IMG/VR virus record: IMGVR_UViG_3300025949_000016
Origin: a virus
Strand: one strand, 5' to 3'
Length of the DNA: 64,000 nucleotides
Shown: piece by piece, positions 1 through 64,000 of the stretch
Layout of the letters: the number at the start of each line of letters is the position of its first letter
How positions within the stretch are numbered: position 1 is the stretch's first letter
The notes under the pieces: generated by a model
Databases searched by the model: none
The model's input: the letters and a program-made list of their open reading frames with translations, nothing else
What the model was told of the DNA's origin: nothing
Made by a program: the position numbers and the translations under genes

Positions 1-1260
1 ATTAAATGCAGCTTGCATATTCTTAGTTTGAATAACATTATTACCAGTAGAATCAAATAATGTAACCACATATGTATCTATATCTCCACCTAAACTTACA
101 AATGAATAAGTAATTGAATTATCTGTAGTTGTTAAGTTTACAACTGGACAAGTAAATTCTATAGCATTTACTGGAGTGGAAGGTGATGGTCCACCAATCG
201 AACAATTATTAATAACTTGGAAGTTATAGATTTTATTCTGTGTCAATCCCGTTATAGCTCCTGTGGTTGTATTAGCAGGTAGTGTTTGAGAGGTTGTCCA
301 ATTAGAAGCATTTGCATATTTAAATTGAACAGCTTCAGGTCCATTATTAGCATTACTATCTAGGCTCCAGCTTAAACTTGCATTACCATTAACTAACGTT
401 ACAGTTAATCCATTAGGTACTGGACAAGTGGTATTTATTAAGAATGTTTGTTGATCTCTTTGAGGAGTTCCAGAATTACAAAGAGCTACAACCTCTACAG
501 TATGAGAGCCATTGCTTAAATTATTTGTAGTATAAGTAAGAGCATTTGTAGGCATATTTGGTTGAAGTATACCATCTACATATACGTTAAAACTTAATCC
601 AGACGACAACCATGTAAAAGTTGTTGATCCTCCAGTGATATTAGGATTATTTAATAAAATATAAGGACATGTCACGGTTGGAGCTTGAGGTATACAATTT
701 TGTACTAATGTGCAGAATCCAGGTAATTGACTTAGTTGATTAAGGACACATTGCCAATCTATTACAATTTGTAATTTTTCATTTAATCCAGGATTTACTT
801 TCTGTAAAGATAGGCATTGACCTGCCGAAAGTTTATCAGATAAAAATCCTCCAGTACTATCTATAGAAGAAATTTTAACAAATTGATCAATAATTTGACC
901 ACCCAAAACAGAATCTATTCTAATTTGCTGATCATCTCCACTTCCAATACCTGTTAAAATAATATTATTACCTGCAACTAATTTATTAAATAACGTATCT
1001 GGATGTGGATCATCATCACTTACTTTTACAAGTCCAGAATTACTTTGAATATCACAAATTACATTATTAAGTGAACATAATGCATCATTTAAAATGACTC
1101 CTGTAGGTATATTAGCACATGCTAAGTTTCCACCAGTATATTGTATACAATGAGTACCATATGTATCAAGACAGCCAACATCACATCCATTAATTATATT
1201 ACTTGGTGCACATGTTTGACAAAGATTACTTGCAGCTGTATTATTGCAATTAGATGCCAT
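1..1260 (-). CDS. Cys-rich tail/fibre protein with fibronectin-III-like beta domains (runs off the window start)
   Basis: ATG at 1260 (MASNCNNTAASNLCQTC...). Parts translated by hand are open: repeated VKVS/VKIS..D...L..KL.AG motif and an FN3-like segment CPVPNGLTVTLVNGNASLSWS. Missing from the ORF track, presumably because no stop lies in the window. Confidence 0.7.
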   Translation of the reverse strand, partial: MASNCNNTAASNLCQTCAPSNIINGCDVGCLDTYGTHCIQYTGGNLACANIPTGVILNDALCSLNNVICDIQSNSGLVKVSDDDPHPDTLFNKLVAGNNIILTGIGSGDDQQIRIDSVLGGQIIDQFVKISSIDSTGGFLSDKLSAGQCLSLQKVNPGLNEKLQIVIDWQCVLNQLSQLPGFCTLVQNCIPQAPTVTCPYILLNNPNITGGSTTFTWLSSGLSFNVYVDGILQPNMPTNALTYTTNNLSNGSHTVEVVALCNSGTPQRDQQTFLINTTCPVPNGLTVTLVNGNASLSWSLDSNANNGPEAVQFKYANASNWTTSQTLPANTTTGAITGLTQNKIYNFQVINNCSIGGPSPSTPVNAIEFTCPVVNLTTTDNSITYSFVSLGGDIDTYVVTLFDSTGNNVIQTKNMQAAFN

Positions 1261-1285
1261 TTATTGTAAATTTTTTATTTATTAA

Positions 1286-3025
1286 TTAAAGACTATGGCC
1301 TCCACCACATGAACAATCTGTTCCGTTAGTGCTCTTCTCACCATATAAATATAAGTATTTTGTTTGACCTCCTGTTGCAGGATTAGTTATTTTAATTACA
1401 GGTATTCCTAAACTTTGAGGTACTGTTACAGATATTGTGCTTAAAGAATCATCATCTTGAACTACGCATGCTGGAGTCATTATACCTGCAGGAACGCCTG
1501 TACTTATAGCAGTATATAAATACTGACCAGCATCAGGAACAGGTACTGGTATTGGTGACCCAACATTAGTTGTATGTCTATACGGAGAATTAATAGTGTA
1601 TGTAAGATTGCCTAATATAACTTCACTAAAGAAGGCATCTGCCATTGTATCATTTGTTGGAGTAGAGTGCTCCCAAGAAAGTGTATAGCAAATTGTTGGT
1701 GGAGGTGTTAAATCTATACATGTAGAACTTGCAGTTATATCTCCATCTGTAGAGACTGCCAAAATGACAGCATTTTTTTGAATATATCCTGTTTGACCAT
1801 TCTGAAGTATAAGTGTTTGTATCACTGTGTTACCAGGTATTTGATAAGCAATTGTAACACTACCATTAGTACCAGAAGCAGTAACTTGGCATACAGGACA
1901 ACTTGTATCTGTAATTGTATACATTTTAGTTATGCATTTTTCACAAGTTAATCCATCTGTAGCAAGTATAGCAGTAACACTTATAGTAAAAGGATCATTT
2001 AAATCAAGTCCTGTGAGGTCAAAATCTCCTAGGTTTGCGTTATTTGCTATAACTAAAGGATAAGTTAAGAAATCGCCATTCTTATCTGTAAAAGTAACAG
2101 TTGAGCCCGCATCCGTAAATCCATTAGGTATACTTGTTCCAGCCCCTGCTGTAAATTTAAGAAATACACCAGAACCATTTGTATCAACTTGAACTGCAAA
2201 TCCAAGTTTAATATCCTCACATGTTAACTTACAACAGTTTTCTTCTATTGTTGAAACTCTATCATTAAGATTACATGCAAGTATCCATAAATTGTTAACA
2301 GATTGTGCAAAGTTTTGAACAGCGGTTATCCATCCTTGAACAGTTGCAAAAGTACTATTAAGATCAGAACATTGCTGAGATATTGCTATACTTAAATCTG
2401 TATTATTACCAATCTGTGTTCTAAAATCACATAATGCTTGAGCAACTATTGGAACTGTTTGACTTACTGTTCTAAGTCCAGGAGTGAGACAAGTAGTCAC
2501 ACTAGGCTCAGGAGTAGTTGTAGGAGTAGTTTCTAAAGTATCAATTTGATTCTGTAAATCAACTATTGATGCTTTTATAGAATTTATATCTGTGACATTT
2601 GCACAGACTTGATTTATTATAGATTGAAGAGATTGATTTAGATCCTGCGGTATTTCATTGCCAAAATCATCAAATTTCTTTAAACACCGTAAATTAAGAT
2701 TTACTGTAACAGTATTAGAGCCACCTCCAGCCTGTTTAATTAAATCTTGAAGACAACACTGATTATCAAATAAAACCTGTATAATAGCCTTTAATGAAGT
2801 ATCCTTGCATTTTTGAGCACATGTTGTTACAAGACAATTCATATCTATTTCAGACATGTCTATATTGTCAAATAATTCAACAATCTTATCTGCAATTAAC
2901 TTTTCAACCTCACTTAAAACATCTCCATTACAAATACCTAAAACTGGAATATCACCTCCTTGCCAAACTACACATTCATTAGAAAGTACGTCTGGACAAG
3001 TTCTATTTTGATTTTTTGCTTTCAT
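1286..3025 (-). CDS. Cys-rich virion structural/tail fibre protein with coiled-coil segment
   Basis: 579 aa; N-terminal 'CVVWQGGDIPVLGICNGD' module, heptad-like region, lies in the structural operon. Confidence 0.65.
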   Translation of the reverse strand: MKAKNQNRTCPDVLSNECVVWQGGDIPVLGICNGDVLSEVEKLIADKIVELFDNIDMSEIDMNCLVTTCAQKCKDTSLKAIIQVLFDNQCCLQDLIKQAGGGSNTVTVNLNLRCLKKFDDFGNEIPQDLNQSLQSIINQVCANVTDINSIKASIVDLQNQIDTLETTPTTTPEPSVTTCLTPGLRTVSQTVPIVAQALCDFRTQIGNNTDLSIAISQQCSDLNSTFATVQGWITAVQNFAQSVNNLWILACNLNDRVSTIEENCCKLTCEDIKLGFAVQVDTNGSGVFLKFTAGAGTSIPNGFTDAGSTVTFTDKNGDFLTYPLVIANNANLGDFDLTGLDLNDPFTISVTAILATDGLTCEKCITKMYTITDTSCPVCQVTASGTNGSVTIAYQIPGNTVIQTLILQNGQTGYIQKNAVILAVSTDGDITASSTCIDLTPPPTICYTLSWEHSTPTNDTMADAFFSEVILGNLTYTINSPYRHTTNVGSPIPVPVPDAGQYLYTAISTGVPAGIMTPACVVQDDDSLSTISVTVPQSLGIPVIKITNPATGGQTKYLYLYGEKSTNGTDCSCGGGHSL

Positions 3026-3158
3026 TTAATAATGCTATATAGGTTTCGTATTGTGTTATACACTTACTACAAACTTCTTTACCATCAGAAGCTATTGTTT
3101 TAGAAGATCCTCCAGAACAAGAGCATCCATATTTATTTCCGCAATTTGGGCAAAACAC
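3003..3158 (-). CDS. small Cys-rich (putative Zn-binding) protein, 51 aa
   Basis: Manual translation from GTG: MFCPNCGNKYGCSCSGGSSKTIASDGKEVCSKCITQYETYIALLNESKKSK; fills the gap between neighbours; below the ORF-track cutoff. Confidence 0.7.
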   Translation of the reverse strand: MFCPNCGNKYGCSCSGGSSKTIASDGKEVCSKCITQYETYIALLNESKKSK

Positions 3159-3162
3159 GATT

Positions 3163-3762
3163 TCAAAATTTATATTTAAAAATATATCCTTTTATTTGCT
3201 TAATTTTTCCTTTTAACACTGCTACTACTGCAGAAGAATCTAAATTTAAATCTCTAGAAGCCACTCTTATACCATCGTATTCTTTTAAAATATTATTATT
3301 TTTATCAATCAAGTAAATAGGTTTCTTTGATCCTTTATAACCTCCTTTTTCAGAAATTTTATTAGCTTTTCTAATTTGAGCAGCTTTTCTAATATTATCC
3401 AAAGCTTTACCTACATGTTTTCTACCTATATTCATTGTTTTTATCCTATGTAATTCTTCTTCGGATAATTTAATATTTCTTCTAGGTTTAGCAGATAATA
3501 CTGTATTTAATTCGGGTTTTAAAGTATCTATATAATATTGTTCTCGTTCTATTAATTTCTCTACTTCACAATTTTCAAGTATCTCAAACATAAAGTTTTC
3601 TTCTCCGTATTTATTCCAAGATCTTTGAATGTATTTATTAAAATGTTTATTCCTTTTTAAACTACTCATATGCTCTATTTTTCTTCTATGTATATTATTA
3701 GAACTACCGATATAAATCTTATTATTAATAATACACTCTATTTTATATATACCTGACTCCAT
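3163..3762 (-). mobile_element. free-standing GIY-YIG homing endonuclease with C-terminal NUMOD1-like domain
   Basis: SGIYKI...KIYIGSS, EREQYYID, C-terminal KEYDGIRVASRDL...KGYIFKY. Confidence 0.9.
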
Positions 3763-3983
3763 TCTTTTATTCCTTCTATACTTGAATTACATTTTGGAAA
3801 ATCTTTACATTCATAACCAGCGTCTAAGACACTTTTTCTAAGTATCTTTTCAATAAGATCTCCTTCTTTATAGTTTATATTACAGCTATTTATACCATAA
3901 GATGTTATCAAATATTTATTGTGGACTAATTCTGCAATTTGACAACTTAAATCTTCTATTTGATTTTTTAACAACTTAGACAT
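3738..3983 (-). CDS. hypothetical protein in structural operon
   Basis: 81 aa ORF overlapping both neighbours. Confidence 0.55.
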   Translation of the reverse strand: MSKLLKNQIEDLSCQIAELVHNKYLITSYGINSCNINYKEGDLIEKILRKSVLDAGYECKDFPKCNSSIEGIKEWSQVYIK

Positions 3984-4513
3984 CCTACGTATTTATTTAA
4001 AAGCATACTTGCTTCATTATAAAGATCTATACCTTTTTCACCTTCATCACAAATTTCTACTTTATATTTAGAACTTTCTATTAATTGACGTATCCAAAGA
4101 ATTTCTTGTTTTATCTCTTCAAATTCTCGTACAGTATAATCAAACTTCTTATCTAAAAGTGCACATACTATACGAGCGTACTTATCCATTAATTTTATAG
4201 TTCTAAAGTAATCATATTCAACTACTAATTCTTGATTAGGTGCAATTGAATATTTTATATGATAAATACCATCAGGTAAATCAGCAAGTGTACTATAGCT
4301 TTTAGTTTTTAATATACCAAGTATAGAAGCATTAAGAGCCATACTAAAATATGGCTTAACACTAAAAACCTGAGAATATTTAAACCCTGGAGGAGTTACC
4401 TCTAATAGCCCATTTTGGACAGGTAACTTAGGATTATATTCACTATCATCTATTAATCTAAAAGTCTTAGGATTATTACTATCGTGATAATCTACTTGTA
4501 ATTTACTTATCAT
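3968..4513 (-). CDS. putative virion structural protein
   Basis: 181 aa, 'LPDGIYHIKYSIAPN' motif of the kind seen in crAss-like structural genes; position. Confidence 0.55.
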   Translation of the reverse strand: MISKLQVDYHDSNNPKTFRLIDDSEYNPKLPVQNGLLEVTPPGFKYSQVFSVKPYFSMALNASILGILKTKSYSTLADLPDGIYHIKYSIAPNQELVVEYDYFRTIKLMDKYARIVCALLDKKFDYTVREFEEIKQEILWIRQLIESSKYKVEICDEGEKGIDLYNEASMLLNKYVGCLSC

Positions 4514-4522
4514 GGTTTAACT

Positions 4523-4549
4523 AAAAAGGCGGCGCTCGTTGCAACCGCC
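4523..4549 (-). terminator. rho-independent terminator-like hairpin
   Basis: minus strand GGCGG-12 nt loop-CCGCC followed by TTTTT, downstream of the 647-aa gene. Confidence 0.6.
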
Positions 4550-4580
4550 AATTTATTTTATTATAAATAGGTTATTAACC

Positions 4581-6524
4581 TTACTTCCTATCCTTAAGAT
4601 ATACACCAACTTGAGAGAAGAATGATCCAAATACAGTTTCAAAAGTAGTGGTATCTACAGTTGACGGAAATGCTATAATTGTTTCAAACTTATCATTAGG
4701 TTGCATTGTATTCCAATTGGCTCTAAATCTATCCATTGTATACACTACATAATACAAATTATATAACGCTGTACGATCAATAAAACTAAGAACCTGTTGA
4801 TCGAATATATCCCTAATACGAGGATCAGAGCTCCAGGCATTATATGCTTCTAAGGAATTAGCCTTTAAATACTGACGAATCATATACTCACCAGTCTGTG
4901 TAGCTACTGTACCATATTGAATAGGAGTCACTTTAGCACCCTTGTCACAAGGTTGACCATTTTCAAGAACTTGAGATATTCTTATTCTCAAAGGCCTTTG
5001 ACTAAAGTAATCAGTAGGTTGAAATGAACAGTTTCCAAATCTTGTATCAGCATAAGCACCATATACTCTAACGCCAGCATATACATTACCCGGATCGGCG
5101 GGAGCCACATTACTTGCGTCACAAGCAGCATCTCTCCATTGAAATCCATTATAACCAGGTATATCTTTGTAAGTTACAGGTGCAGGAGATAAGCAATTAT
5201 CAATAACTGCAAAATCACTATATTGAGTTAACTGATAAGTATCTGCACAAGTACCACTTTGAGAAACTATAATAGAGTTAGCAACAATACTAGTATCAGA
5301 AGCATAGTATGCCTGAACTGCGGTAAGTTGATTAGATGTACCACAAGTCTTATTTAAGGTTATGGACTGTGTACGAGTACCTTTATATAGATCCTGATAG
5401 GTGGTCCAAGCAATTGCAGAACCTGCAGGAGGTGTACATTTAGCATCATTAGAATGACTAAATACAACTACGTCATCTTTAACGGCAGTAGGAGCTGCAG
5501 AAGTAGCTGCAATTTCGAGCTGAATAAGAGCAACTGCTCCATCCTGACCTAAGAAAGTACCAGCGTGAGCACTATAATCAGTAACTGCTGTTGCTACAAA
5601 AGTAGAAGTACCGCCAGCAAAGTTTTCAGATCCTGCTATTGGTCTACGTACTATATAATAATTATAGGAGGCAACAGATGTATAACCAGAAGGACATGTT
5701 CCACAAACTGCCAGTAGTACTGATCCAGTTGGAGTATAGTCTGCAGGAGCACCATTAGTAATTAAATCTGTTATTTCATAAGTAGAGGTTGATCCACTAC
5801 GACCTACACGAGTTACTGTATTATTTGAATATGCAGATTGAACGGCAGCAAGAGCTACTACATCACCATTATCACATACATTAAGGTGATAAGAACGATA
5901 GTTGGCAGTTGTAGCAGAGTAGTTAGAAATAACAGCTTCTGCTTTTACAAAATATTTTAACTCTACATCGTTATTGATCAAATCTGCCAATTTCTTAGCA
6001 TAGAATGTAGGATCTGTTCCATTGTCACAACCCGTAGCACAGTCACCGGTATCACTACAACAGTCTGTCCTCAGTTCAATAAAGCGATAGAGTGGACGAG
6101 AATAGGCACGAAATACATCTTCACCACTAACATCTACTTTAAAGAAATAAGAAGTTCCACAATCAAAGCTAAGACTATCACAAGCATTTACACCATCCCA
6201 ACCTATTTGCATAATATCCTGGCTAAGAGGAATAGGCTTAGAGCGATGAAATTCTATAACATCTTCTGCAAGAAAATCTTGTGTTTTGATAGACTGTTTC
6301 AATCCACCAATGAATCTACTAAGACTATCAACAGTATGCCAAGAACCACCAGCAATAAGAACACGAGGATGTTCTGCTACAGTAGCTCCTGTATTAAGAG
6401 CTTGGTAGGTCTCTGCATCTACCAGGGCGACCTGACCCGATTTTAAATTTTCAGTGCCTCCGCTAGTTAAAACTGAACCGGTTCCAATTATCACCGGATA
6501 AGGCAATTCCTGATAAAAACTCAT
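4581..6524 (-). CDS. capsid-associated/auxiliary structural protein
   Basis: 647 aa, Thr/Ser/Cys-rich, internal repeat (ALAAVQSAY / LTAVQAYY), three genes downstream of the major capsid gene. Confidence 0.55.
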   Translation of the reverse strand: MSFYQELPYPVIIGTGSVLTSGGTENLKSGQVALVDAETYQALNTGATVAEHPRVLIAGGSWHTVDSLSRFIGGLKQSIKTQDFLAEDVIEFHRSKPIPLSQDIMQIGWDGVNACDSLSFDCGTSYFFKVDVSGEDVFRAYSRPLYRFIELRTDCCSDTGDCATGCDNGTDPTFYAKKLADLINNDVELKYFVKAEAVISNYSATTANYRSYHLNVCDNGDVVALAAVQSAYSNNTVTRVGRSGSTSTYEITDLITNGAPADYTPTGSVLLAVCGTCPSGYTSVASYNYYIVRRPIAGSENFAGGTSTFVATAVTDYSAHAGTFLGQDGAVALIQLEIAATSAAPTAVKDDVVVFSHSNDAKCTPPAGSAIAWTTYQDLYKGTRTQSITLNKTCGTSNQLTAVQAYYASDTSIVANSIIVSQSGTCADTYQLTQYSDFAVIDNCLSPAPVTYKDIPGYNGFQWRDAACDASNVAPADPGNVYAGVRVYGAYADTRFGNCSFQPTDYFSQRPLRIRISQVLENGQPCDKGAKVTPIQYGTVATQTGEYMIRQYLKANSLEAYNAWSSDPRIRDIFDQQVLSFIDRTALYNLYYVVYTMDRFRANWNTMQPNDKFETIIAFPSTVDTTTFETVFGSFFSQVGVYLKDRK

Positions 6525-6546
6525 TGTTTTCTAATTTAATTTATTA

Positions 6547-7242
6547 TTAATTGTTAAATTCTGATCTCTGTTTTGCTATTTGCAATGCATTAGGAGATTC
6601 TATATCTCCTGCAAGTATTGCTACAGCATCATCTATTATTAATTCTACTATATCATCTCTAAATTCTGGATCTATTTGAATACCTGCTGATCCATCTATA
6701 TGGACACATCCTGTAAAATCTATCTCTCTTGGAAATCTATAGTAAGTTAGTTTAATATAATCTACACTAAATTCTTTATTTGTGTAAATTCTAACTCCAT
6801 TATCTATCATTGTGTGAAAGGTTTCTTCAAATTCAAAAGAAGGTTGCATTGACCAATCCTGAAGATATTCATCTACATTAGATTCTTCTCTCAGAGTGGA
6901 TTTTATCATCTTATTTTTACATTTACCTTTACTAATAAATGGGGTTATTCTCTTTAATTGCATGAAATCACTTGGAAGACTCTTTGTACTAAAATAGAGT
7001 TTATAATCATTTACATCTATTTTTGTTTGCTTAAGAAGTTGTTGTAGATCATTAACTCTTTGATCAGTAACTTCATCTCCTTCATGTGTATCATTTTTAG
7101 AATGAATTTGTCTTCTTATCCATTCTACTTGTGCTTTGTTATAAGCCTCTCTAATCTGCCAGCATTCCAGATTATCGTAATCTGCAGAATCTAATTTTTG
7201 TAATCTTTCTTTAATTTTAATACGTACTAGAGATGCTAACAT
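6547..7242 (-). CDS. putative head-tail ring/adaptor protein
   Basis: 'YNKAQVEWIRR', 'LTYYRFP', 'IIDDAV' pattern resembling crAss-like ring proteins; start moved to MLASLV to avoid overlap. Confidence 0.55.
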   Translation of the reverse strand: MLASLVRIKIKERLQKLDSADYDNLECWQIREAYNKAQVEWIRRQIHSKNDTHEGDEVTDQRVNDLQQLLKQTKIDVNDYKLYFSTKSLPSDFMQLKRITPFISKGKCKNKMIKSTLREESNVDEYLQDWSMQPSFEFEETFHTMIDNGVRIYTNKEFSVDYIKLTYYRFPREIDFTGCVHIDGSAGIQIDPEFRDDIVELIIDDAVAILAGDIESPNALQIAKQRSEFNN

Positions 7243-7244
7243 AA

Positions 7245-8207
7245 TTAACCAATATTCCACTTCTGTTCAACTCTGGTTTTTATATTATCCAGTTCATGAT
7301 CATAAGCAGGGTTTTGAAGATGAGTAATTACTCTTTCTAAAGTGGTACCATAAATACCTCCTGTTTCATTATTCTTAAACTCTCCTTTGTCATTTACATA
7401 CATGAATCCAAAATACTCAGCATCTTTAACAATTGCCATAACAGCTTGTTCCATTTTGGATTTCTTAGTTGCTTCTAAGAAGATGCGAGCAGATGTCATT
7501 TTAGATTGTCTAATAATCTCTCCATTAATATACTTATCTAAATCTTCATAAATAAGTGCTTTAGGAGTGCGTCTTGTATATCCTTTTTCTACTGGAAGTA
7601 AATATTTTCCAAGAAAGAAAATATCATCAAATGATTTAGATTCATACAGTTTCTGTAAAGTAGAAATTGCTTTATTTATAACTTCTTTACCTGCTATTCT
7701 ACTTTCAGCATATTCAATAGGTTCAACTAAATAAAATTGACATCCAGGAATTGCTTGTGCTTTTTCTAACGAAGGAGCAACAGTTGTAAATCCGCCACCT
7801 CTTATACAATGAACTAAAAGCTCTGTTCTAGGATTAGTTAAATCTAAGTTAGTTGTTTTACGATCAATAGTTAATTTAACTTTACTCCAATGCTTTTCAT
7901 TAGTAGGGTCTAAATTACCTTTTCCAAAGAACTGCTCTAATCTTTCAACAATTTTCTTAATCTCAGCTATTTTAGCATCCTTTTCTTCTCTTGTTAGATT
8001 AACATCATATTCAACTAATTCGCTGTCTAGTCCACAAAGATATCTCTTAGTTCCAAAGAAAGTCATATATCCTAAATCCTCTGTTCTAGTAAAGTTATCC
8101 ATCAAACCTTTACCAACAATAAGCGTTGCTTCACGATCTAGTTCTTTTTCACTAGGAAGATATTCAATGCTTATAGCATTAATCTTTTCTTTTGTTAAAG
8201 TTGACAT
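7245..8207 (-). CDS. conserved virion-operon protein following the major capsid gene
   Basis: 320 aa from MSTLTKEK; the upstream TTG start falls inside a structured RNA. Confidence 0.6.
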   Translation of the reverse strand: MSTLTKEKINAISIEYLPSEKELDREATLIVGKGLMDNFTRTEDLGYMTFFGTKRYLCGLDSELVEYDVNLTREEKDAKIAEIKKIVERLEQFFGKGNLDPTNEKHWSKVKLTIDRKTTNLDLTNPRTELLVHCIRGGGFTTVAPSLEKAQAIPGCQFYLVEPIEYAESRIAGKEVINKAISTLQKLYESKSFDDIFFLGKYLLPVEKGYTRRTPKALIYEDLDKYINGEIIRQSKMTSARIFLEATKKSKMEQAVMAIVKDAEYFGFMYVNDKGEFKNNETGGIYGTTLERVITHLQNPAYDHELDNIKTRVEQKWNIG

Positions 8208-8228
8208 TTTATTTTTTGGTTTTAATTG

Positions 8229-8380
8229 ACCATTAGGATGGTTGCGAGCCATCAGCAAAGTACCAAAGCTTTCTGACTAAAACCCTTTGCACGCGCAGTC
8301 TAATGGTTGAGCATTTAGCCCGTATTCTATACCTGAAAGTTTAACTTGCATCAGGGACAATCAGGAATTCATTATCTTTT
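8229..8380 (-). ncRNA. candidate structured RNA between the capsid gene and the next gene
   Basis: ACCATTAG/CTAATGGT closing stem, T-loop-like hairpin GATGG-CTCGCAA-CCATC, extra hairpin CCTGA/TCAGG. Confidence 0.45.
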
Positions 8381-8382
8381 GA

Positions 8383-9999
8383 TTACAGAGTATTACCAGT
8401 AATCGGATTTTTCATAACAAATTTCAGTATTCTCGTTGGATCTTTTACCCATATTGCAGGATAACGCTGCCAGAATTTAGCACGATACCCACTAAAATCT
8501 CCGCTAGATATAAACCCACCACGAGATAGGAGAGGAGTAGCAGGATGATACCAAGTGCCATTTTCTACTTTCCAATGTAATTCATTATCACGAGAATATT
8601 TCAACAACTTAATATTATCAGAACCTCCCAATTCATCAACGTCAAATACTATGAAAGAATAGCTAGACAAATTATAGCCATCAATCATCGGATTTTCAAC
8701 ATTGTTTACTACTGTATTATCAAGTGCTGGATTATATACAAAACGAAGAGTAGCAATAAACGGAATAACAATTTCCGTATAGAAGAGACCAAAAGAAAGA
8801 TCAAGTCTAGAACCTTGCAAAGCACCAACATCAGTACCATTATAGATAAGACTATGAGCATTGGCTTCTTTACGAATCATTTCATTTGCAAGATTCATAC
8901 CAGCTAGTCCAGTTTGAACATAAAGAACTCTATTAGGATCAGGTCCTTTATAGTCTACTTTACCATGATAGAAGTTCTGAATAACTGTCTTAAACATGTC
9001 TAAGCCAAAGCTATCACGAGTATAAATATGCTTATAACCACCACTATCAATTTGGAACCAGAGACCAACAGGAAGGATTACCTCATCTTGACCATCCAAA
9101 AGAATACGGCCACCAGAACCCCACATAAGATAATTCTCAATATCAGTAGCAATCTTCTGGATACATTTAACGTCCATTACGGTGGCCCAGCTAACACGTA
9201 CATCACCTTGCTTCATTTTATTAGCAAGATCATACATACTAACTCCTGCTTCATTCATGTAACGCTCCAAAGAGGGGATACCAGGATCTTGTTTAAGACC
9301 ATCTATCTGAATGAATTCGACAATTTTCTGATCTACACCAATAATAGAAGCTTCTTTAGAAATATAATAATGATCTTGAGCTTCTGCCATACCTACATAG
9401 TTCATATACTCACGCATTGCTGCACCAGTATATTTAGTATGATCCCATGCTTGACCAAATTCAGGTGCACGTACAGAACCCATTTTCTGAATACGCATAC
9501 CAGGAGCAAGATATTTTTTATCTAAGAATTGAGTATTGTCGTTATTTACAAGTTTAACCGTATATTCGAAAGCATCTCCAACTCTACGGATAGGGTCATG
9601 TGTAACAACCAATTCTATTCTAGAATATTTGTCAAATTTGAGAATGGAGCCGTGTCCAAATCTTTCATCATTAACAAGAATCTTAAACTTCTTACCGTCT
9701 GATCCAGGTTTTTCATCAGTAGTGATATCTTTAACAATTTCAGCCATATCGTCTATAGCTACAGGTACTTTAAATTTATACTGTTGAGTATCCGTCATGA
9801 TTGTACCCTTGCCACCAAAATTAGCCATTTTGTAAAGAGGCATTTCACGCTTTTGCATAAAAGCCCACATATCTACTATCCCCAGATCCTGAGGTGTTTC
9901 CGGTTGTAAAGCCATCAAGTGACTTTTATCTAGATGTTGTCCCACATCATATTTGGTATCACGGAAAAATATACCATTAACAATTGCTGGAGTTGCCAT
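8383..9999 (-). CDS. major capsid protein (crAss-like)
   Basis: 538 aa, 'ENYLMWG', 'GLWFQI', 'IWVKDPTR...NPITG'; order terminase-portal-scaffold-capsid. Confidence 0.85.
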   Translation of the reverse strand: MATPAIVNGIFFRDTKYDVGQHLDKSHLMALQPETPQDLGIVDMWAFMQKREMPLYKMANFGGKGTIMTDTQQYKFKVPVAIDDMAEIVKDITTDEKPGSDGKKFKILVNDERFGHGSILKFDKYSRIELVVTHDPIRRVGDAFEYTVKLVNNDNTQFLDKKYLAPGMRIQKMGSVRAPEFGQAWDHTKYTGAAMREYMNYVGMAEAQDHYYISKEASIIGVDQKIVEFIQIDGLKQDPGIPSLERYMNEAGVSMYDLANKMKQGDVRVSWATVMDVKCIQKIATDIENYLMWGSGGRILLDGQDEVILPVGLWFQIDSGGYKHIYTRDSFGLDMFKTVIQNFYHGKVDYKGPDPNRVLYVQTGLAGMNLANEMIRKEANAHSLIYNGTDVGALQGSRLDLSFGLFYTEIVIPFIATLRFVYNPALDNTVVNNVENPMIDGYNLSSYSFIVFDVDELGGSDNIKLLKYSRDNELHWKVENGTWYHPATPLLSRGGFISSGDFSGYRAKFWQRYPAIWVKDPTRILKFVMKNPITGNTL

Positions 10000-10023
10000 A
10001 ATTTATATAAAGTGTTTTTAATT

Positions 10024-11202
10024 TTATCCCCAAGGATTTTTGAAACCCTGCCTTTTTATGACATTTTTTCTAGGTTCTTCATCAAATCCTTCATTTGTCG
10101 CTGATTTTCTTGATTCTTCTATTTTAAGTTTCTTAACCGTATTAGCTGCTTCATTTGTTTTTATTTCTTCTCTAAGCTTATCCTTAAATGATTTACGGTT
10201 TAATGTAAGATAAACTATCTCTAAGAAATGATCGTAATCTGCTTTATCTCCTGCTTGCATTTCTTCAAGCTTTTTGAAGAACAAATTAGTAGGTTGTCCT
10301 GACCAACTTGTATACTTAACATCAGTTAGACCTTCCCAAATAAGAGCTTTTTCTTTATTAACTAATTTAATATCACCTAGCCTATCTTTATCAAGAGTTC
10401 CCTTAATTGTCGCTAAATAATTTCTACGAGCCTCTTCTGCCTGCTGTTGGCGAACAGCCTGCTCTTGCATTATTTGTTCCATTCGTTGCTCATTCATTTG
10501 ATTGAGCTTAGGTAGAAACTTTTCAGCTTTTGCTTTTAATTTGCCAATATCTTTAGTAGTTTCTATTTCATCTTTAATCTCATCATCTGCCCATCCAGTA
10601 ACTCTAAGATATTCTGAAATGATAGACTCTTGACCTTCTTCAGTTTCTATATCAAAATTACTTGTTCTTTCTACTTCAGATATTGCAGAAATTAAAGGAG
10701 TAACATCTGTGCCACCTTGTTCTGCATAATGTAATATAGCTTGAACCTGTGGGCTATATTTTTTTACTTTATCTTGCCAGAGTTCTTCAACAGTGGCATT
10801 TTTAGTTTGTTCGATATTAAGCTTAATAAGTTCTTTAGCTTCTTCTATCGTTTTAACAGGTCCATCTTCAAATCCAAAAAGATCTTTATTTTCAACCAAT
10901 TCGTTTACCATTGTAACAAGATCTGAAGCTTTTCGGCCTGGTTTTTTATCAGACTCATTATCAATAACTACAGGTTCAGTATCATTAGATTTATCATCTT
11001 TATCTTCATCTTTAGATAAATCATTTAATTCTTTCCAGGTAAAATCTGTATTTACTGGTTTTTTAAAATTTTCTGGAACTTTATCTTCTTTCTTATCGTC
11101 CTTTTTCTCAGGATCTTCTGGAGTTATAATACTGTCAACATTACCTGACAATATTTTAGAAAGCTCATCTTGTGTAATGGGCGTTACTTGCGTTTGTGCC
11201 AT
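10024..11202 (-). CDS. putative capsid scaffolding protein
   Basis: acidic, low-complexity N-terminus and coiled coil; lies between portal and capsid genes. Confidence 0.65.
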   Translation of the reverse strand: MAQTQVTPITQDELSKILSGNVDSIITPEDPEKKDDKKEDKVPENFKKPVNTDFTWKELNDLSKDEDKDDKSNDTEPVVIDNESDKKPGRKASDLVTMVNELVENKDLFGFEDGPVKTIEEAKELIKLNIEQTKNATVEELWQDKVKKYSPQVQAILHYAEQGGTDVTPLISAISEVERTSNFDIETEEGQESIISEYLRVTGWADDEIKDEIETTKDIGKLKAKAEKFLPKLNQMNEQRMEQIMQEQAVRQQQAEEARRNYLATIKGTLDKDRLGDIKLVNKEKALIWEGLTDVKYTSWSGQPTNLFFKKLEEMQAGDKADYDHFLEIVYLTLNRKSFKDKLREEIKTNEAANTVKKLKIEESRKSATNEGFDEEPRKNVIKRQGFKNPWG

Positions 11203-11214
11203 TTTGTCATTGGT

Positions 11215-11254
11215 TTAATATATATTAAATAATTTTTATGAATCTACCAAATTT
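11215..11254 (-). promoter_or_regulatory. putative promoter upstream of scaffold/capsid genes
   Basis: AAATTTGGTAG box followed by TATATTAA, a variant of the recurring motif. Confidence 0.45.
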
Positions 11255-11290
11255 AATTTTTAAAATTAAAAAGTAGTTGACAATATATGA

Positions 11291-14032
11291 CTACTTTGAT
11301 TTTGGCTTTGGTTTATTGTTTCTATTTTCTTTAGCAATCTTATATTGAGTATCTACTTTATATTTTTCTGCTTGTAATTTTTTCTTCTGTAAATCTACAT
11401 TATCATTATGTTGCTTTTCATCCATTTGCATTTTTCTTTCTTTAAGATTAATATCTTGTTCAGAGTGATTTTGCTCATGTAAGAATTTATCTACTTCTAA
11501 AGCATCGGGTATATTATCTTGGTTAATATCAGTATCTTTAGCATAACCCATTGCTTTAATTTCAGCAATATATATATTAGCTTGAATTTCACGCTCTTTC
11601 CAATAATCATCATGTGATAATTGCTTATCTTGCTGTTGTTGTAAGAATTGCTGTTGCTCTTGTTGCATTTGTTGTTCTTGTGTTTGTTGGGCTTGTAACT
11701 CTTGAGATCTCTTATCTTCAGCTTCTCTTAATTTTTCTATAATTTCAGCAGGACTATCTGAGGTTATAACTTGAGCTAAATCATATAGAGATCCACCCGC
11801 TGTATTATTTTCCATTGCAACTTGTCTAAGTTTCTCCACTGTTTGTTTTATATTAGCTCTAGACATTGCATATATTTGATAATCAGCAAGTAAGAGTTTA
11901 TAACCTTCATTTTGAAACCAAACTGTCTCTTCTTTTTTATTAAGATAAGTGAGAGGTGATTCGGGTTTTGTTGCATTAATAAACTGTGCAGCATTTAACA
12001 TCATTTCTCTTACTCTTGGCATAAGTTGATTCATATGTTGATCAAAATAAATTTCAGTCTGAGAATAAGAATTATTAACTGCCTGTTGTGTTCCAGTAGC
12101 TGATTCTGAAGCTTGAACCTCTCCTAAACGTTGAGGAGTAATACCAATAGTATTCATTGCTTCATTTTTAAAAAATTCTGCTAGTTTAAGTCTTGCTAAA
12201 ATTTGTTCAGTCTTAGAAAAATCAACTTGCTGAAAGTGAGAGAAAGATGTTCCAGGATTTTCTGTATTTTGAATAGATGAGTCGATAGGTACAATTTGGT
12301 AATCTTTTATTACCTGATACATCTTAGCAAAGTTATTCCTACCCCAAGATCCATCCATTGAGTTTCTTGGAATCATATTTTGATCAACTACAATAGCTTT
12401 ACCTCCCTCATCAGCTAACATATCAAATACTTGATTATTAACTATATTAAATCCTATTTGATGAGAACTCATCTTTTCTACAATAGAAGAGCTTACACTA
12501 TTTCTTTCAGAAAATATCCGTCCTTCTACTGGTAATTTGCAACCATACAAGGAATTTTGTCCTTTAAATTGAAAAGGTAAGGCTGCTATTTTACAATAAA
12601 TTGGTTCAAATCCAAAGCCACGAGCTTGATAATAAGTAGTATTATTCGGTCCTATTTTAATACCTTGCCAAACTTCATTTATCCATATCCAGTCTATATG
12701 CTCACCATAAGCTAAATTATCTTTAGATTCTTTATTTACTATGGATTTGTCATAAACTGGTTTAATAGTTACTTTATAATTCTCGTCCACAATCTCTTGA
12801 AGTACCGTACCATCTTCTTTAATTCTAGTAAGATGACCTACTTTTCTCTGAGATTTCCAATAAGCTTCTGTAACTCTTACTAGTGATTGATTAGCCACTA
12901 TACCAGTATTAAGACTATTAAGCCTATTCCAATCTAACCCCTCAATATCCTCTCTCATATTACGCATACCAACATATTGCTCAAAGTGTATACTATTTGG
13001 CTGCTGCTGGTCATAGGGTTTAGATGCATCCCAATATTTTGTACTATCCCATCTATTAGCATCATCTATAACATTACCATGACGTATTGCTATAGATTGA
13101 GCTTGTTTTAGATTCTCTAGTTGATCTTCCGTCATCATGTATCCATATGCATCAATAACATCTGGAATAGAATTAAGACGTATTCTACCTACAAAATTCC
13201 CATCTGCAATATAATATTGATCTGGTGATTTATGATAAAAAGTGTATACGGGATTCCATAATTCAACATTATAATTATCCTCTTTTACATTTACATGCCA
13301 AAATTCTCTATCACAAACTAAAGAATCTCTAAATCCCCATGACTCTAACTCATACATTTTGAATCTATTATCATCGTATTCAATCATATGTTGAGCCCAT
13401 CTTTCTGGAATACTTCGATAAGTTTTAAACTTCATCTCTGCTTGAATCAATTGCTGTTGAGCTTGTATTTGCTGTTGCATTTGATCTTGACTTACTCCAT
13501 TTAAGATTCCTTGTTGCTGAATTTGAAATTGAGCTTGCTGAACAAGTATTTGCGTTACGTTATCCAATTTAGCCTGAAGAGCTTCATTTTGAGAGAATTC
13601 ATCAACTGCTTTAACAATAATACGAGTATCTCTTTTAGAGAACTCCCCTACCATAACATTTATAACATTAGGTATAATAGGAAAAAATTTTAAGCTAAAA
13701 GGACTACCTGTTTCTTGAGTGATAATATTAATAAGATCGTCCTCAGGTCTAGGAGTTTTAGGATCTACTATATAATCAGTCCTATCAATTATACCATTTG
13801 CTAAATGATAATTTCTAACTAATCTTTTATTATCATTTAAAATTTGCCTAAGTCCCATATACTCAAGCCAATCCATATTCCATTTTCTCCAATCCTCATC
13901 TTTTTCTTCTAAAGAAAGCATCTGATAAGGCATTGTATTCCATAAAAACCTACGATCTACATCTGTTGTGTAGCCTTGTAAAAGCTGCCGTGCAGTAAGA
14001 ACCACACCTGTGGCTTTTTTTTGTTTTGCCAT
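11291..14032 (-). CDS. portal protein (crAss-like)
   Basis: 913 aa, 'FFPIIPNVINVMVGEF', 'WINEVWQGIKIG', 'GITPQRLG', Q-rich C-terminal coil; adjacent to terminase. Confidence 0.85.
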   Translation of the reverse strand: MAKQKKATGVVLTARQLLQGYTTDVDRRFLWNTMPYQMLSLEEKDEDWRKWNMDWLEYMGLRQILNDNKRLVRNYHLANGIIDRTDYIVDPKTPRPEDDLINIITQETGSPFSLKFFPIIPNVINVMVGEFSKRDTRIIVKAVDEFSQNEALQAKLDNVTQILVQQAQFQIQQQGILNGVSQDQMQQQIQAQQQLIQAEMKFKTYRSIPERWAQHMIEYDDNRFKMYELESWGFRDSLVCDREFWHVNVKEDNYNVELWNPVYTFYHKSPDQYYIADGNFVGRIRLNSIPDVIDAYGYMMTEDQLENLKQAQSIAIRHGNVIDDANRWDSTKYWDASKPYDQQQPNSIHFEQYVGMRNMREDIEGLDWNRLNSLNTGIVANQSLVRVTEAYWKSQRKVGHLTRIKEDGTVLQEIVDENYKVTIKPVYDKSIVNKESKDNLAYGEHIDWIWINEVWQGIKIGPNNTTYYQARGFGFEPIYCKIAALPFQFKGQNSLYGCKLPVEGRIFSERNSVSSSIVEKMSSHQIGFNIVNNQVFDMLADEGGKAIVVDQNMIPRNSMDGSWGRNNFAKMYQVIKDYQIVPIDSSIQNTENPGTSFSHFQQVDFSKTEQILARLKLAEFFKNEAMNTIGITPQRLGEVQASESATGTQQAVNNSYSQTEIYFDQHMNQLMPRVREMMLNAAQFINATKPESPLTYLNKKEETVWFQNEGYKLLLADYQIYAMSRANIKQTVEKLRQVAMENNTAGGSLYDLAQVITSDSPAEIIEKLREAEDKRSQELQAQQTQEQQMQQEQQQFLQQQQDKQLSHDDYWKEREIQANIYIAEIKAMGYAKDTDINQDNIPDALEVDKFLHEQNHSEQDINLKERKMQMDEKQHNDNVDLQKKKLQAEKYKVDTQYKIAKENRNNKPKPKSK

Positions 14033-14035
14033 TTT

Positions 14036-16213
14036 TTATTTATAATTTTTAAAAAAGGATCGATTTGGTTTTATAATCTGTTGTCCTTGTTCTGTGTATA
14101 TTATATTACCGTAATGTTTGAAGAATGATTTTCCTAAATAATCTTCTTTTACTGTATGTTCAGGAGGTTTATTTGTTTCATCTACTTTAGATACACCTAA
14201 CCCATACTTTCTAAAAGCCTTCATTAATGCTAAGCCCGATGCAAATGCTATAAATCGGTCAGTATTTAATTTATCATGATATTGTCTCAATTCTTCTAGT
14301 AATGCATAATCTTTTATTCGTTCTACTCCGTATACCGTTTTAAGTACTTTACCTTCATGAGTTTTTATTTCATCTAAAACTTCATTTAGATATTCGTTAA
14401 CTAGATCAATAAAATAAGTAAGAATAGTTTTATTTGTTTTAAAACCATAAGGAGAGTAAACTTCTTTATTTGTTTTTAACTCACTAACAAAGGAAAGCTG
14501 ATCTTTAGTTGCTAAATAATATTGTAGTCCTCTTTGCTGCATATGATTAATAAAAGAGGGTACATTATTTTCAACTGCAGTGAGTGCATTATACCAACGA
14601 ATAAGATATTCTGCTATTTGATTATTTTTCTTTATTTCATCATACCTACCCGTATAGCAGGCTACAGGTTTATATCCATCTACCTTTATTTTAGTTTTTC
14701 CATCTTCTTCATAAGTCGTTTCTACTAGATTTTTAAATATATAAATGGAAAATAAAGATGGAGATGTAGTTGTTTTATCAGTAGCAACAGGATCAATCCC
14801 TGCAAAATAAGTAAGCCATTTAGGATTTTCTGGCGGCCACTCCCACAATTGAATACATCCCTCTTTATTATCTTTTTCAGTAAGTGGAAACTTTTTTATA
14901 TATTGTCGATCTGAAATCTTATGAATAATAGCACTTGATTCAGCAGCTCCTTCTAATTCTATAGGAGTACATCCATCTCCTTCTATAATTAATCTCTCTT
15001 GTTGTCTTATTATTTTAGCTTGTGGAAATATAGACTCTTTTCTCCAAGCAAAAGCCTCCGCTAGATTAAAGGGATGTTGGGATACATACATTCTATAATC
15101 TTCAGGATTAGATACTCCTTTTAATCTTTCTCTTTCTTGCTCGCACCACTCCTTGGCCTCTTTAACTAAAGAATTGCCATCCTCATCTATAAAAGGAGGC
15201 ATACTCCAATATTCAGGAACAAAAAAACATGTCTCTAAAACTTCAGGTTCTTGTTCAAATATATTTCTAATAGAAAGTACATTAAATCCTTTTGGATCTA
15301 GTGCCATTTTTTTAAGATCCTCACATTGTTCTAATTCACCTACTGATCCTGAAGCCATAAACATACCAGTAGTAAGGGCACCTAATTTTAAAGCAGGATC
15401 AATGTAATTAAAGGTATTACGCATTGTTTTAGTAATGCCTGCTTCTTCATAATAAAATTTATTATTTTTACCACCAACCCCTTTAGTTGGACTATTTCTA
15501 AAGTTAAGTCCTTTCAGTATAGATTTATTACCTATGAAGACTTTCTTTCCAGCTTGCTTTACTTCTAATCTTTGTTGCCAATTAAGTGACTTGTCTGGAT
15601 TAAATGCTCTATACCAACCTGTATTAGTATTTAAGAACGTTCTATATTCTTCAAGCATTGCCCAGTCAGATTTTAAATACTCTTCATCTGAAGCTCCTAA
15701 TTTATTAATAAATCCTTGTTCAAACCAAACATCATTTAATAAAATGGCTAAATGTTGAAAAGTACCACCCCACTGTCTCTTTTTAACAACTACATCATAC
15801 TTGTATTCTAATTCACAAAGTTGAATATATAAAAAGAAATAATATTGACTATCCCATATTTCTGGAAATTGAAGTCGATTGACTTTTTTATCATTTATAG
15901 GTAGGAAATTAATCCAGAAATAATAATAACGCGTGAGATAAAAATCATCAATTATAATTCCTTTTGTTGACTTTTCTTTTTCTCTCTCCCAATATTCTAT
16001 GAAATCTTTAGACTTAAATGGAGAATTACAGTAATAACCATCTCTATCAAATTTCTCTGCTTGTTGTCGCCAACATTTTGTATTATATAATTTTACCTCA
16101 CCAGGAGGTTTAAATTTAGACCATACAAAGTCTTTAAAATCATCTCTTGTTTTAAATTCGGTATATGAATATTGGTTTGTTTTAGAGTTATATGTTGGAA
16201 CTTTCAAATACAC
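14036..16213 (-). CDS. terL: terminase large subunit
   Basis: Walker A-like KKRQWGGT, Walker B YYEEAG, nuclease-domain AGIDP and AVENN, terminal DRF. Confidence 0.9.
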   Translation of the reverse strand: MYLKVPTYNSKTNQYSYTEFKTRDDFKDFVWSKFKPPGEVKLYNTKCWRQQAEKFDRDGYYCNSPFKSKDFIEYWEREKEKSTKGIIIDDFYLTRYYYFWINFLPINDKKVNRLQFPEIWDSQYYFFLYIQLCELEYKYDVVVKKRQWGGTFQHLAILLNDVWFEQGFINKLGASDEEYLKSDWAMLEEYRTFLNTNTGWYRAFNPDKSLNWQQRLEVKQAGKKVFIGNKSILKGLNFRNSPTKGVGGKNNKFYYEEAGITKTMRNTFNYIDPALKLGALTTGMFMASGSVGELEQCEDLKKMALDPKGFNVLSIRNIFEQEPEVLETCFFVPEYWSMPPFIDEDGNSLVKEAKEWCEQERERLKGVSNPEDYRMYVSQHPFNLAEAFAWRKESIFPQAKIIRQQERLIIEGDGCTPIELEGAAESSAIIHKISDRQYIKKFPLTEKDNKEGCIQLWEWPPENPKWLTYFAGIDPVATDKTTTSPSLFSIYIFKNLVETTYEEDGKTKIKVDGYKPVACYTGRYDEIKKNNQIAEYLIRWYNALTAVENNVPSFINHMQQRGLQYYLATKDQLSFVSELKTNKEVYSPYGFKTNKTILTYFIDLVNEYLNEVLDEIKTHEGKVLKTVYGVERIKDYALLEELRQYHDKLNTDRFIAFASGLALMKAFRKYGLGVSKVDETNKPPEHTVKEDYLGKSFFKHYGNIIYTEQGQQIIKPNRSFFKNYK

Positions 16214-16530
16214 TATAAATCCTCCTCACCATGCTTTGTATCTTGACTAACTAATTCAAAACTGAATTTATCTCCCAACTGAACAATAAATTCACAAACT
16301 CCATGTATATTAATTTTAGTATATAATATATCTTCTGGATTTGCTAATGTCATATCAGATTCATCCACTAAAAGTAATATTCCCTGACCTGTCATGCTTA
16401 TTAAATCACTGTTTAATTCTTTGTACTCATCTCTTGTTAGAGTAACTAATATTTCAGGTGGTTGTTTTATAAAAAATGTATCACCATACTTTTCATAAAA
16501 TAACTCTCTAAGATAATCTATTGTAATCAT
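16213..16530 (-). CDS. hypothetical protein
   Basis: 105 aa ORF coupled to terL. Confidence 0.55.
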   Translation of the reverse strand: MITIDYLRELFYEKYGDTFFIKQPPEILVTLTRDEYKELNSDLISMTGQGILLLVDESDMTLANPEDILYTKINIHGVCEFIVQLGDKFSFELVSQDTKHGEEDL

Positions 16531-16544
16531 AAGTATAAATATTT

Positions 16545-17060
16545 CTACTGATCGTAAGCAATATTATGTCCTCCACGACCAGTTCTATTATTTTCTTCTT
16601 TAAATGCTTTATATCTAGCTTCAAATGATCTACATACTTCATCATATTCTTTAAGATAACGAAGATATGCCATTTCATTACCATCCCTACCACCTGCAAT
16701 AAGCGTTCCCTTAATATAATCAGCCACTCTTTCTACTCCTACTTTAGCTGCCATATAGAGATTATATGTAGGAGTTTTAAATAACTCTCTACAAGTCTCT
16801 AATGCTGTATAAATAGATTCTTCGTCTGGAGAAAATTCTCCCCCTACTTCTTTTAAGATAAGTTCTTCTTTGTCTCCTTCAGGTACATTAGCAAAAGGAT
16901 TTTCCTCATCATTTAAACATGTCATATAGAAGAGATAAGGATATATAGATTTCCAATCATCTGGATACTCATCCATTATCCTTTTAAGTGATGCTATAGT
17001 ATAGCAGTGTTCTGTTGGCGTTATTTTACCTTCTTGAATATCAAATAATTTTATTCCCAT
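16545..17060 (-). CDS. conserved protein upstream of terL (possible small terminase)
   Basis: 171 aa helical protein; the function is inferred from position only. Confidence 0.5.
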   Translation of the reverse strand: MGIKLFDIQEGKITPTEHCYTIASLKRIMDEYPDDWKSIYPYLFYMTCLNDEENPFANVPEGDKEELILKEVGGEFSPDEESIYTALETCRELFKTPTYNLYMAAKVGVERVADYIKGTLIAGGRDGNEMAYLRYLKEYDEVCRSFEARYKAFKEENNRTGRGGHNIAYDQ

Positions 17061-17805
17061 TGGTTTTATAGTAATCTAAGGCTATTTTTATTTCTTTTTG
17101 TAAATTAGGTACTTTATAAGTTATTATTTTTTCAAGTATAAATTTTTCTTCTTCATCATCATATGTACCTATAACATGTTCTATTTCTAATTTATTAATA
17201 GTAAGATTTCTATTATGTTGTTTAATTAGAAAAGCATATAAATTTAATTGTAAAGCATAATGAAAATAATTACAATCTTCTAAACTATGTAATGGAAATT
17301 TCATTAATTTAGGAGATCCATCCCAATTTGGATAAGATTGTTTCTTTATTTCTTTACTAGTTTTATAATCTTTTATATTTAGTTTACCAGTTTTAGTAAT
17401 TTCTACCTTATCAGCTTGACCTGCTATTTTATATTTATCTGACCAAACTATAAGTTCTGGATAAACCCCTGGTTCTAATTTTTGCTTATCGTGAGTTTTA
17501 ATTTTACCATCCCAGGAAGGTTTAAATATAGGATGATCATCACCTTCAATATCTATTAAGTCTTTTCCTAATAACTCTTCTTCTTTTATTTTATGATAAA
17601 ATGTACCTTTTAATATAGCATCATTACCTGCTTTATCCCAATCTGCTAAAACATCTTCAATTTTTCTTTTATGTTTTTTTGCATATGCTTTAGCTCTTTT
17701 TTCTCTATCAAATGGTTTACAGAACTTTTTTATAAATGCTGTCCCACTTAAATAGGTTTCCCCACTATCATTAAAATAACTATGGTTTTCTTCATTGAAT
17801 TTCAT
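17041..17805 (-). CDS. PD-(D/E)XK exonuclease (crAss-like)
   Basis: GTFYH, AGQAD, IKDYKT, HYALQLNLY motifs. Confidence 0.85.
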   Translation of the reverse strand: MKFNEENHSYFNDSGETYLSGTAFIKKFCKPFDREKRAKAYAKKHKRKIEDVLADWDKAGNDAILKGTFYHKIKEEELLGKDLIDIEGDDHPIFKPSWDGKIKTHDKQKLEPGVYPELIVWSDKYKIAGQADKVEITKTGKLNIKDYKTSKEIKKQSYPNWDGSPKLMKFPLHSLEDCNYFHYALQLNLYAFLIKQHNRNLTINKLEIEHVIGTYDDEEEKFILEKIITYKVPNLQKEIKIALDYYKTNGNKII

Positions 17806-18083
17806 TTAAATCCTATTTTAGAAGGCATTAAAATTTCTTCTAGTTCTTTTATAGTATGAGCAACATTTGAATAATTACTTGTTACTCTATTGTAAATTCT
17901 TGATCTAGATTTAACTACTTGTCCTTTAGATCCTATATATTCTCCAAATGCTGATATATCATTTTTATTCATCCAAACTTTGAGATATTGTTCTTTAATA
18001 AACCTATCTCCCTCTTTTTCAACCTTATATAAAGGTTGGATAACTAAAAATCTTATGTTTTGTCCATTAACTTGAGGTACCAC
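17802..18083 (-). CDS. hypothetical protein
   Basis: 93 aa coupled ORF. Confidence 0.55.
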   Translation of the reverse strand: MVPQVNGQNIRFLVIQPLYKVEKEGDRFIKEQYLKVWMNKNDISAFGEYIGSKGQVVKSRSRIYNRVTSNYSNVAHTIKELEEILMPSKIGFK

Positions 18084-18405
18084 CTAATTTATCATTTAAG
18101 ATTTGCTGATTAATCATATCTTCTTCTTGCTTAGTTACTACTGCTTTCCATTTTTCTTTTGGACAGTTTTCTGATAATACGCGTAATTTAAGTGATAGAG
18201 AACAACCGCAACCGCCCAAACTAAGGTTGCAACAGGGCTGAGTGCCAGGAACATGGCAACCACTACCAGTGTCATCATAAAGCCCACAGGCTCTACATAT
18301 ATTGATCCTATCTTGATATATCGCTTCAATATGTTCTTTTTTAAACGTCCGATTCTTTAGACCCTCCCAAATTGCCGCTCTGTTCTTGAATATCTCTGTT
18401 AGCAT
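18067..18405 (-). CDS. Cys-rich putative Zn-binding protein
   Basis: RINICRAC...C...CC...GCGC...CPKEKW. Confidence 0.65.
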   Translation of the reverse strand: MLTEIFKNRAAIWEGLKNRTFKKEHIEAIYQDRINICRACGLYDDTGSGCHVPGTQPCCNLSLGGCGCSLSLKLRVLSENCPKEKWKAVVTKQEEDMINQQILNDKLGGTSS

Positions 18406-18778
18406 AGTATTGTTTCTTTCTTTCTCTAAATTCTTCTCTTTCGTTATACCAATCCGTCCAAGACTCTATTAACCCATTCATCTTAGCTATTTTCTCTTTT
18501 AATCTCTCTTCGGCTACTTCTGCTTGCTCAATTGGACGACCCATTTTTATCATCTTCTCTTTTATATTCTTTACTTTCTCTAAATATTCTAAGGATCTTT
18601 TTCTTCTAAATCTAAAAGTCCCTAACCTATGAACATATGTTTGTCTATGTTCAAAATTATCTAAAGAGTTAGCCAATTCTGTGAAAGTAAAATTACCTAT
18701 TAACTCTATAATATCATAAGGTAATTCTAATCTTTCTGCTACATTTTTATATACTTCTTTATGATTTTTAATAATCAT
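18341..18778 (-). CDS. HU/IHF-like DNA-binding protein
   Basis: 'KEVYKNVAERLEL...LGTFRFR' resembles the HU/IHF fold; crAss-like phages carry such genes near terL. Confidence 0.6.
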   Translation of the reverse strand: MIIKNHKEVYKNVAERLELPYDIIELIGNFTFTELANSLDNFEHRQTYVHRLGTFRFRRKRSLEYLEKVKNIKEKMIKMGRPIEQAEVAEERLKEKIAKMNGLIESWTDWYNEREEFRERKKQYYANRDIQEQSGNLGGSKESDV

Positions 18779-19112
18779 AATTTACTTGATAATTAAATAC
18801 AAAATCATTTTCACTATTAGAAGGTAAGAACCTTGGATTTATAGTTCTTTCTCCCTTATATTTTTCTACAATTCCTAACTTTACAAGTTTAGCTACAGAA
18901 TTTCTAACAGTTTGCTCACTTTTAAAAAAACCCTTGTTAACGCAATTTACAAAGAAATCCTTTTCATAGCCATTAATATAAATTTCACTAGCTACAGCAA
19001 TATCTCCTGAAGAGAGTCTAAGACCCTCCTCAGTTGATACAGCCAATAAGTGAAACATTAATGCTTCTTGCTTAGACTTGAATTTTAATATGGTTTTTAT
19101 TAAATTAATCAT
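18768..19112 (-). CDS. winged-HTH-like DNA-binding protein
   Basis: 'SEQTVRNSVAKLVKLGIV' helix-wing signature. Confidence 0.55.
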   Translation of the reverse strand: MINLIKTILKFKSKQEALMFHLLAVSTEEGLRLSSGDIAVASEIYINGYEKDFFVNCVNKGFFKSEQTVRNSVAKLVKLGIVEKYKGERTINPRFLPSNSENDFVFNYQVNYDY

Positions 19113-19347
19113 TTTTCTTCAACCTTCTAGGCTTTGCTTCTTGATTTTCAACGGGCATTAATTCTAATCCTAACTCATTGCTATTTGATTGATTTATATT
19201 AAGATATGCATTATAAGCATTACTTAATTTAATCTTTTCATAATTAAGTCTCTCCTTTTGTAATTGCATGGCTGCAATTTCTGTCTCCAATCCTTGAATT
19301 TGAATATCAATATTTCTTTGTTCAAATTCGAATTCAGTATAATCCAT
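19105..19347 (-). CDS. coiled-coil hypothetical protein
   Basis: 80 aa heptad pattern. Confidence 0.5.
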   Translation of the reverse strand: MDYTEFEFEQRNIDIQIQGLETEIAAMQLQKERLNYEKIKLSNAYNAYLNINQSNSNELGLELMPVENQEAKPRRLKKND

Positions 19348-19414
19348 TTGCTTGGTTTTATAAATTAATATACAAAATTTATCTTAAACTAAAAAATAAT
19401 TTTTAAAGTTTATT

Positions 19415-19690
19415 TTAATATGTCCTTTGCTCTATTTCTTTTTTATTTTCTAATATACCTCTTAACATAATTAACTCTGATATATCTAATTGTTTAATTA
19501 ATTCAACCTTCCATTTAAGCTTTGTATTTTCGTCATATTCTATTAAATGATCTGCAACAAATCTAGCTAATATTGGTTGCATTTCTAAAAGTAAATTAAC
19601 TCTTTGTTCTTTAATTTCTTCCAAAGTTGGACCTTCATGATCAACTCCTATTGAATATTGCTTTTCGTGTTTAATATAATTTGGTCCCAT
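19415..19690 (-). CDS. hypothetical protein
   Basis: 91 aa ORF. Confidence 0.5.
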   Translation of the reverse strand: MGPNYIKHEKQYSIGVDHEGPTLEEIKEQRVNLLLEMQPILARFVADHLIEYDENTKLKWKVELIKQLDISELIMLRGILENKKEIEQRTY

Positions 19691-19691
19691 T

Positions 19692-20552
19692 TTATTTTTT
19701 TAAAAATTTATAAATACAACCTTCATTTACTAATTCTCTCATTTTTAACGGATGCCTACTGGCTCTATGATATTTATTAGCTAACTCACTATTTACATTA
19801 CCTTTATGCTGTCCTGCCCATCTTCTATCTTTATAACTATATCCAATAAAGGGGTGCCAAAGGTGGTAAATGCAGCTTCGATATGTCTTATGCTTGGCAT
19901 ATAACGTGTCCAATGCTCTAAGAAGTGCTACATCTTCACCGCCCCACCCCTTAAATCTTTCATCAAAACAACCTAAAGTATAGTAAGCCTCTCTTGGAAA
20001 CATCATCACCATTGCTCCATAACGATGACCATATTTACTTCTATGACCATTTCTTTCTATAAATTCTTCTTCCAAAGGACAGTTTAATCTATATGGATGT
20101 TTAGGATTAGAATTTAATATCTTTTCTGTTATGTGTTTTTTTAATCTATAAAGATTAAGGTATGGTACGTACCATAATTTATTACCATATTTCAACTCTT
20201 CTAATATTCTATTTGCACATCTTTCCAATGCTTTACCATCCATATAACCATCTGCATCCATTATAACTAATACTCTACCAGTTGATTTTCTAACTGCATT
20301 ATTAAGTGCCTCTCCTTTACAGAACACTTTACTTTTAGATTTACCAACAATAATTTCAGCATCTGGTAATTCATGCTCCCAATACTTTAATACCCATTTA
20401 AAAGATCTTTTTCTTATTGGATCTTTTGATGAAAAAGGTATTAAAATACTAATCTTTGGACGATGACAATATTGTTTACCAAATATTAATTTAAGAAAAA
20501 ATGCTTCTAATCTCTTCGAAAACATCGAATAACTCATTTTGTTTTTCAACAA
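19692..20552 (-). CDS. glycosyltransferase, GT-A fold (GT2/GT7-like)
   Basis: ISILIPF, DxD motif (MDAD), GCFDERFKGWGGED, YHLWH. Confidence 0.85.
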   Translation of the reverse strand: MLKNKMSYSMFSKRLEAFFLKLIFGKQYCHRPKISILIPFSSKDPIRKRSFKWVLKYWEHELPDAEIIVGKSKSKVFCKGEALNNAVRKSTGRVLVIMDADGYMDGKALERCANRILEELKYGNKLWYVPYLNLYRLKKHITEKILNSNPKHPYRLNCPLEEEFIERNGHRSKYGHRYGAMVMMFPREAYYTLGCFDERFKGWGGEDVALLRALDTLYAKHKTYRSCIYHLWHPFIGYSYKDRRWAGQHKGNVNSELANKYHRASRHPLKMRELVNEGCIYKFLKK

Positions 20553-21222
20553 TTTTATTTCTGTCGGCTTCTTGGGTTACTCCTATTCGTAACTCCATAT
20601 CTATACTTTTACTATAATCAATCCATTTAAATTCTCCACCTTCTTGCTTAGGTTTTTCTAAAGCAAGTGGTGCTATTTCTATTCTACGAGGTATACCAAA
20701 TGCATCAGCTAAGATAATACCATGTAATGAAGAACTAACAATTTTCTTACATTGTCCTATTTGTTTTATTACCTCTAGTGGATCATCAGTTACTCTTATA
20801 ATTTTAGGATTATATTTCTTAAATATTGGATTTTCTTCCAATGTTTTATCTGTCCAATGAGGTACTAATCCTAGATCATATATTTTATCTTGATCTCCTA
20901 CTAATTCATCTGCTAGTAATCCAGGATCTGCTAATACTATATTATCAAGTCTTTTACCAATTCTAGATCTAGTAAAAGGACCTCTTAATGCAAGTATTCT
21001 AGCGTTCTCAAATTTACCAAAAGATTCTTTGTGTAAGAATCCACAACCTGCTATTACTCCCTTATAATCACTTGTTAAATGTTCAAGAATAGATCCAGCT
21101 AAAACTAATTCAGCATCCTCTGGTTTACTCCACTCCGAATCTAAATGGCAAAATCTTTTAATTAATAAAGGAGTCAGCTGATCTCCAAAGTTCTTTTTAA
21201 TATTCCAATAATATGTTTTCAT
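20491..21222 (-). CDS. polysaccharide pyruvyltransferase (ExoV-like)
   Basis: NFGD, LRGPFT, ADPGLL, LVPHW, SSSLHGIILADAFGIP. Confidence 0.85.
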   Translation of the reverse strand: MKTYYWNIKKNFGDQLTPLLIKRFCHLDSEWSKPEDAELVLAGSILEHLTSDYKGVIAGCGFLHKESFGKFENARILALRGPFTRSRIGKRLDNIVLADPGLLADELVGDQDKIYDLGLVPHWTDKTLEENPIFKKYNPKIIRVTDDPLEVIKQIGQCKKIVSSSLHGIILADAFGIPRRIEIAPLALEKPKQEGGEFKWIDYSKSIDMELRIGVTQEADRNKIVEKQNELFDVFEEIRSIFS

Positions 21223-21599
21223 TAATCTTCGTTAAATTCTTCTTCAGTAAAATCGTTATCTAACTCATGATAATTACAAGTTATTTCATCTCCAGGATAA
21301 ATATCTTTAAGAGCATATTGCTCATTAAATCCTATAGTAGTATTTGGATCAGTTGAATGATTAGTAAACTTAGCATCATCTCCACAATAAATCCAATATC
21401 CATTATTAAAGTATATATATCTTTTTAAATATTTAAGTTGATCATCTGTTAGTGGGATATTTTTGAAATCTTCATCTGTCATTAAAATATCTGTACCACT
21501 TATCTCCCACATTTTAGTGCCTTGCGGTATAAATTCTGCCGAATATAAACCTATTCCTTCTATACCACTCTTATCTATGTAAGTCTTTACTAGATTCAT
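21222..21599 (-). CDS. SET-domain protein (putative protein lysine methyltransferase)
   Basis: SGIEGIGLYS, FTNHSTDPN, ALKDIYPGDEITCNY. Confidence 0.88.
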   Translation of the reverse strand: MNLVKTYIDKSGIEGIGLYSAEFIPQGTKMWEISGTDILMTDEDFKNIPLTDDQLKYLKRYIYFNNGYWIYCGDDAKFTNHSTDPNTTIGFNEQYALKDIYPGDEITCNYHELDNDFTEEEFNED

Positions 21600-22480
21600 T
21601 TTATAAGTTCTTTTAATGAATTAATTCTTTTATGTCCTACTTGATAGCGTTCATTGTGTGGTGCTGTAAGCAGATAAGTACAAATACCAGCTTTATTTAA
21701 TTCTACAAAGTTATCAAAGCGATCATCTACAAATATATCTATTCCACTCTCTTTAGCCACATCAACTTTAGATTGCCCAAATCCTATACTATAGACAGGT
21801 GCTGTTGGAAAACCATTCTTTTGAATCCATTTTTCAGTTATTTCTTTTGGTATACTTCTTGCAGTAATATACGCATGAGGTTCAAAAGGTATATCTTCAG
21901 GATTAATTTTTCTAGGCATATTTAAATAAAATTCTTCCATTTCTTCTTGTGTCATGCTTTGAAAATCCCCTTTTATATTATAAGAAAAATACCAGGAGGT
22001 AGGAGTATTATATCCAAACTTGTCCGCCCAACTATCACACCATTTACAAAGTACATCATCTATATCCAATCCAATTTTAGGTCTATTTAAATATTCATGA
22101 GGACGATCATCCCCTTGAGGATAAATAGAATAGTACGAAACTAATGCCAAAGCATTCCATGCAACATGAGCCATATGTAAACATCCTGTTTCTTGATCAT
22201 AATCTTCTCCTTTCTTAAATGCTTCTTTATGACGTTCCAAAGATGCTAGAACTGACTGCCAACTCATACCTTTCTCCCAGTTTCTGGGTTCATATTTATT
22301 TGCACCAATAGTAAAAACCTTAGCCAGTTCTTTCATAGCATGAGGTTCAAATAAATCATAACGTAATTTATTCTGATTGTATCTCAGGCCCTTGTGATTC
22401 TTCGCTTCCACTAGCGTCGAAGATTTTGAATTCTGATGTAGAATTTTGTCCAGTTGCTTCTCCAATGAATTTTGTTCCAT
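21596..22480 (-). CDS. dATP/dGTP diphosphohydrolase-like domain fused to HAD 5'-nucleotidase-like domain
   Basis: N-term KLRYDL..GANKYEPRNWEKG..D.ETGCLHMAHVAWNAL; C-term GLDIDDVL, ITAR, FVDD. Confidence 0.8.
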   Translation of the reverse strand: MEQNSLEKQLDKILHQNSKSSTLVEAKNHKGLRYNQNKLRYDLFEPHAMKELAKVFTIGANKYEPRNWEKGMSWQSVLASLERHKEAFKKGEDYDQETGCLHMAHVAWNALALVSYYSIYPQGDDRPHEYLNRPKIGLDIDDVLCKWCDSWADKFGYNTPTSWYFSYNIKGDFQSMTQEEMEEFYLNMPRKINPEDIPFEPHAYITARSIPKEITEKWIQKNGFPTAPVYSIGFGQSKVDVAKESGIDIFVDDRFDNFVELNKAGICTYLLTAPHNERYQVGHKRINSLKELIK

Positions 22481-22685
22481 CTATAAAAGGATTTTTCTTT
22501 AATTTTACTTTAATTGTTTCTAATTGACCTTTAGTACCATTTTTTTCTAGATCATCCATTTTACTTTTCCAATAAGTCCAATCTTCTTCTGTCCACCATT
22601 CTGTATTACCTAGTAGATCATTCGGCTGGGTTAGTTCAATTTCAAACCACTCATCATCTTCATATATTACTTTGTATTCTATCAT
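22368..22685 (-). CDS. hypothetical protein
   Basis: 105 aa; C-terminal tail overlaps the next gene. Confidence 0.5.
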   Translation of the reverse strand: MIEYKVIYEDDEWFEIELTQPNDLLGNTEWWTEEDWTYWKSKMDDLEKNGTKGQLETIKVKLKKNPFIDGTKFIGEATGQNSTSEFKIFDASGSEESQGPEIQSE

Positions 22686-23413
22686 AGTTTATCTATTATT
22701 TGTTCCACTGTTATATCAGGTATATAATCTGTTATTTTTATTGCATCGGGATTATTACCCCAGGTCATATTTTGATTAGTTAATAATATATTTTTTACAC
22801 CTAAATGAAAAGCTAAATGTGATGTTCCAGTTACTACTGATATTAAACCTAATGATTTTTTATATATTGAACATAAATCTTTAAAATTAATATTATACAA
22901 AGGTACAACATTTTTTTCATTTAACCAAATATTTTTTTCATCATATTTAGAATTTCCAAGTACTCCAAACTTTATACCTGGTAGTGTTCTAACTAATTCT
23001 AACCATTTATTTATTGGCCACTTCTGCTCTTCTGGTAATGACCTTGCAAATGGAGATAATAAATAATCTATATGTTCATAATGTAAGTATGCTTCTTCAT
23101 TATAAGTTAACTTAGCTTTAGGGGCAGGTATTGGTACTTGCAAACCTGCTTGTTCCATAAAAGCTTGTGTCATATAATAATTCTTTTTAACTGCTATTTG
23201 AAAAGCTTCAGATGAACTAAGAATAATTGGATTCATTTGATCAGAATAAGAAGTGATTCTAGAAATTCTATCACTCTTTATTAGTTGAAACAATCCACTT
23301 GCTTCAGGATGTATCTTTACTAATACTATTTCTTTCTTAGCTAAAGTTTGCATAGCTGGTATAGTACCTAAGAAATCGCCTATTAATCCTTCTTTATTGT
23401 CTATAAATATCAT
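22682..23413 (-). CDS. glycosyltransferase family 9-like (heptosyltransferase-like, GT-B)
   Basis: GLIGD at N-term, KWP..W..L, ISVVTGTSHLA..LG, ITVEQI at C-term. Confidence 0.75.
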   Translation of the reverse strand: MIFIDNKEGLIGDFLGTIPAMQTLAKKEIVLVKIHPEASGLFQLIKSDRISRITSYSDQMNPIILSSSEAFQIAVKKNYYMTQAFMEQAGLQVPIPAPKAKLTYNEEAYLHYEHIDYLLSPFARSLPEEQKWPINKWLELVRTLPGIKFGVLGNSKYDEKNIWLNEKNVVPLYNINFKDLCSIYKKSLGLISVVTGTSHLAFHLGVKNILLTNQNMTWGNNPDAIKITDYIPDITVEQIIDKL

Positions 23414-23580
23414 AGAAATATTTAAAAGATTTATTACTTATACATTTAAAAGTCCATTTATATCCATCTTCACAAGGCTCCGGTTCAGATATAATCTCTA
23501 TATCTTCTCCGATAATTAAACTAATTTCATTTCCAAAATTAATTATAAATTCTTGTTCGTCTATTCCAGGCTTATCCATA

Positions 23581-24126
23581 TTAATTATTTATATCATGAT
23601 AGGTATGACATTGTTTATATATAGAATCTTTTATTCTCTCTTCTTCTAATTGTTTATTATAATCTTCTTCAGCAGTTTTTAGATTTATAATATGTTTAAA
23701 TATATCTTTTTTAAGTGAACATATATCATCGTATTGCGTTTCTTGATTAAGTGAGTAAAGGTCACTACTACCTAAAGTAGTATATACTTTATTACCTTTA
23801 TCTCTAAATATAAATGAAGAATCTATACCTTTTGTTCCAAAATAACTATATGTATAATAATACACACCTACATATTTACCACATCCATTTTGTTTTATTT
23901 TATAAAAACTAGGTAATTTAAAATTACAACTATCTACTAAATCTAAACATACTTGCTCTCCTTTTACTTTAAAAATTTTAAGTCCATGTACATGATTATT
24001 ACCGTCAATAGTCATACTAGTATACTGACCTGCTGGTATGTTTACTGTATCTCCACCTTTTAACTTTACTTCATTATTCTTGCAAGAGAATAATTCTAAT
24101 ATTAAAATAACTATTAAATATTTCAT
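23581..24126 (-). CDS. putative lipoprotein
   Basis: MKY-hydrophobic stretch-FSC lipobox. Confidence 0.6.
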   Translation of the reverse strand: MKYLIVILILELFSCKNNEVKLKGGDTVNIPAGQYTSMTIDGNNHVHGLKIFKVKGEQVCLDLVDSCNFKLPSFYKIKQNGCGKYVGVYYYTYSYFGTKGIDSSFIFRDKGNKVYTTLGSSDLYSLNQETQYDDICSLKKDIFKHIINLKTAEEDYNKQLEEERIKDSIYKQCHTYHDINN

Positions 24127-24668
24127 TGCTTAATTAAATATGCTTGATAATTTACTGATTTATTAATTGGTTGTCCGAATTCTTCTAATGCTTGTTTAAC
24201 GCCAGGACAATTAGGCCATTCATAATCATCGAAAGCTATAATACCTCCTTTATTCATCCTAGGCCAAAACCATTCTAAACTTTCTTTAACTGACTGATAA
24301 AAGTCTGTATCTATATGTACAAAATCAAATATTACATGTTCATATTCTGTATCTTTTACAGAATTTGGAAATATTCCTTTTATTAAATAAAGTATATTTT
24401 GATAACCTATAAAATCTGTAACTTCTTGTAAAGATGTTTCATTAAATTCTCCGGGTTTATGAATTTCATTTTCACTCCACTGCTCTTTAGGTAAACCTTC
24501 AAATGTATCAAATCCAAGGGCTGCTTCCACATGCGGAAAGTGATTTAATAGATATTTTAATGAACCTCCTTTATAAACTCCCACTTCAGCTATTATTTCC
24601 GCTTGAGTTTTCTTGCAAAGACTCACCAAACTGTCTAATCGATCTTGTGTTATCAATGTATTCTCCAT
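24123..24668 (-). CDS. TylF/MycF/NovP-family O-methyltransferase
   Basis: EVGVYKGGS, FDTFEGLP, HIDTDFYQS, GGIIAFDDY. Confidence 0.88.
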   Translation of the reverse strand: MENTLITQDRLDSLVSLCKKTQAEIIAEVGVYKGGSLKYLLNHFPHVEAALGFDTFEGLPKEQWSENEIHKPGEFNETSLQEVTDFIGYQNILYLIKGIFPNSVKDTEYEHVIFDFVHIDTDFYQSVKESLEWFWPRMNKGGIIAFDDYEWPNCPGVKQALEEFGQPINKSVNYQAYLIKQ

Positions 24669-24715
24669 AAGTTATAAATCTGCTTTCTAATTCCGCTAAT
24701 TTAATTTCTAATTGA

Positions 24716-25063
24716 TTAATCCTCTCTAATATCAGTAATAGTAATTCTTGATTCATCTAATTCTTTTTCTATTTTGTCCATGTAATCATTTAACTTTGTT
24801 TCAAACTTTTTACGCGACCATAGACATATATAAACTCCATATTTATCACTTATTACTCTTGTTAGATCACATCCTTTATCCGCAACTTCTTTAAGATCCC
24901 TACCTTTACTAAAGGTATCAAACCATGTAATAGAATAGAGTTGTTCTATTGGAAGTCTTGCATAACCTAAAACCCATTCATTATTTTCATCTACATCTTC
25001 ATCAGTTGCTTCGTCATTATAGACTTTAACTGGAAATAAAAAGAATTTATCCGTGTGTTTCAT
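24716..25063 (-). CDS. hypothetical protein
   Basis: 115 aa ORF. Confidence 0.55.
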   Translation of the reverse strand: MKHTDKFFLFPVKVYNDEATDEDVDENNEWVLGYARLPIEQLYSITWFDTFSKGRDLKEVADKGCDLTRVISDKYGVYICLWSRKKFETKLNDYMDKIEKELDESRITITDIRED

Positions 25064-25988
25064 CTTCTATTAATTTACGATATTGTATCCAACCATTTAA
25101 ATTACTAACATATTTACCTTTCTTATATTCAACTTTTCTATCTTCTTTTTTTAATAGATTTCCACTTATTTCATAACCACTATAAAAATAATCTAACTCT
25201 TCTTCTGTAGGAACTCTAGCTTGATGTTCTGTTGGACTTAAATGCTTGGGATTATTAGCCACTAAGCGGTCATATAATTCAATATCTTTTTTATAATCTA
25301 TTTGTCCATCGTGAGTTAGATAAGAGATTCTAGCGCATCTAGCTACGCTTATCTTAAGTTTTAGTTGTTGTTTAGTTATATTGTAAGCATCTAACTCTTC
25401 ATCATTTCCTTCTAATTCCTTACTAAACTTAAAATTAGGCATATTTTCTTCAAAAGGTATGTGCCACTGACCAGGTTCTAAATATTCCGGTTCATTAATA
25501 GCCATTTCAAATCTAATCTTTTCCGCTAACTCTCTTATTTCAGGTTGAGCATCTGGATGACATCTTAACTCAAAGAAATTATCCCATTCTGTACCTGTAC
25601 ATATAATTTTAATATGTTGAAAAGGTTCTAAATAACGATTGATATTTTGTTTATGAATTCCTAATGTTTTTAAGGTATCTATATATCTTATAATATCTTC
25701 TCTTTGAATTTTTAAATATTCATTTAATAAATCAATTTCTTTTTCATCTACTATAATATCTCCTTGCATTCCTTTTTTATTTTTAGTCCATATAGGTAAT
25801 ACAGGATTTTCTTTTATTTGCTCAACCATTTTTTCAACTGGTATTGCTCTTGAGCTAGCACTATTTTTACTTAGTACTCGATGAGTCATAAACTCAGCAT
25901 GAATATACCGAGGATATGTAAGTTCTAGAGTAGTAAGTCTATTACCTAACCAATTAGTCGAATCTTTTAATATTTTCGCGGATACCAC
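25047..25988 (-). CDS. thyX: FAD-dependent thymidylate synthase
   Basis: THRVLSKNSASSRA, HKQ..NR.LEPF, LRCHPDAQPEI, ARCARISY, HLSPTEHQA. Confidence 0.88.
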   Translation of the reverse strand: MVSAKILKDSTNWLGNRLTTLELTYPRYIHAEFMTHRVLSKNSASSRAIPVEKMVEQIKENPVLPIWTKNKKGMQGDIIVDEKEIDLLNEYLKIQREDIIRYIDTLKTLGIHKQNINRYLEPFQHIKIICTGTEWDNFFELRCHPDAQPEIRELAEKIRFEMAINEPEYLEPGQWHIPFEENMPNFKFSKELEGNDEELDAYNITKQQLKLKISVARCARISYLTHDGQIDYKKDIELYDRLVANNPKHLSPTEHQARVPTEEELDYFYSGYEISGNLLKKEDRKVEYKKGKYVSNLNGWIQYRKLIEDETHG

Positions 25989-26196
25989 TCTTTATCTTTT
26001 TTATTTCTTCTGCTACTGCTTTTCTAAAGGCGTCATGAAATTGTGCATAACCGCCACTGCTAGTAACAATTGTATTTTCTCCATCAAATATTTCAAATAA
26101 TCCTAATTGTAATTGGCGTATATACGGTACACCATTTACTCTTTGCTCTTCATAATATTCTTTGAGTTTTTTCTCAAAGTCTTTATTCTGTTTCAT
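25954..26196 (-). CDS. hypothetical protein
   Basis: probable start MKQNKDF at 26196; preceded by a 39-aa TM/Cys-Lys ORF at 26183-26302. Confidence 0.5.
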   Translation of the reverse strand: MKQNKDFEKKLKEYYEEQRVNGVPYIRQLQLGLFEIFDGENTIVTSSGGYAQFHDAFRKAVAEEIKKIKSGIRENIKRFD

Positions 26197-26321
26197 TCTT
26201 TTTACATTTACATTTTTTCTTACACTTGCAATTACTATTAACGTTATTGTCAATAATACTTAAGATACAAAGTATCAAAATAAAAACTAAAAATATTTCC
26301 ATAATCTATTAAGTTTATACA

Positions 26322-26356
26322 CAAATATACAACTAATTTTTTAATCTACCAAATTT
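26322..26356 (-). promoter_or_regulatory. Bacteroidota-type sigma70 promoter
   Basis: TTTG-N20-TATATTTG on the minus strand with AAATTTGGTAG extension. Confidence 0.75.
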
Positions 26357-26748
26357 ATTATTTACTATAGTATATGCATATCAAGTCTTTTAAAACCCTT
26401 CAAGAGTTATTGACTTGAAAGATCTTACTAGTGATATATACAAAAGATAATAGATAAACTATATACCTCCCCATTTCTATATCACTGTCTTCTAAAACTT
26501 TCAGGACCCAGCTTAAAGCCATAGACTACTTCTAGTCAACCTGAGAGATAAGTAGAGCTATTACTAGCTTGAAGGTCAGGAGTTGTCATAGACTGCAGAC
26601 ATTGCTCCTACTTTATTCTACTTTCTGAATTACTCCACTAGTCAAGTTTATGATTATCAACCTAGTGGCTAGCTTTATAAAGACTCGTCTTTTATTAACT
26701 GATAAAAATGGATCTCAGTGGTTAAAAGAAGCTAAAACCTTTTAAAAT

Positions 26749-26783
26749 AAAAAAGTCCTATCAGCGACGAATAGGACCTTTTT
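26749..26783. terminator. bidirectional terminator-like hairpin / attenuator
   Basis: AAAAAA-GTCCTAT-9 nt loop-ATAGGAC-CTTTTT. Confidence 0.7.
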
Positions 26784-26829
26784 AGATCATGATGACTACA
26801 TCTAATTTATTTTATTTATCGCTGAAATA

Positions 26830-26861
26830 CAAAGGTACGACGAATTTTTGAAATAACCAAA
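26830..26861 (-). promoter_or_regulatory. Bacteroidota-type sigma70 promoter
   Basis: TTTG-N20-TACCTTTG on the minus strand. Confidence 0.75.
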
Positions 26862-26862
26862 T

Positions 26863-27339
26863 TTATTTTAGTTCTTTTATTGTCCAACGTTTATTTACTC
26901 TACCTTTATCTTTTCTTATATATTTTATATTAGTTATGGGAGGATAGTTATAAACTGTTATATTATGAAGTACTGTACATCCAGGTCTATGCTCTGGACA
27001 TGGTCCTGGTTCTAAATGTTTACTTAATTCTCCTTTTCTAGTTATTACCTTATATCCACTTACAAAATAAACTTCAGATGCTTTAGTTGTTCCAACATTA
27101 GTTGTATCTGTTATAAGAAATTCACATGCTACTGTATCTCTTATTGTAGTGTCTCTAGATATTATATCTACTCCACTATCCCATCCTGGACTAAGTGTTA
27201 TATTCTTCATATCACTTAATATAACAGTACCTGAACTAATAGTAGGTATTGTATCTAAACTATTCTTAGGTAATCTTAAAAGTTGTGATTTAGCCCCTAT
27301 AGTTGAGAGACTAAATAAAATGATTAAAAATTGTTTCAT
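26863..27339 (-). CDS. secreted hypothetical protein
   Basis: signal peptide MKQFLIILFSLSTIGAKS-Q (Gln after the cleavage site, Bacteroidota-like). Confidence 0.6.
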   Translation of the reverse strand: MKQFLIILFSLSTIGAKSQLLRLPKNSLDTIPTISSGTVILSDMKNITLSPGWDSGVDIISRDTTIRDTVACEFLITDTTNVGTTKASEVYFVSGYKVITRKGELSKHLEPGPCPEHRPGCTVLHNITVYNYPPITNIKYIRKDKGRVNKRWTIKELK

Positions 27340-27356
27340 TGGTTTTTATTTTAATT

Positions 27357-29213
27357 TTAAATGACTTCACAACCTCCTCCAGAACAAGCTAACTCAGCTT
27401 TAAGATTTGTAAAGTCAAGTTCTTCTTTAACTTTATCTAAGTTAATTTCATTTAAGTACTTAGACAATTCTTCATATTTTTCTTTCGTTATTTTTTCAAA
27501 TGGCGCTTGAACATAAGTTCCAAGATCTTCTGGTAAGACTGATATAGCACTAAAATAGTCTTTATTTGTCCATATCCAAGCTCCTACCTCATCCCATTCT
27601 TTGTCTTTTAGATTGACTGTAATTGACACGTTATTAAAGTTATCACCTTTTCTATGACCAGGTCTAACCCAATTAATCTGATAAGACTTGGCTCTTTCTA
27701 AGAGACTTAAAGCTGACTCATTTTCTTTTAATATAGAACCTTGAGGTGCTTTTTGAGGTATAGAAATAACTGCTTGAATATCAGGTTTAAAAGCATCATC
27801 TTCTATTAATTCTGGTAAAGTAGATTTAAGATAAGAATAAATAGCTTCATTTTTACCTACTCTTATTCTTCTTATATAGTATTCGTTATCCCAAGCATGT
27901 ATACCAGAACTAGATCCTAGTACAATAGAGGCAGTACCTTCAGGTTTAATAGTAGTACACCTAGCCGCAGGATTAATATTTATAATCTCAGCTACTCTTT
28001 TATTAGTATCTGAAACCATTTCAGATCCTTTTCTTAATATTTCATCACTATAATCAAACGAAGCAACACCAGTTTGACTTACTCCTATTAGAGCCTCTTT
28101 CTCGGTAGTAATTTGCCAACCTTCTCTTAAGAAATGAAAGTCAGTAAATCCTGCTTGCAAAGTTCCAAAGAAAGATGCTGCTTCACATCTATCATAAAAG
28201 TCTTGTTCATTTTCTATATTAGATACATTAACTGTTGTTAAATTACAGAATTGTTTGTCTCGCAATGAGATTTCAAAACAAGGATTAAATCCATAGTCGG
28301 GATTATTACTAAATACAAATCCTGGTTCTCCAGTCTTATTGGATTTAACAATAGACCAAAATTTCTCCCATTCTGATTTCTTAATCTTATGCCGTAAGAT
28401 AACTGCTGAATTATTACAACGTGCAAATGCTGGATTTAACTCCCACCATTTACCTGACTTACAATACAGCATTTCGTTATCATCAAAATCAAATAAACAT
28501 GAAAGAGCAGCTCTTCTAATACCACCAGCTAAAACTGCGTCAGCTACATAACAACAAATTTTATGACACTCAATAGGCTTAAGTTTTTCTCCATTATTTT
28601 TAGAATCTAAAACTTGTTTGATTTCAAATAAACAACGTTCTAAAGGTTGATGGCCTGGAGCTTTACCACCACTTGTAACTAGCATTGCTCCTTTAGGTCT
28701 TATATCTCTAAAATCAAATACAGGGCAAGCTTTTATTATTCCAAAATAAGACTTTATTAAAGAATTAACTGCATCAGCCCAACCTTGTATAGAGTCGTCT
28801 ACTAAGAATCGTCTTTCTTTACTAGGCTTACTAATCTCAGGTAATTCAGTAATGTGTTTTCTTTGAACTGAATAACCAACCCCTGACCCCCCTAAAAGTA
28901 AAAACATAACCTCACCAAAAGCTCTATAATCTGATATGTGTAAGAATGCACAATTGTATAAGCGATTGGGACTTATGTCTATAGGTTTACCTGCAAACTG
29001 TGCAGCCCTCATTGACATAAGTACTTTCTTATCCCTTATAAAATTCATATAGTAACTTATGTCACTTCTAAGCTGCGGATATTTCTTAATCATCATTTTG
29101 TGATAACGATCACAAATTTCATTCCAATTTTCTCTTCTATTTTCCTCTGGTAAATACTTTGCATATTTCATGAATATGCCAATTTGAGATAAAATTTCTT
29201 GACTTAAGTTCAT
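27357..29213 (-). CDS. nrdJ: ribonucleotide reductase, probably class II (B12-dependent, monomeric type)
   Basis: YNC, GGSGVGYS, NPCFEI, FCNL, TTIKPEGT, C-terminal CSGGGCE; no nrdB in window. Confidence 0.8.
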   Translation of the reverse strand: MNLSQEILSQIGIFMKYAKYLPEENRRENWNEICDRYHKMMIKKYPQLRSDISYYMNFIRDKKVLMSMRAAQFAGKPIDISPNRLYNCAFLHISDYRAFGEVMFLLLGGSGVGYSVQRKHITELPEISKPSKERRFLVDDSIQGWADAVNSLIKSYFGIIKACPVFDFRDIRPKGAMLVTSGGKAPGHQPLERCLFEIKQVLDSKNNGEKLKPIECHKICCYVADAVLAGGIRRAALSCLFDFDDNEMLYCKSGKWWELNPAFARCNNSAVILRHKIKKSEWEKFWSIVKSNKTGEPGFVFSNNPDYGFNPCFEISLRDKQFCNLTTVNVSNIENEQDFYDRCEAASFFGTLQAGFTDFHFLREGWQITTEKEALIGVSQTGVASFDYSDEILRKGSEMVSDTNKRVAEIININPAARCTTIKPEGTASIVLGSSSGIHAWDNEYYIRRIRVGKNEAIYSYLKSTLPELIEDDAFKPDIQAVISIPQKAPQGSILKENESALSLLERAKSYQINWVRPGHRKGDNFNNVSITVNLKDKEWDEVGAWIWTNKDYFSAISVLPEDLGTYVQAPFEKITKEKYEELSKYLNEINLDKVKEELDFTNLKAELACSGGGCEVI

Positions 29214-29230
29214 TAATTTACTTCTTTATA

Positions 29231-29262
29231 CAAATATACAACTTTTTATTTATATAATCAAA
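29231..29262 (-). promoter_or_regulatory. Bacteroidota-type promoter for RNR
   Basis: TTTG-N20-TATATTTG; a second copy at 29391-29421 (TTTG-N19-TATCTTTG). Confidence 0.75.
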
Positions 29263-29587
29263 TAATATTTATAATTAAAATCTTCTTTTAAATAAAGTTC
29301 CATTTATAAAATGAAACAAAATAAATAGTATTGTAATAATCCAAACTATAATCATTGTTCTATTTTTAATTTTATATTACCTAATAAGTACAAAGATAAG
29401 TAAAATAGTTGAGATTACAAAATTTATTTATGTATTAATTTTTGGTTTAGGTACTTAGATATATGTGTAGTGAGTTAGGTACCATCCTCCTAACTGACCC
29501 CTCCTACAACTGGGGAGTGGGACATACCCCTATCAAATCATACGGTAAGTCTCGAAATCATATTCAATCATCAAAAAAGTCAAAGTT

Positions 29588-29809
29588 ATGGCTGCCTATT
29601 ATTTCATCATAGATGCTGATTTAGAAAAGCATCCAATGATCAAGAACGCAATTGAATCAATGATTGGTAACCCAGATTTGGGCATTGATTGTATCACATC
29701 AACTCGCTCACTAATAGATTTCCAAAGTGCAGCTGATAATGAATGGGATAAGCACATGAATGATGAAGAGTCTTGGGGACGCATAGCAGGCTGTTGCTCA
29801 GCAGATTAG
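29588..29809 (+). CDS. hypothetical early protein
   Basis: first plus-strand ORF after the strand switch. Confidence 0.55.
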   Translation: MAAYYFIIDADLEKHPMIKNAIESMIGNPDLGIDCITSTRSLIDFQSAADNEWDKHMNDEESWGRIAGCCSAD

Positions 29810-29864
29810 CACACTACTTTACAATATAAATAACACAATTACAAAACACTTTAAAACGTTTACA

Positions 29865-30392
29865 ATGAAAGCAGTTTATCACAGTCAGTATCGTAAACCT
29901 GGCACAAGAGCCTTAATGTTTACTTACGTAATCACTGGTACAAGACAAGAGATTGATGATTATATCTTAGTACAAGAAGCAGCCACAGGCCGTGCAGCTG
30001 GTACTTGGCCTAAAGATGAGGTTACAGGTGCACCACTATGGTGGCTCAATACAGACATTGAAAAGCGTAATGGCAACATGCCTAAACAGTCTTATACGCT
30101 TATCTTTAACCGCGATAAGACTCGCATTATACGAGATGACTCAGCTGAACAAATGGCTGCATTTACCCGTATAAACAAGATTAAAGAAGAAAAGCTTGCT
30201 ATCTTACAAGCAGAGATTGAGCTTGGATTACGCGTGGTTGATACATCAGCTAGCAATACACGTATTACTACTACACTAACAGGTCCAGCTATTCAAATGC
30301 CTGAAGGAGATAAAGAGCGTAAATCCTTAGCTGATGAGATTGTAGCTGGCATTGGTGATGGCAATAGCGAGGGAGAGAACGAAGGAGATTAA
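29865..30392 (+). CDS. hypothetical early protein with acidic C-terminus
   Basis: 175 aa, followed by hairpin 30432-30463. Confidence 0.65.
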   Translation: MKAVYHSQYRKPGTRALMFTYVITGTRQEIDDYILVQEAATGRAAGTWPKDEVTGAPLWWLNTDIEKRNGNMPKQSYTLIFNRDKTRIIRDDSAEQMAAFTRINKIKEEKLAILQAEIELGLRVVDTSASNTRITTTLTGPAIQMPEGDKERKSLADEIVAGIGDGNSEGENEGD

Positions 30393-30431
30393 AGAGGGTT
30401 TTTAAGGATAGGGTTTAATGGTTACATGGTA

Positions 30432-30468
30432 AAGTAGCTGCGACTTAATTGTCGTGGCTACTTGTTTT
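30432..30468 (+). terminator. terminator-like hairpin
   Basis: AAGTAGCTGCGAC-TTAATT-GTCGTGGCTACTT followed by a T-rich tract. Confidence 0.6.
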
Positions 30469-31192
30469 ATTTATTTGTTATACTATTAATTATATAACAC
30501 TCTACAGTATTAATTTATTAAACTATTATTTTATGTACTATGTATCTGATGGTAAGTTACAACCTAAAGCATTTACCAATATTGATTTAGCTGTTCAATA
30601 TGCTGATGAGATAAAAGGATTAGTATTAACACCAGCACCTGGTACTAAGCTAGGGTTTAATATTGTTTACTCTTGGGGTGAACGTAAAGCATTTGGATTA
30701 ATATAACTTACCTTAAACACCAATAGCTCTGACATGTCCTCTTAATTTTTTAATTAAGCATGTAGAGCTTTAACTTATTTATTATACTATTTGTATAATA
30801 ATATTATTAACTATTTGTAAATCAATTAGTTAATAAGATATCTTAGTAGTGACCGCCGTGGCTGTATACCTAACGAGTCTATTTAACTTATTTACTTACA
30901 ATATAATATACAACTTTTTATTGATATTACCAAATTTATTTTTTATGTTCATACAAGTACAATATTTTATTAAAGCTAATACTCCTTTTAACATATATAA
31001 TCTATCATATATTAATAAGTTATTGGATATCAATATGTTAAGTAGTAATTAATGTGCGTAAATTGAGTGAATGTTTGGTTAATAAACCACCACTAACCTA
31101 TCACTATAACCTAAATAACTGCCATTTTGTCAGTCCATTTCCGGCCAATTGATGCCAATTAATTACTATATTAACTATTTAAACCTAATTAT

Positions 31193-31471
31193 ATGTCATC
31201 AGATTGGATACATAACTGGAGTATAAATAAGATTAAATCAGTAATATGTGCAAGTGACGATTTACTTAATCCTTTTACTATACATAATGTTATTAAAAAG
31301 ATTAATAAACGTTATCCTAATGCACATGCTTATTATACTAGTTGTAGTAGTCGTAATATACGTAGAGCATTAACTGAATTAGTAGATAATGGAGTATTAT
31401 CCGCGGCTTATGAACCAGTTAAAAAGAAAGACGGTTCAATTACTGAAACCTATTACTCATTTATATACTAA
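31193..31471 (+). CDS. winged-HTH-like protein
   Basis: 'SRNIRRALTELVDNGVL' helix-wing signature. Confidence 0.5.
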   Translation: MSSDWIHNWSINKIKSVICASDDLLNPFTIHNVIKKINKRYPNAHAYYTSCSSRNIRRALTELVDNGVLSAAYEPVKKKDGSITETYYSFIY

Positions 31472-31872
31472 TTTCATGTATACCTTAAAATATATCCTAG
31501 ATAAAACAACAACTATTGAATCTAATGATTTAGCTCTTTTATATAAATTAGCCGAAAAATTATACAATAATAGACAAGGTAATCATTATCAATTATTTCT
31601 TAAAAATAGTAAAGATAAAGTGATAGTAGATTGGTCTTGTTCTTGTTATAGAGGATTAGATACTGAATTACCTTCTTTTAAGTATTAACTGCAACTTATG
31701 AATAAACTAATTCGATTAACAATAATCACTAAAAATGGAGTAAATATACTCTTAGGTAAAATAAGTTATATTGCTACCGATCATATCTATGGTACATTTA
31801 AAGATAAAAATCATACTTATAGAGGATTTATCACTAGTATAAATAACATTATTGAATTATCCATATTAAAAT

Positions 31873-32003
31873 AATAAACAGTACAGGATAAAGTAAAACA
31901 AACAGGTGAGCCCTTAGCCGCTACCAAGAAGCATATTCGTGAGGATATGTGGAGTAACCTGCTTTATTGAAATGAGATAACATCAAACAATGTACTGTTT
32001 ATT
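31873..32003 (+). ncRNA. candidate structured RNA (13-bp closing stem)
   Basis: AATAAACAGTACA/TGTACTGTTTATT; inner CAGGT/ACCTG and GCATATTC-GTGA-GGATATGT. Confidence 0.55.
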
Positions 32004-33358
32004 TAAACTTATTCATTAAAACCCTTCAACATGAAAGAACTTTTTAACAACGGAATGATTAAAGTCTATACAAATGGATTTGGAGAGATATTTATAGAAA
32101 GATTAAAATCCGTAGGTAAAGGAGTAGTAGTTAGGATAGGTCAAAATCCACAAGGACTAGAGATAACTGCAGACTCTGCTACTTTTCAACCTACATCATT
32201 TAATGGTTTAGGTGGATTTATCATTCGTTAACCTTTTTAGTCTCAACATACTAAGCTAGTGAGAGACTTTTCTTTAAATACCTCTATAAACTCATTATAA
32301 CCTATTTATGACACTCAATCAACTTATTGAAGAAGCTGGATCAAATGAAATAAGATTCAGAATAAACGAATTAGATTACGTTATATCAGATAATCCGCCA
32401 ATAAAAGGTGATACTGTTATTGATATAAGAAATTTAAGTTATGGTGTACATGATGGTATTGCTGGTAAATATATATGTGTACGTGATTCATTTGTAGTTG
32501 AAGGATGTGAACCAAAGTTCATTAAAAAGTTAATTTTAAAAACTATTGCTTAACCACAGCTTAAAACTAATTCATTATGAAACTATATCTCCTATATATC
32601 TTAAGAATACCTCTTTTTATAATATATTACATTTGTATAGTACCTGTATTCATACTATTTATATTAATTCATCCATATGATTGGGTATTAGATGAAATAG
32701 ATAAAGAAAAATATAAGAAAAAATAAATAATATATTATGAAACCAAATCAAGAATTTATTGACTGGGCTAAAGCTTATGATAAAAAACTATTTGAACAAT
32801 TAAGTTCAGTAAGTCTTTATCAACAATATCACTTTTATTCAGATGAAGGTGGTATATTAGGTAATCCTCGTTTTATAATAAGTGAAAGTGAAAAAGAAGT
32901 AGAATATTTTACTTATATTGGATTTATATTTGCAATAGATATTCGTAAATATATATTTGGTAGAATGGTAACTTGGATGTTATTAAATGAAGATTATAGT
33001 GAAAAGATTACTATAACTATAAACCCATAACCCATGCAAGATCAAGAGTTAAATAAACGACTTAAACAGATGTGGGCCATTGAAACAAAACTTCAAGTAG
33101 GTGATAATATTACTAAAGAAGAAAAAGAATTTTTTAATGCACATCTTAAAGAAATAAAAGAATACTATGAGGAGTGTTATAATAAATGGATAGAAATATA
33201 TCCACTAAAATAAACTCATTATGAAACTAACATATCAGGAGTATGAAATATACTGCTATGCTAATAGTATACGTAACTCTTTTGTATATTTTCATTTAAA
33301 GTTAAATATAGAAGGATGGGTTACTATTAATTATTGCTTTAATTAAATCTTCTAACCA

Positions 33359-33715
33359 ATGAAATACTTATTATTTATTCTCTTATTTTTTACTCTTTCT
33401 TGTACTGAACATCATAATAAATGGGTATTAAATATTCATCCTGGTATTGTTATAAACGATGATAATCCACTTTATGGATATCAAGTAACTGTCTTAGATA
33501 GTGGTAATATATATCATTGTAACATTGATAGAGATATGTGGAGATATATTTACATAGGTGATACAATTGTTAATTTTAATAACCTGCCGTTAAGATCTTA
33601 TCAATTACAATTAACCCAGTCTAGAATCTATCTATATGATGGTAATAGACTTGTGGATAGTTTAACGCCAGGCAATGATTCTCTTACATATATTATTAAT
33701 AAAGATAATTTATGA
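33359..33715 (+). CDS. putative lipoprotein
   Basis: MKYLLFILLFFTLSC lipobox; C-terminus similar to ORF 37449. Confidence 0.6.
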   Translation: MKYLLFILLFFTLSCTEHHNKWVLNIHPGIVINDDNPLYGYQVTVLDSGNIYHCNIDRDMWRYIYIGDTIVNFNNLPLRSYQLQLTQSRIYLYDGNRLVDSLTPGNDSLTYIINKDNL

Positions 33716-34641
33716 AAAAACTAATAGCTTTCTTACCCACTTGGATATTATTCTATACAGGTGATTTATTTTCAAGACTACCTTGGAAATGGAGCTGTAA
33801 TATATATAATTGGTGTATGCATATGTCCATTATTATACAAGATTGGGCTAAACTATCTAAGCCGTGGAAAAGAATAAATTAATATTTTATGAATACGATA
33901 GATCAAATAACTCTTGTTCAAACATGTGGAGCATGTCCAGAACAATATAATGCTTTTATTGATAATAAACAAGTAGGTTATTTACGTTTAAGATGGGGCT
34001 ACTTTAGAGTAGATTATCCTAATTGCTATGGAGAAACTATTTATGATGCAAATCCTAAAGGTGATGGTGAGTTCTATAATAATGAAAGAGAACATTATTT
34101 AACTGAGGCCAAACAAGCTATTATAAATCATTTAAATAATATAGAACCATGACCTCAGAAGCTTATGTACAATTGATTGAACCTGATGGTACACCTAATA
34201 TAATGGCCTTATTAAGTGAAGCTATTAAATGGTGCAAAGAAAACCCAGGTTGGTCTTGGAGATATCCTGAATTATAAAATTATTTATTATGCAACATACT
34301 ACTAGTTTTAACCGCAATTTAATGGACGGTAAAAGAAGAAATAAAGGTATTACTAAATATGGTAAGTATAAAAACTTATCAGAAAGATTAAAAGCTGAGG
34401 TTGAGGCTCGTCAACAATATGAGCAAAGAGTAAATAATCAAGAACCTAATAAAAAAGGCTTTTACGGTAATATAATTTAATAGTTTATGTTTACTATTGC
34501 TGGTTTAACATGGTTTGGTGTTTTACTAGGTAATATATTTTCTGCTATAATAGGTATATGTATAGGTAAATATTTAGCAGATTATATCGATAAGAAAGAA
34601 AAACAACAAAAAGATATTGATGATTTAATATCATAGATTAT

Positions 34642-34855
34642 TAATACTCAAACTCTTACCCTGCCTAGCCCAAGGGTAGCATTCCATAGACCTTAATATT
34701 AAACTACGATAGTCCCAAATTGAACTCGTATTGCAGTAAATTAGGATGTAACGGCGTAGACAAACAGTATTGGATACGAATAATACAGGATGTTTGTTAT
34801 TAAGTTAGGTGGTTAAATCGGGCAATGGACGATATGCATATGAGCTTGAGTATTA
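34642..34855 (+). ncRNA. candidate structured RNA
   Basis: TAATACTCAA-A-CTC / GAG-C-TTGAGTATTA closing stem; no ORF. Confidence 0.55.
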
Positions 34856-34856
34856 T

Positions 34857-35010
34857 AAAGAAAATAAGAATGTATTAACTCAGACTAGGATTATCCCTAA
34901 AGGGTAACAGAGGATGTTAATAATTAAATCTGAGGTTTAGAGTAGTGGAGTGGCCTAAAGCTACACATATTAAATCTCATAAACTATATACCGGAGTTCT
35001 TATTTTCTTT
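34857..35010 (+). ncRNA. candidate structured RNA
   Basis: AAAGAAAATAAGAAT/GTTCTTATTTTCTTT 15-bp closing stem with inner hairpins. Confidence 0.55.
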
Positions 35011-35017
35011 TAATTAC

Positions 35018-35159
35018 AAGTAATACAATAGTATGAGCAGCTCAGGGACGCCTGGAAGCATACTCTTAATCTACAATAAATGTAGCCGGTATCAAGATGC
35101 CGATTACCGTGGAATTAGTAGTAAACAGATATAACCACAATAGAGCTATTGTATTACTT
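35018..35159 (+). ncRNA. candidate multibranch structured RNA
   Basis: AAGTAATACAATAGT/GCTATTGTATTACTT stem; inner CTACA/TGTAG, CGGTATC/GATGCCG, GTGG/CCAC. Confidence 0.55.
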
Positions 35160-35248
35160 TATTTAAATTATTTAACTTTAGTCTTTATAGGCAGTTAGGT
35201 TGGTAAACAAAGAGGTTATTTCTATAGCCTCTTTTCTTTTTAACTTCT

Positions 35249-35462
35249 TATCTCTCTACACATCCTGGAGATAATTCTCACTAATAATAGACAGATTTGT
35301 TATAGTGAATTCTATACAAGGAGATAAATTATTAGTCTTCCCAGCAGGAGCTGTTGTAATAACCCGTGAGGGCTTAAGGAGTTAGGCGGGTGAGACTTTG
35401 ATCTCTATGAACCTTTGAAAGATAACGCAAACCTATCATTATAATAGTAGTGTAGAGAGATA
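35249..35462 (+). ncRNA. candidate structured RNA
   Basis: TATCTCTCTACAC/GTGTAGAGAGATA 13-bp stem; CCC-GTGA-GGG tetraloop. Confidence 0.55.
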
Positions 35463-36488
35463 TTTTTTAACCTTTAAATTTATTTGACATGGAATCCTTA
35501 TTAAATAAAGATCTTTCTCAATATACAGATGAACAAATAGTAGAAAGAATGAATGAAATTAAGGATATAGCAAAAGAATTTGAAGACTTATTAGATGAAA
35601 TGATGTGTAGAGAGCATTACCGAGAAAAAGAATATGATCCGCGTGATGAATGGCCCGAGCCTCTACCTTAACCTTTTAAACATGTATATATGAAAAAAAC
35701 TATTAAAGTAACCAAATACATAATAGGTGTGCTTATATATAGTGCAGTCATTTTTATGATTATAAAGGTATTTGGCATGCTTGGTAATATACATCAATAA
35801 CTAAACCCTTCAATAATGAAGAAGAACTTATTAAAAGCCGCACTTGTTATTTGCTATGTACCTTATTATTTATTTTCCATTCCTATAATTCTATTTGTTC
35901 TACCTTTTCAGGGCATAGAACATCTTATTGATCGAATAGAACACAAACTTTACATTCCTAAAAAAAATTAAAATACTACTTTCATACTTAGTATTTTAAT
36001 CCTCTCTGGCAGAAGGGGAGGTTAAACTGCCTGCTAATGTGAATGAAGGGTACCGAGTTGTAAGGGTTGTGGCTTTGTACCCATACGCACAGAGGGTGGG
36101 GATTTTTATCCTCACTCTCTAATTAAATCCCTTGAAATCTAGATAGAGGTTGAGAGAATTGTAGCGCTTGACTGTATTACAAGACTACTAATGTAGTTTA
36201 TATAAAGAGTGAAAGAGAGTGGGTTACGACTGTGCTGTTATTTCACTCTTTATGTAATACAGATATTTATTAATCATTAAAACTTATTTATTATGCTTAT
36301 TATTTGTATTCTTGGAGCAATACTTTTAGGAGCCTTGGCCAATGATTTTCTATGGAATTACATAGATAAGAAAAAATAAACCTTTTTATTATGAAATCCC
36401 TAAAATTTATAGAATATATAATACTATTTATAGTAATTATAATTATTATATCACTTGCTAGTATATTCTTATTCTAAACTAAACTCTT

Positions 36489-36569
36489 TGATACTTTGAT
36501 TATATCCAATTGCTGGTATTGAATCCTGAATTGGCAAGTAAGGTCGAACCTTGTATAATTGGAGTATCA
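36489..36569 (+). ncRNA. candidate three-way-junction RNA
   Basis: 16-bp stem TGATACTTTGATTATA/TATAATTGGAGTATCA with three G-U pairs; arms CCAATT/AATTGG and AAGGT/ACCTT. Confidence 0.55.
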
Positions 36570-36742
36570 TTAAGTTATAGCAACAGAAATAGCGCCAACC
36601 GAGTACAATTACACCGAAGAGGAGTCCATTTTGCAATATGGATGCTGGAGAACCAGTGCTACGAAAAGGGTATCGCGACAAAGCTATTGCTTTTTAACTT
36701 ATTAAGCTCCTATACACCTTATTGATAGATGAAGCCTTCGAT

Positions 36743-36872
36743 TCGTGGTTGGCAGAACTGGTAAATGCACCTGTCTAAACCCTAAAAATGGAGTATCTAT
36801 TTGGGCTAAAACGGGTTAGGTGACTGGATATTCTGTTACATCCTTCTATGAGTTCGAGTCTCATACTGCGAG
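36743..36872 (+). tRNA. tRNA-like RNA with an expanded anticodon arm and long variable arm (identity uncertain)
   Basis: acceptor TCGTGGT/ACTGCGA, D arm GCAG-AACTGGTAA-ATGC, T arm ATGAG-TTCGAGT-CTCAT; CCTGT/ACGGG stem encloses 36 nt. Confidence 0.55.
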
Positions 36873-36936
36873 GAGAAGAACGGATCAATAAGTGGGATTA
36901 TCCCTGTATAGGAGCTTATTTTTAAACTTCATTTTT

Positions 36937-37170
36937 ATGAAATATCTATTACTTATATTATATATATTTCTCATAAGCTGCGGTGGAGATACAGATTATC
37001 ATTTTGATGCTCATGGTCTCGATGGTAAGGACTATCATTTCATAATACATTCTAGAAATAGTATGTTAAGACCTATATTAAAAGAAGGAGGATGTATAGG
37101 TGAATATGATAGCGAAGATGTATATATGTGTGGAATAAGAGATTTTACATATTACACAACAAAACCTTAA
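36937..37170 (+). CDS. putative lipoprotein
   Basis: MKYLLLILYIFLISC; start corrected from the track start, which lies inside the RNA stem. Confidence 0.55.
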   Translation: MKYLLLILYIFLISCGGDTDYHFDAHGLDGKDYHFIIHSRNSMLRPILKEGGCIGEYDSEDVYMCGIRDFTYYTTKP

Positions 37171-37180
37171 ATTAATCTAT

Positions 37181-37414
37181 ATGGATAAAATAGACTTGGA
37201 TAAGATATTCTACAAGGAATGTCGAATGTATATTTTTAGTGGTGATGTCTCGAAAGAAGAAGTTTTTGATTGTATGAAAGCAGCTATTCATCAAGCTCTT
37301 GTATTGGCCAGTGAAAATGCTCTAGCAAATAGAGTATATCTTCCTCAAGGAGGGTATCGAGATACAACCGTGGACAAACAATCCATATTAGATATAGAAA
37401 AACTTATTGTATGA
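37181..37414 (+). CDS. hypothetical protein, paralog of 47236-47493
   Basis: shared KI.LDKI...MK....AL.LA..NA....DKQSIL.IEKLI. Confidence 0.7.
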   Translation: MDKIDLDKIFYKECRMYIFSGDVSKEEVFDCMKAAIHQALVLASENALANRVYLPQGGYRDTTVDKQSILDIEKLIV

Positions 37415-38411
37415 CAACATTTCTTAAAATAACAGTAATTGAATTAATATGAAATATATCCTTATTACGGTATTTATTGTTTCTTTAATTCTTTTTATGT
37501 TTGCTGAATTTCACCATACTTCCAAGCCTAATAACCAGTATGAATTAATTATTTATCAAGATCATATTGATTTGAAAGACGGTAAAAGAATTGTAGTAGA
37601 AAATATCTCATGGGATAGTGTTGGTGAATTAAAAAGAATTATTGAACAAGATAATCTTTAACTTCTTACGTATAAAGGTAAGCTATAATAAATAGGTGGG
37701 ATTTTAACTTTTTAAATCAAAACTTATGAACCTTATTTGCGATATAAATCACAACGATTATTCAGATATGATATTTGATGTAGATTATTAAACTTGTTCG
37801 AACTGTTAAGATTGCAAAGGTGTAATCTTTCATTGTAGGTACATTAAGCCTACTTTAACTTATTAAATTAATTAACTTATAATATTTATCCTATGTATAT
37901 CTTATTAACAAATGGTAGACTTATTGAAACTGATAGAATAATAGCAGTTAATAAAGCATTAAAAGTTACTATTAAAACAGATAAAATCAGCATACTCACT
38001 GAAACTATTGCTTTTGAAAACATACAATCTATCACCATAGAAAAGCCCAAACAATGATTGAAAAGAAAAATCTTCATCGTGAAAAATCACGTGAAGCTAA
38101 ATATATACCAAAACCTAAACCTAATGGATGGTTTGGCCCTGATAGCGGTGATCCTGAACAAATGGGATTAAACAGGCATTGGAATCGTAATTCTAAAAGG
38201 ACAAAAAAGAAATAATGAAAATACTTCTCTTTATTATTCAAACACTTGCAAATTTATGCTTATTCTTTTGTATATTTACTATAATTTGTTATATCAATAA
38301 CAAAGCTAATGTTATAATAGCCAAAGAATGGTTTAAAATTCCTGTAGAATTAGGTGCAGGTATATTATCTTATCAAATATTTGATAAATTGTATATTAAA
38401 ATGATTAAGTA

Positions 38412-38891
38412 ATGATAATAGCAGTTACAGGTCACCGTCCTAAAGATATAGGTAATGAGTATGACTATAAAGGTCCTTATACTACTTATATTAAAAACGC
38501 ATTACAGGCTATTATAGACAAATATAGACCAGAGTCTATGATAAGTGGCATGGCCCAAGGTGTAGATACTATATGGGCTCTATTAGCCTTAAAAAATGGC
38601 ATACCATTAATTTGTGCTTGTCCTTGTAGAAATCAAGAAGTTAAATGGCCTGAAAAAGCAAGAAAGTTATATCGTACTATACTTTCTAAAGCCTCTAAAT
38701 GTATTTATGTAACTGCAAATTATGATAAATTATGCATGGATAGACGTAATCAATACATGTGTAATAATTGTAACTTATTAATAGCTGTTTGGAATGGAAA
38801 TAATCATGGTGGTACATATAATTGTATAGAGTATGCTAAATCTATTGGTCGAGAAATAAAATACATTGATCTTAAATACTTTACACCATGA
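38412..38891 (+). CDS. SLOG superfamily YspA/DUF1273-like protein
   Basis: IAVTGHRP, ISGMAQGVD, RNQYM, GGTYNCIEYA. Confidence 0.85.
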   Translation: MIIAVTGHRPKDIGNEYDYKGPYTTYIKNALQAIIDKYRPESMISGMAQGVDTIWALLALKNGIPLICACPCRNQEVKWPEKARKLYRTILSKASKCIYVTANYDKLCMDRRNQYMCNNCNLLIAVWNGNNHGGTYNCIEYAKSIGREIKYIDLKYFTP

Positions 38892-39205
38892 AATGTTTAC
38901 TTATTCTATTATTATTCATTAATTCACCAGTTAATCTCAAATTAAACTTTTAACCCCAAAACAGACTGAAAATAAACCTTAAAATAACATGAAAAAGTTA
39001 GAGTTACACAGAATACTGTATAAATCTTTTATAGAGATAGGTATAGATGAAGATAAGGCGGGTAAACTTTCCAACCTCCTATCTAATGAGCTTTATTTAG
39101 ATAAAACATCTCTTTTAAAAGAGCTAAGTATGGTAGCAGATGGTCTATTAAAAACCAAATCAAAGCTTATTGCTGGAACTACTTAAGTTTGAGCTTTCTT
39201 CTGTC

Positions 39206-39235
39206 AACTCCCATCTTAATAGGTGGGAGTTTTTT
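39206..39235 (+). terminator. rho-independent terminator
   Basis: AACTCCCATCT-TAAT-AGGTGGGAGTT-TTTT. Confidence 0.7.
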
Positions 39236-41262
39236 CATTTCTATCTACCTCAAAACTAAAACCAATGGACCAAGATTTTGACATATTTGTAAAAAGTAAC
39301 AGATGGCAAAATTATACTTCTATTGACGGATCGAATATAGTGAAAGCTTGCTATAAAGAAGATAAAATTAACGATACAAGTCATTTTGATGCTTTAGTAT
39401 TATACCTTGAAATTTATCACCTAGAAACTATTTTAAACCCTCACTTAAACTAATTATATGAATACCCTAGTTAAAGAAAAAGAAGAAGCCATGAAGTGGT
39501 GGAATAAATTACCCTTTGACCAAAAGAAATTTCATGCCGGCAGTAGAAATCCCAATAATCTCACTGGTAGAGAAATTCACATTATTTATAAAAACTCGCT
39601 CAAATAAACTTCTTACACACATAGAGAGCGCGTGTCACTGGGAGTATACTTGCCTCCTCGCTGAGCACCAAATAGACAAAATCTAGAATTTGGTCGCTAT
39701 GAAGGGTGCGTTAAACCCTTTATTTTAACTATCAAATCTAAGTATATGACAGAAAAATCAGTAAGTATTATAAGAGAAATGGCGGAGAAATTATCTATCG
39801 TTAATGTAGATGGACATGTTACTTTTATCATGAAAGAAGATATTGAAAAAGATGGTAAAACATTTGACCATCCTACAGTACATATACATGAAGAAGTATT
39901 AGATTCCATTACGGATAGTAAAGCGTCAGATAATACTATGGTTAAAGAAATTATACATGCCATGGATATAGTAGCATAAATTTTGGTTTATATATGTTGG
40001 AAAAATACCCTCCTGTATTTTTATACTAGGAGGTCTTCTAAATTACGCTTTATGAAAGAAATAATTGTAAATATTTGCTTTATTAGTATCCTTATAATAA
40101 TAACTCTTTTATTTGTACTAATATGTGGATTACTTATATTAAGTGCTCCATGGCCTGCGCTAGTATTTCTATTACCCATATTTATAGTAGCTATTATTTT
40201 AGCTATAATGGCTATAACAGATCTAATTAAAGATACATTCTATTAATTCATATTCTATGAGCTATATATTAAAAGAATCAAAAAGAAGAAAAGATTTTAA
40301 AGGAAAGGAAAGATTAACAGATAAGGAGTATCAAATGCTCGCTGAAAACTTAAAACTATATTATCGTAAATATACTAAAGATGACTTAGATGAAGATTTT
40401 GATAATATAGATCAACAATTAAATCTAAATCGAGAAGAATATTTTTAAAACTAATACTTATGGAAAACAAACTATTCTGCAGACCTATAATCCTCCCAAT
40501 AAAGGATACTTTTACAAGAGAAGAAGTAAAGAAAATTCTTCTTGAGCATTTCGTACATACATGGTATCCAAATCCATGTCCAGAAGGTTCCGATCATGAT
40601 AAGAATAGGCAAAGAATTAATGAATGGTTCGATAAAAATTATTAACATGAACAAAATAGAAATAGTAAACGATGATTATCTTCCTGGTAATGATGTTAAA
40701 CCTCCCATTAAAATAGGTGAACAACATTTTGTATTAAGAGAACACGTATGTAAATGTGGTGAGATTCATTTAGATATTGGACTCAAATCTGAATATAACT
40801 TCATTACTTGTTATAAATGTAGAGAAGATCTACCAGAAAGTGAAAATATTCACTGGATTAATCAATGTAGAACTAAATCTATAAGTATATGATTCCAAAA
40901 AGCTCCCAAGAAAAATTAGCTCTCAAGCAAGCTAAAAAATCATATAAAAACGCTCAAAAAAAGCTTTTTAAAGGAGAAGATTTTGATGATCTTCTTATGC
41001 ATCCTAAAGAGAAAATCTTGAAAAAAGAAAAGATAACCTCCGGTATTATGGATGGAGAAGAGCCTTTAGATGATAATTATCCCGTTTATGCAGGTTACTG
41101 TTACGTAATAGACGATGAACAAGGTAAAGTAATCTTCTCTCACGTTAATACCAATATAAAAGGATTTAAGCAAGCTTTACGAGCACAAGGTTATAAAGCC
41201 AATATTGTATTTAACTGCAAAATGGCAGCTAGAAACTTATTTTAACTTTAAACTTTCCTATT

Positions 41263-41997
41263 ATGAACAGCGAAATTTATGAGAAAAACCTACCTATTAT
41301 AGAAGAACTCTATAGAAAAAAAACAGGTTATTATATAAAAGTAGCCTATAATATTTGCAAAGATATGAATATAGCTAGAGAAGTTGTATCTGATGCATTT
41401 TATAAAATTCTTAACTATGATAAATTACTAAAACCTGCCTATGAATCACACTCTTTAATGATATTGGTTGTTAAACAACAATTATTTAATAAATTTAAGA
41501 GAAATTCCATTAAGAAAAAAATAATGGAGCTTATTGATTATGAATTAGTCACAGAACCCAATCTTGGTAAGATATCTTTATATCCTACTAGTTCTGTTAT
41601 ACAAAAGCGAGTAGAAAAGCTATCAGAACGAGATAAAATAATTATTAAGTCCCGTTATTATAAAGAAATGTCACTAAAGGATATGGCTGATATCTACAAG
41701 ATGAATCTTAAACAAATTCCAACAGTTTGTCAAAGAATACTTAATAGGCTAAAAAGAAAAGATCCTACAGAAAATAGACGAGGATGGAATCAAAAAGCCA
41801 ATCGAGAAACTGCTCGTAAGCCGCCCGCTTTTGCGTTTGAAATCATAAAAATGAGGACATTGGGGCTTACTTATACAGAAATAGGTAAGGCTCTAGAGAT
41901 GAATGCAAAAAAAGTAAAAAATACCTATAATCATTATGAAAGAAAAATAAAGAACGGTATTATTGATAAAGAAACACTTCTTACTATAAAAAATTAA
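41263..41997 (+). CDS. sigma70/ECF-like factor with an extra C-terminal HTH
   Basis: region 2-like 'IAREVVSDAFYKI', region 4-like 'KLSERDKIIIKSRYYKEMSLKDMAD', additional 'GLTYTEIGKALEM'. Confidence 0.7.
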   Translation: MNSEIYEKNLPIIEELYRKKTGYYIKVAYNICKDMNIAREVVSDAFYKILNYDKLLKPAYESHSLMILVVKQQLFNKFKRNSIKKKIMELIDYELVTEPNLGKISLYPTSSVIQKRVEKLSERDKIIIKSRYYKEMSLKDMADIYKMNLKQIPTVCQRILNRLKRKDPTENRRGWNQKANRETARKPPAFAFEIIKMRTLGLTYTEIGKALEMNAKKVKNTYNHYERKIKNGIIDKETLLTIKN

Positions 41998-43083
41998 CTT
42001 TTATGAAAAAGAAAAGACTTTTTTTAATATTGCTTAAAATGGCAATACCAAACTTATTAACAGTAAATACACATGATGATATGTCATGTAGCATTTCTTA
42101 TCGAGCAGGTGATTCTATAGGACATTTAGAGTGTAGTTTAAAAGAGTATGAAACCGCAGCTAATTATCAAGGTAAAAAGTTTGCTGGATTTATGGATCAA
42201 CTAATCCTTAATACATGAAAACAATATTCTATGTCTTAATAGTGTATGGATGTCCAGCAGCTGCAATAGTATCTCTAGTTTTCATACCTATTTATTGGGA
42301 TAATACTGGGCCATTTAAGGGATATGCTATCATTAAAAAATATACCACTGAAAGTGGAGATAGAAGACTTATTATTACTAAAAATGGAGATACAAGAGAT
42401 GTGAGGGATTCCGACTCTAAAATATATAACCTAGGAGATACTTTAAAATAATCCTTTATGACAGTACAAAATAAATTGATTGAATTAAAGATTAGTTTTA
42501 AAGTAAAGGATTTTTATCCCCACCATTATTTATTGATTGAACTAAAAAATAATGAGGTTTTATTCTTAGATACGGAAGAATGTGTAAAAAAAAGACATTT
42601 CAGCGCCATGTATTCTTATGAAATATCTTGCTATAATAGTCTAGCATATCCTCACTTAATTCACTTTACTGAGATTACCCATACTAAAGAAGGTAGAAAG
42701 ATCATGGAAAGATATACTTCTATTTCAAGAATTCATTTATACAATAAACATGACAACACTCACTAGGAGAATTATTAAAGCATATACTTTAATAGGGTTT
42801 ATTGTATGTATAATAATTCTAAATTGCAAATCTTGTAATCATGAGCAGACTATGCTTATGTTATGGGGATTTGGACTTCCATTATTTTTTATGGTAGCAG
42901 ATACCTTTAACAGACATATTGAGTAACTTACTACCTTAATTATAAAATCAATCTTGCACTAGCCTTTTGGACCTTAGATCCTTATCAACTTCTTACAGTT
43001 GATCGGTGCACAGATTGATTGTAATGTTTAAATACCGTTAAAAGCCACGGTTTCTTATTTTTTAACAATTTAAACAGTTTTTT

Positions 43084-43614
43084 ATGATTAAGGTATTAGA
43101 CCACGGGGCAAAGACCCGTATCAAAGATCCAGTAACCGGAAAATGGAACGAAATGATTAATGTTCGTTTCATTGAAGAAGGACGTTCTGGTGGTAATGTA
43201 CAAATGAGTGAATCAACCAGCTTTTTGGACTCCGTAATGGGAGAACAAACTGGTCTTGCTACTCGTAGAATACATACCCATCCAGTATTGGCTAGTAAGA
43301 TAGATTTGTTTCCGGTAGGTAAAACATTACCTGGCCACATTAATCGTAACTTGTATTCTACACCTCAACTAAGGCAACAAGAGGGTGTAGATGCACGTAT
43401 GATAGATGGTAAACTTACCTATTTTACTACATACTTGTCTAGTAAACCTGAAGCAGACAGAGACTCTAGATGGTCCATTAGCGAGACATTGCTCGTTGAT
43501 CCACAAGGTCTTAAACATGTCCAATTAGGTTCTGCACTAGTAGAAGTATTGGAAGAGCATCCTGGTGAAGTCATCCAAGGTCCTGGCGCTCCAGGAGAAG
43601 AATTGGGTGAATAA
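43084..43614 (+). CDS. hypothetical protein, possibly ssDNA-binding
   Basis: beta-rich with acidic C-tail, followed by terminator-like hairpin 43633-43660; function is inference. Confidence 0.45.
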   Translation: MIKVLDHGAKTRIKDPVTGKWNEMINVRFIEEGRSGGNVQMSESTSFLDSVMGEQTGLATRRIHTHPVLASKIDLFPVGKTLPGHINRNLYSTPQLRQQEGVDARMIDGKLTYFTTYLSSKPEADRDSRWSISETLLVDPQGLKHVQLGSALVEVLEEHPGEVIQGPGAPGEELGE

Positions 43615-45002
43615 TTCCAATTAAAAGCTGAATAAGGGAGGAGGTAACACTTCTCCCTTATTTATTACTAACGAAAATTACCATATGGTTTTTATATTAA
43701 TACTTATTATACTTTTTGGGTAGACTCGCTTTCAGTAATAAGTATTGTAAAGAGTGTAAATTGTAATTTTGAATCTTTGCCATGAACCTCTGTGTTTCTA
43801 CATGGAGGTTTTATTTTAAAACTTATTTTATGAGATATGAAAGAATAACTAGAAAACTAAAAGGAGAATTAATTGAATCACTTATTAAATCACCTCACTT
43901 TAATATCAATGATTTAGCCGTAGAGAGTGATAAGATGATTGACTGTTGGACTTTTTTATCCAAGAGTGAGCCTTATTTTGGTTATAGCTTAGAAAAAACT
44001 GAAACAGGAGAATTTTATGAATTCTTTTCAAATTAAACTATTATGATTCGAGAATTTTCACAGAAAAATAATATCTTTTACCTTGCTTTTTTAGTAGCAG
44101 AGTTAGATGATATAGGAAAAGATACACTTATTTACACGGCAAAAACCCGCCCAAAAGAGTTTCTAAATAAACTTATTCATACTCCTTTATTTGAATTACA
44201 CGAGTATTTAAAGAAGGTTGAAAAAGAAATGAAGAAAGAAACTAACAATGCATTAAATATTATTCTATATTCTTAACTTGTTAAACACTTATTATGCATG
44301 TAATTATAACGGTGGTTACTGTTCTTTACATTGTTATTAAATTCTTATTTAAAGCAGCTTATGCACCACCTAAGAGACATCGTTGATTAGTAGGCGTTGT
44401 TGACACATGGGGAGGTAGGTACAAAACTATCTCCCTTTCTTATTTATTTTAAAAATCACCATACATGAAAAATTTTATTGTCTTTTTACTCTTTTTTGTT
44501 GAATTTATCTTACTCTCTTGTTTTATTGGGTTTATTTGGTATTTAGCTGATAATGGAATGCCTTTTGCACACGTTCATTACCTTGAAAAAATGACCTCTG
44601 TACTTTTAGTAGTAATAGGACTAGCAGGTCCCGCAACTGCTGGAATATTTGTTGGCAACAGAATAAGTAAATTAATAGATTAAATTATATATATGACCAA
44701 AAGTAAATGGCTAAGAACAAAAAAGAATAATGGACCTCACGCTAAAGCAAGAAGAATTATTGCATTAGCAGCTCTTGAGAAACAACTTGAAATAATAAAT
44801 AATTCTATAACAAGAGATAAAGAAACAATAAAAGACTATAAAAATCCAAATAAAAAGCAAGTATTAGAAGAAGAATTTATAAAAAGAAATATATTAATTC
44901 TTGAGAAAGGCATTGAAAAAGATTATCCTAAGAAAATAGCAAGAATAAAGAAAGAAATTGAAATATTAAAAACAAGAATCTAATAATTAAAATCCGTATT
45001 TT

Positions 45003-45176
45003 ATGGCAGAAATGCAAAAAGTCCAATGTAACTGTGAAAATTCCTTCTTAGATAAGCAACTTGGCTCAGGTATAAGATGGGGAAATCCAACCGGAAAAAT
45101 GGATAAAGGAGATCTTTATCGTTGTGTTTCATGTGGAAAAGAACATAGTATCGTTAAACATCCAAAGAAAAAATAA
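45003..45176 (+). CDS. small Zn-ribbon-like protein (57 aa)
   Basis: manual translation MAEMQKVQCNC...YRCVSCGKEH. Confidence 0.6.
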   Translation: MAEMQKVQCNCENSFLDKQLGSGIRWGNPTGKMDKGDLYRCVSCGKEHSIVKHPKKK

Positions 45177-45199
45177 AATCTTTTAAACAAAAAACAAGT

Positions 45200-45550
45200 A
45201 TGATTAAAAAAACAATGTTTCTTTTGCTAGCAGCCGTGCTAGCTATTACTTATGTGAAAGGCCAACAAGTTCAGGTCTCTGGCTATGATACTGCTAAAAC
45301 AGGTTGTACCTACGTCATTAATCCACAAACTTTTGAATTAAAGAGTGGATATTTAATGAGAGTTACCGCCTATCAGTGGGATTATCAACCTGCCCAGGGA
45401 AATAAACAGAACGCAGACTCACTAACACTTGTGAAGGTTAAAAAACCAGTAGCCAATAGTTATTACCTGATCCGAGATTCAGCTAATAAAAGAATTTGGG
45501 TTAAGGTTCAACCTATACAAGATTTCAATGTTGACTTTACACTTAAGTAA
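45200..45550 (+). CDS. secreted hypothetical protein
   Basis: signal peptide ending VKG-Q. Confidence 0.6.
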   Translation: MIKKTMFLLLAAVLAITYVKGQQVQVSGYDTAKTGCTYVINPQTFELKSGYLMRVTAYQWDYQPAQGNKQNADSLTLVKVKKPVANSYYLIRDSANKRIWVKVQPIQDFNVDFTLK

Positions 45551-45584
45551 ACCCTTTTTATTAATTTTTCAATAATTGTTTTTT

Positions 45585-46220
45585 ATGGAACATCAAGCAA
45601 ACACCGAAAGCCTGAATTTAGAAGCACTCAAGAAACGTGATTACATTATCCTAGTGGATAAGAGTGGTTCTATGAGTGAAAGAGATTGTCCTAATAACAT
45701 GACGCGTTGGATGTATATGCAAGAAGAAGTTCTTGCCCTTACTCGCAAAGCGCTAGAGTGGGATGATAACGGTATTACTGTAGGAGTTTTCAATAACAAA
45801 TGGAAATTCTACGAAAATGTTAACAGTGAAGATGTAGTTAAGAAGATCTTTACTGAGAACGAGCCAAGCGGCACTACCAATACTGCAGGTGTACTCAACG
45901 AAGTTCTTAACACCTACTTGAACAATCGTGCTAATGCTAAACCCATTACAGTAGTAGTAGCTACAGATGGTCAACCTGATAGCAAGGATGAGCTTCGTAA
46001 GACAATCATTCACGCTGCTAATACTATTGAGCGCGATGAAGAGATTGGTATCTCTTTTGTTCAAATTGGTAAGAACGGTGAAGCCACCGCTTTCTTGAAA
46101 GAGTTGGATGATGATCTTCAGGGTGAAGGTGCTAAGTTTGACATTGTAGATTGTGTAACTTGTGATGAAATGGGTGATAAATCCATTACTGACATCCTTG
46201 TTGGCGCAGTTTGTGATTAA
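45585..46220 (+). CDS. von Willebrand factor A (vWA) domain protein
   Basis: MIDAS DKSGS, GTT, VATDGQP, FVQIG, LDDDL; ATG at 45585. Confidence 0.88.
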   Translation: MEHQANTESLNLEALKKRDYIILVDKSGSMSERDCPNNMTRWMYMQEEVLALTRKALEWDDNGITVGVFNNKWKFYENVNSEDVVKKIFTENEPSGTTNTAGVLNEVLNTYLNNRANAKPITVVVATDGQPDSKDELRKTIIHAANTIERDEEIGISFVQIGKNGEATAFLKELDDDLQGEGAKFDIVDCVTCDEMGDKSITDILVGAVCD

Positions 46221-46598
46221 TGATTAACAGTAAAGGGAGTGGTTTTCTATTTCTTTGATCTCTCCACTCCCTTTATCTTATAACTTTTAAATTTAATTTT
46301 ATGTGGTTTATAGTAGGTTTTATAATAGGTTGTGTTGTTGGTGTATTATATGGTAAGAAGATTGCAGCTAAAGCCGCTGAAAAAGCAGCTGAAATTGCTC
46401 AAAAAGCTAGTGATTTAAACAAAAAAGTACAAAGTAAATGACACCTTTAGTTTGGTTATTCTTCTTTTTAGCTTGTTTTTTCTCCTGGTATATTACACGT
46501 AAAATAACCGTCTTTTTAGAAAGAAGAAAGTTCAAATCTATTTTAAAAGATATTGATAAGACGCATGGAACTGCTTATCATAAATTTAGATACAACAA

Positions 46599-47255
46599 AT
46601 GATACAATCATTACTGATTATACTTAACTTGTTCCTGGTTGAAGTTAGTTTGAGTTTAGATAATTCTGCTGTCATATCACTGCTAGTAAAGAATTTACCA
46701 CCTAAAGATAGACGTAAAGGACTTACCTATGGTTTACTAGGAGCTTTCTTGTTTCGTGGACTGTCTTTATTTGTAGTAAACTGGCTAGTGAAACTATTCT
46801 ATTTAAAAATATTAGGAGGCCTTTACTTAATATGGCTAACATTTAAGTATAATAACGGTAATGATAAAATTATCAAAACGTATTCCAACTTATGGAGAGT
46901 TATACTAAGTGTTGAGATCATTGATTTAAGCCTCAGTTTAGATAATATTTTTGCTTGTGCTTCTTTAACTTCTAACATCTATCTAATATGGATAGGAGTC
47001 TTCTTAGGTATTATTGCTATGCGTTTTGTAGCAAGTTGGTTTACTATTTTACTTAACAAATATCCTTACTTAGAAACCGCAGCTTATTGGGTTATATTCT
47101 TACTAGGCTTAAAATTAATTATAGAAGGTATAGGTAAATGGATTAATCCTACTTTCTATATATCTGAAACGATTAATTTTATATTTAGTGGAGTAAATAT
47201 GGTTATATTTTTATTACCTATTATATTTAATAAAAATGGAAAAGATAAATCTTGA
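46599..47255 (+). CDS. terC: TerC-family integral membrane protein
   Basis: EVSLSLDNSAVI, GLLGAFLFR, IDLSLSLDNIFA, GIIAMRF, YPYLE. Confidence 0.88.
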   Translation: MIQSLLIILNLFLVEVSLSLDNSAVISLLVKNLPPKDRRKGLTYGLLGAFLFRGLSLFVVNWLVKLFYLKILGGLYLIWLTFKYNNGNDKIIKTYSNLWRVILSVEIIDLSLSLDNIFACASLTSNIYLIWIGVFLGIIAMRFVASWFTILLNKYPYLETAAYWVIFLLGLKLIIEGIGKWINPTFYISETINFIFSGVNMVIFLLPIIFNKNGKDKS

Positions 47256-47493
47256 TAAGATATTAAGCGATGTTGGTTATATAGGTCCAAGAGATGATGA
47301 CAAAGAATTAAATAATATGCCAATGTCATTAATAAAAGAATTAATGAAAGAAACTGCTAAAAAAGCCTTACAATTAGCTGCGGATAATGCAACAGCTACA
47401 GCTCATGAAGATTCAAGTGATTATGGAACAGGAAAAATATGGGCTACAATAGACAAGCAAAGTATACTTTCAATTGAAAAACTTATTGAATAA
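47236..47493 (+). CDS. hypothetical protein, paralog of 37181-37414
   Basis: see shared motifs under 37181. Confidence 0.7.
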   Translation: MEKINLDKILSDVGYIGPRDDDKELNNMPMSLIKELMKETAKKALQLAADNATATAHEDSSDYGTGKIWATIDKQSILSIEKLIE

Positions 47494-47520
47494 TATTAAC
47501 TACTCTGTGAAAACTAAAAT

Positions 47521-47592
47521 GGTTCCATAACACAATGGTTAGTGTAATCGCCTTCTAAGCGATCTATTCCAGTTCGACCCTGGATGGAACTT
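47521..47592 (+). tRNA. tRNA-Arg(UCU)
   Basis: canonical cloverleaf; ATCGC-CT TCT AA-GCGAT; T loop TTCGACC; no encoded CCA. Confidence 0.9.
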
Positions 47593-48070
47593 CAAAAATA
47601 AATTTGGTAGTTTAGTTGCTTTCAGAGCAGAAAAATATAAATTCAAGATAATTCTTGATACTGTATCAGTTATTAATAACTCTATTGATATAGTAGAAAA
47701 AGTAAATTATAATCTAACTTATAATGAAATTAACAAGTTATGACAGATAAACAATTTCTAACTAAACTAGAAAAGAAATTTCCATATGCCTATTCTTTAA
47801 TTCCAAAGATTATGTGGATATGGATATTCAATAATCTTTATAATGACAAAGTAATAAAATAAAGCTTATGTTTATAGAAATAGATGGATTTATAATCAAC
47901 AGTCATTATATTAAAAGAACATCAGATATATTTAAAATGCCACTTGCTAGTACAAGAGCTTTTAACATATACATTGTGGATTCAGAACCAGTAACAATTA
48001 AAGGTACTGAAGAAGAAATTCTTATTAAGCACAAGAAATTACAAAAAATCTTAATAACTAGAAAAGTAAA

Positions 48071-48547
48071 ATGAAACTCGCTGTTATTGGAGAAAACTTT
48101 CAGTTCTTACAAGAAGAGTGTTATTCTGGAGAAAGATCTGTCAAGATTAACAGTCTACTCACTGATTATTTAATGGACTATAAAAATGTGGTTTGTGTTA
48201 CTAATTTAGATCCTGGCGTTGGGTTTATCTGGTCTTATTTAGCTATTGAAGAAAATCTTCCTTTAGTTGGTATAATACCTACTTCTAATTTTTCTACAGA
48301 TTTCTGCGCATTAGATGAAGGATTATATAAAGAAATGATTGGATATAAGAATATGGAACTGCTTATTTATGGTTCAGGAGATGTTACAGAATATAAGAAA
48401 GAAAATAGAAACCGCCACATTATCTATAATTCTGATATTACTTTATTATTAGGCAGTAGTACGATTATTAAAAACTTAAGTCATTACGCCAATTATTTAA
48501 AAAAAGAAATTATTACTATTTCTACTGAACAAATACTTAAATTATGA
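48071..48547 (+). CDS. divergent SLOG/YspA-like protein
   Basis: MKLAVIG, LDPGVG..W..LA, RNRHIIYNSD align loosely with ORF 38412. Confidence 0.55.
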   Translation: MKLAVIGENFQFLQEECYSGERSVKINSLLTDYLMDYKNVVCVTNLDPGVGFIWSYLAIEENLPLVGIIPTSNFSTDFCALDEGLYKEMIGYKNMELLIYGSGDVTEYKKENRNRHIIYNSDITLLLGSSTIIKNLSHYANYLKKEIITISTEQILKL

Positions 48548-49546
48548 AATATTATTTACCGTATGTTTGTGTTATTTTAGCTTGTTTTGTAGATTGGAAA
48601 CTAGCACTTATTATAGTAGGAGCTTACCGGTTATTAGTAGGAGGTGGTGTAGAAATAGCTACTATTATAAAACTACAAAAAGATAACAAATACATGATTT
48701 GGTTTACCAAAGAATCCAAAACTATTATTGGTGAAATTGGACAATTAAAAAAAGAGATATTAGAGATAGCAAATCTGTATAGTATAAGAGAACCTTATTT
48801 TGAGCAGTTTTACTATAAAGAAGAACTCTTATTTTCTTATGATTATAGTAATAAAAAGTTAATCCGCAGCTATACAGGTAATGATGAGCAAATTTTACCT
48901 ATTTTTAATAATATAGACTTAGGTATTAAGATACATGATTTTTGCGTATTAGCAGATGAAAAAGAAAAACTGCTATCTAGAAACTTTGATCATATTCAAG
49001 GAACTAATAAATTTCAATTTTTATTGCATACTATAAGCCATAATTGTTTTATGTATTTAGGAGTAATTGAATTAAATATGTTCTGTATTTATAGAAATTT
49101 CTCTTTTATGGAATCTCTTCTTTTATTATTGTGCTATTTAATCCCCATGAATTATGAAAAAGACCCACAAAAAATTTATAAAAAAGCTTAGAAAATATCT
49201 TAAGGATGCTCCTGATTTGCGTGTAACTCAGGCGCTATATAATTTAGGTGTAACGCTTGGAATAAGGAAAGGCACTGAACTCAAACCAGAATACTACTTT
49301 ATAGATAATTATAATGAGACGGATGAAGTAATTCTAAAAAGAATGAAAAACTTTTTAAAACATGGGAAGAAGCAAAAGATCGAGAAACGGATCGAGGAAG
49401 AAATACAATCATCCACCGGAGGTAATACTCAAGAAGGAGAGTAAAGAATTTATTGAAAGTGGTGGAGAACTTGTGCCTTTATCTCTTTATGGCACAAAAG
49501 TACTCGATTATAATAAAACCCGAGATTTATTAAAGAAATCAAAATA

Positions 49547-49827
49547 ATTGGTATAAATAAAGAGTGAGATAAGTAATAATAATTTCAATCAAGTCTGAGG
49601 ATAGTACAGAACAACGATTGATTAGTTGACCAAGTAGTCTCAATAGAAAGCTTCTATATGTATTAGTCTTTCTAGGTGGATGAACGTGATATGAAAATGA
49701 ACTAAGTAGGTGCGTTTTAACTCCTCATTATGGATAGAAAGATAGTCTTATCGTGAGGTAGGAGCATGACTCCAGTAATAGGTGAAATATTTTGCGGTGG
49801 TCGACTTGTCTCACTCTTTATACCAAT
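49547..49827 (+). ncRNA. candidate structured RNA (~280 nt)
   Basis: TAAAGAGTGAGATAAGT/ACTTGTCTCACTCTTTA 17-bp stem extended by ATTGGTAT/ATACCAAT; TCTTATC-GTGA-GGTAGGA. Confidence 0.6.
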
Positions 49828-50096
49828 GCCTTTAAACTTATTTTTTTTATGGAACAATTTGAAGTTATTTGTGTAAATACAGATACAATAGAAAAAGATG
49901 GAATTTTTTGTACTCCTCATTTATTAAAAAAAGGTAAAATTTATATAGTAGTTGGAAAAGCATTTATAGGTCCTAAAAATTTTCCAGCATATAAAGTAAA
50001 TGATAAATCTGGAAATATAGTAGGATGCGCTCTAATAGAGCGGTTTATTAAACTAGAAAACATAGATGATTTAATTAATAATATAATTACAGAACC

Positions 50097-50498
50097 ATGT
50101 GTGGAAAAATTAAAGCGGGAAATTCCCTTGTTGAGCCCGGAGCGGGTTTAGTAATTCATTATAATGGTGGTACAGATTATAAAAAATGGGGACCTCAACC
50201 ATATAACGCTAAACTTGAAAATCTTAATGGCTACTGGAAAACATTTAATAGAGGCTACATAAAAGTTGATGGATTTTATGAAAAAGATAGTCTATTTGTA
50301 TTACCAACTAACGAACCACTAAATCTCGCAATTATTTATAATATTCATGGATTTGCCATTGTTACTATGTCCTCTAAAGGCACTATAGTAGAAAAAGTTC
50401 ATCATAGAACCGCCGTTATATTATTTAAACCTGAATATTTTTTAAATAGAAAGAATATATGGGGAGGAGATTATTCTCGTTTAATTCAGGTAGCTTAA
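50097..50498 (+). CDS. minimal SRAP/HMCES (YedK-like) protein
   Basis: N-terminal MCG, DGFYE, VHHRTAVIL (cf. HxRMPVIL). Confidence 0.7.
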   Translation: MCGKIKAGNSLVEPGAGLVIHYNGGTDYKKWGPQPYNAKLENLNGYWKTFNRGYIKVDGFYEKDSLFVLPTNEPLNLAIIYNIHGFAIVTMSSKGTIVEKVHHRTAVILFKPEYFLNRKNIWGGDYSRLIQVA

Positions 50499-50824
50499 AA
50501 GCATTAATTATGAAATTACTTATATGGCTTGGTCTTGTTAAAAAATCAGATTATGAAAAATTAGATAACTTAAATAATGAGTTTATTAATAAAGTAAATA
50601 AACTTCAATCAGAAAATAGAGAGTTGCAAGAAAAGCTTACTAGATTACCTTATGAATTTGATAAATTAGTTGAAAAATATAATCAAGGTCAATTAAATGC
50701 GCTTTATTATAAACTTATTAACCACTGTAGAAATAATAAGAAATTTACCTCCATGCTAGAGCGTTGGGATAAAAGGCGTGAAAATGCTATTGAAACGTTA
50801 AAAGAAGATAAACTTTAAAAATTA

Positions 50825-50856
50825 TTTGGAAATCTCCTAATTAATTAGTATCTTGC
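50825..50856 (+). promoter_or_regulatory. putative promoter
   Basis: TTTG-N20-TATCTTGC. Confidence 0.55.
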
Positions 50857-51806
50857 AAAGAAAAAGTAACAAATGATTAGGTGGGAATTAGGTAACGGAA
50901 AAACAATACTTTTAACGCAAGCTCAATTCAATAAAGTATTAGATGATGATTTAGAGCTGGAAAGAATTCTAGCAGAAGATCAAGGCGTCTTTATTGAAGA
51001 TGTCTTTGAAGAAATAAAAGTAAAAGAATTTAAAGAAATCTCTTATCCAGAAGAACCTAAAATAGAAGATCTTCCAGATGAGATAATTAACGATATTAAA
51101 AAAGAATTTGATGGAACTTAAACGATTCACATTTAAGGTGAAAGAAATAGCCAAAACCGGTTTAAATTGGAATGAAACATTAGAAGTAACCATTAAAGAT
51201 ACAGAAAAAATTATTGATGGGTTTACTTTTAGACTACAAGGTTCTATAGCTGGCTGCGGTTTATGCATCGTAAGGTTATTTAACGATAATAATAATACAC
51301 ATAATATAAAATTAATTTTAAAGACCGAGAAAGAAAAAGGTATAACTGCTAAAAGCTATGGAAAAGCTTTAATAGAATTTGTGTCTTCCGGTAATGTTAG
51401 AACAGGTACAGATAAAAAAGGATGCATACTTGCCACATTAGGTAGTAGTTATATTAATAATGAACATGTCCATGGACCACTGCTTAAATTCATAAAAGAC
51501 ATGGGATTTAAAGAAATACTAGAATTTGATAACTTAGCGCATGATACTACCAAAGACACACAAAAGATTTTTGCACTTTCAATATCCAGAACATGAAAAA
51601 TTTAACCGACCTTCAACAAGAATTTATTAATTTATTAGAATCCAGGTTTCAAGTAGAACCTAGTCAAATAGGAATTTTTGATGAAGAAAAAATACCTTAT
51701 TTTGAAAACTTATTTCAAGTAGAAGAACATTTAAAAGAAATTAAACAACAATATGGTTTCAGGGATTCTCTAGATGAGCCTGAAGCTTTACCTTTATAAA
51801 AAATAT

Positions 51807-52166
51807 GGGGCATATTGGTATAGATCCGGAGCGTAGATGGAATAGGCATGCAAGCGGGATGATTTATTACCGCTTTGACAAATTAGAATCAACAACAAAT
51901 GCAAGCTCTAATAAAGCTTCGAGAATTAGCAAAGGTGACGCAGTATTGCGTAGTATTTTTGCTGACGTAGAATTGGAAATGGCTGCGTAATAGCCTGTAC
52001 ATCCCAGTAATCTCAACTGTAAAAAGGAGATAGTGAACTTGTTACTATGATTAGCTAGAAGAATATCAAGTAAATATTTTGCTGATTTAGAAAAATCTTC
52101 AAGCATGTAACTTATAAAGTTGAAACATTCGGAGACACCGAGTTCGATTCTTGGTATGCTCCACCA
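51807..52166 (+). ncRNA. ssrA: tmRNA
   Basis: GGGGCAT/ATGCTCC-ACCA acceptor with G3-U, T arm CCGAG-TTCGATT-CTTGG, tag frame ASSNKASRISKGDAVLRSIFADVELEMAA* at 51901-51990. Confidence 0.92.
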
Positions 52167-52224
52167 ATTCAGCCTCCATGAAGGTTTAACTTTTTGAGTC
52201 ATGGTATATTCGGTTTCAGCCAAT

Positions 52225-52253
52225 AGCCCTTAGAGAAATCTAGGGGCTTTTTT
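52225..52253 (+). terminator. terminator downstream of tmRNA
   Basis: AGCCCTTAGA-GAAA-TCTAGGGGCT-TTTT. Confidence 0.75.
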
Positions 52254-62381: not shown

Positions 62382-62909
62382 TTAAGCTTCATTAGTAGAT
62401 AATTTACCAGTACTATTAAGAATAATCTTTCTTATATTGATAGGTTCCACTTCATAAGGTGGTCTTTGAATAGAATAAATTCTAGATTTAGCTATTCTTT
62501 CTATATTTACTTGATCAGATTGATTACCTCCTAAGCAATGATACGCTTGATCATCCTCGCCAATATATAAGGTTACGTGACCTCCTCCTGTTCTTTTAAA
62601 TACTAAAACATCTCCTAATTTAGCTTCATCTACTTTAGTACCAAATTTAACCCAATTTAATGCACTTAGTAAAAGGTTTGGATTAAAAGGATGATCAGCT
62701 CTTTTAGCTATTATTCCCATAAATAATCCACACCAAGGTATAGAGTCATGTGTATACCAATTTATACCTAGTTCTTTAGCCCATGATAAAATAATGGGAT
62801 TATCTGATGTCCCGGGAGTTTCATGCGTACCATAGAGTTTTAATGCTTCTAAAAGCATTTTAGGACCTGATTCTTGTAATAACCATTTATATTGATCTTG
62901 AATTTCCAT
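62382..62909 (-). CDS. TIGR02594-family NlpC/P60-CHAP-like peptidoglycan hydrolase (putative endolysin)
   Basis: NPIILSW, PWCGLF, SALNW, GDVLVFKR.GGGHV, LGGNQSDQV. Confidence 0.85.
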   Translation of the reverse strand: MEIQDQYKWLLQESGPKMLLEALKLYGTHETPGTSDNPIILSWAKELGINWYTHDSIPWCGLFMGIIAKRADHPFNPNLLLSALNWVKFGTKVDEAKLGDVLVFKRTGGGHVTLYIGEDDQAYHCLGGNQSDQVNIERIAKSRIYSIQRPPYEVEPINIRKIILNSTGKLSTNEA

Positions 62910-63072
62910 AAAAAATAATCCATGAAAGTTTTATATTTTATATTAGGTTTATTAATTGTATTTACTGGAATAACATGTAGTATTATGATGATAACTGATT
63001 ACAGTCTTCATAAAGTTCTCAGTTTACTTAAAGAAGTATTACTTCCATTTAGTATCGTGCTTTTTACTGTTA

Positions 63073-63474
63073 TTATTGGATCTTTAGTGATAGCATTACC
63101 AATGATAACAGACTTAAACAAAAAGCAATAATATTAACCCATTTAGTTGACTTTAATCCTAGTTTTACCATTAGTCTATCTGTAATAGCTTTACTTGTTT
63201 TACTAAGGTTAAATATAGGTAGTTTACTATAAATATTATACATTACTGGAAAAACTGAGATATGAAGTAATGATAAACTAAATAACTCAGTATAACTTTT
63301 CAAAAGGAAGCAGGGTATGGCACATAAAATACCATACCCTAAACCATACCAAAAATGTTCTATTTGTTTTGAATTTTTATTTGCAATACGCTTCCTTCTC
63401 GTTATATCATTTGATTTAGCTATAACGATATTTAATATAACAAATATTATCCAAACTATTAGTCTAGAAACCAA
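63073..63474 (-). CDS. membrane protein in lysis region
   Basis: multiple TM segments. Confidence 0.55.
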   Translation of the reverse strand: MVSRLIVWIIFVILNIVIAKSNDITRRKRIANKNSKQIEHFWYGLGYGILCAIPCFLLKSYTELFSLSLLHISVFPVMYNIYSKLPIFNLSKTSKAITDRLMVKLGLKSTKWVNIIAFCLSLLSLVMLSLKIQ

Positions 63475-63742
63475 TGTATACGCCTCGTGCTGCTTGTTCC
63501 TTAGTGGTATTTTCTCTTACATTAGTGGGATTCTTAAATATTGCCCCTGCTAAAAGTAAAATAAATATAACCACCCAAAATAGCTTTACTCCATCTAAAT
63601 CTTTATCTTCTTTTACTGCTACTTTTTCAATAGCAATAAGACCACAGATAAGAGCTACTATAAAAGCTCCTATCCATATCCAATAAGATGGAAAAGAAGC
63701 GCAATATCTAAAGGCTTCTCCTAAAGAAATGTTTTCATTCAT
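63464..63742 (-). CDS. membrane protein in lysis region
   Basis: two TM segments; probable start MNENIS at 63742. Confidence 0.55.
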   Translation of the reverse strand: MNENISLGEAFRYCASFPSYWIWIGAFIVALICGLIAIEKVAVKEDKDLDGVKLFWVVIFILLLAGAIFKNPTNVRENTTKEQAARGVYIGF

Positions 63743-63746
63743 AGTT

Positions 63747-63905
63747 TTACTGTTTCTTAGCATCTGATGCGGCCACACCTGTACCAAAACTACCTATAGC
63801 AGATAAAACGAGACCTACTACGTGTAAGATAGGATTAGTCTGAGCAGTAAGATAAACACCAAGGGCTGCTATAGCACCAAACACTGTTGTTTTCCAATTT
63901 AACAT
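63747..63905 (-). CDS. putative holin (52 aa)
   Basis: MLNWKTTVFGAIAALG... two TM helices, NWKTT motif, basic C-terminus; manual translation. Confidence 0.65.
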   Translation of the reverse strand: MLNWKTTVFGAIAALGVYLTAQTNPILHVVGLVLSAIGSFGTGVAASDAKKQ

Positions 63906-63941
63906 AATTTTAATTTTTATTGTGATTTAATTTTTAATTTA

Positions 63942-64000
63942 TTATTTATATCCCACAACCGAATAACTTCCTGTAATATTGCCAGAGCTCATTTGCAACC
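63942..64000 (-). CDS. 3' end of a probable tail-fibre-like gene (partial)
   Basis: ...LQMSSGNITGSYSVVGYK*. Confidence 0.4.
   Translation of the reverse strand, partial: LQMSSGNITGSYSVVGYK

Follow-up and report, generated by a model that had tools for sequence, protein, structure and literature searches.

Paired-end noncoding modules in the early region of a crAss-like phage: candidate RNA scaffolds with exchanged interiors

Why should the early region of a phage contain gene-free segments whose two ends are complementary to each other? In the virus studied here (IMG/VR record IMGVR_UViG_3300025949_000016), which is an uncultivated Crassvirales-like (crAss-like) phage of ~148 kb from soil and rhizosphere metagenomes, about ten ORF-free segments of this kind add up to ~1.9 kb of clamped noncoding sequence. 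A reading made from the sequence alone had regarded them as one dispersed family of modular RNAs that are excised from the early transcript and act as decoys, sponges or ribozymes. We analysed the stretch of 64,000 nucleotides in which they lie, hereafter the window, together with the matching loci of related phages. The coordinates of all features are collected in Table 1.

Clamps between the early genes

All ten segments were indeed closed by complementary arms. When a clamp was defined as a pair of perfect Watson-Crick arms of at least 13 bp with a span of 50–320 nt, the window contained seven, whereas 40 dinucleotide shuffles yielded 1.3 ± 0.9 and in no case more than 3. These seven clamps, which start at 31873, 34857, 35018, 35249, 36202, 36703 and 49557, were without exception located inside the ORF-free segments. 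This showed that the clamps exist and exceed chance. When G-U pairs were freely allowed and clamps of at least 10 bp were counted, there was no enrichment (929 in the window versus 950 in the shuffles), and it is therefore only their context that speaks for the 10–11 bp arms at 34642, 36172 and 42946. Whole modules also folded better than shuffled DNA, with z-scores of −3 to −6 in nine of the ten. The interiors without their arms, which had been described as multi-hairpin sequence, were as stable as shuffles (mean z −0.5 on the + strand, none below −1.6), and their multi-hairpin look is what is expected from any sequence of such composition.

Over all clamps, the paired positions comprised 156 Watson-Crick, 4 G-T, 1 A-C and 1 other. 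G-U pairs, previously reported for several arms, were present but confined to the two clamps at 36489 and 49557, and the A-C pair is contained in the clamp at 34642, where it would favour the opposite strand. Since the window clamps are almost purely Watson-Crick, a recent DNA-level origin fits them as well as selection on RNA does. As had been stated, the arms mostly differ in sequence, the exception being an 11-nt core, ATAAAGAGTGA, common to 36202–36253 and 49557–49821. The three units of 214–216 nt, noted earlier for their length, shared no sequence with each other (similarity z ≤1.3). Shared sequence was limited to the one arm pair, and perhaps to A and B as well, and these comparisons did not show that the modules descend from a common ancestor as a single homologous family. 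The recurrent C-GTGA-G loop fared better: the + strand of the 64-kb window has three CGTGAGG sites, and each of them belongs to a module.

The modules were also shown to pack like genes. They occupy the gaps left by + strand ORFs with hardly any remainder, start 0–6 nt past upstream stop codons and tile 34642–35159 with spacers of 1 and 7 nt, and independent gene callers likewise left the segments without genes in the ENA and Logan assemblies of the same phage. Their GC content of 0.373, with G exceeding C, resembles that of + strand ORFs, whereas other intergenic DNA has a GC content of 0.258 with less G than C, and is 11 GC points poorer than the module interiors. Furthermore, an intergenic motif found ahead of ORFs also precedes modules 35249 and 36703 in equal register. 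Intrinsic termination as a general function of the modules was considered and rejected, since their loops measure 40–250 nt, against the short loop on a G+C-rich stem that defines such a terminator, and a U-tract mostly does not adjoin them; a T-run follows a module directly only at 35462 and 36918, and 10 nt past 49827. The conventional terminators of the early arm have stems of 10–12 bp that are similar in make to the clamps.

Table 1. Clamped modules and neighbouring features of the window
Feature	Position	Strand	Arms or helices	Folding z	Other parts and flanks
Clamped module	31873–32003	+	13-bp perfect arms	−3.8	Starts on stop codon of ORF 31698–31874; C-GUGA-G hairpin 31931–31952
Array unit 1	34642–34855	+	10 bp perfect; 17 bp if one A-C and a mismatch are included	−1.6, weakest of all modules	Starts 6 nt past stop of ORF 34487–34636
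Array unit 2	34857–35010	+	14-bp perfect arms	−3.1	1 nt past unit 1
Array unit 3	35018–35159	+	14-bp perfect arms	−4.1	7 nt past unit 2
Terminator-like canonical hairpin and T-run	35209–35244	+	Hairpin 35209–35234		Ends the three-unit array
Unit 4	35249–35462	+	13-bp perfect arms	−4.4	C-GUGA-G loop inside; motif TTTAACTTCTTA upstream in register; TTTTTT downstream
Structured segment, GC-rich (0.44)	35985–36130	+	No single closing clamp	−3.1 on +, −1.4 on −	Absent from the earlier list
Module	36172–36262	+	Outer clamp 10 bp, inner helix 13 bp (36202–36253)	−6.2	
Element A	36489–36569	+	P1 16 bp with three consecutive G-U pairs		
Spacer module	36579–36700	+			Separates A and B
Element B	36703–36918	+	P1 14 bp, P2 9 bp, side hairpin P3 36891–36904		Conserved internal loop, variable insert; TTTAACTTATTA upstream, TTTTT downstream
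B insert, predicted tRNA-like fold	36742–36873	+			ARAGORN with intron option
Small clamped module	42946–43020	+	9 + 6 bp	−4.4 on +, −5.0 on −	
Terminator-like hairpin	43034–43051				Downstream of module 42946–43020
Largest module	49547–49827	+	11 + 18 bp, one G-U	−3.1	Starts on stop codon of ORF 49362–49547; C-GUGA-G loop; T-run 10 nt 3′

Elements A and B in related phages

Homologues of element A were retained at the same position in at least six related contigs, and those of element B in at least eight lineages or related contigs. For the other eight modules none was found in any relative searched, so that comparative support comes from A and B alone. Both elements occur once per genome and are syntenic in every relative, and their scaffolds were 93–100% identical while the flanking genes reached only 43% (protein) to 89% (DNA). 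The closing helices and junctions were near-invariant, and every substitution preserved pairing on the + strand, being either compensatory or of the G-U type. Among six variants of A, all 96 P1 cells were Watson-Crick or G-U, with two positions changed on both sides; a small conserved hairpin (CAAGG..CCTTG) directly adjoining the 3′ strand of P1 was also changed on both sides among relatives, and the remaining interior was variable. In B, whose P1 plus P2 include a 1-nt bulge, the substitutions in these helices turned G-C into G-U or U-A into U-G, and P3 displayed three compensatory pairs. By such covariation, A and B are shown to be conserved on the + strand, and the earlier preference for + strand RNA over a DNA cruciform is supported for these two of the ten.

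The scaffolds enclosed six mutually unrelated inserts in A and eight in B (17–136 nt), and even close relatives with 100% identical arms had unrelated inserts. Comparison of the contigs shows that payloads are replaced between related phages, and the modular character proposed at the outset, with one scaffold and unrelated interiors in different phages, is firmer than a reader of the window alone could know. No interior was conserved between lineages, and hence nothing shows selection on the payload. Contigs with a common insert carried it in one orientation only, in a small sample. In one relative (G001), B is a near-empty hairpin of 93 nt, which indicates that the hairpin can stand alone, and in another (G006) a 63-nt insert beside B is flanked by an 11-nt direct repeat, a sign of insertion events at this locus. 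The slot between A and B is occupied in relatives by a further clamped RNA (L045, L053) or by a small ORF (G001, G006, L051).

In the phage studied here, the B insert is predicted to fold like a tRNA. Measured against a cloverleaf with a 7-nt anticodon loop, the fold has the acceptor, D and T arms and a variable arm that is long; its anticodon arm is interrupted, and only with the intron option does ARAGORN call it, as tRNA-Leu(tag) with a 39-nt intron. It was reported neither by default ARAGORN nor by the Rfam tRNA model, no close homologue was found among the tRNAs of the complete relative G008, and its T-arm/acceptor 22-mer was absent from the genome contigs searched. The other seven B variants are without a tRNA-like insert. 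In two lineages, tRNA genes lie 5–7 nt downstream of B.

Candidate explanations: stable RNAs, tolerated filler or DNA elements

The explanation that we prefer, albeit with less than even confidence, is that the modules are stable early-strand RNAs with a terminal helix that is conserved as a scaffold and an interior that can be replaced as its payload. They would be read from the + strand along with the early genes of this ~148-kb crAss-like phage of soil Bacteroidota, and the 5′ and 3′ ends of each would pair as a long terminal helix that serves as the functional scaffold; in A and B, the junction would be part of it, too, as would a small side hairpin that stacks on the helix. Most likely, such a scaffold would delimit and protect a discrete stable RNA. 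The helix could provide the duplex that a host enzyme of RNase III type would process, could act as an exonuclease barrier or, in 35249–35462, 36703–36918 and 49547–49827, as a terminator stem, because T-runs come after these three. Related phages would exchange or replace the payload wholesale between the short conserved arms, the payload of B in this phage would be a tRNA-like RNA, and the region may be the counterpart of the relatives' RNA-gene zone with tRNA genes beside B. Transcription, processing at the helix and any payload function are what we infer; the reading is favoured because the clamp enrichment (7 versus 1.3) is found in ORF-free gaps only, modules adjoin stop codons and tile 34642–35159, their GC and skew match + strand ORFs and not other intergenic DNA, the scaffolds of A and B persist amid diverged flanks, and pair-preserving changes occur in P1 and the inner hairpin of A and in P3 of B. 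In addition, it draws on the unrelated inserts of both elements, the tRNA genes near B in two lineages and the predicted tRNA-like fold inside B here, the ORF-preceding motif in register before 35249 and 36703, the terminators after the three-unit array and module 42946, and the confinement of CGTGAGG to modules. Against it speak the interiors that are no stabler than shuffles, the lack of any interior conserved between lineages, the eight modules without a homologue in the relatives searched, and the nearly empty B of G001.

With respect to processing, the RNase III hairpins of phage T7 (R1.1 type) lie between early genes and measure ~60 nt with small loops. The clamps are alike in being intergenic stem-loops of an early polycistronic arm with a conserved lower helix and a variable upper part, and the stacked P1 and P2 of B (~23 bp) approach the RNase III size requirement. 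In contrast to the T7 sites, the modules enclose 40–250 nt and most clamps have only 13–18 bp. If near-continuous double-stranded RNA of at least 20 bp (about two turns) is taken to define a T7-type site, the helices of B (14 + 9 bp) and 49547 (11 + 18 bp) and most others, with 13–16 bp followed by further predicted pairs, are only compatible with RNase III excision. No phage RNase III gene was found in the relatives G001, G002, G008 and G009, and cleavage would therefore need a host enzyme.

The main rival, which we consider possible and less probable than stable RNAs, holds that the hairpins alone are functional and that the interiors are neutral filler in their apical loops, tolerated provided that the arms can still meet. 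The hairpins would punctuate early transcripts, be it by termination, by RNase III cleavage or by stabilising mRNA, and the filler could derive from decayed tRNA or ORF fragments or from DNA captured in repair at fragile palindromes. This would account for the average interior z of −0.5, for unrelated inserts between identical arms in close relatives and for the almost empty B of G001, but ~1.9 kb has been kept although phage genomes are compact. The direct repeat around the insert in G006 and the near-perfect clamps, as expected for the halves of one former palindrome, are also in its favour, whereas the three tightly abutting units resemble an RNA operon rather than adjacent palindromes. Punctuation agrees with the T-runs after three clamps and with the similar make of the early-arm terminator stems. 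The interiors, however, are richer in GC than intergenic DNA and, like the transcribed strand, have more G than C, which argues against filler because old neutral filler should have drifted to intergenic composition. Moreover, the recurrent C-GUGA-G loop and the complete predicted tRNA-like fold suggest a selected RNA, and no host-derived fragment was found in 401 sampled Bacteroidota genomes.

A further-reaching reading, which we regard as unlikely, is a system of RNA cassettes. A protein of the host or the phage would recognise three-way-junction scaffolds that do not vary (A, B and analogues), and these would display interchangeable payloads, tRNA mimics included. Related phages would swap the payloads by recombination between arms of 30–45 nt, under an arms race with those host defences that detect or cleave RNAs, tRNA for example. 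Such a system, if true, would be an RNA-level counterpart to gene cassettes or morons.

Also unlikely are DNA-level elements, whose inverted repeats would either be the recombination sites of invertons or terminate miniature transposable elements. Invertons are invertible promoters that are common in Bacteroidota. Like them, the modules belong to a genome associated with Bacteroidota and have perfect inverted repeats of 13–18 bp around noncoding DNA of 100–300 bp; with 75–280 bp between the repeats, they are what inverton finders are made to detect. The inserts also vary between strains, and one arm core is common to two modules. For the arms as a whole, no consensus emerged that would convincingly suit a single recombinase, the best k-mers being marginal after correction, and contigs with a common insert agree in orientation, again in a small sample. 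Unlike invertons, the units abut in tandem (spacers 1 and 7 nt), three G-T mismatches in a row are retained in A, and the substitutions in A and B are all G-U-compatible on one strand. An inverton is therefore improbable. A MITE or insertion sequence, which would have many copies with identical terminal repeats at different loci, was rejected, since the arms all differ bar the one 11-nt core and in every relative A and B occupy one constant locus in a single copy; that the modules are not MITE copies had been correctly recognised.

Within the window, the Rfam 15 covariance models matched only a tRNA-Arg (47521–47592), with no module at the gathering threshold. At E up to 5–10, nothing credible, Y RNA included, appeared in 31–51 kb or in 34.6–36.95 kb, and the relatives' loci gave tRNAs only. 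No module matched a ribozyme or any other family, and the decoy, sponge and ribozyme roles were left unsupported. Retron msr-msd RNAs are closed by inverted repeats (a1/a2) and have a reverse transcriptase gene next to them. YrlA, encoded beside a Ro60 (TROVE) gene, is a modular noncoding RNA in which a long stem joins the 5′ and 3′ ends and serves as the scaffold that binds the Ro60 protein, with a tRNA-mimic effector module opposite, and some YrlA-type Y RNAs are phage-encoded and co-transcribed with tRNAs (PMC4201824). A known paired-end RNA-protein system of either type is largely refuted and very improbable, for although the architecture resembles both, with inverted repeats as in retrons and a closing stem plus predicted tRNA-like domain in B here as in YrlA (PMC4201824), no RVT_1 match was found in the complete relatives G001, G002 and G008 and no RT domain in a Pfam scan of 20 window ORFs, Ro60/TROVE had no match in four relatives and the single vWA protein of the window (45576–46220) is of TerF type without TROVE, Rfam gave no Y RNA or other family even with E values of up to 10 allowed, the scaffold has no sequence relation to YrlA, and the tRNA-like domain is confined to one of eight B variants.

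Relation to other phage elements and significance

Non-tRNA noncoding RNAs of phages are poorly charted, and for crAss-like phages no description of them was found in the literature searched. The tRNA cluster of phage T4 encodes two stable RNAs of unknown function, species 1 and 2 (rnaC/rnaD). The modules, if they are stable RNAs, would resemble these as small non-tRNA RNAs placed head to tail with tRNA genes and presumably cut from a common precursor, but there is no sequence relation, and an invariant scaffold with swapped interiors is not known there. In T4-type phages, PeSL (promoter-early stem-loop) cassettes shuffle small early genes. Here, too, a short conserved motif and a stem-loop punctuate a hyperplastic early region and related phages differ by swaps of the segments between them; PeSLs are direct repeats around ORFs, whereas the modules consist of inverted helix halves with the swapped, mostly noncoding piece inside.

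From the comparison of relatives, A and B appear to be two families absent from Rfam, in which helix and junction are fixed and the enclosed sequence is swapped, and both can be used as seeds for covariance models. The modules thus appear to be new RNA scaffolds of phages. Should their payloads be functional, phages would have a new route for diversifying small RNAs. If they are not, the long-range hairpins of large Bacteroidota phages would be conserved punctuation of the plastic early region and hot spots for the capture of sequence there.

Clamps and setting of the early-arm modules

The clamped modules of this uncultivated crAss-like phage, ORF-free stretches closed by complementary arms, lie among the very small ORFs that make up its plus-strand early arm (29.3-62 kb). 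The complementary ends claimed for ten such segments in the sequence-only reading were indeed present in all ten. Counted blind, perfect Watson-Crick arms spanning 50-320 nt formed seven clamps of at least 13 bp in the window, compared with 1.3 ± 0.9 (maximum 3) in forty dinucleotide shuffles. This ruled out a chance origin of clamps of this length, and all seven sat within the ten segments. When G-U pairs were allowed, arms of at least 10 bp were no commoner in the window than in the shuffles; short arms are thus no evidence by themselves, and the permissive count was dropped as a statistic. The earlier argument that G-U pairs reveal the strand proved weak within this genome, where the clamps contain 4 G-T pairs as against 156 Watson-Crick pairs, besides 1 A-C and 1 other.

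The segments coincide with gaps between plus-strand ORFs, and gene callers run independently on this phage placed nothing in them. Modules start 0-6 nt downstream of the preceding stop codon, and the spacers between array units 1-3 measure 1 and 7 nt. An ordinary gap that served as negative control was clamp-free and had a fold z of +0.2. The GC content of the modules is 0.373 with G>C, while that of plus-strand ORFs is 0.301 with G>C and that of the remaining intergenic DNA 0.258 with G<C. The C-GUGA-G tetraloop (CGTGAGG), previously noted as shared by three modules, has three plus-strand occurrences in the window, each of them inside a module. Terminator-like hairpins of the conventional type follow the three-unit array and the module starting at 42946. 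Just outside the module set, a long imperfect inverted repeat lies within an ORF-free gap.

The motif TTTAACTTNTTA has 13 matches in the window, compared with 4.9 ± 2.0 in shuffles, and is placed almost only in plus-strand intergenic DNA, 1-16 nt ahead of start codons; looser copies stand at the same distance ahead of many early start codons. It precedes unit 4 and element B in the same register, T-runs follow both of these modules, and it is kept ahead of element B in relatives. In this phage group, TTTAACTTNTTA may mark gene starts or serve as an early promoter. The early arm also encodes several proteins with recognisable domains. A permuted tmRNA was called in the window by ARAGORN at a relaxed threshold, with no tmRNA hit in Rfam up to E = 1. 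The relative G008 has a tmRNA of the standard type.

Features of the window and of related contigs, with their coordinates
Sequence	Feature	Position	Strand	Remark
Window	Module	31873-32003
Window	Array unit 1	34642-34855
Window	Array unit 2	34857-35010
Window	Array unit 3	35018-35159
Window	Unit 4	35249-35462
Window	Element A	36489-36569
Window	Element B	36703-36918
Window	Insert of B	36742-36873		tRNA-like fold
Window	Side hairpin P3 of B	36891-36904
Window	Terminator-like hairpin	35209-35234		after three-unit array
Window	Terminator-like hairpin	43034-43051		after module 42946
Window	Ordinary gap	37662-37892		negative control
Window	ORF-free gap	30707-31192		486 nt
Window	Inverted repeat	31022-31189		44-nt arms, 70% complementary
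Window	TTTAACTTNTTA copies, examples	30769, 30882, 35239, 36693, 37657, 37703, 37854, 44272, 52185	+
Window	YpsA/DprA-like SLOG protein	38412-38891
Window	Sigma-70 region 4 protein	41263-41997
Window	vWA (TerF-type) protein, then TerC	45576-47255
Window	Permuted tmRNA call	51829-52162		29-residue tag ending MAA
L030 (G008)	tRNA Met-CAT beside B	7700-7771	-
L051	tRNA Ser-GCT beside B	393-480
L024 (G006)	CTTAAGCTCCT-flanked insert	~14095-14170		immediately upstream of B

Elements A and B in related phages

Genes for the portal, large terminase, major head protein and ribonucleotide reductase lie in the minus-strand half of the window. At 26-28% identity, the terminase matches that of crAss-like phages of Bacteroides, with further matches in Flavobacterium and Cellulophaga phages, and the phage TerC gene is nearest to versions from Chitinophagales, Sphingobacteriales and Saprospirales. 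Complete relatives of 148-156 kb are present in IMG/VR, namely G001 (terminase 72% identical), G002 (63%) and G008, and contigs of 148.4-148.7 kb from the phage itself exist in ENA and Logan assemblies. The rhizosphere samples ERZ27252098 and SRR5508059 contain this phage, and the contigs with conserved elements derive from soil and rhizosphere-type metagenomes.

Homologues were obtained for two of the ten modules only, elements A and B, and each relative carries only two or three clamped modules. DNA searches of the related genomes G001-G011 returned A and B alone; the other eight had no counterpart in any relative searched, and blastn of these against INPHARED phages gave nothing. The exact arm pattern of unit 3 had no match in IMG/VR, and the arm core that modules 36172-36262 and 49547-49827 have in common, queried with 20-50 nt between its copies, retrieved nothing but terminator hairpins of jumbo phages, unrelated to the modules. 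Strain variants offered no micro-covariation, since two contigs from another sample (L059, L100) are 100% identical; a third (L060, 99.2% identical) ends before the array. A synteny check of module 49547 showed its neighbouring protein to be missing from relatives.

Element B occupies the same place in G001, G006, G007, G008, L045/G009, L048/L053 and L051. The contigs carrying it are 93-100% identical over the initial 35 nt and the final ~46 nt of B, whereas its surroundings are less alike (neighbouring protein 43% identical in G001; downstream DNA 89% in G006). These ends fold into a scaffold of a 14-bp closing helix (P1), a 1-nt bulge, a 9-bp helix (P2), a conserved asymmetric internal loop and the side hairpin P3, which abuts the 3′ strand of P1. 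The internal loop, checked by eye, did not match the K-turn or loop-E consensus. Substitutions in P1 and P2 convert G-C to G-U or U-A to U-G, and three pairs of P3 are altered on both sides, with an A-C in one variant. The scaffold encloses eight distinct inserts of 17-136 nt that resemble neither each other nor sequences of the window or its relatives; the G001 version is a near-empty hairpin of 93 nt. In G008 and L051, B is followed after 5-7 nt by an ordinary tRNA gene (Met and Ser, respectively). Upstream of B in G006, a 63-nt insert is bounded by copies of an 11-nt direct repeat, CTTAAGCTCCT, the first of which pairs with a short, incomplete 3′ arm; the arrangement resembles a scar left at the scaffold by a duplication or insertion.

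In element A, P1 comprises 16 bp, and the six variants form a Watson-Crick or G-U pair in 96 of 96 cells, with double-sided changes at two positions. A conserved inner hairpin adjoins the 3′ strand of P1 (kept in L045 with a different sequence), and the other interior is unrelated between variants. Between A and B, three lineages have a clamped RNA, and three others a small ORF in its place. In both elements a small hairpin stacks on P1 at its 3′ strand, and the words TGTATA and GGAG are common to their 3′ arms; judged by these likenesses, A and B may be old paralogues.

Pairing that holds on one strand only, arms whose spacing varies and side hairpins that covary together argue for a single-stranded fold of the plus strand. 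These comparisons point to A and B, at least, being RNA made with the early genes from that strand.

Interiors and competing readings

Since the terminal helix and junction are conserved, they are the selected part, and the interior is replaced wholesale. We tentatively favour the reading that the modules are stable RNAs with a replaceable payload. An identity as RNA genes is favoured by how the modules are packed, which is gene-like, and by composition, the tetraloop, the common upstream motif and the link to tRNAs.

The main rival holds that the hairpins alone matter and that the interiors are tolerated filler. Indeed, the interiors, described earlier as multi-hairpin, were without their arms no more stable than shuffles (mean z -0.5, + strand), and this random-like stability fits filler, as do the near-empty B of G001 and the absence of payload conservation among relatives. 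The GC excess of the modules and the compactness of the genome speak against it. We regard this rival as rather unlikely.

An all-against-all blastn-short comparison of the inserts with the window and relatives' sequences gave self matches only, and 401 Bacteroidota genomes gave only AT-rich, non-significant matches outside the payloads. The three units of 214-216 nt, singled out earlier for their length, have unrelated sequences, and a shared origin was rejected for want of similarity. Arm motifs common to the modules (ATAC/GTAT and TAATAC/GTATTA) were only marginal after correction. Modules 34857-35010 and 31873-32003 aligned with a z of 3.7 over mononucleotide shuffles, the sole such pair of 21; their A-rich arms may be behind this. 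The Rfam scan proposed earlier matched no family to the modules, leaving them without a known RNA family identity. The decoy, sponge or ribozyme roles suggested earlier are speculative. The tRNA-like insert of B was called by ARAGORN as tRNA-Leu(tag) only with a 39-nt intron, and in an alternative parse a CUA (amber) anticodon is split by a 29-nt hairpin. It was not reported by the Rfam tRNA model, its 22-mer had no match in genome_contigs, and it shows no similarity to G008 tRNAs.

Readings at the DNA level, such as an inverton or a MITE, appear improbable. Homologues supported the earlier preference for RNA over a DNA cruciform in the case of A and B. Comparative evidence thereby extends to two modules out of ten. 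A known RNA-protein system is a very remote prospect, as the complete relatives yielded no RT (which speaks against a retron or DGR), no TROVE (which speaks against Y RNA) and no phage RNase III gene.

Small stable RNAs of phages are a known kind, and so are RNase III hairpins. Neither Rfam nor the searchable literature offered a precedent for a scaffold that stays invariant around unrelated inserts at the same locus in at least eight phages, or for a crAss-like phage with an array of modules of this kind. G008 has 23 tRNA genes, including a CTA suppressor, and a tmRNA, while G001 has 2 tRNAs and the window 1; RNA-gene content is therefore very variable in this phage group. In the stable RNA modules that we favour, the helix would define and protect the molecule, and the interior would be the part open to replacement.

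Follow-up and report, generated by a model that had tools for sequence, protein, structure and literature searches.

The window, as we call the whole 64,000-nt (64-kb) stretch of DNA analysed here, derives from a phage genome of approximately 148 kb and about 30% GC (IMG/VR record IMGVR_UViG_3300025949_000016). The late genes occupy 1 to 30 kb on the minus strand and, according to PHROG matches, encode among other proteins the portal, the large terminase, the major head protein and a ribonucleotide reductase; many small early genes lie on the plus strand from 30 to 62 kb. The terminase is approximately 27% identical to those of Bacteroides, Flavobacterium and Cellulophaga crAss-like phages. 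The relatives that we found come from soil and rhizosphere metagenomes; the closest in IMG/VR is G001 (147.9 kb, ribonucleotide reductase 77% identical), and another, G004 (IMGVR_UViG_3300022917_000008), shares 50%, 43% and 47% identity with the portal, terminase and major capsid proteins of the window, respectively. An earlier note on this DNA had held that the window reads in the standard code and had proposed a search of late genes for in-frame TAG. The first point is borne out, as TAG is an ordinary stop that terminates 11 of 94 open reading frames and the genes for portal, terminase and capsid run uninterrupted in code 11; the late genes give no sign of needing read-through. The 46 early-strand open reading frames that we scanned (29865-63550) include genes for a sigma-70 region 4 protein, a YpsA/SLOG plus DprA-like protein, a SRAP-like protein and a vWA-TerC pair, and for the lipoprotein encoded next to the element described below, four protein clusters were found.

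That element lies on the plus strand, in the sense orientation with the early genes, and is built on a long carrier hairpin that occurs once per genome. The 5' arm of the carrier (36703-36736) comprises the 5' strand of an outer stem, P1 (36703-36716), a C at 36717, the 5' strand of an inner stem, P2 (36718-36726), an internal loop, AGATGAAG (36727-36734), and CC at 36735-36736. The 3' arm (36880-36923) begins with ACGG and continues with the 3' strand of P2 (36884-36892), a side hairpin, GGGATTATCCC (36894-36904), the 3' strand of P1 (36905-36918) and a terminal T run (36919-36923). P1 contains 14 base pairs, all of them Watson-Crick, and P2 contains 9, so that the outer stem, side hairpin, inner stem, conserved internal loop and U run together make up a scaffold of approximately 85 nt. 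The 231-nt stretch has a folding energy of -69.6 kcal/mol (z = -3.8), which none of 200 shuffled sequences equals. The carrier is absent from 185,579 bacterial species genomes (GTDB, one genome per species), and a covariance-model search of Rfam gave no significant family for the window or for three carrier variants with short tips (L002, L022 and L024). K-turn, hammerhead and twister-like readings of the internal loop were also considered and rejected by eye, given that the key G varies (G/T) and that core motifs are lacking.

The tip of the hairpin holds a tRNA-like body (36743-36872, plus strand), which was delimited by ARAGORN in intron mode, by shuffles and by a leucine signature. Its acceptor stem (36743-36749/36865-36871; 7 bp, including two G-U pairs) is followed by U8 and G9, a D arm (36752-36768), A26 at 36769 and the 5' strand of an anticodon stem within 36770-36775. 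Nucleotide 32 is at 36776 and nucleotides 33-38 are at 36816-36821, with the anticodon TAG at 36817-36819; thereafter come the 3' strand of the anticodon stem, GACTG (36822-36826), a variable region (36827-36847), a T arm with the loop TTCGAGT (36848-36864) and a discriminator G (36872). The acceptor, D and T stems are completely paired (7/7, 3/3 and 5/5), and U8, A14, R15, G18, G19, A21 and Y48, as well as G53, T54, T55, C56, R57, A58 and C61, are all in place. Because these three arms and every elbow nucleotide have been kept, the body should fold into the L-shape of a tRNA. The stems and arms described in the earlier note are thus all present, with the tRNA body inside a double stem.

ARAGORN in its default mode found no tRNA at the element, and in the intron mode that had been suggested as a check it called one at 36742-36873. 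Intron-mode calls were rare in dinucleotide shuffles of the whole 64-kb window (0 of 60 and 2 of 400, or 2 of 460), indicating that the likeness to a tRNA is real. The Rfam tRNA model RF00005 gave no match at E values up to 10 in an 801-nt slice and none on the whole window, and a leucine covariance model of our own returned split, weak matches of 14.5 and 12.8 bits that did not tell the two possible readings of the anticodon stem apart. No homolog of this cargo was found in IMG/VR, the JGI metagenomes or INPHARED, and the cargo is known from a single sequence; the searches comprised an exact D-arm pattern in IMG/VR, gapped D-loop/T-loop patterns at inserted and normal spacing, and blastn against INPHARED and a relative's genome.

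The anticodon loop is interrupted by an insert of 39 nt (36777-36815) between tRNA positions 32 and 33. Most of the insert is a hairpin capped by GTA, as the earlier note had described (36780-36805; CCC 36780-36782 and AAATGGA 36786-36792 facing TCTATTT 36796-36802 and GGG 36803-36805), and its tail pairs with the exon in the helix CCTGT/ACGGG (36770-36774/36811-36815). Nothing supports the idea that the GTA cap acts as an anticodon. When the 39 nt are removed, the loop reads T|TTAGGT, that is TTTAGGT, with the leucine anticodon UAG. In the earlier note, an insert of 29 nt was proposed instead, the removal of which literally leaves the amber loop CTCTAAA, but real tRNAs favor the longer insert. 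As a test of leucine identity that is independent of ARAGORN, we searched 185,579 prokaryotic species, each represented by a single genome, for the D loop GAACTGGTAAA together with the T loop GTTCGAGTC at normal class II spacing. These loops are common to 28 GTDB tRNAs, 24 of which are tRNA-Leu and 19 tRNA-Leu(TAG), and most of the Leu(TAG) matches have the anticodon loop TTTAGGT, exactly as the window does once the 39 nt are deleted. From U8 to A26 the body aligns collinearly with bacterial Leu(TAG) genes, one pair of the D stem having changed from G-C to A-T in a compensatory manner, and G004 carries a normal tRNA-Leu(UAG) of its own with the same T loop. Judged by sequence, then, the gene in the tip derives from tRNA-Leu(UAG), and the amber-suppressor identity assigned to it previously does not survive this comparison.

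At the splice junction, the leucine model would give CCTGTCT|TTAGGTGAC and the amber model CCTGTCT|CTAAAACGGG. The insert had been judged too short for a group I intron, and we agree: such introns have approximately 200 nt or more with a P3-P9 core, and the 39-nt insert matched no Rfam intron. The insert occurs only once, with no other copy in the window or the relatives, so that in the available data it is not a repeated mobile hairpin. A 9-mer, TGGAGTATC, is common to the insert and the upstream hairpin, which is probably due to chance given that GGAGTAT is common in the window.

The body also departs from real leucine tRNAs in several respects. Its discriminator is G73 (36872), whereas all 16 aligned leucine tRNAs have A (the invariant A82 of the alignment); A73 is the main identity element for leucyl-tRNA synthetase. 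The first pair of the acceptor stem is U1-A72 and the two G-U pairs in this stem are adjacent, the anticodon stem contains a T.T mismatch and one extra nucleotide, and the variable arm is unusual in having a 10-nt loop. When the cloverleaf arms are enforced, folding of the unspliced RNA gives -29.7 kcal/mol with the CCUGU/ACGGG helix versus -26.2 kcal/mol with the leucine stem. The preferred unspliced fold is a five-armed shape, and the anticodon loop of the primary transcript has 36 or 46 nt, depending on which stem forms, rather than the 7 nt that a 5-bp stem encloses in a tRNA. With the 5' strand of the anticodon stem taken up by the 3' end of the insert, a 7-nt anticodon loop is missing from the unspliced RNA, and we consider the RNA to be probably non-decoding.

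Comparison with relatives, which the earlier note had recommended for homologs lacking the insert, gave a different outcome: the scaffold is retained, but its tip is unrelated and the whole tRNA-like cargo is missing. The carrier hairpin is nearly unchanged in six related phage contigs, at approximately 95-100% identity; in these, both arms are 91-100% identical to those of the window by blastn (91-100% for the 5' arm and 94-100% for the 3' arm), and core patterns of 23 and 26 nt in the 5' arm are exact in all of them. The arms of G004 are approximately 95% identical to those of the window, despite only 43-50% identity in the portal, terminase and major capsid proteins. In G001, the same hairpin occupies the syntenic place and has 19 nt instead of the 143-nt tip of the window. 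Pattern scans of IMG/VR and the JGI metagenomes yielded 13 carrier loci, four of which are the same contigs present in both collections; a search with the 3'-arm pattern returned the four IMG/VR contigs already found. Six types of cargo, of 19, 39, 51, 83, 129 and 143 nt, lie between the near-identical arms; they are mutually dissimilar, and that of the window is the only one resembling a tRNA. A T run follows the carrier in five of the six variants, and in G004 a tRNA-Met gene begins after 8 nt instead. The flanks on both sides of the element differ between phages. Given that related phages have a near-identical hairpin with unrelated sequence at its tip, the hairpin is more suggestive of a conserved RNA scaffold whose cargo can be exchanged than of a spliced suppressor of stop codons. 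The scaffold, being the conserved part, is the part under selection, and the cargo of the window is dispensable for the scaffold, as relatives do without it.

The few substitutions in the carrier fit an RNA on the plus strand. In the 3' arm of G001, one pair of the side hairpin is changed from G-C to A-T and one pair of P2 to G-U on the plus strand, which on the minus strand would be A.C. This G-U and the compensatory pair, together with the G-U pairs in the acceptor stem and in the alternative helix of the window, are consistent with selection at the RNA level on the plus strand. Because the arms hardly vary, the structural support from covariation rests on two positions.

A second conserved hairpin, U (36480-36582, plus strand), lies approximately 120 nt upstream of the carrier and is upstream of it in every related contig that captures both. 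Its arms (36480-36511 and 36540-36582) are 92-97% identical in related contigs and its center is variable. Across the 30-48 kb early region, the arms of the carrier and those of hairpin U are the only nucleotide conservation common to several relatives; G001 alone has three further short matches, of 27-50 nt, at 37.3-37.9 kb. Hairpin U contains a sigma-70-like match on the plus strand, TTGGCA (36531-36536) and TATAAT (36554-36559) separated by 17 nt, that agrees at 11 of 12 positions and is a putative promoter. Hairpin U may thus be a promoter or 5' module of the transcription unit of the carrier. Between the two lies a clamped hairpin (36579-36698, plus strand) that ends in a T run (36692-36696); it is not conserved, and relatives have a small open reading frame or other sequence in its place. 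More broadly, 34640-36700 holds a run of other stem-clamped non-coding modules, several of which end in TTTTTAAC (this sequence occurs at 35237, 35464, 36691 and 43059), and, unlike the carrier, they have no nucleotide-level counterpart in the relatives compared.

The earlier note had suggested a search for RtcB or an RNA ligase. No such gene turned up: the 46 early-strand open reading frames of the window matched 13 Pfam families, among which there was no RNA ligase, nuclease or kinase-phosphatase, and both the splicing endonuclease EndA (PF01974) and RtcB (PF01139) are absent from G001-G004 (two complete and two partial genomes). A gene for Ro60 (TROVE) is likewise absent from these four relatives and from the 46 early-strand open reading frames of the window. 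The control genome of Bacteroides thetaiotaomicron carries RtcB, and belongs to the phylum that is infected by crAss-like phages.

A separate observation concerns G004, the minus strand of which carries, at approximately 43,900-50,300 (locus L034 3900-10300), a cluster of aberrant genes of tRNA type. In one of these, an otherwise perfect tRNA(CAU) (44396-44514), an insert of approximately 47 nt lies at 26/27, and in a tRNA(UUG)-like gene (44002-44121) the insert is 46 nt long and falls within the anticodon stem at 28/29. A class II-like gene (45475-45575) has a 7-bp stem and a loop of 13 nt, and another gene (44717-44791) has a loop of 9 nt. Two more are circularly permuted, in the order T arm, 3' strand of the acceptor stem, linker, 5' strand of the acceptor stem, D arm and anticodon arm, and one of the two is called as tRNA-Lys(CUU) by ARAGORN after re-ordering. 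The two large inserts and one permuted gene share a hairpin or closing stem followed by TA(G/T)AAT and 10-15 nt, and the motif CTTAGAAT occurs 11 times on the minus strand within 6 kb, at least five times directly before the 3' part of a tRNA. RtcB, EndA and TROVE were not found in the G004 genome, and a Pfam scan of the open reading frames around the cluster showed only an HNH endonuclease, a kinase and phosphatases. We found no paper on permuted tRNA genes or on short protein-spliced tRNA introns in bacteriophages. Elsewhere in G004, a 74-nt class I tRNA of amber-suppressor type, with the anticodon CTA (83117-83190), is unrelated to the body in the window, and the portal, terminase, capsid and three other genes align to the window proteins without an in-frame stop. 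G004 has 23 normal tRNAs, G001 has two and the window has one, which indicates that tRNA sets have been gained and lost in the clade.

In our best, but still tentative, reading of these observations, a non-decoding, tRNA-shaped domain would be an exchangeable and functional cargo on the conserved scaffold of an early RNA. The element would be a single RNA of the early strand, composed of two parts with different histories, a scaffold and an exchangeable tip. The scaffold would be the selected part, its sequence preserved nearly unchanged throughout a clade of crAss-like phages from soil. We infer that transcription starts at the promoter-like site in hairpin U and ends at the U run of the scaffold, which would then act as a terminator as well. 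The long scaffold stem may clamp and protect both ends of the RNA and so make it stable, or may serve as a processing stem or a handle for a protein. The tip of the window would be displayed as a tRNA-shaped domain that does not decode but is still recognizable by tRNA-binding proteins, for which RNase P, modification enzymes and tRNA-targeting host nucleases are candidates; a domain with these properties could act as a mimic or decoy. The many defects of the body, however, are also to be expected of a decaying pseudogene.

The last point leads to an account of the tip as a passenger: a tRNA-Leu(UAG) gene, part of a phage tRNA set that was formerly larger, would have landed, or been left, in the loop of a terminator-like hairpin that tolerates extra sequence, where it was inactivated by the 39-nt insertion and by point changes and is now decaying without function. 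We regard this course of events as unlikely, if still deserving serious consideration. It would explain why the cargo position accepts anything from 19 to 143 nt and why G73, the stem mismatch, the G-U pairs and the odd variable arm occur together, and it fits the turnover of tRNA sets in the clade (23, 2 and 1) and the presence of orphan T-arm/acceptor fragments in non-coding gaps of the window. Decay is harder to reconcile with D, T and acceptor arms that are fully paired, with all elbow and tertiary positions intact, in a genome of 30% GC; with an insert that forms a clean hairpin and has a tail pairing with the exon; with an acceptor stem that sits exactly at the tip, coaxial with the scaffold; or with the significant stability of the fold (z = -3.8). 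The alternatives of a relic and of a tRNA mimic, both raised in the earlier note, are retained, but for an RNA descended from tRNA-Leu and not from a suppressor. That the element might be a genuine interrupted tRNA-Leu(UAG), from which a 39-nt intron at 32/33 is removed by an as yet undescribed phage or host route of cutting and rejoining, with the scaffold stem as a processing stem and a product that decodes CUN, seems improbable to us. We retain it because the 39-nt deletion is exact, restoring the Leu(UAG) loop and a 5-bp stem that has two compensatory pairs relative to bacterial leucine tRNAs, because the tail of the insert pairs with the exon, as in eukaryotic and archaeal pre-tRNAs, and because of the aberrant cluster of G004, with its 46-48-nt inserts at 26/27 and 28/29 and its circularly permuted tRNA-Lys; the RtcB of B. 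thetaiotaomicron could also be counted in its favor. Against it are G73 in place of the leucine identity nucleotide A73, the T.T mismatch and extra nucleotide in the anticodon stem, junctions without an evident bulge-helix-bulge geometry, the lack of an endonuclease or ligase in the 46 early open reading frames of the window and in four relatives, and the fact that closely related phages are missing the gene altogether.

Two further accounts fare worse. An amber-suppressor tRNA (CUA) with a 29-nt insert, either conditionally spliced or inactivated, is hardly credible, and its conditional splicing, as put forward in the earlier note, is unlikely. Deletion of 36777-36805 does yield a classic suppressor loop, CTCTAAA, on a 5-bp stem that forms the most stable local helix, and G004 encodes a tRNA(CTA), but the latter is a 74-nt class I tRNA of a different kind, and the deletion leaves a variable region of 32 nt and ignores the exact Leu(UAG) loop located just downstream. 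The D and T loops carry the leucine signature, and a phage in which TAG normally ends 11 of 94 open reading frames has no need of read-through in its late genes. It is also highly improbable that the arms act at the level of DNA, as inverted-repeat sites for a recombinase or transposase or as recombination linkers at module borders, in a hairpin that is never a functional RNA. Such a role would account for arms that are conserved in sequence and not in pairing alone, for their position on either side of segments swapped between phages and for the differences in both flanks of the element. The carrier, however, has one copy per genome, no target-site duplication and no adjacent recombinase; it is oriented in the sense of the early genes, has a U run behind it in five of the six variants and is absent from 185,579 bacterial species genomes, and the change in G001 gives a G-U pair on the plus strand but A.C on the other.

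In comparison with a class II tRNA-Leu(UAG), the body retains the 7-bp acceptor stem, U8 and G9, a 3-bp D stem with the loop GAACTGGTAAA, A26, the anticodon loop TTTAGGT (with 39 nt removed), a long variable region and the T loop TTCGAGT; it differs by the 39-nt insert at 32/33, G73, U1-A72, two acceptor G-U pairs, the mismatch and extra nucleotide of the anticodon stem and the 10-nt loop of the variable arm, and it is missed by standard models. It resembles intron-containing tRNA genes in that an insert in a leucine anticodon loop pairs in part with the exon and its removal restores a canonical loop. Known tRNA introns are of the bulge-helix-bulge type in archaea and eukaryotes and of the group I type in bacteria, for example in tRNA-Leu(UAA). 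The insert of the window, at only 39 nt and at position 32/33 rather than the canonical 37/38 site, differs from these; no bulge-helix-bulge motif was found at the insert, and neither EndA nor RtcB was found in the phage clade. Short conserved stem-loops are also present between early genes in the PeSL cassettes of T4-type phages and the RNase III sites of T7, where they border swapped modules; here, by contrast, the two conserved pieces form a stem together, what is swapped is the tip of that same hairpin, and there is one copy per genome.

The nearest functional analogy appears to be with YrlA and Y RNAs, the partners of Ro60/Rsr, in which a tRNA-shaped module is carried on a long, conserved end-to-end stem. 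YrlA shares with the element the design of a conserved stem and a variable module, occurs in phages and is recognized by RNase P and tRNA-modifying enzymes (Chen et al. 2014, PMC4201824; Rfam RF02553). In YrlA, however, the long stem is at the anticodon side and the acceptor stem is capped, whereas in the window the stem extends the acceptor stem. RF02553 and RF00019 did not match the window or three carrier variants at E values up to 10, and no GNCGAA motif was seen in the element. In the crAss-like phage phi14:2, early non-coding RNAs of unknown function are abundantly expressed and stable (Drobysheva et al., doi 10.1101/2020.03.07.982082). These have no sequence relation to the element, and no fold, tRNA-like part or conserved scaffold has been reported for them. 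Both they and the element lie in gene-free stretches of the early arm and are oriented with the early genes.

Two proposals would reach beyond this phage, and we think it distinctly doubtful that one or the other is correct. Either the carrier represents a novel type of conserved RNA scaffold in phages and its tRNA-Leu-shaped cargo a functional decoy, or members of this clade process interrupted and permuted tRNAs by cutting and rejoining them, through a route not known from bacteria. With a decoy, the scaffold would be a handle for a protein or for a processing or stabilizing machine, cargoes would be swapped as hosts change, and the target would be a tRNA-binding host factor such as a defense nuclease. 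If the scaffold really does carry exchangeable cargo, these phages would have a modular means of making small structured RNAs at an early stage of infection, much like the artificial 'tRNA scaffold' trick turned around, and phage-host adaptation would gain a new axis in the exchange of cargo. An RNA with the shape of a tRNA but no decoding role would join a growing list of phage tRNA mimics and of tRNAs with altered anticodon loops. Even if the tip is only a relic, its leucine ancestry corrects the tempting but wrong annotation of a suppressor with a mini-intron. The cluster of G004, for its part, suggests that non-canonical tRNA architectures may be common in this little-studied soil branch of crAss-like phages.

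Other unusual tRNA-like sequences were encountered within the window and elsewhere. Three gene-free gaps of the window (51991-52276, 55703-56126 and 59128-59375) each contain a T-arm-like hairpin, giving orphan T-arm/acceptor fragments at about 52138, 55942 and 59308. In two of the three, an acceptor-like 3' strand follows the hairpin, one of these ending in ...ATGCTCC-A-CCA at approximately 52155-52166, and a 5' strand that matches in part is present in two; no tRNA is called in any of the three. These fragments could be tRNA relics or more non-canonical tRNA-like RNAs. The searches for homologs of the cargo, in addition, turned up two unrelated phage contigs, L042 (IMGVR_UViG_3300037346_000419) and L043 (IMGVR_UViG_3300020160_002689), with odd tRNA-like genes that have good acceptor, D and T arms and 40-60 extra nucleotides in the anticodon/variable region; the gene in L043 lies inside a tRNA array, and that in L042 has ACAGCAG near the T arm.
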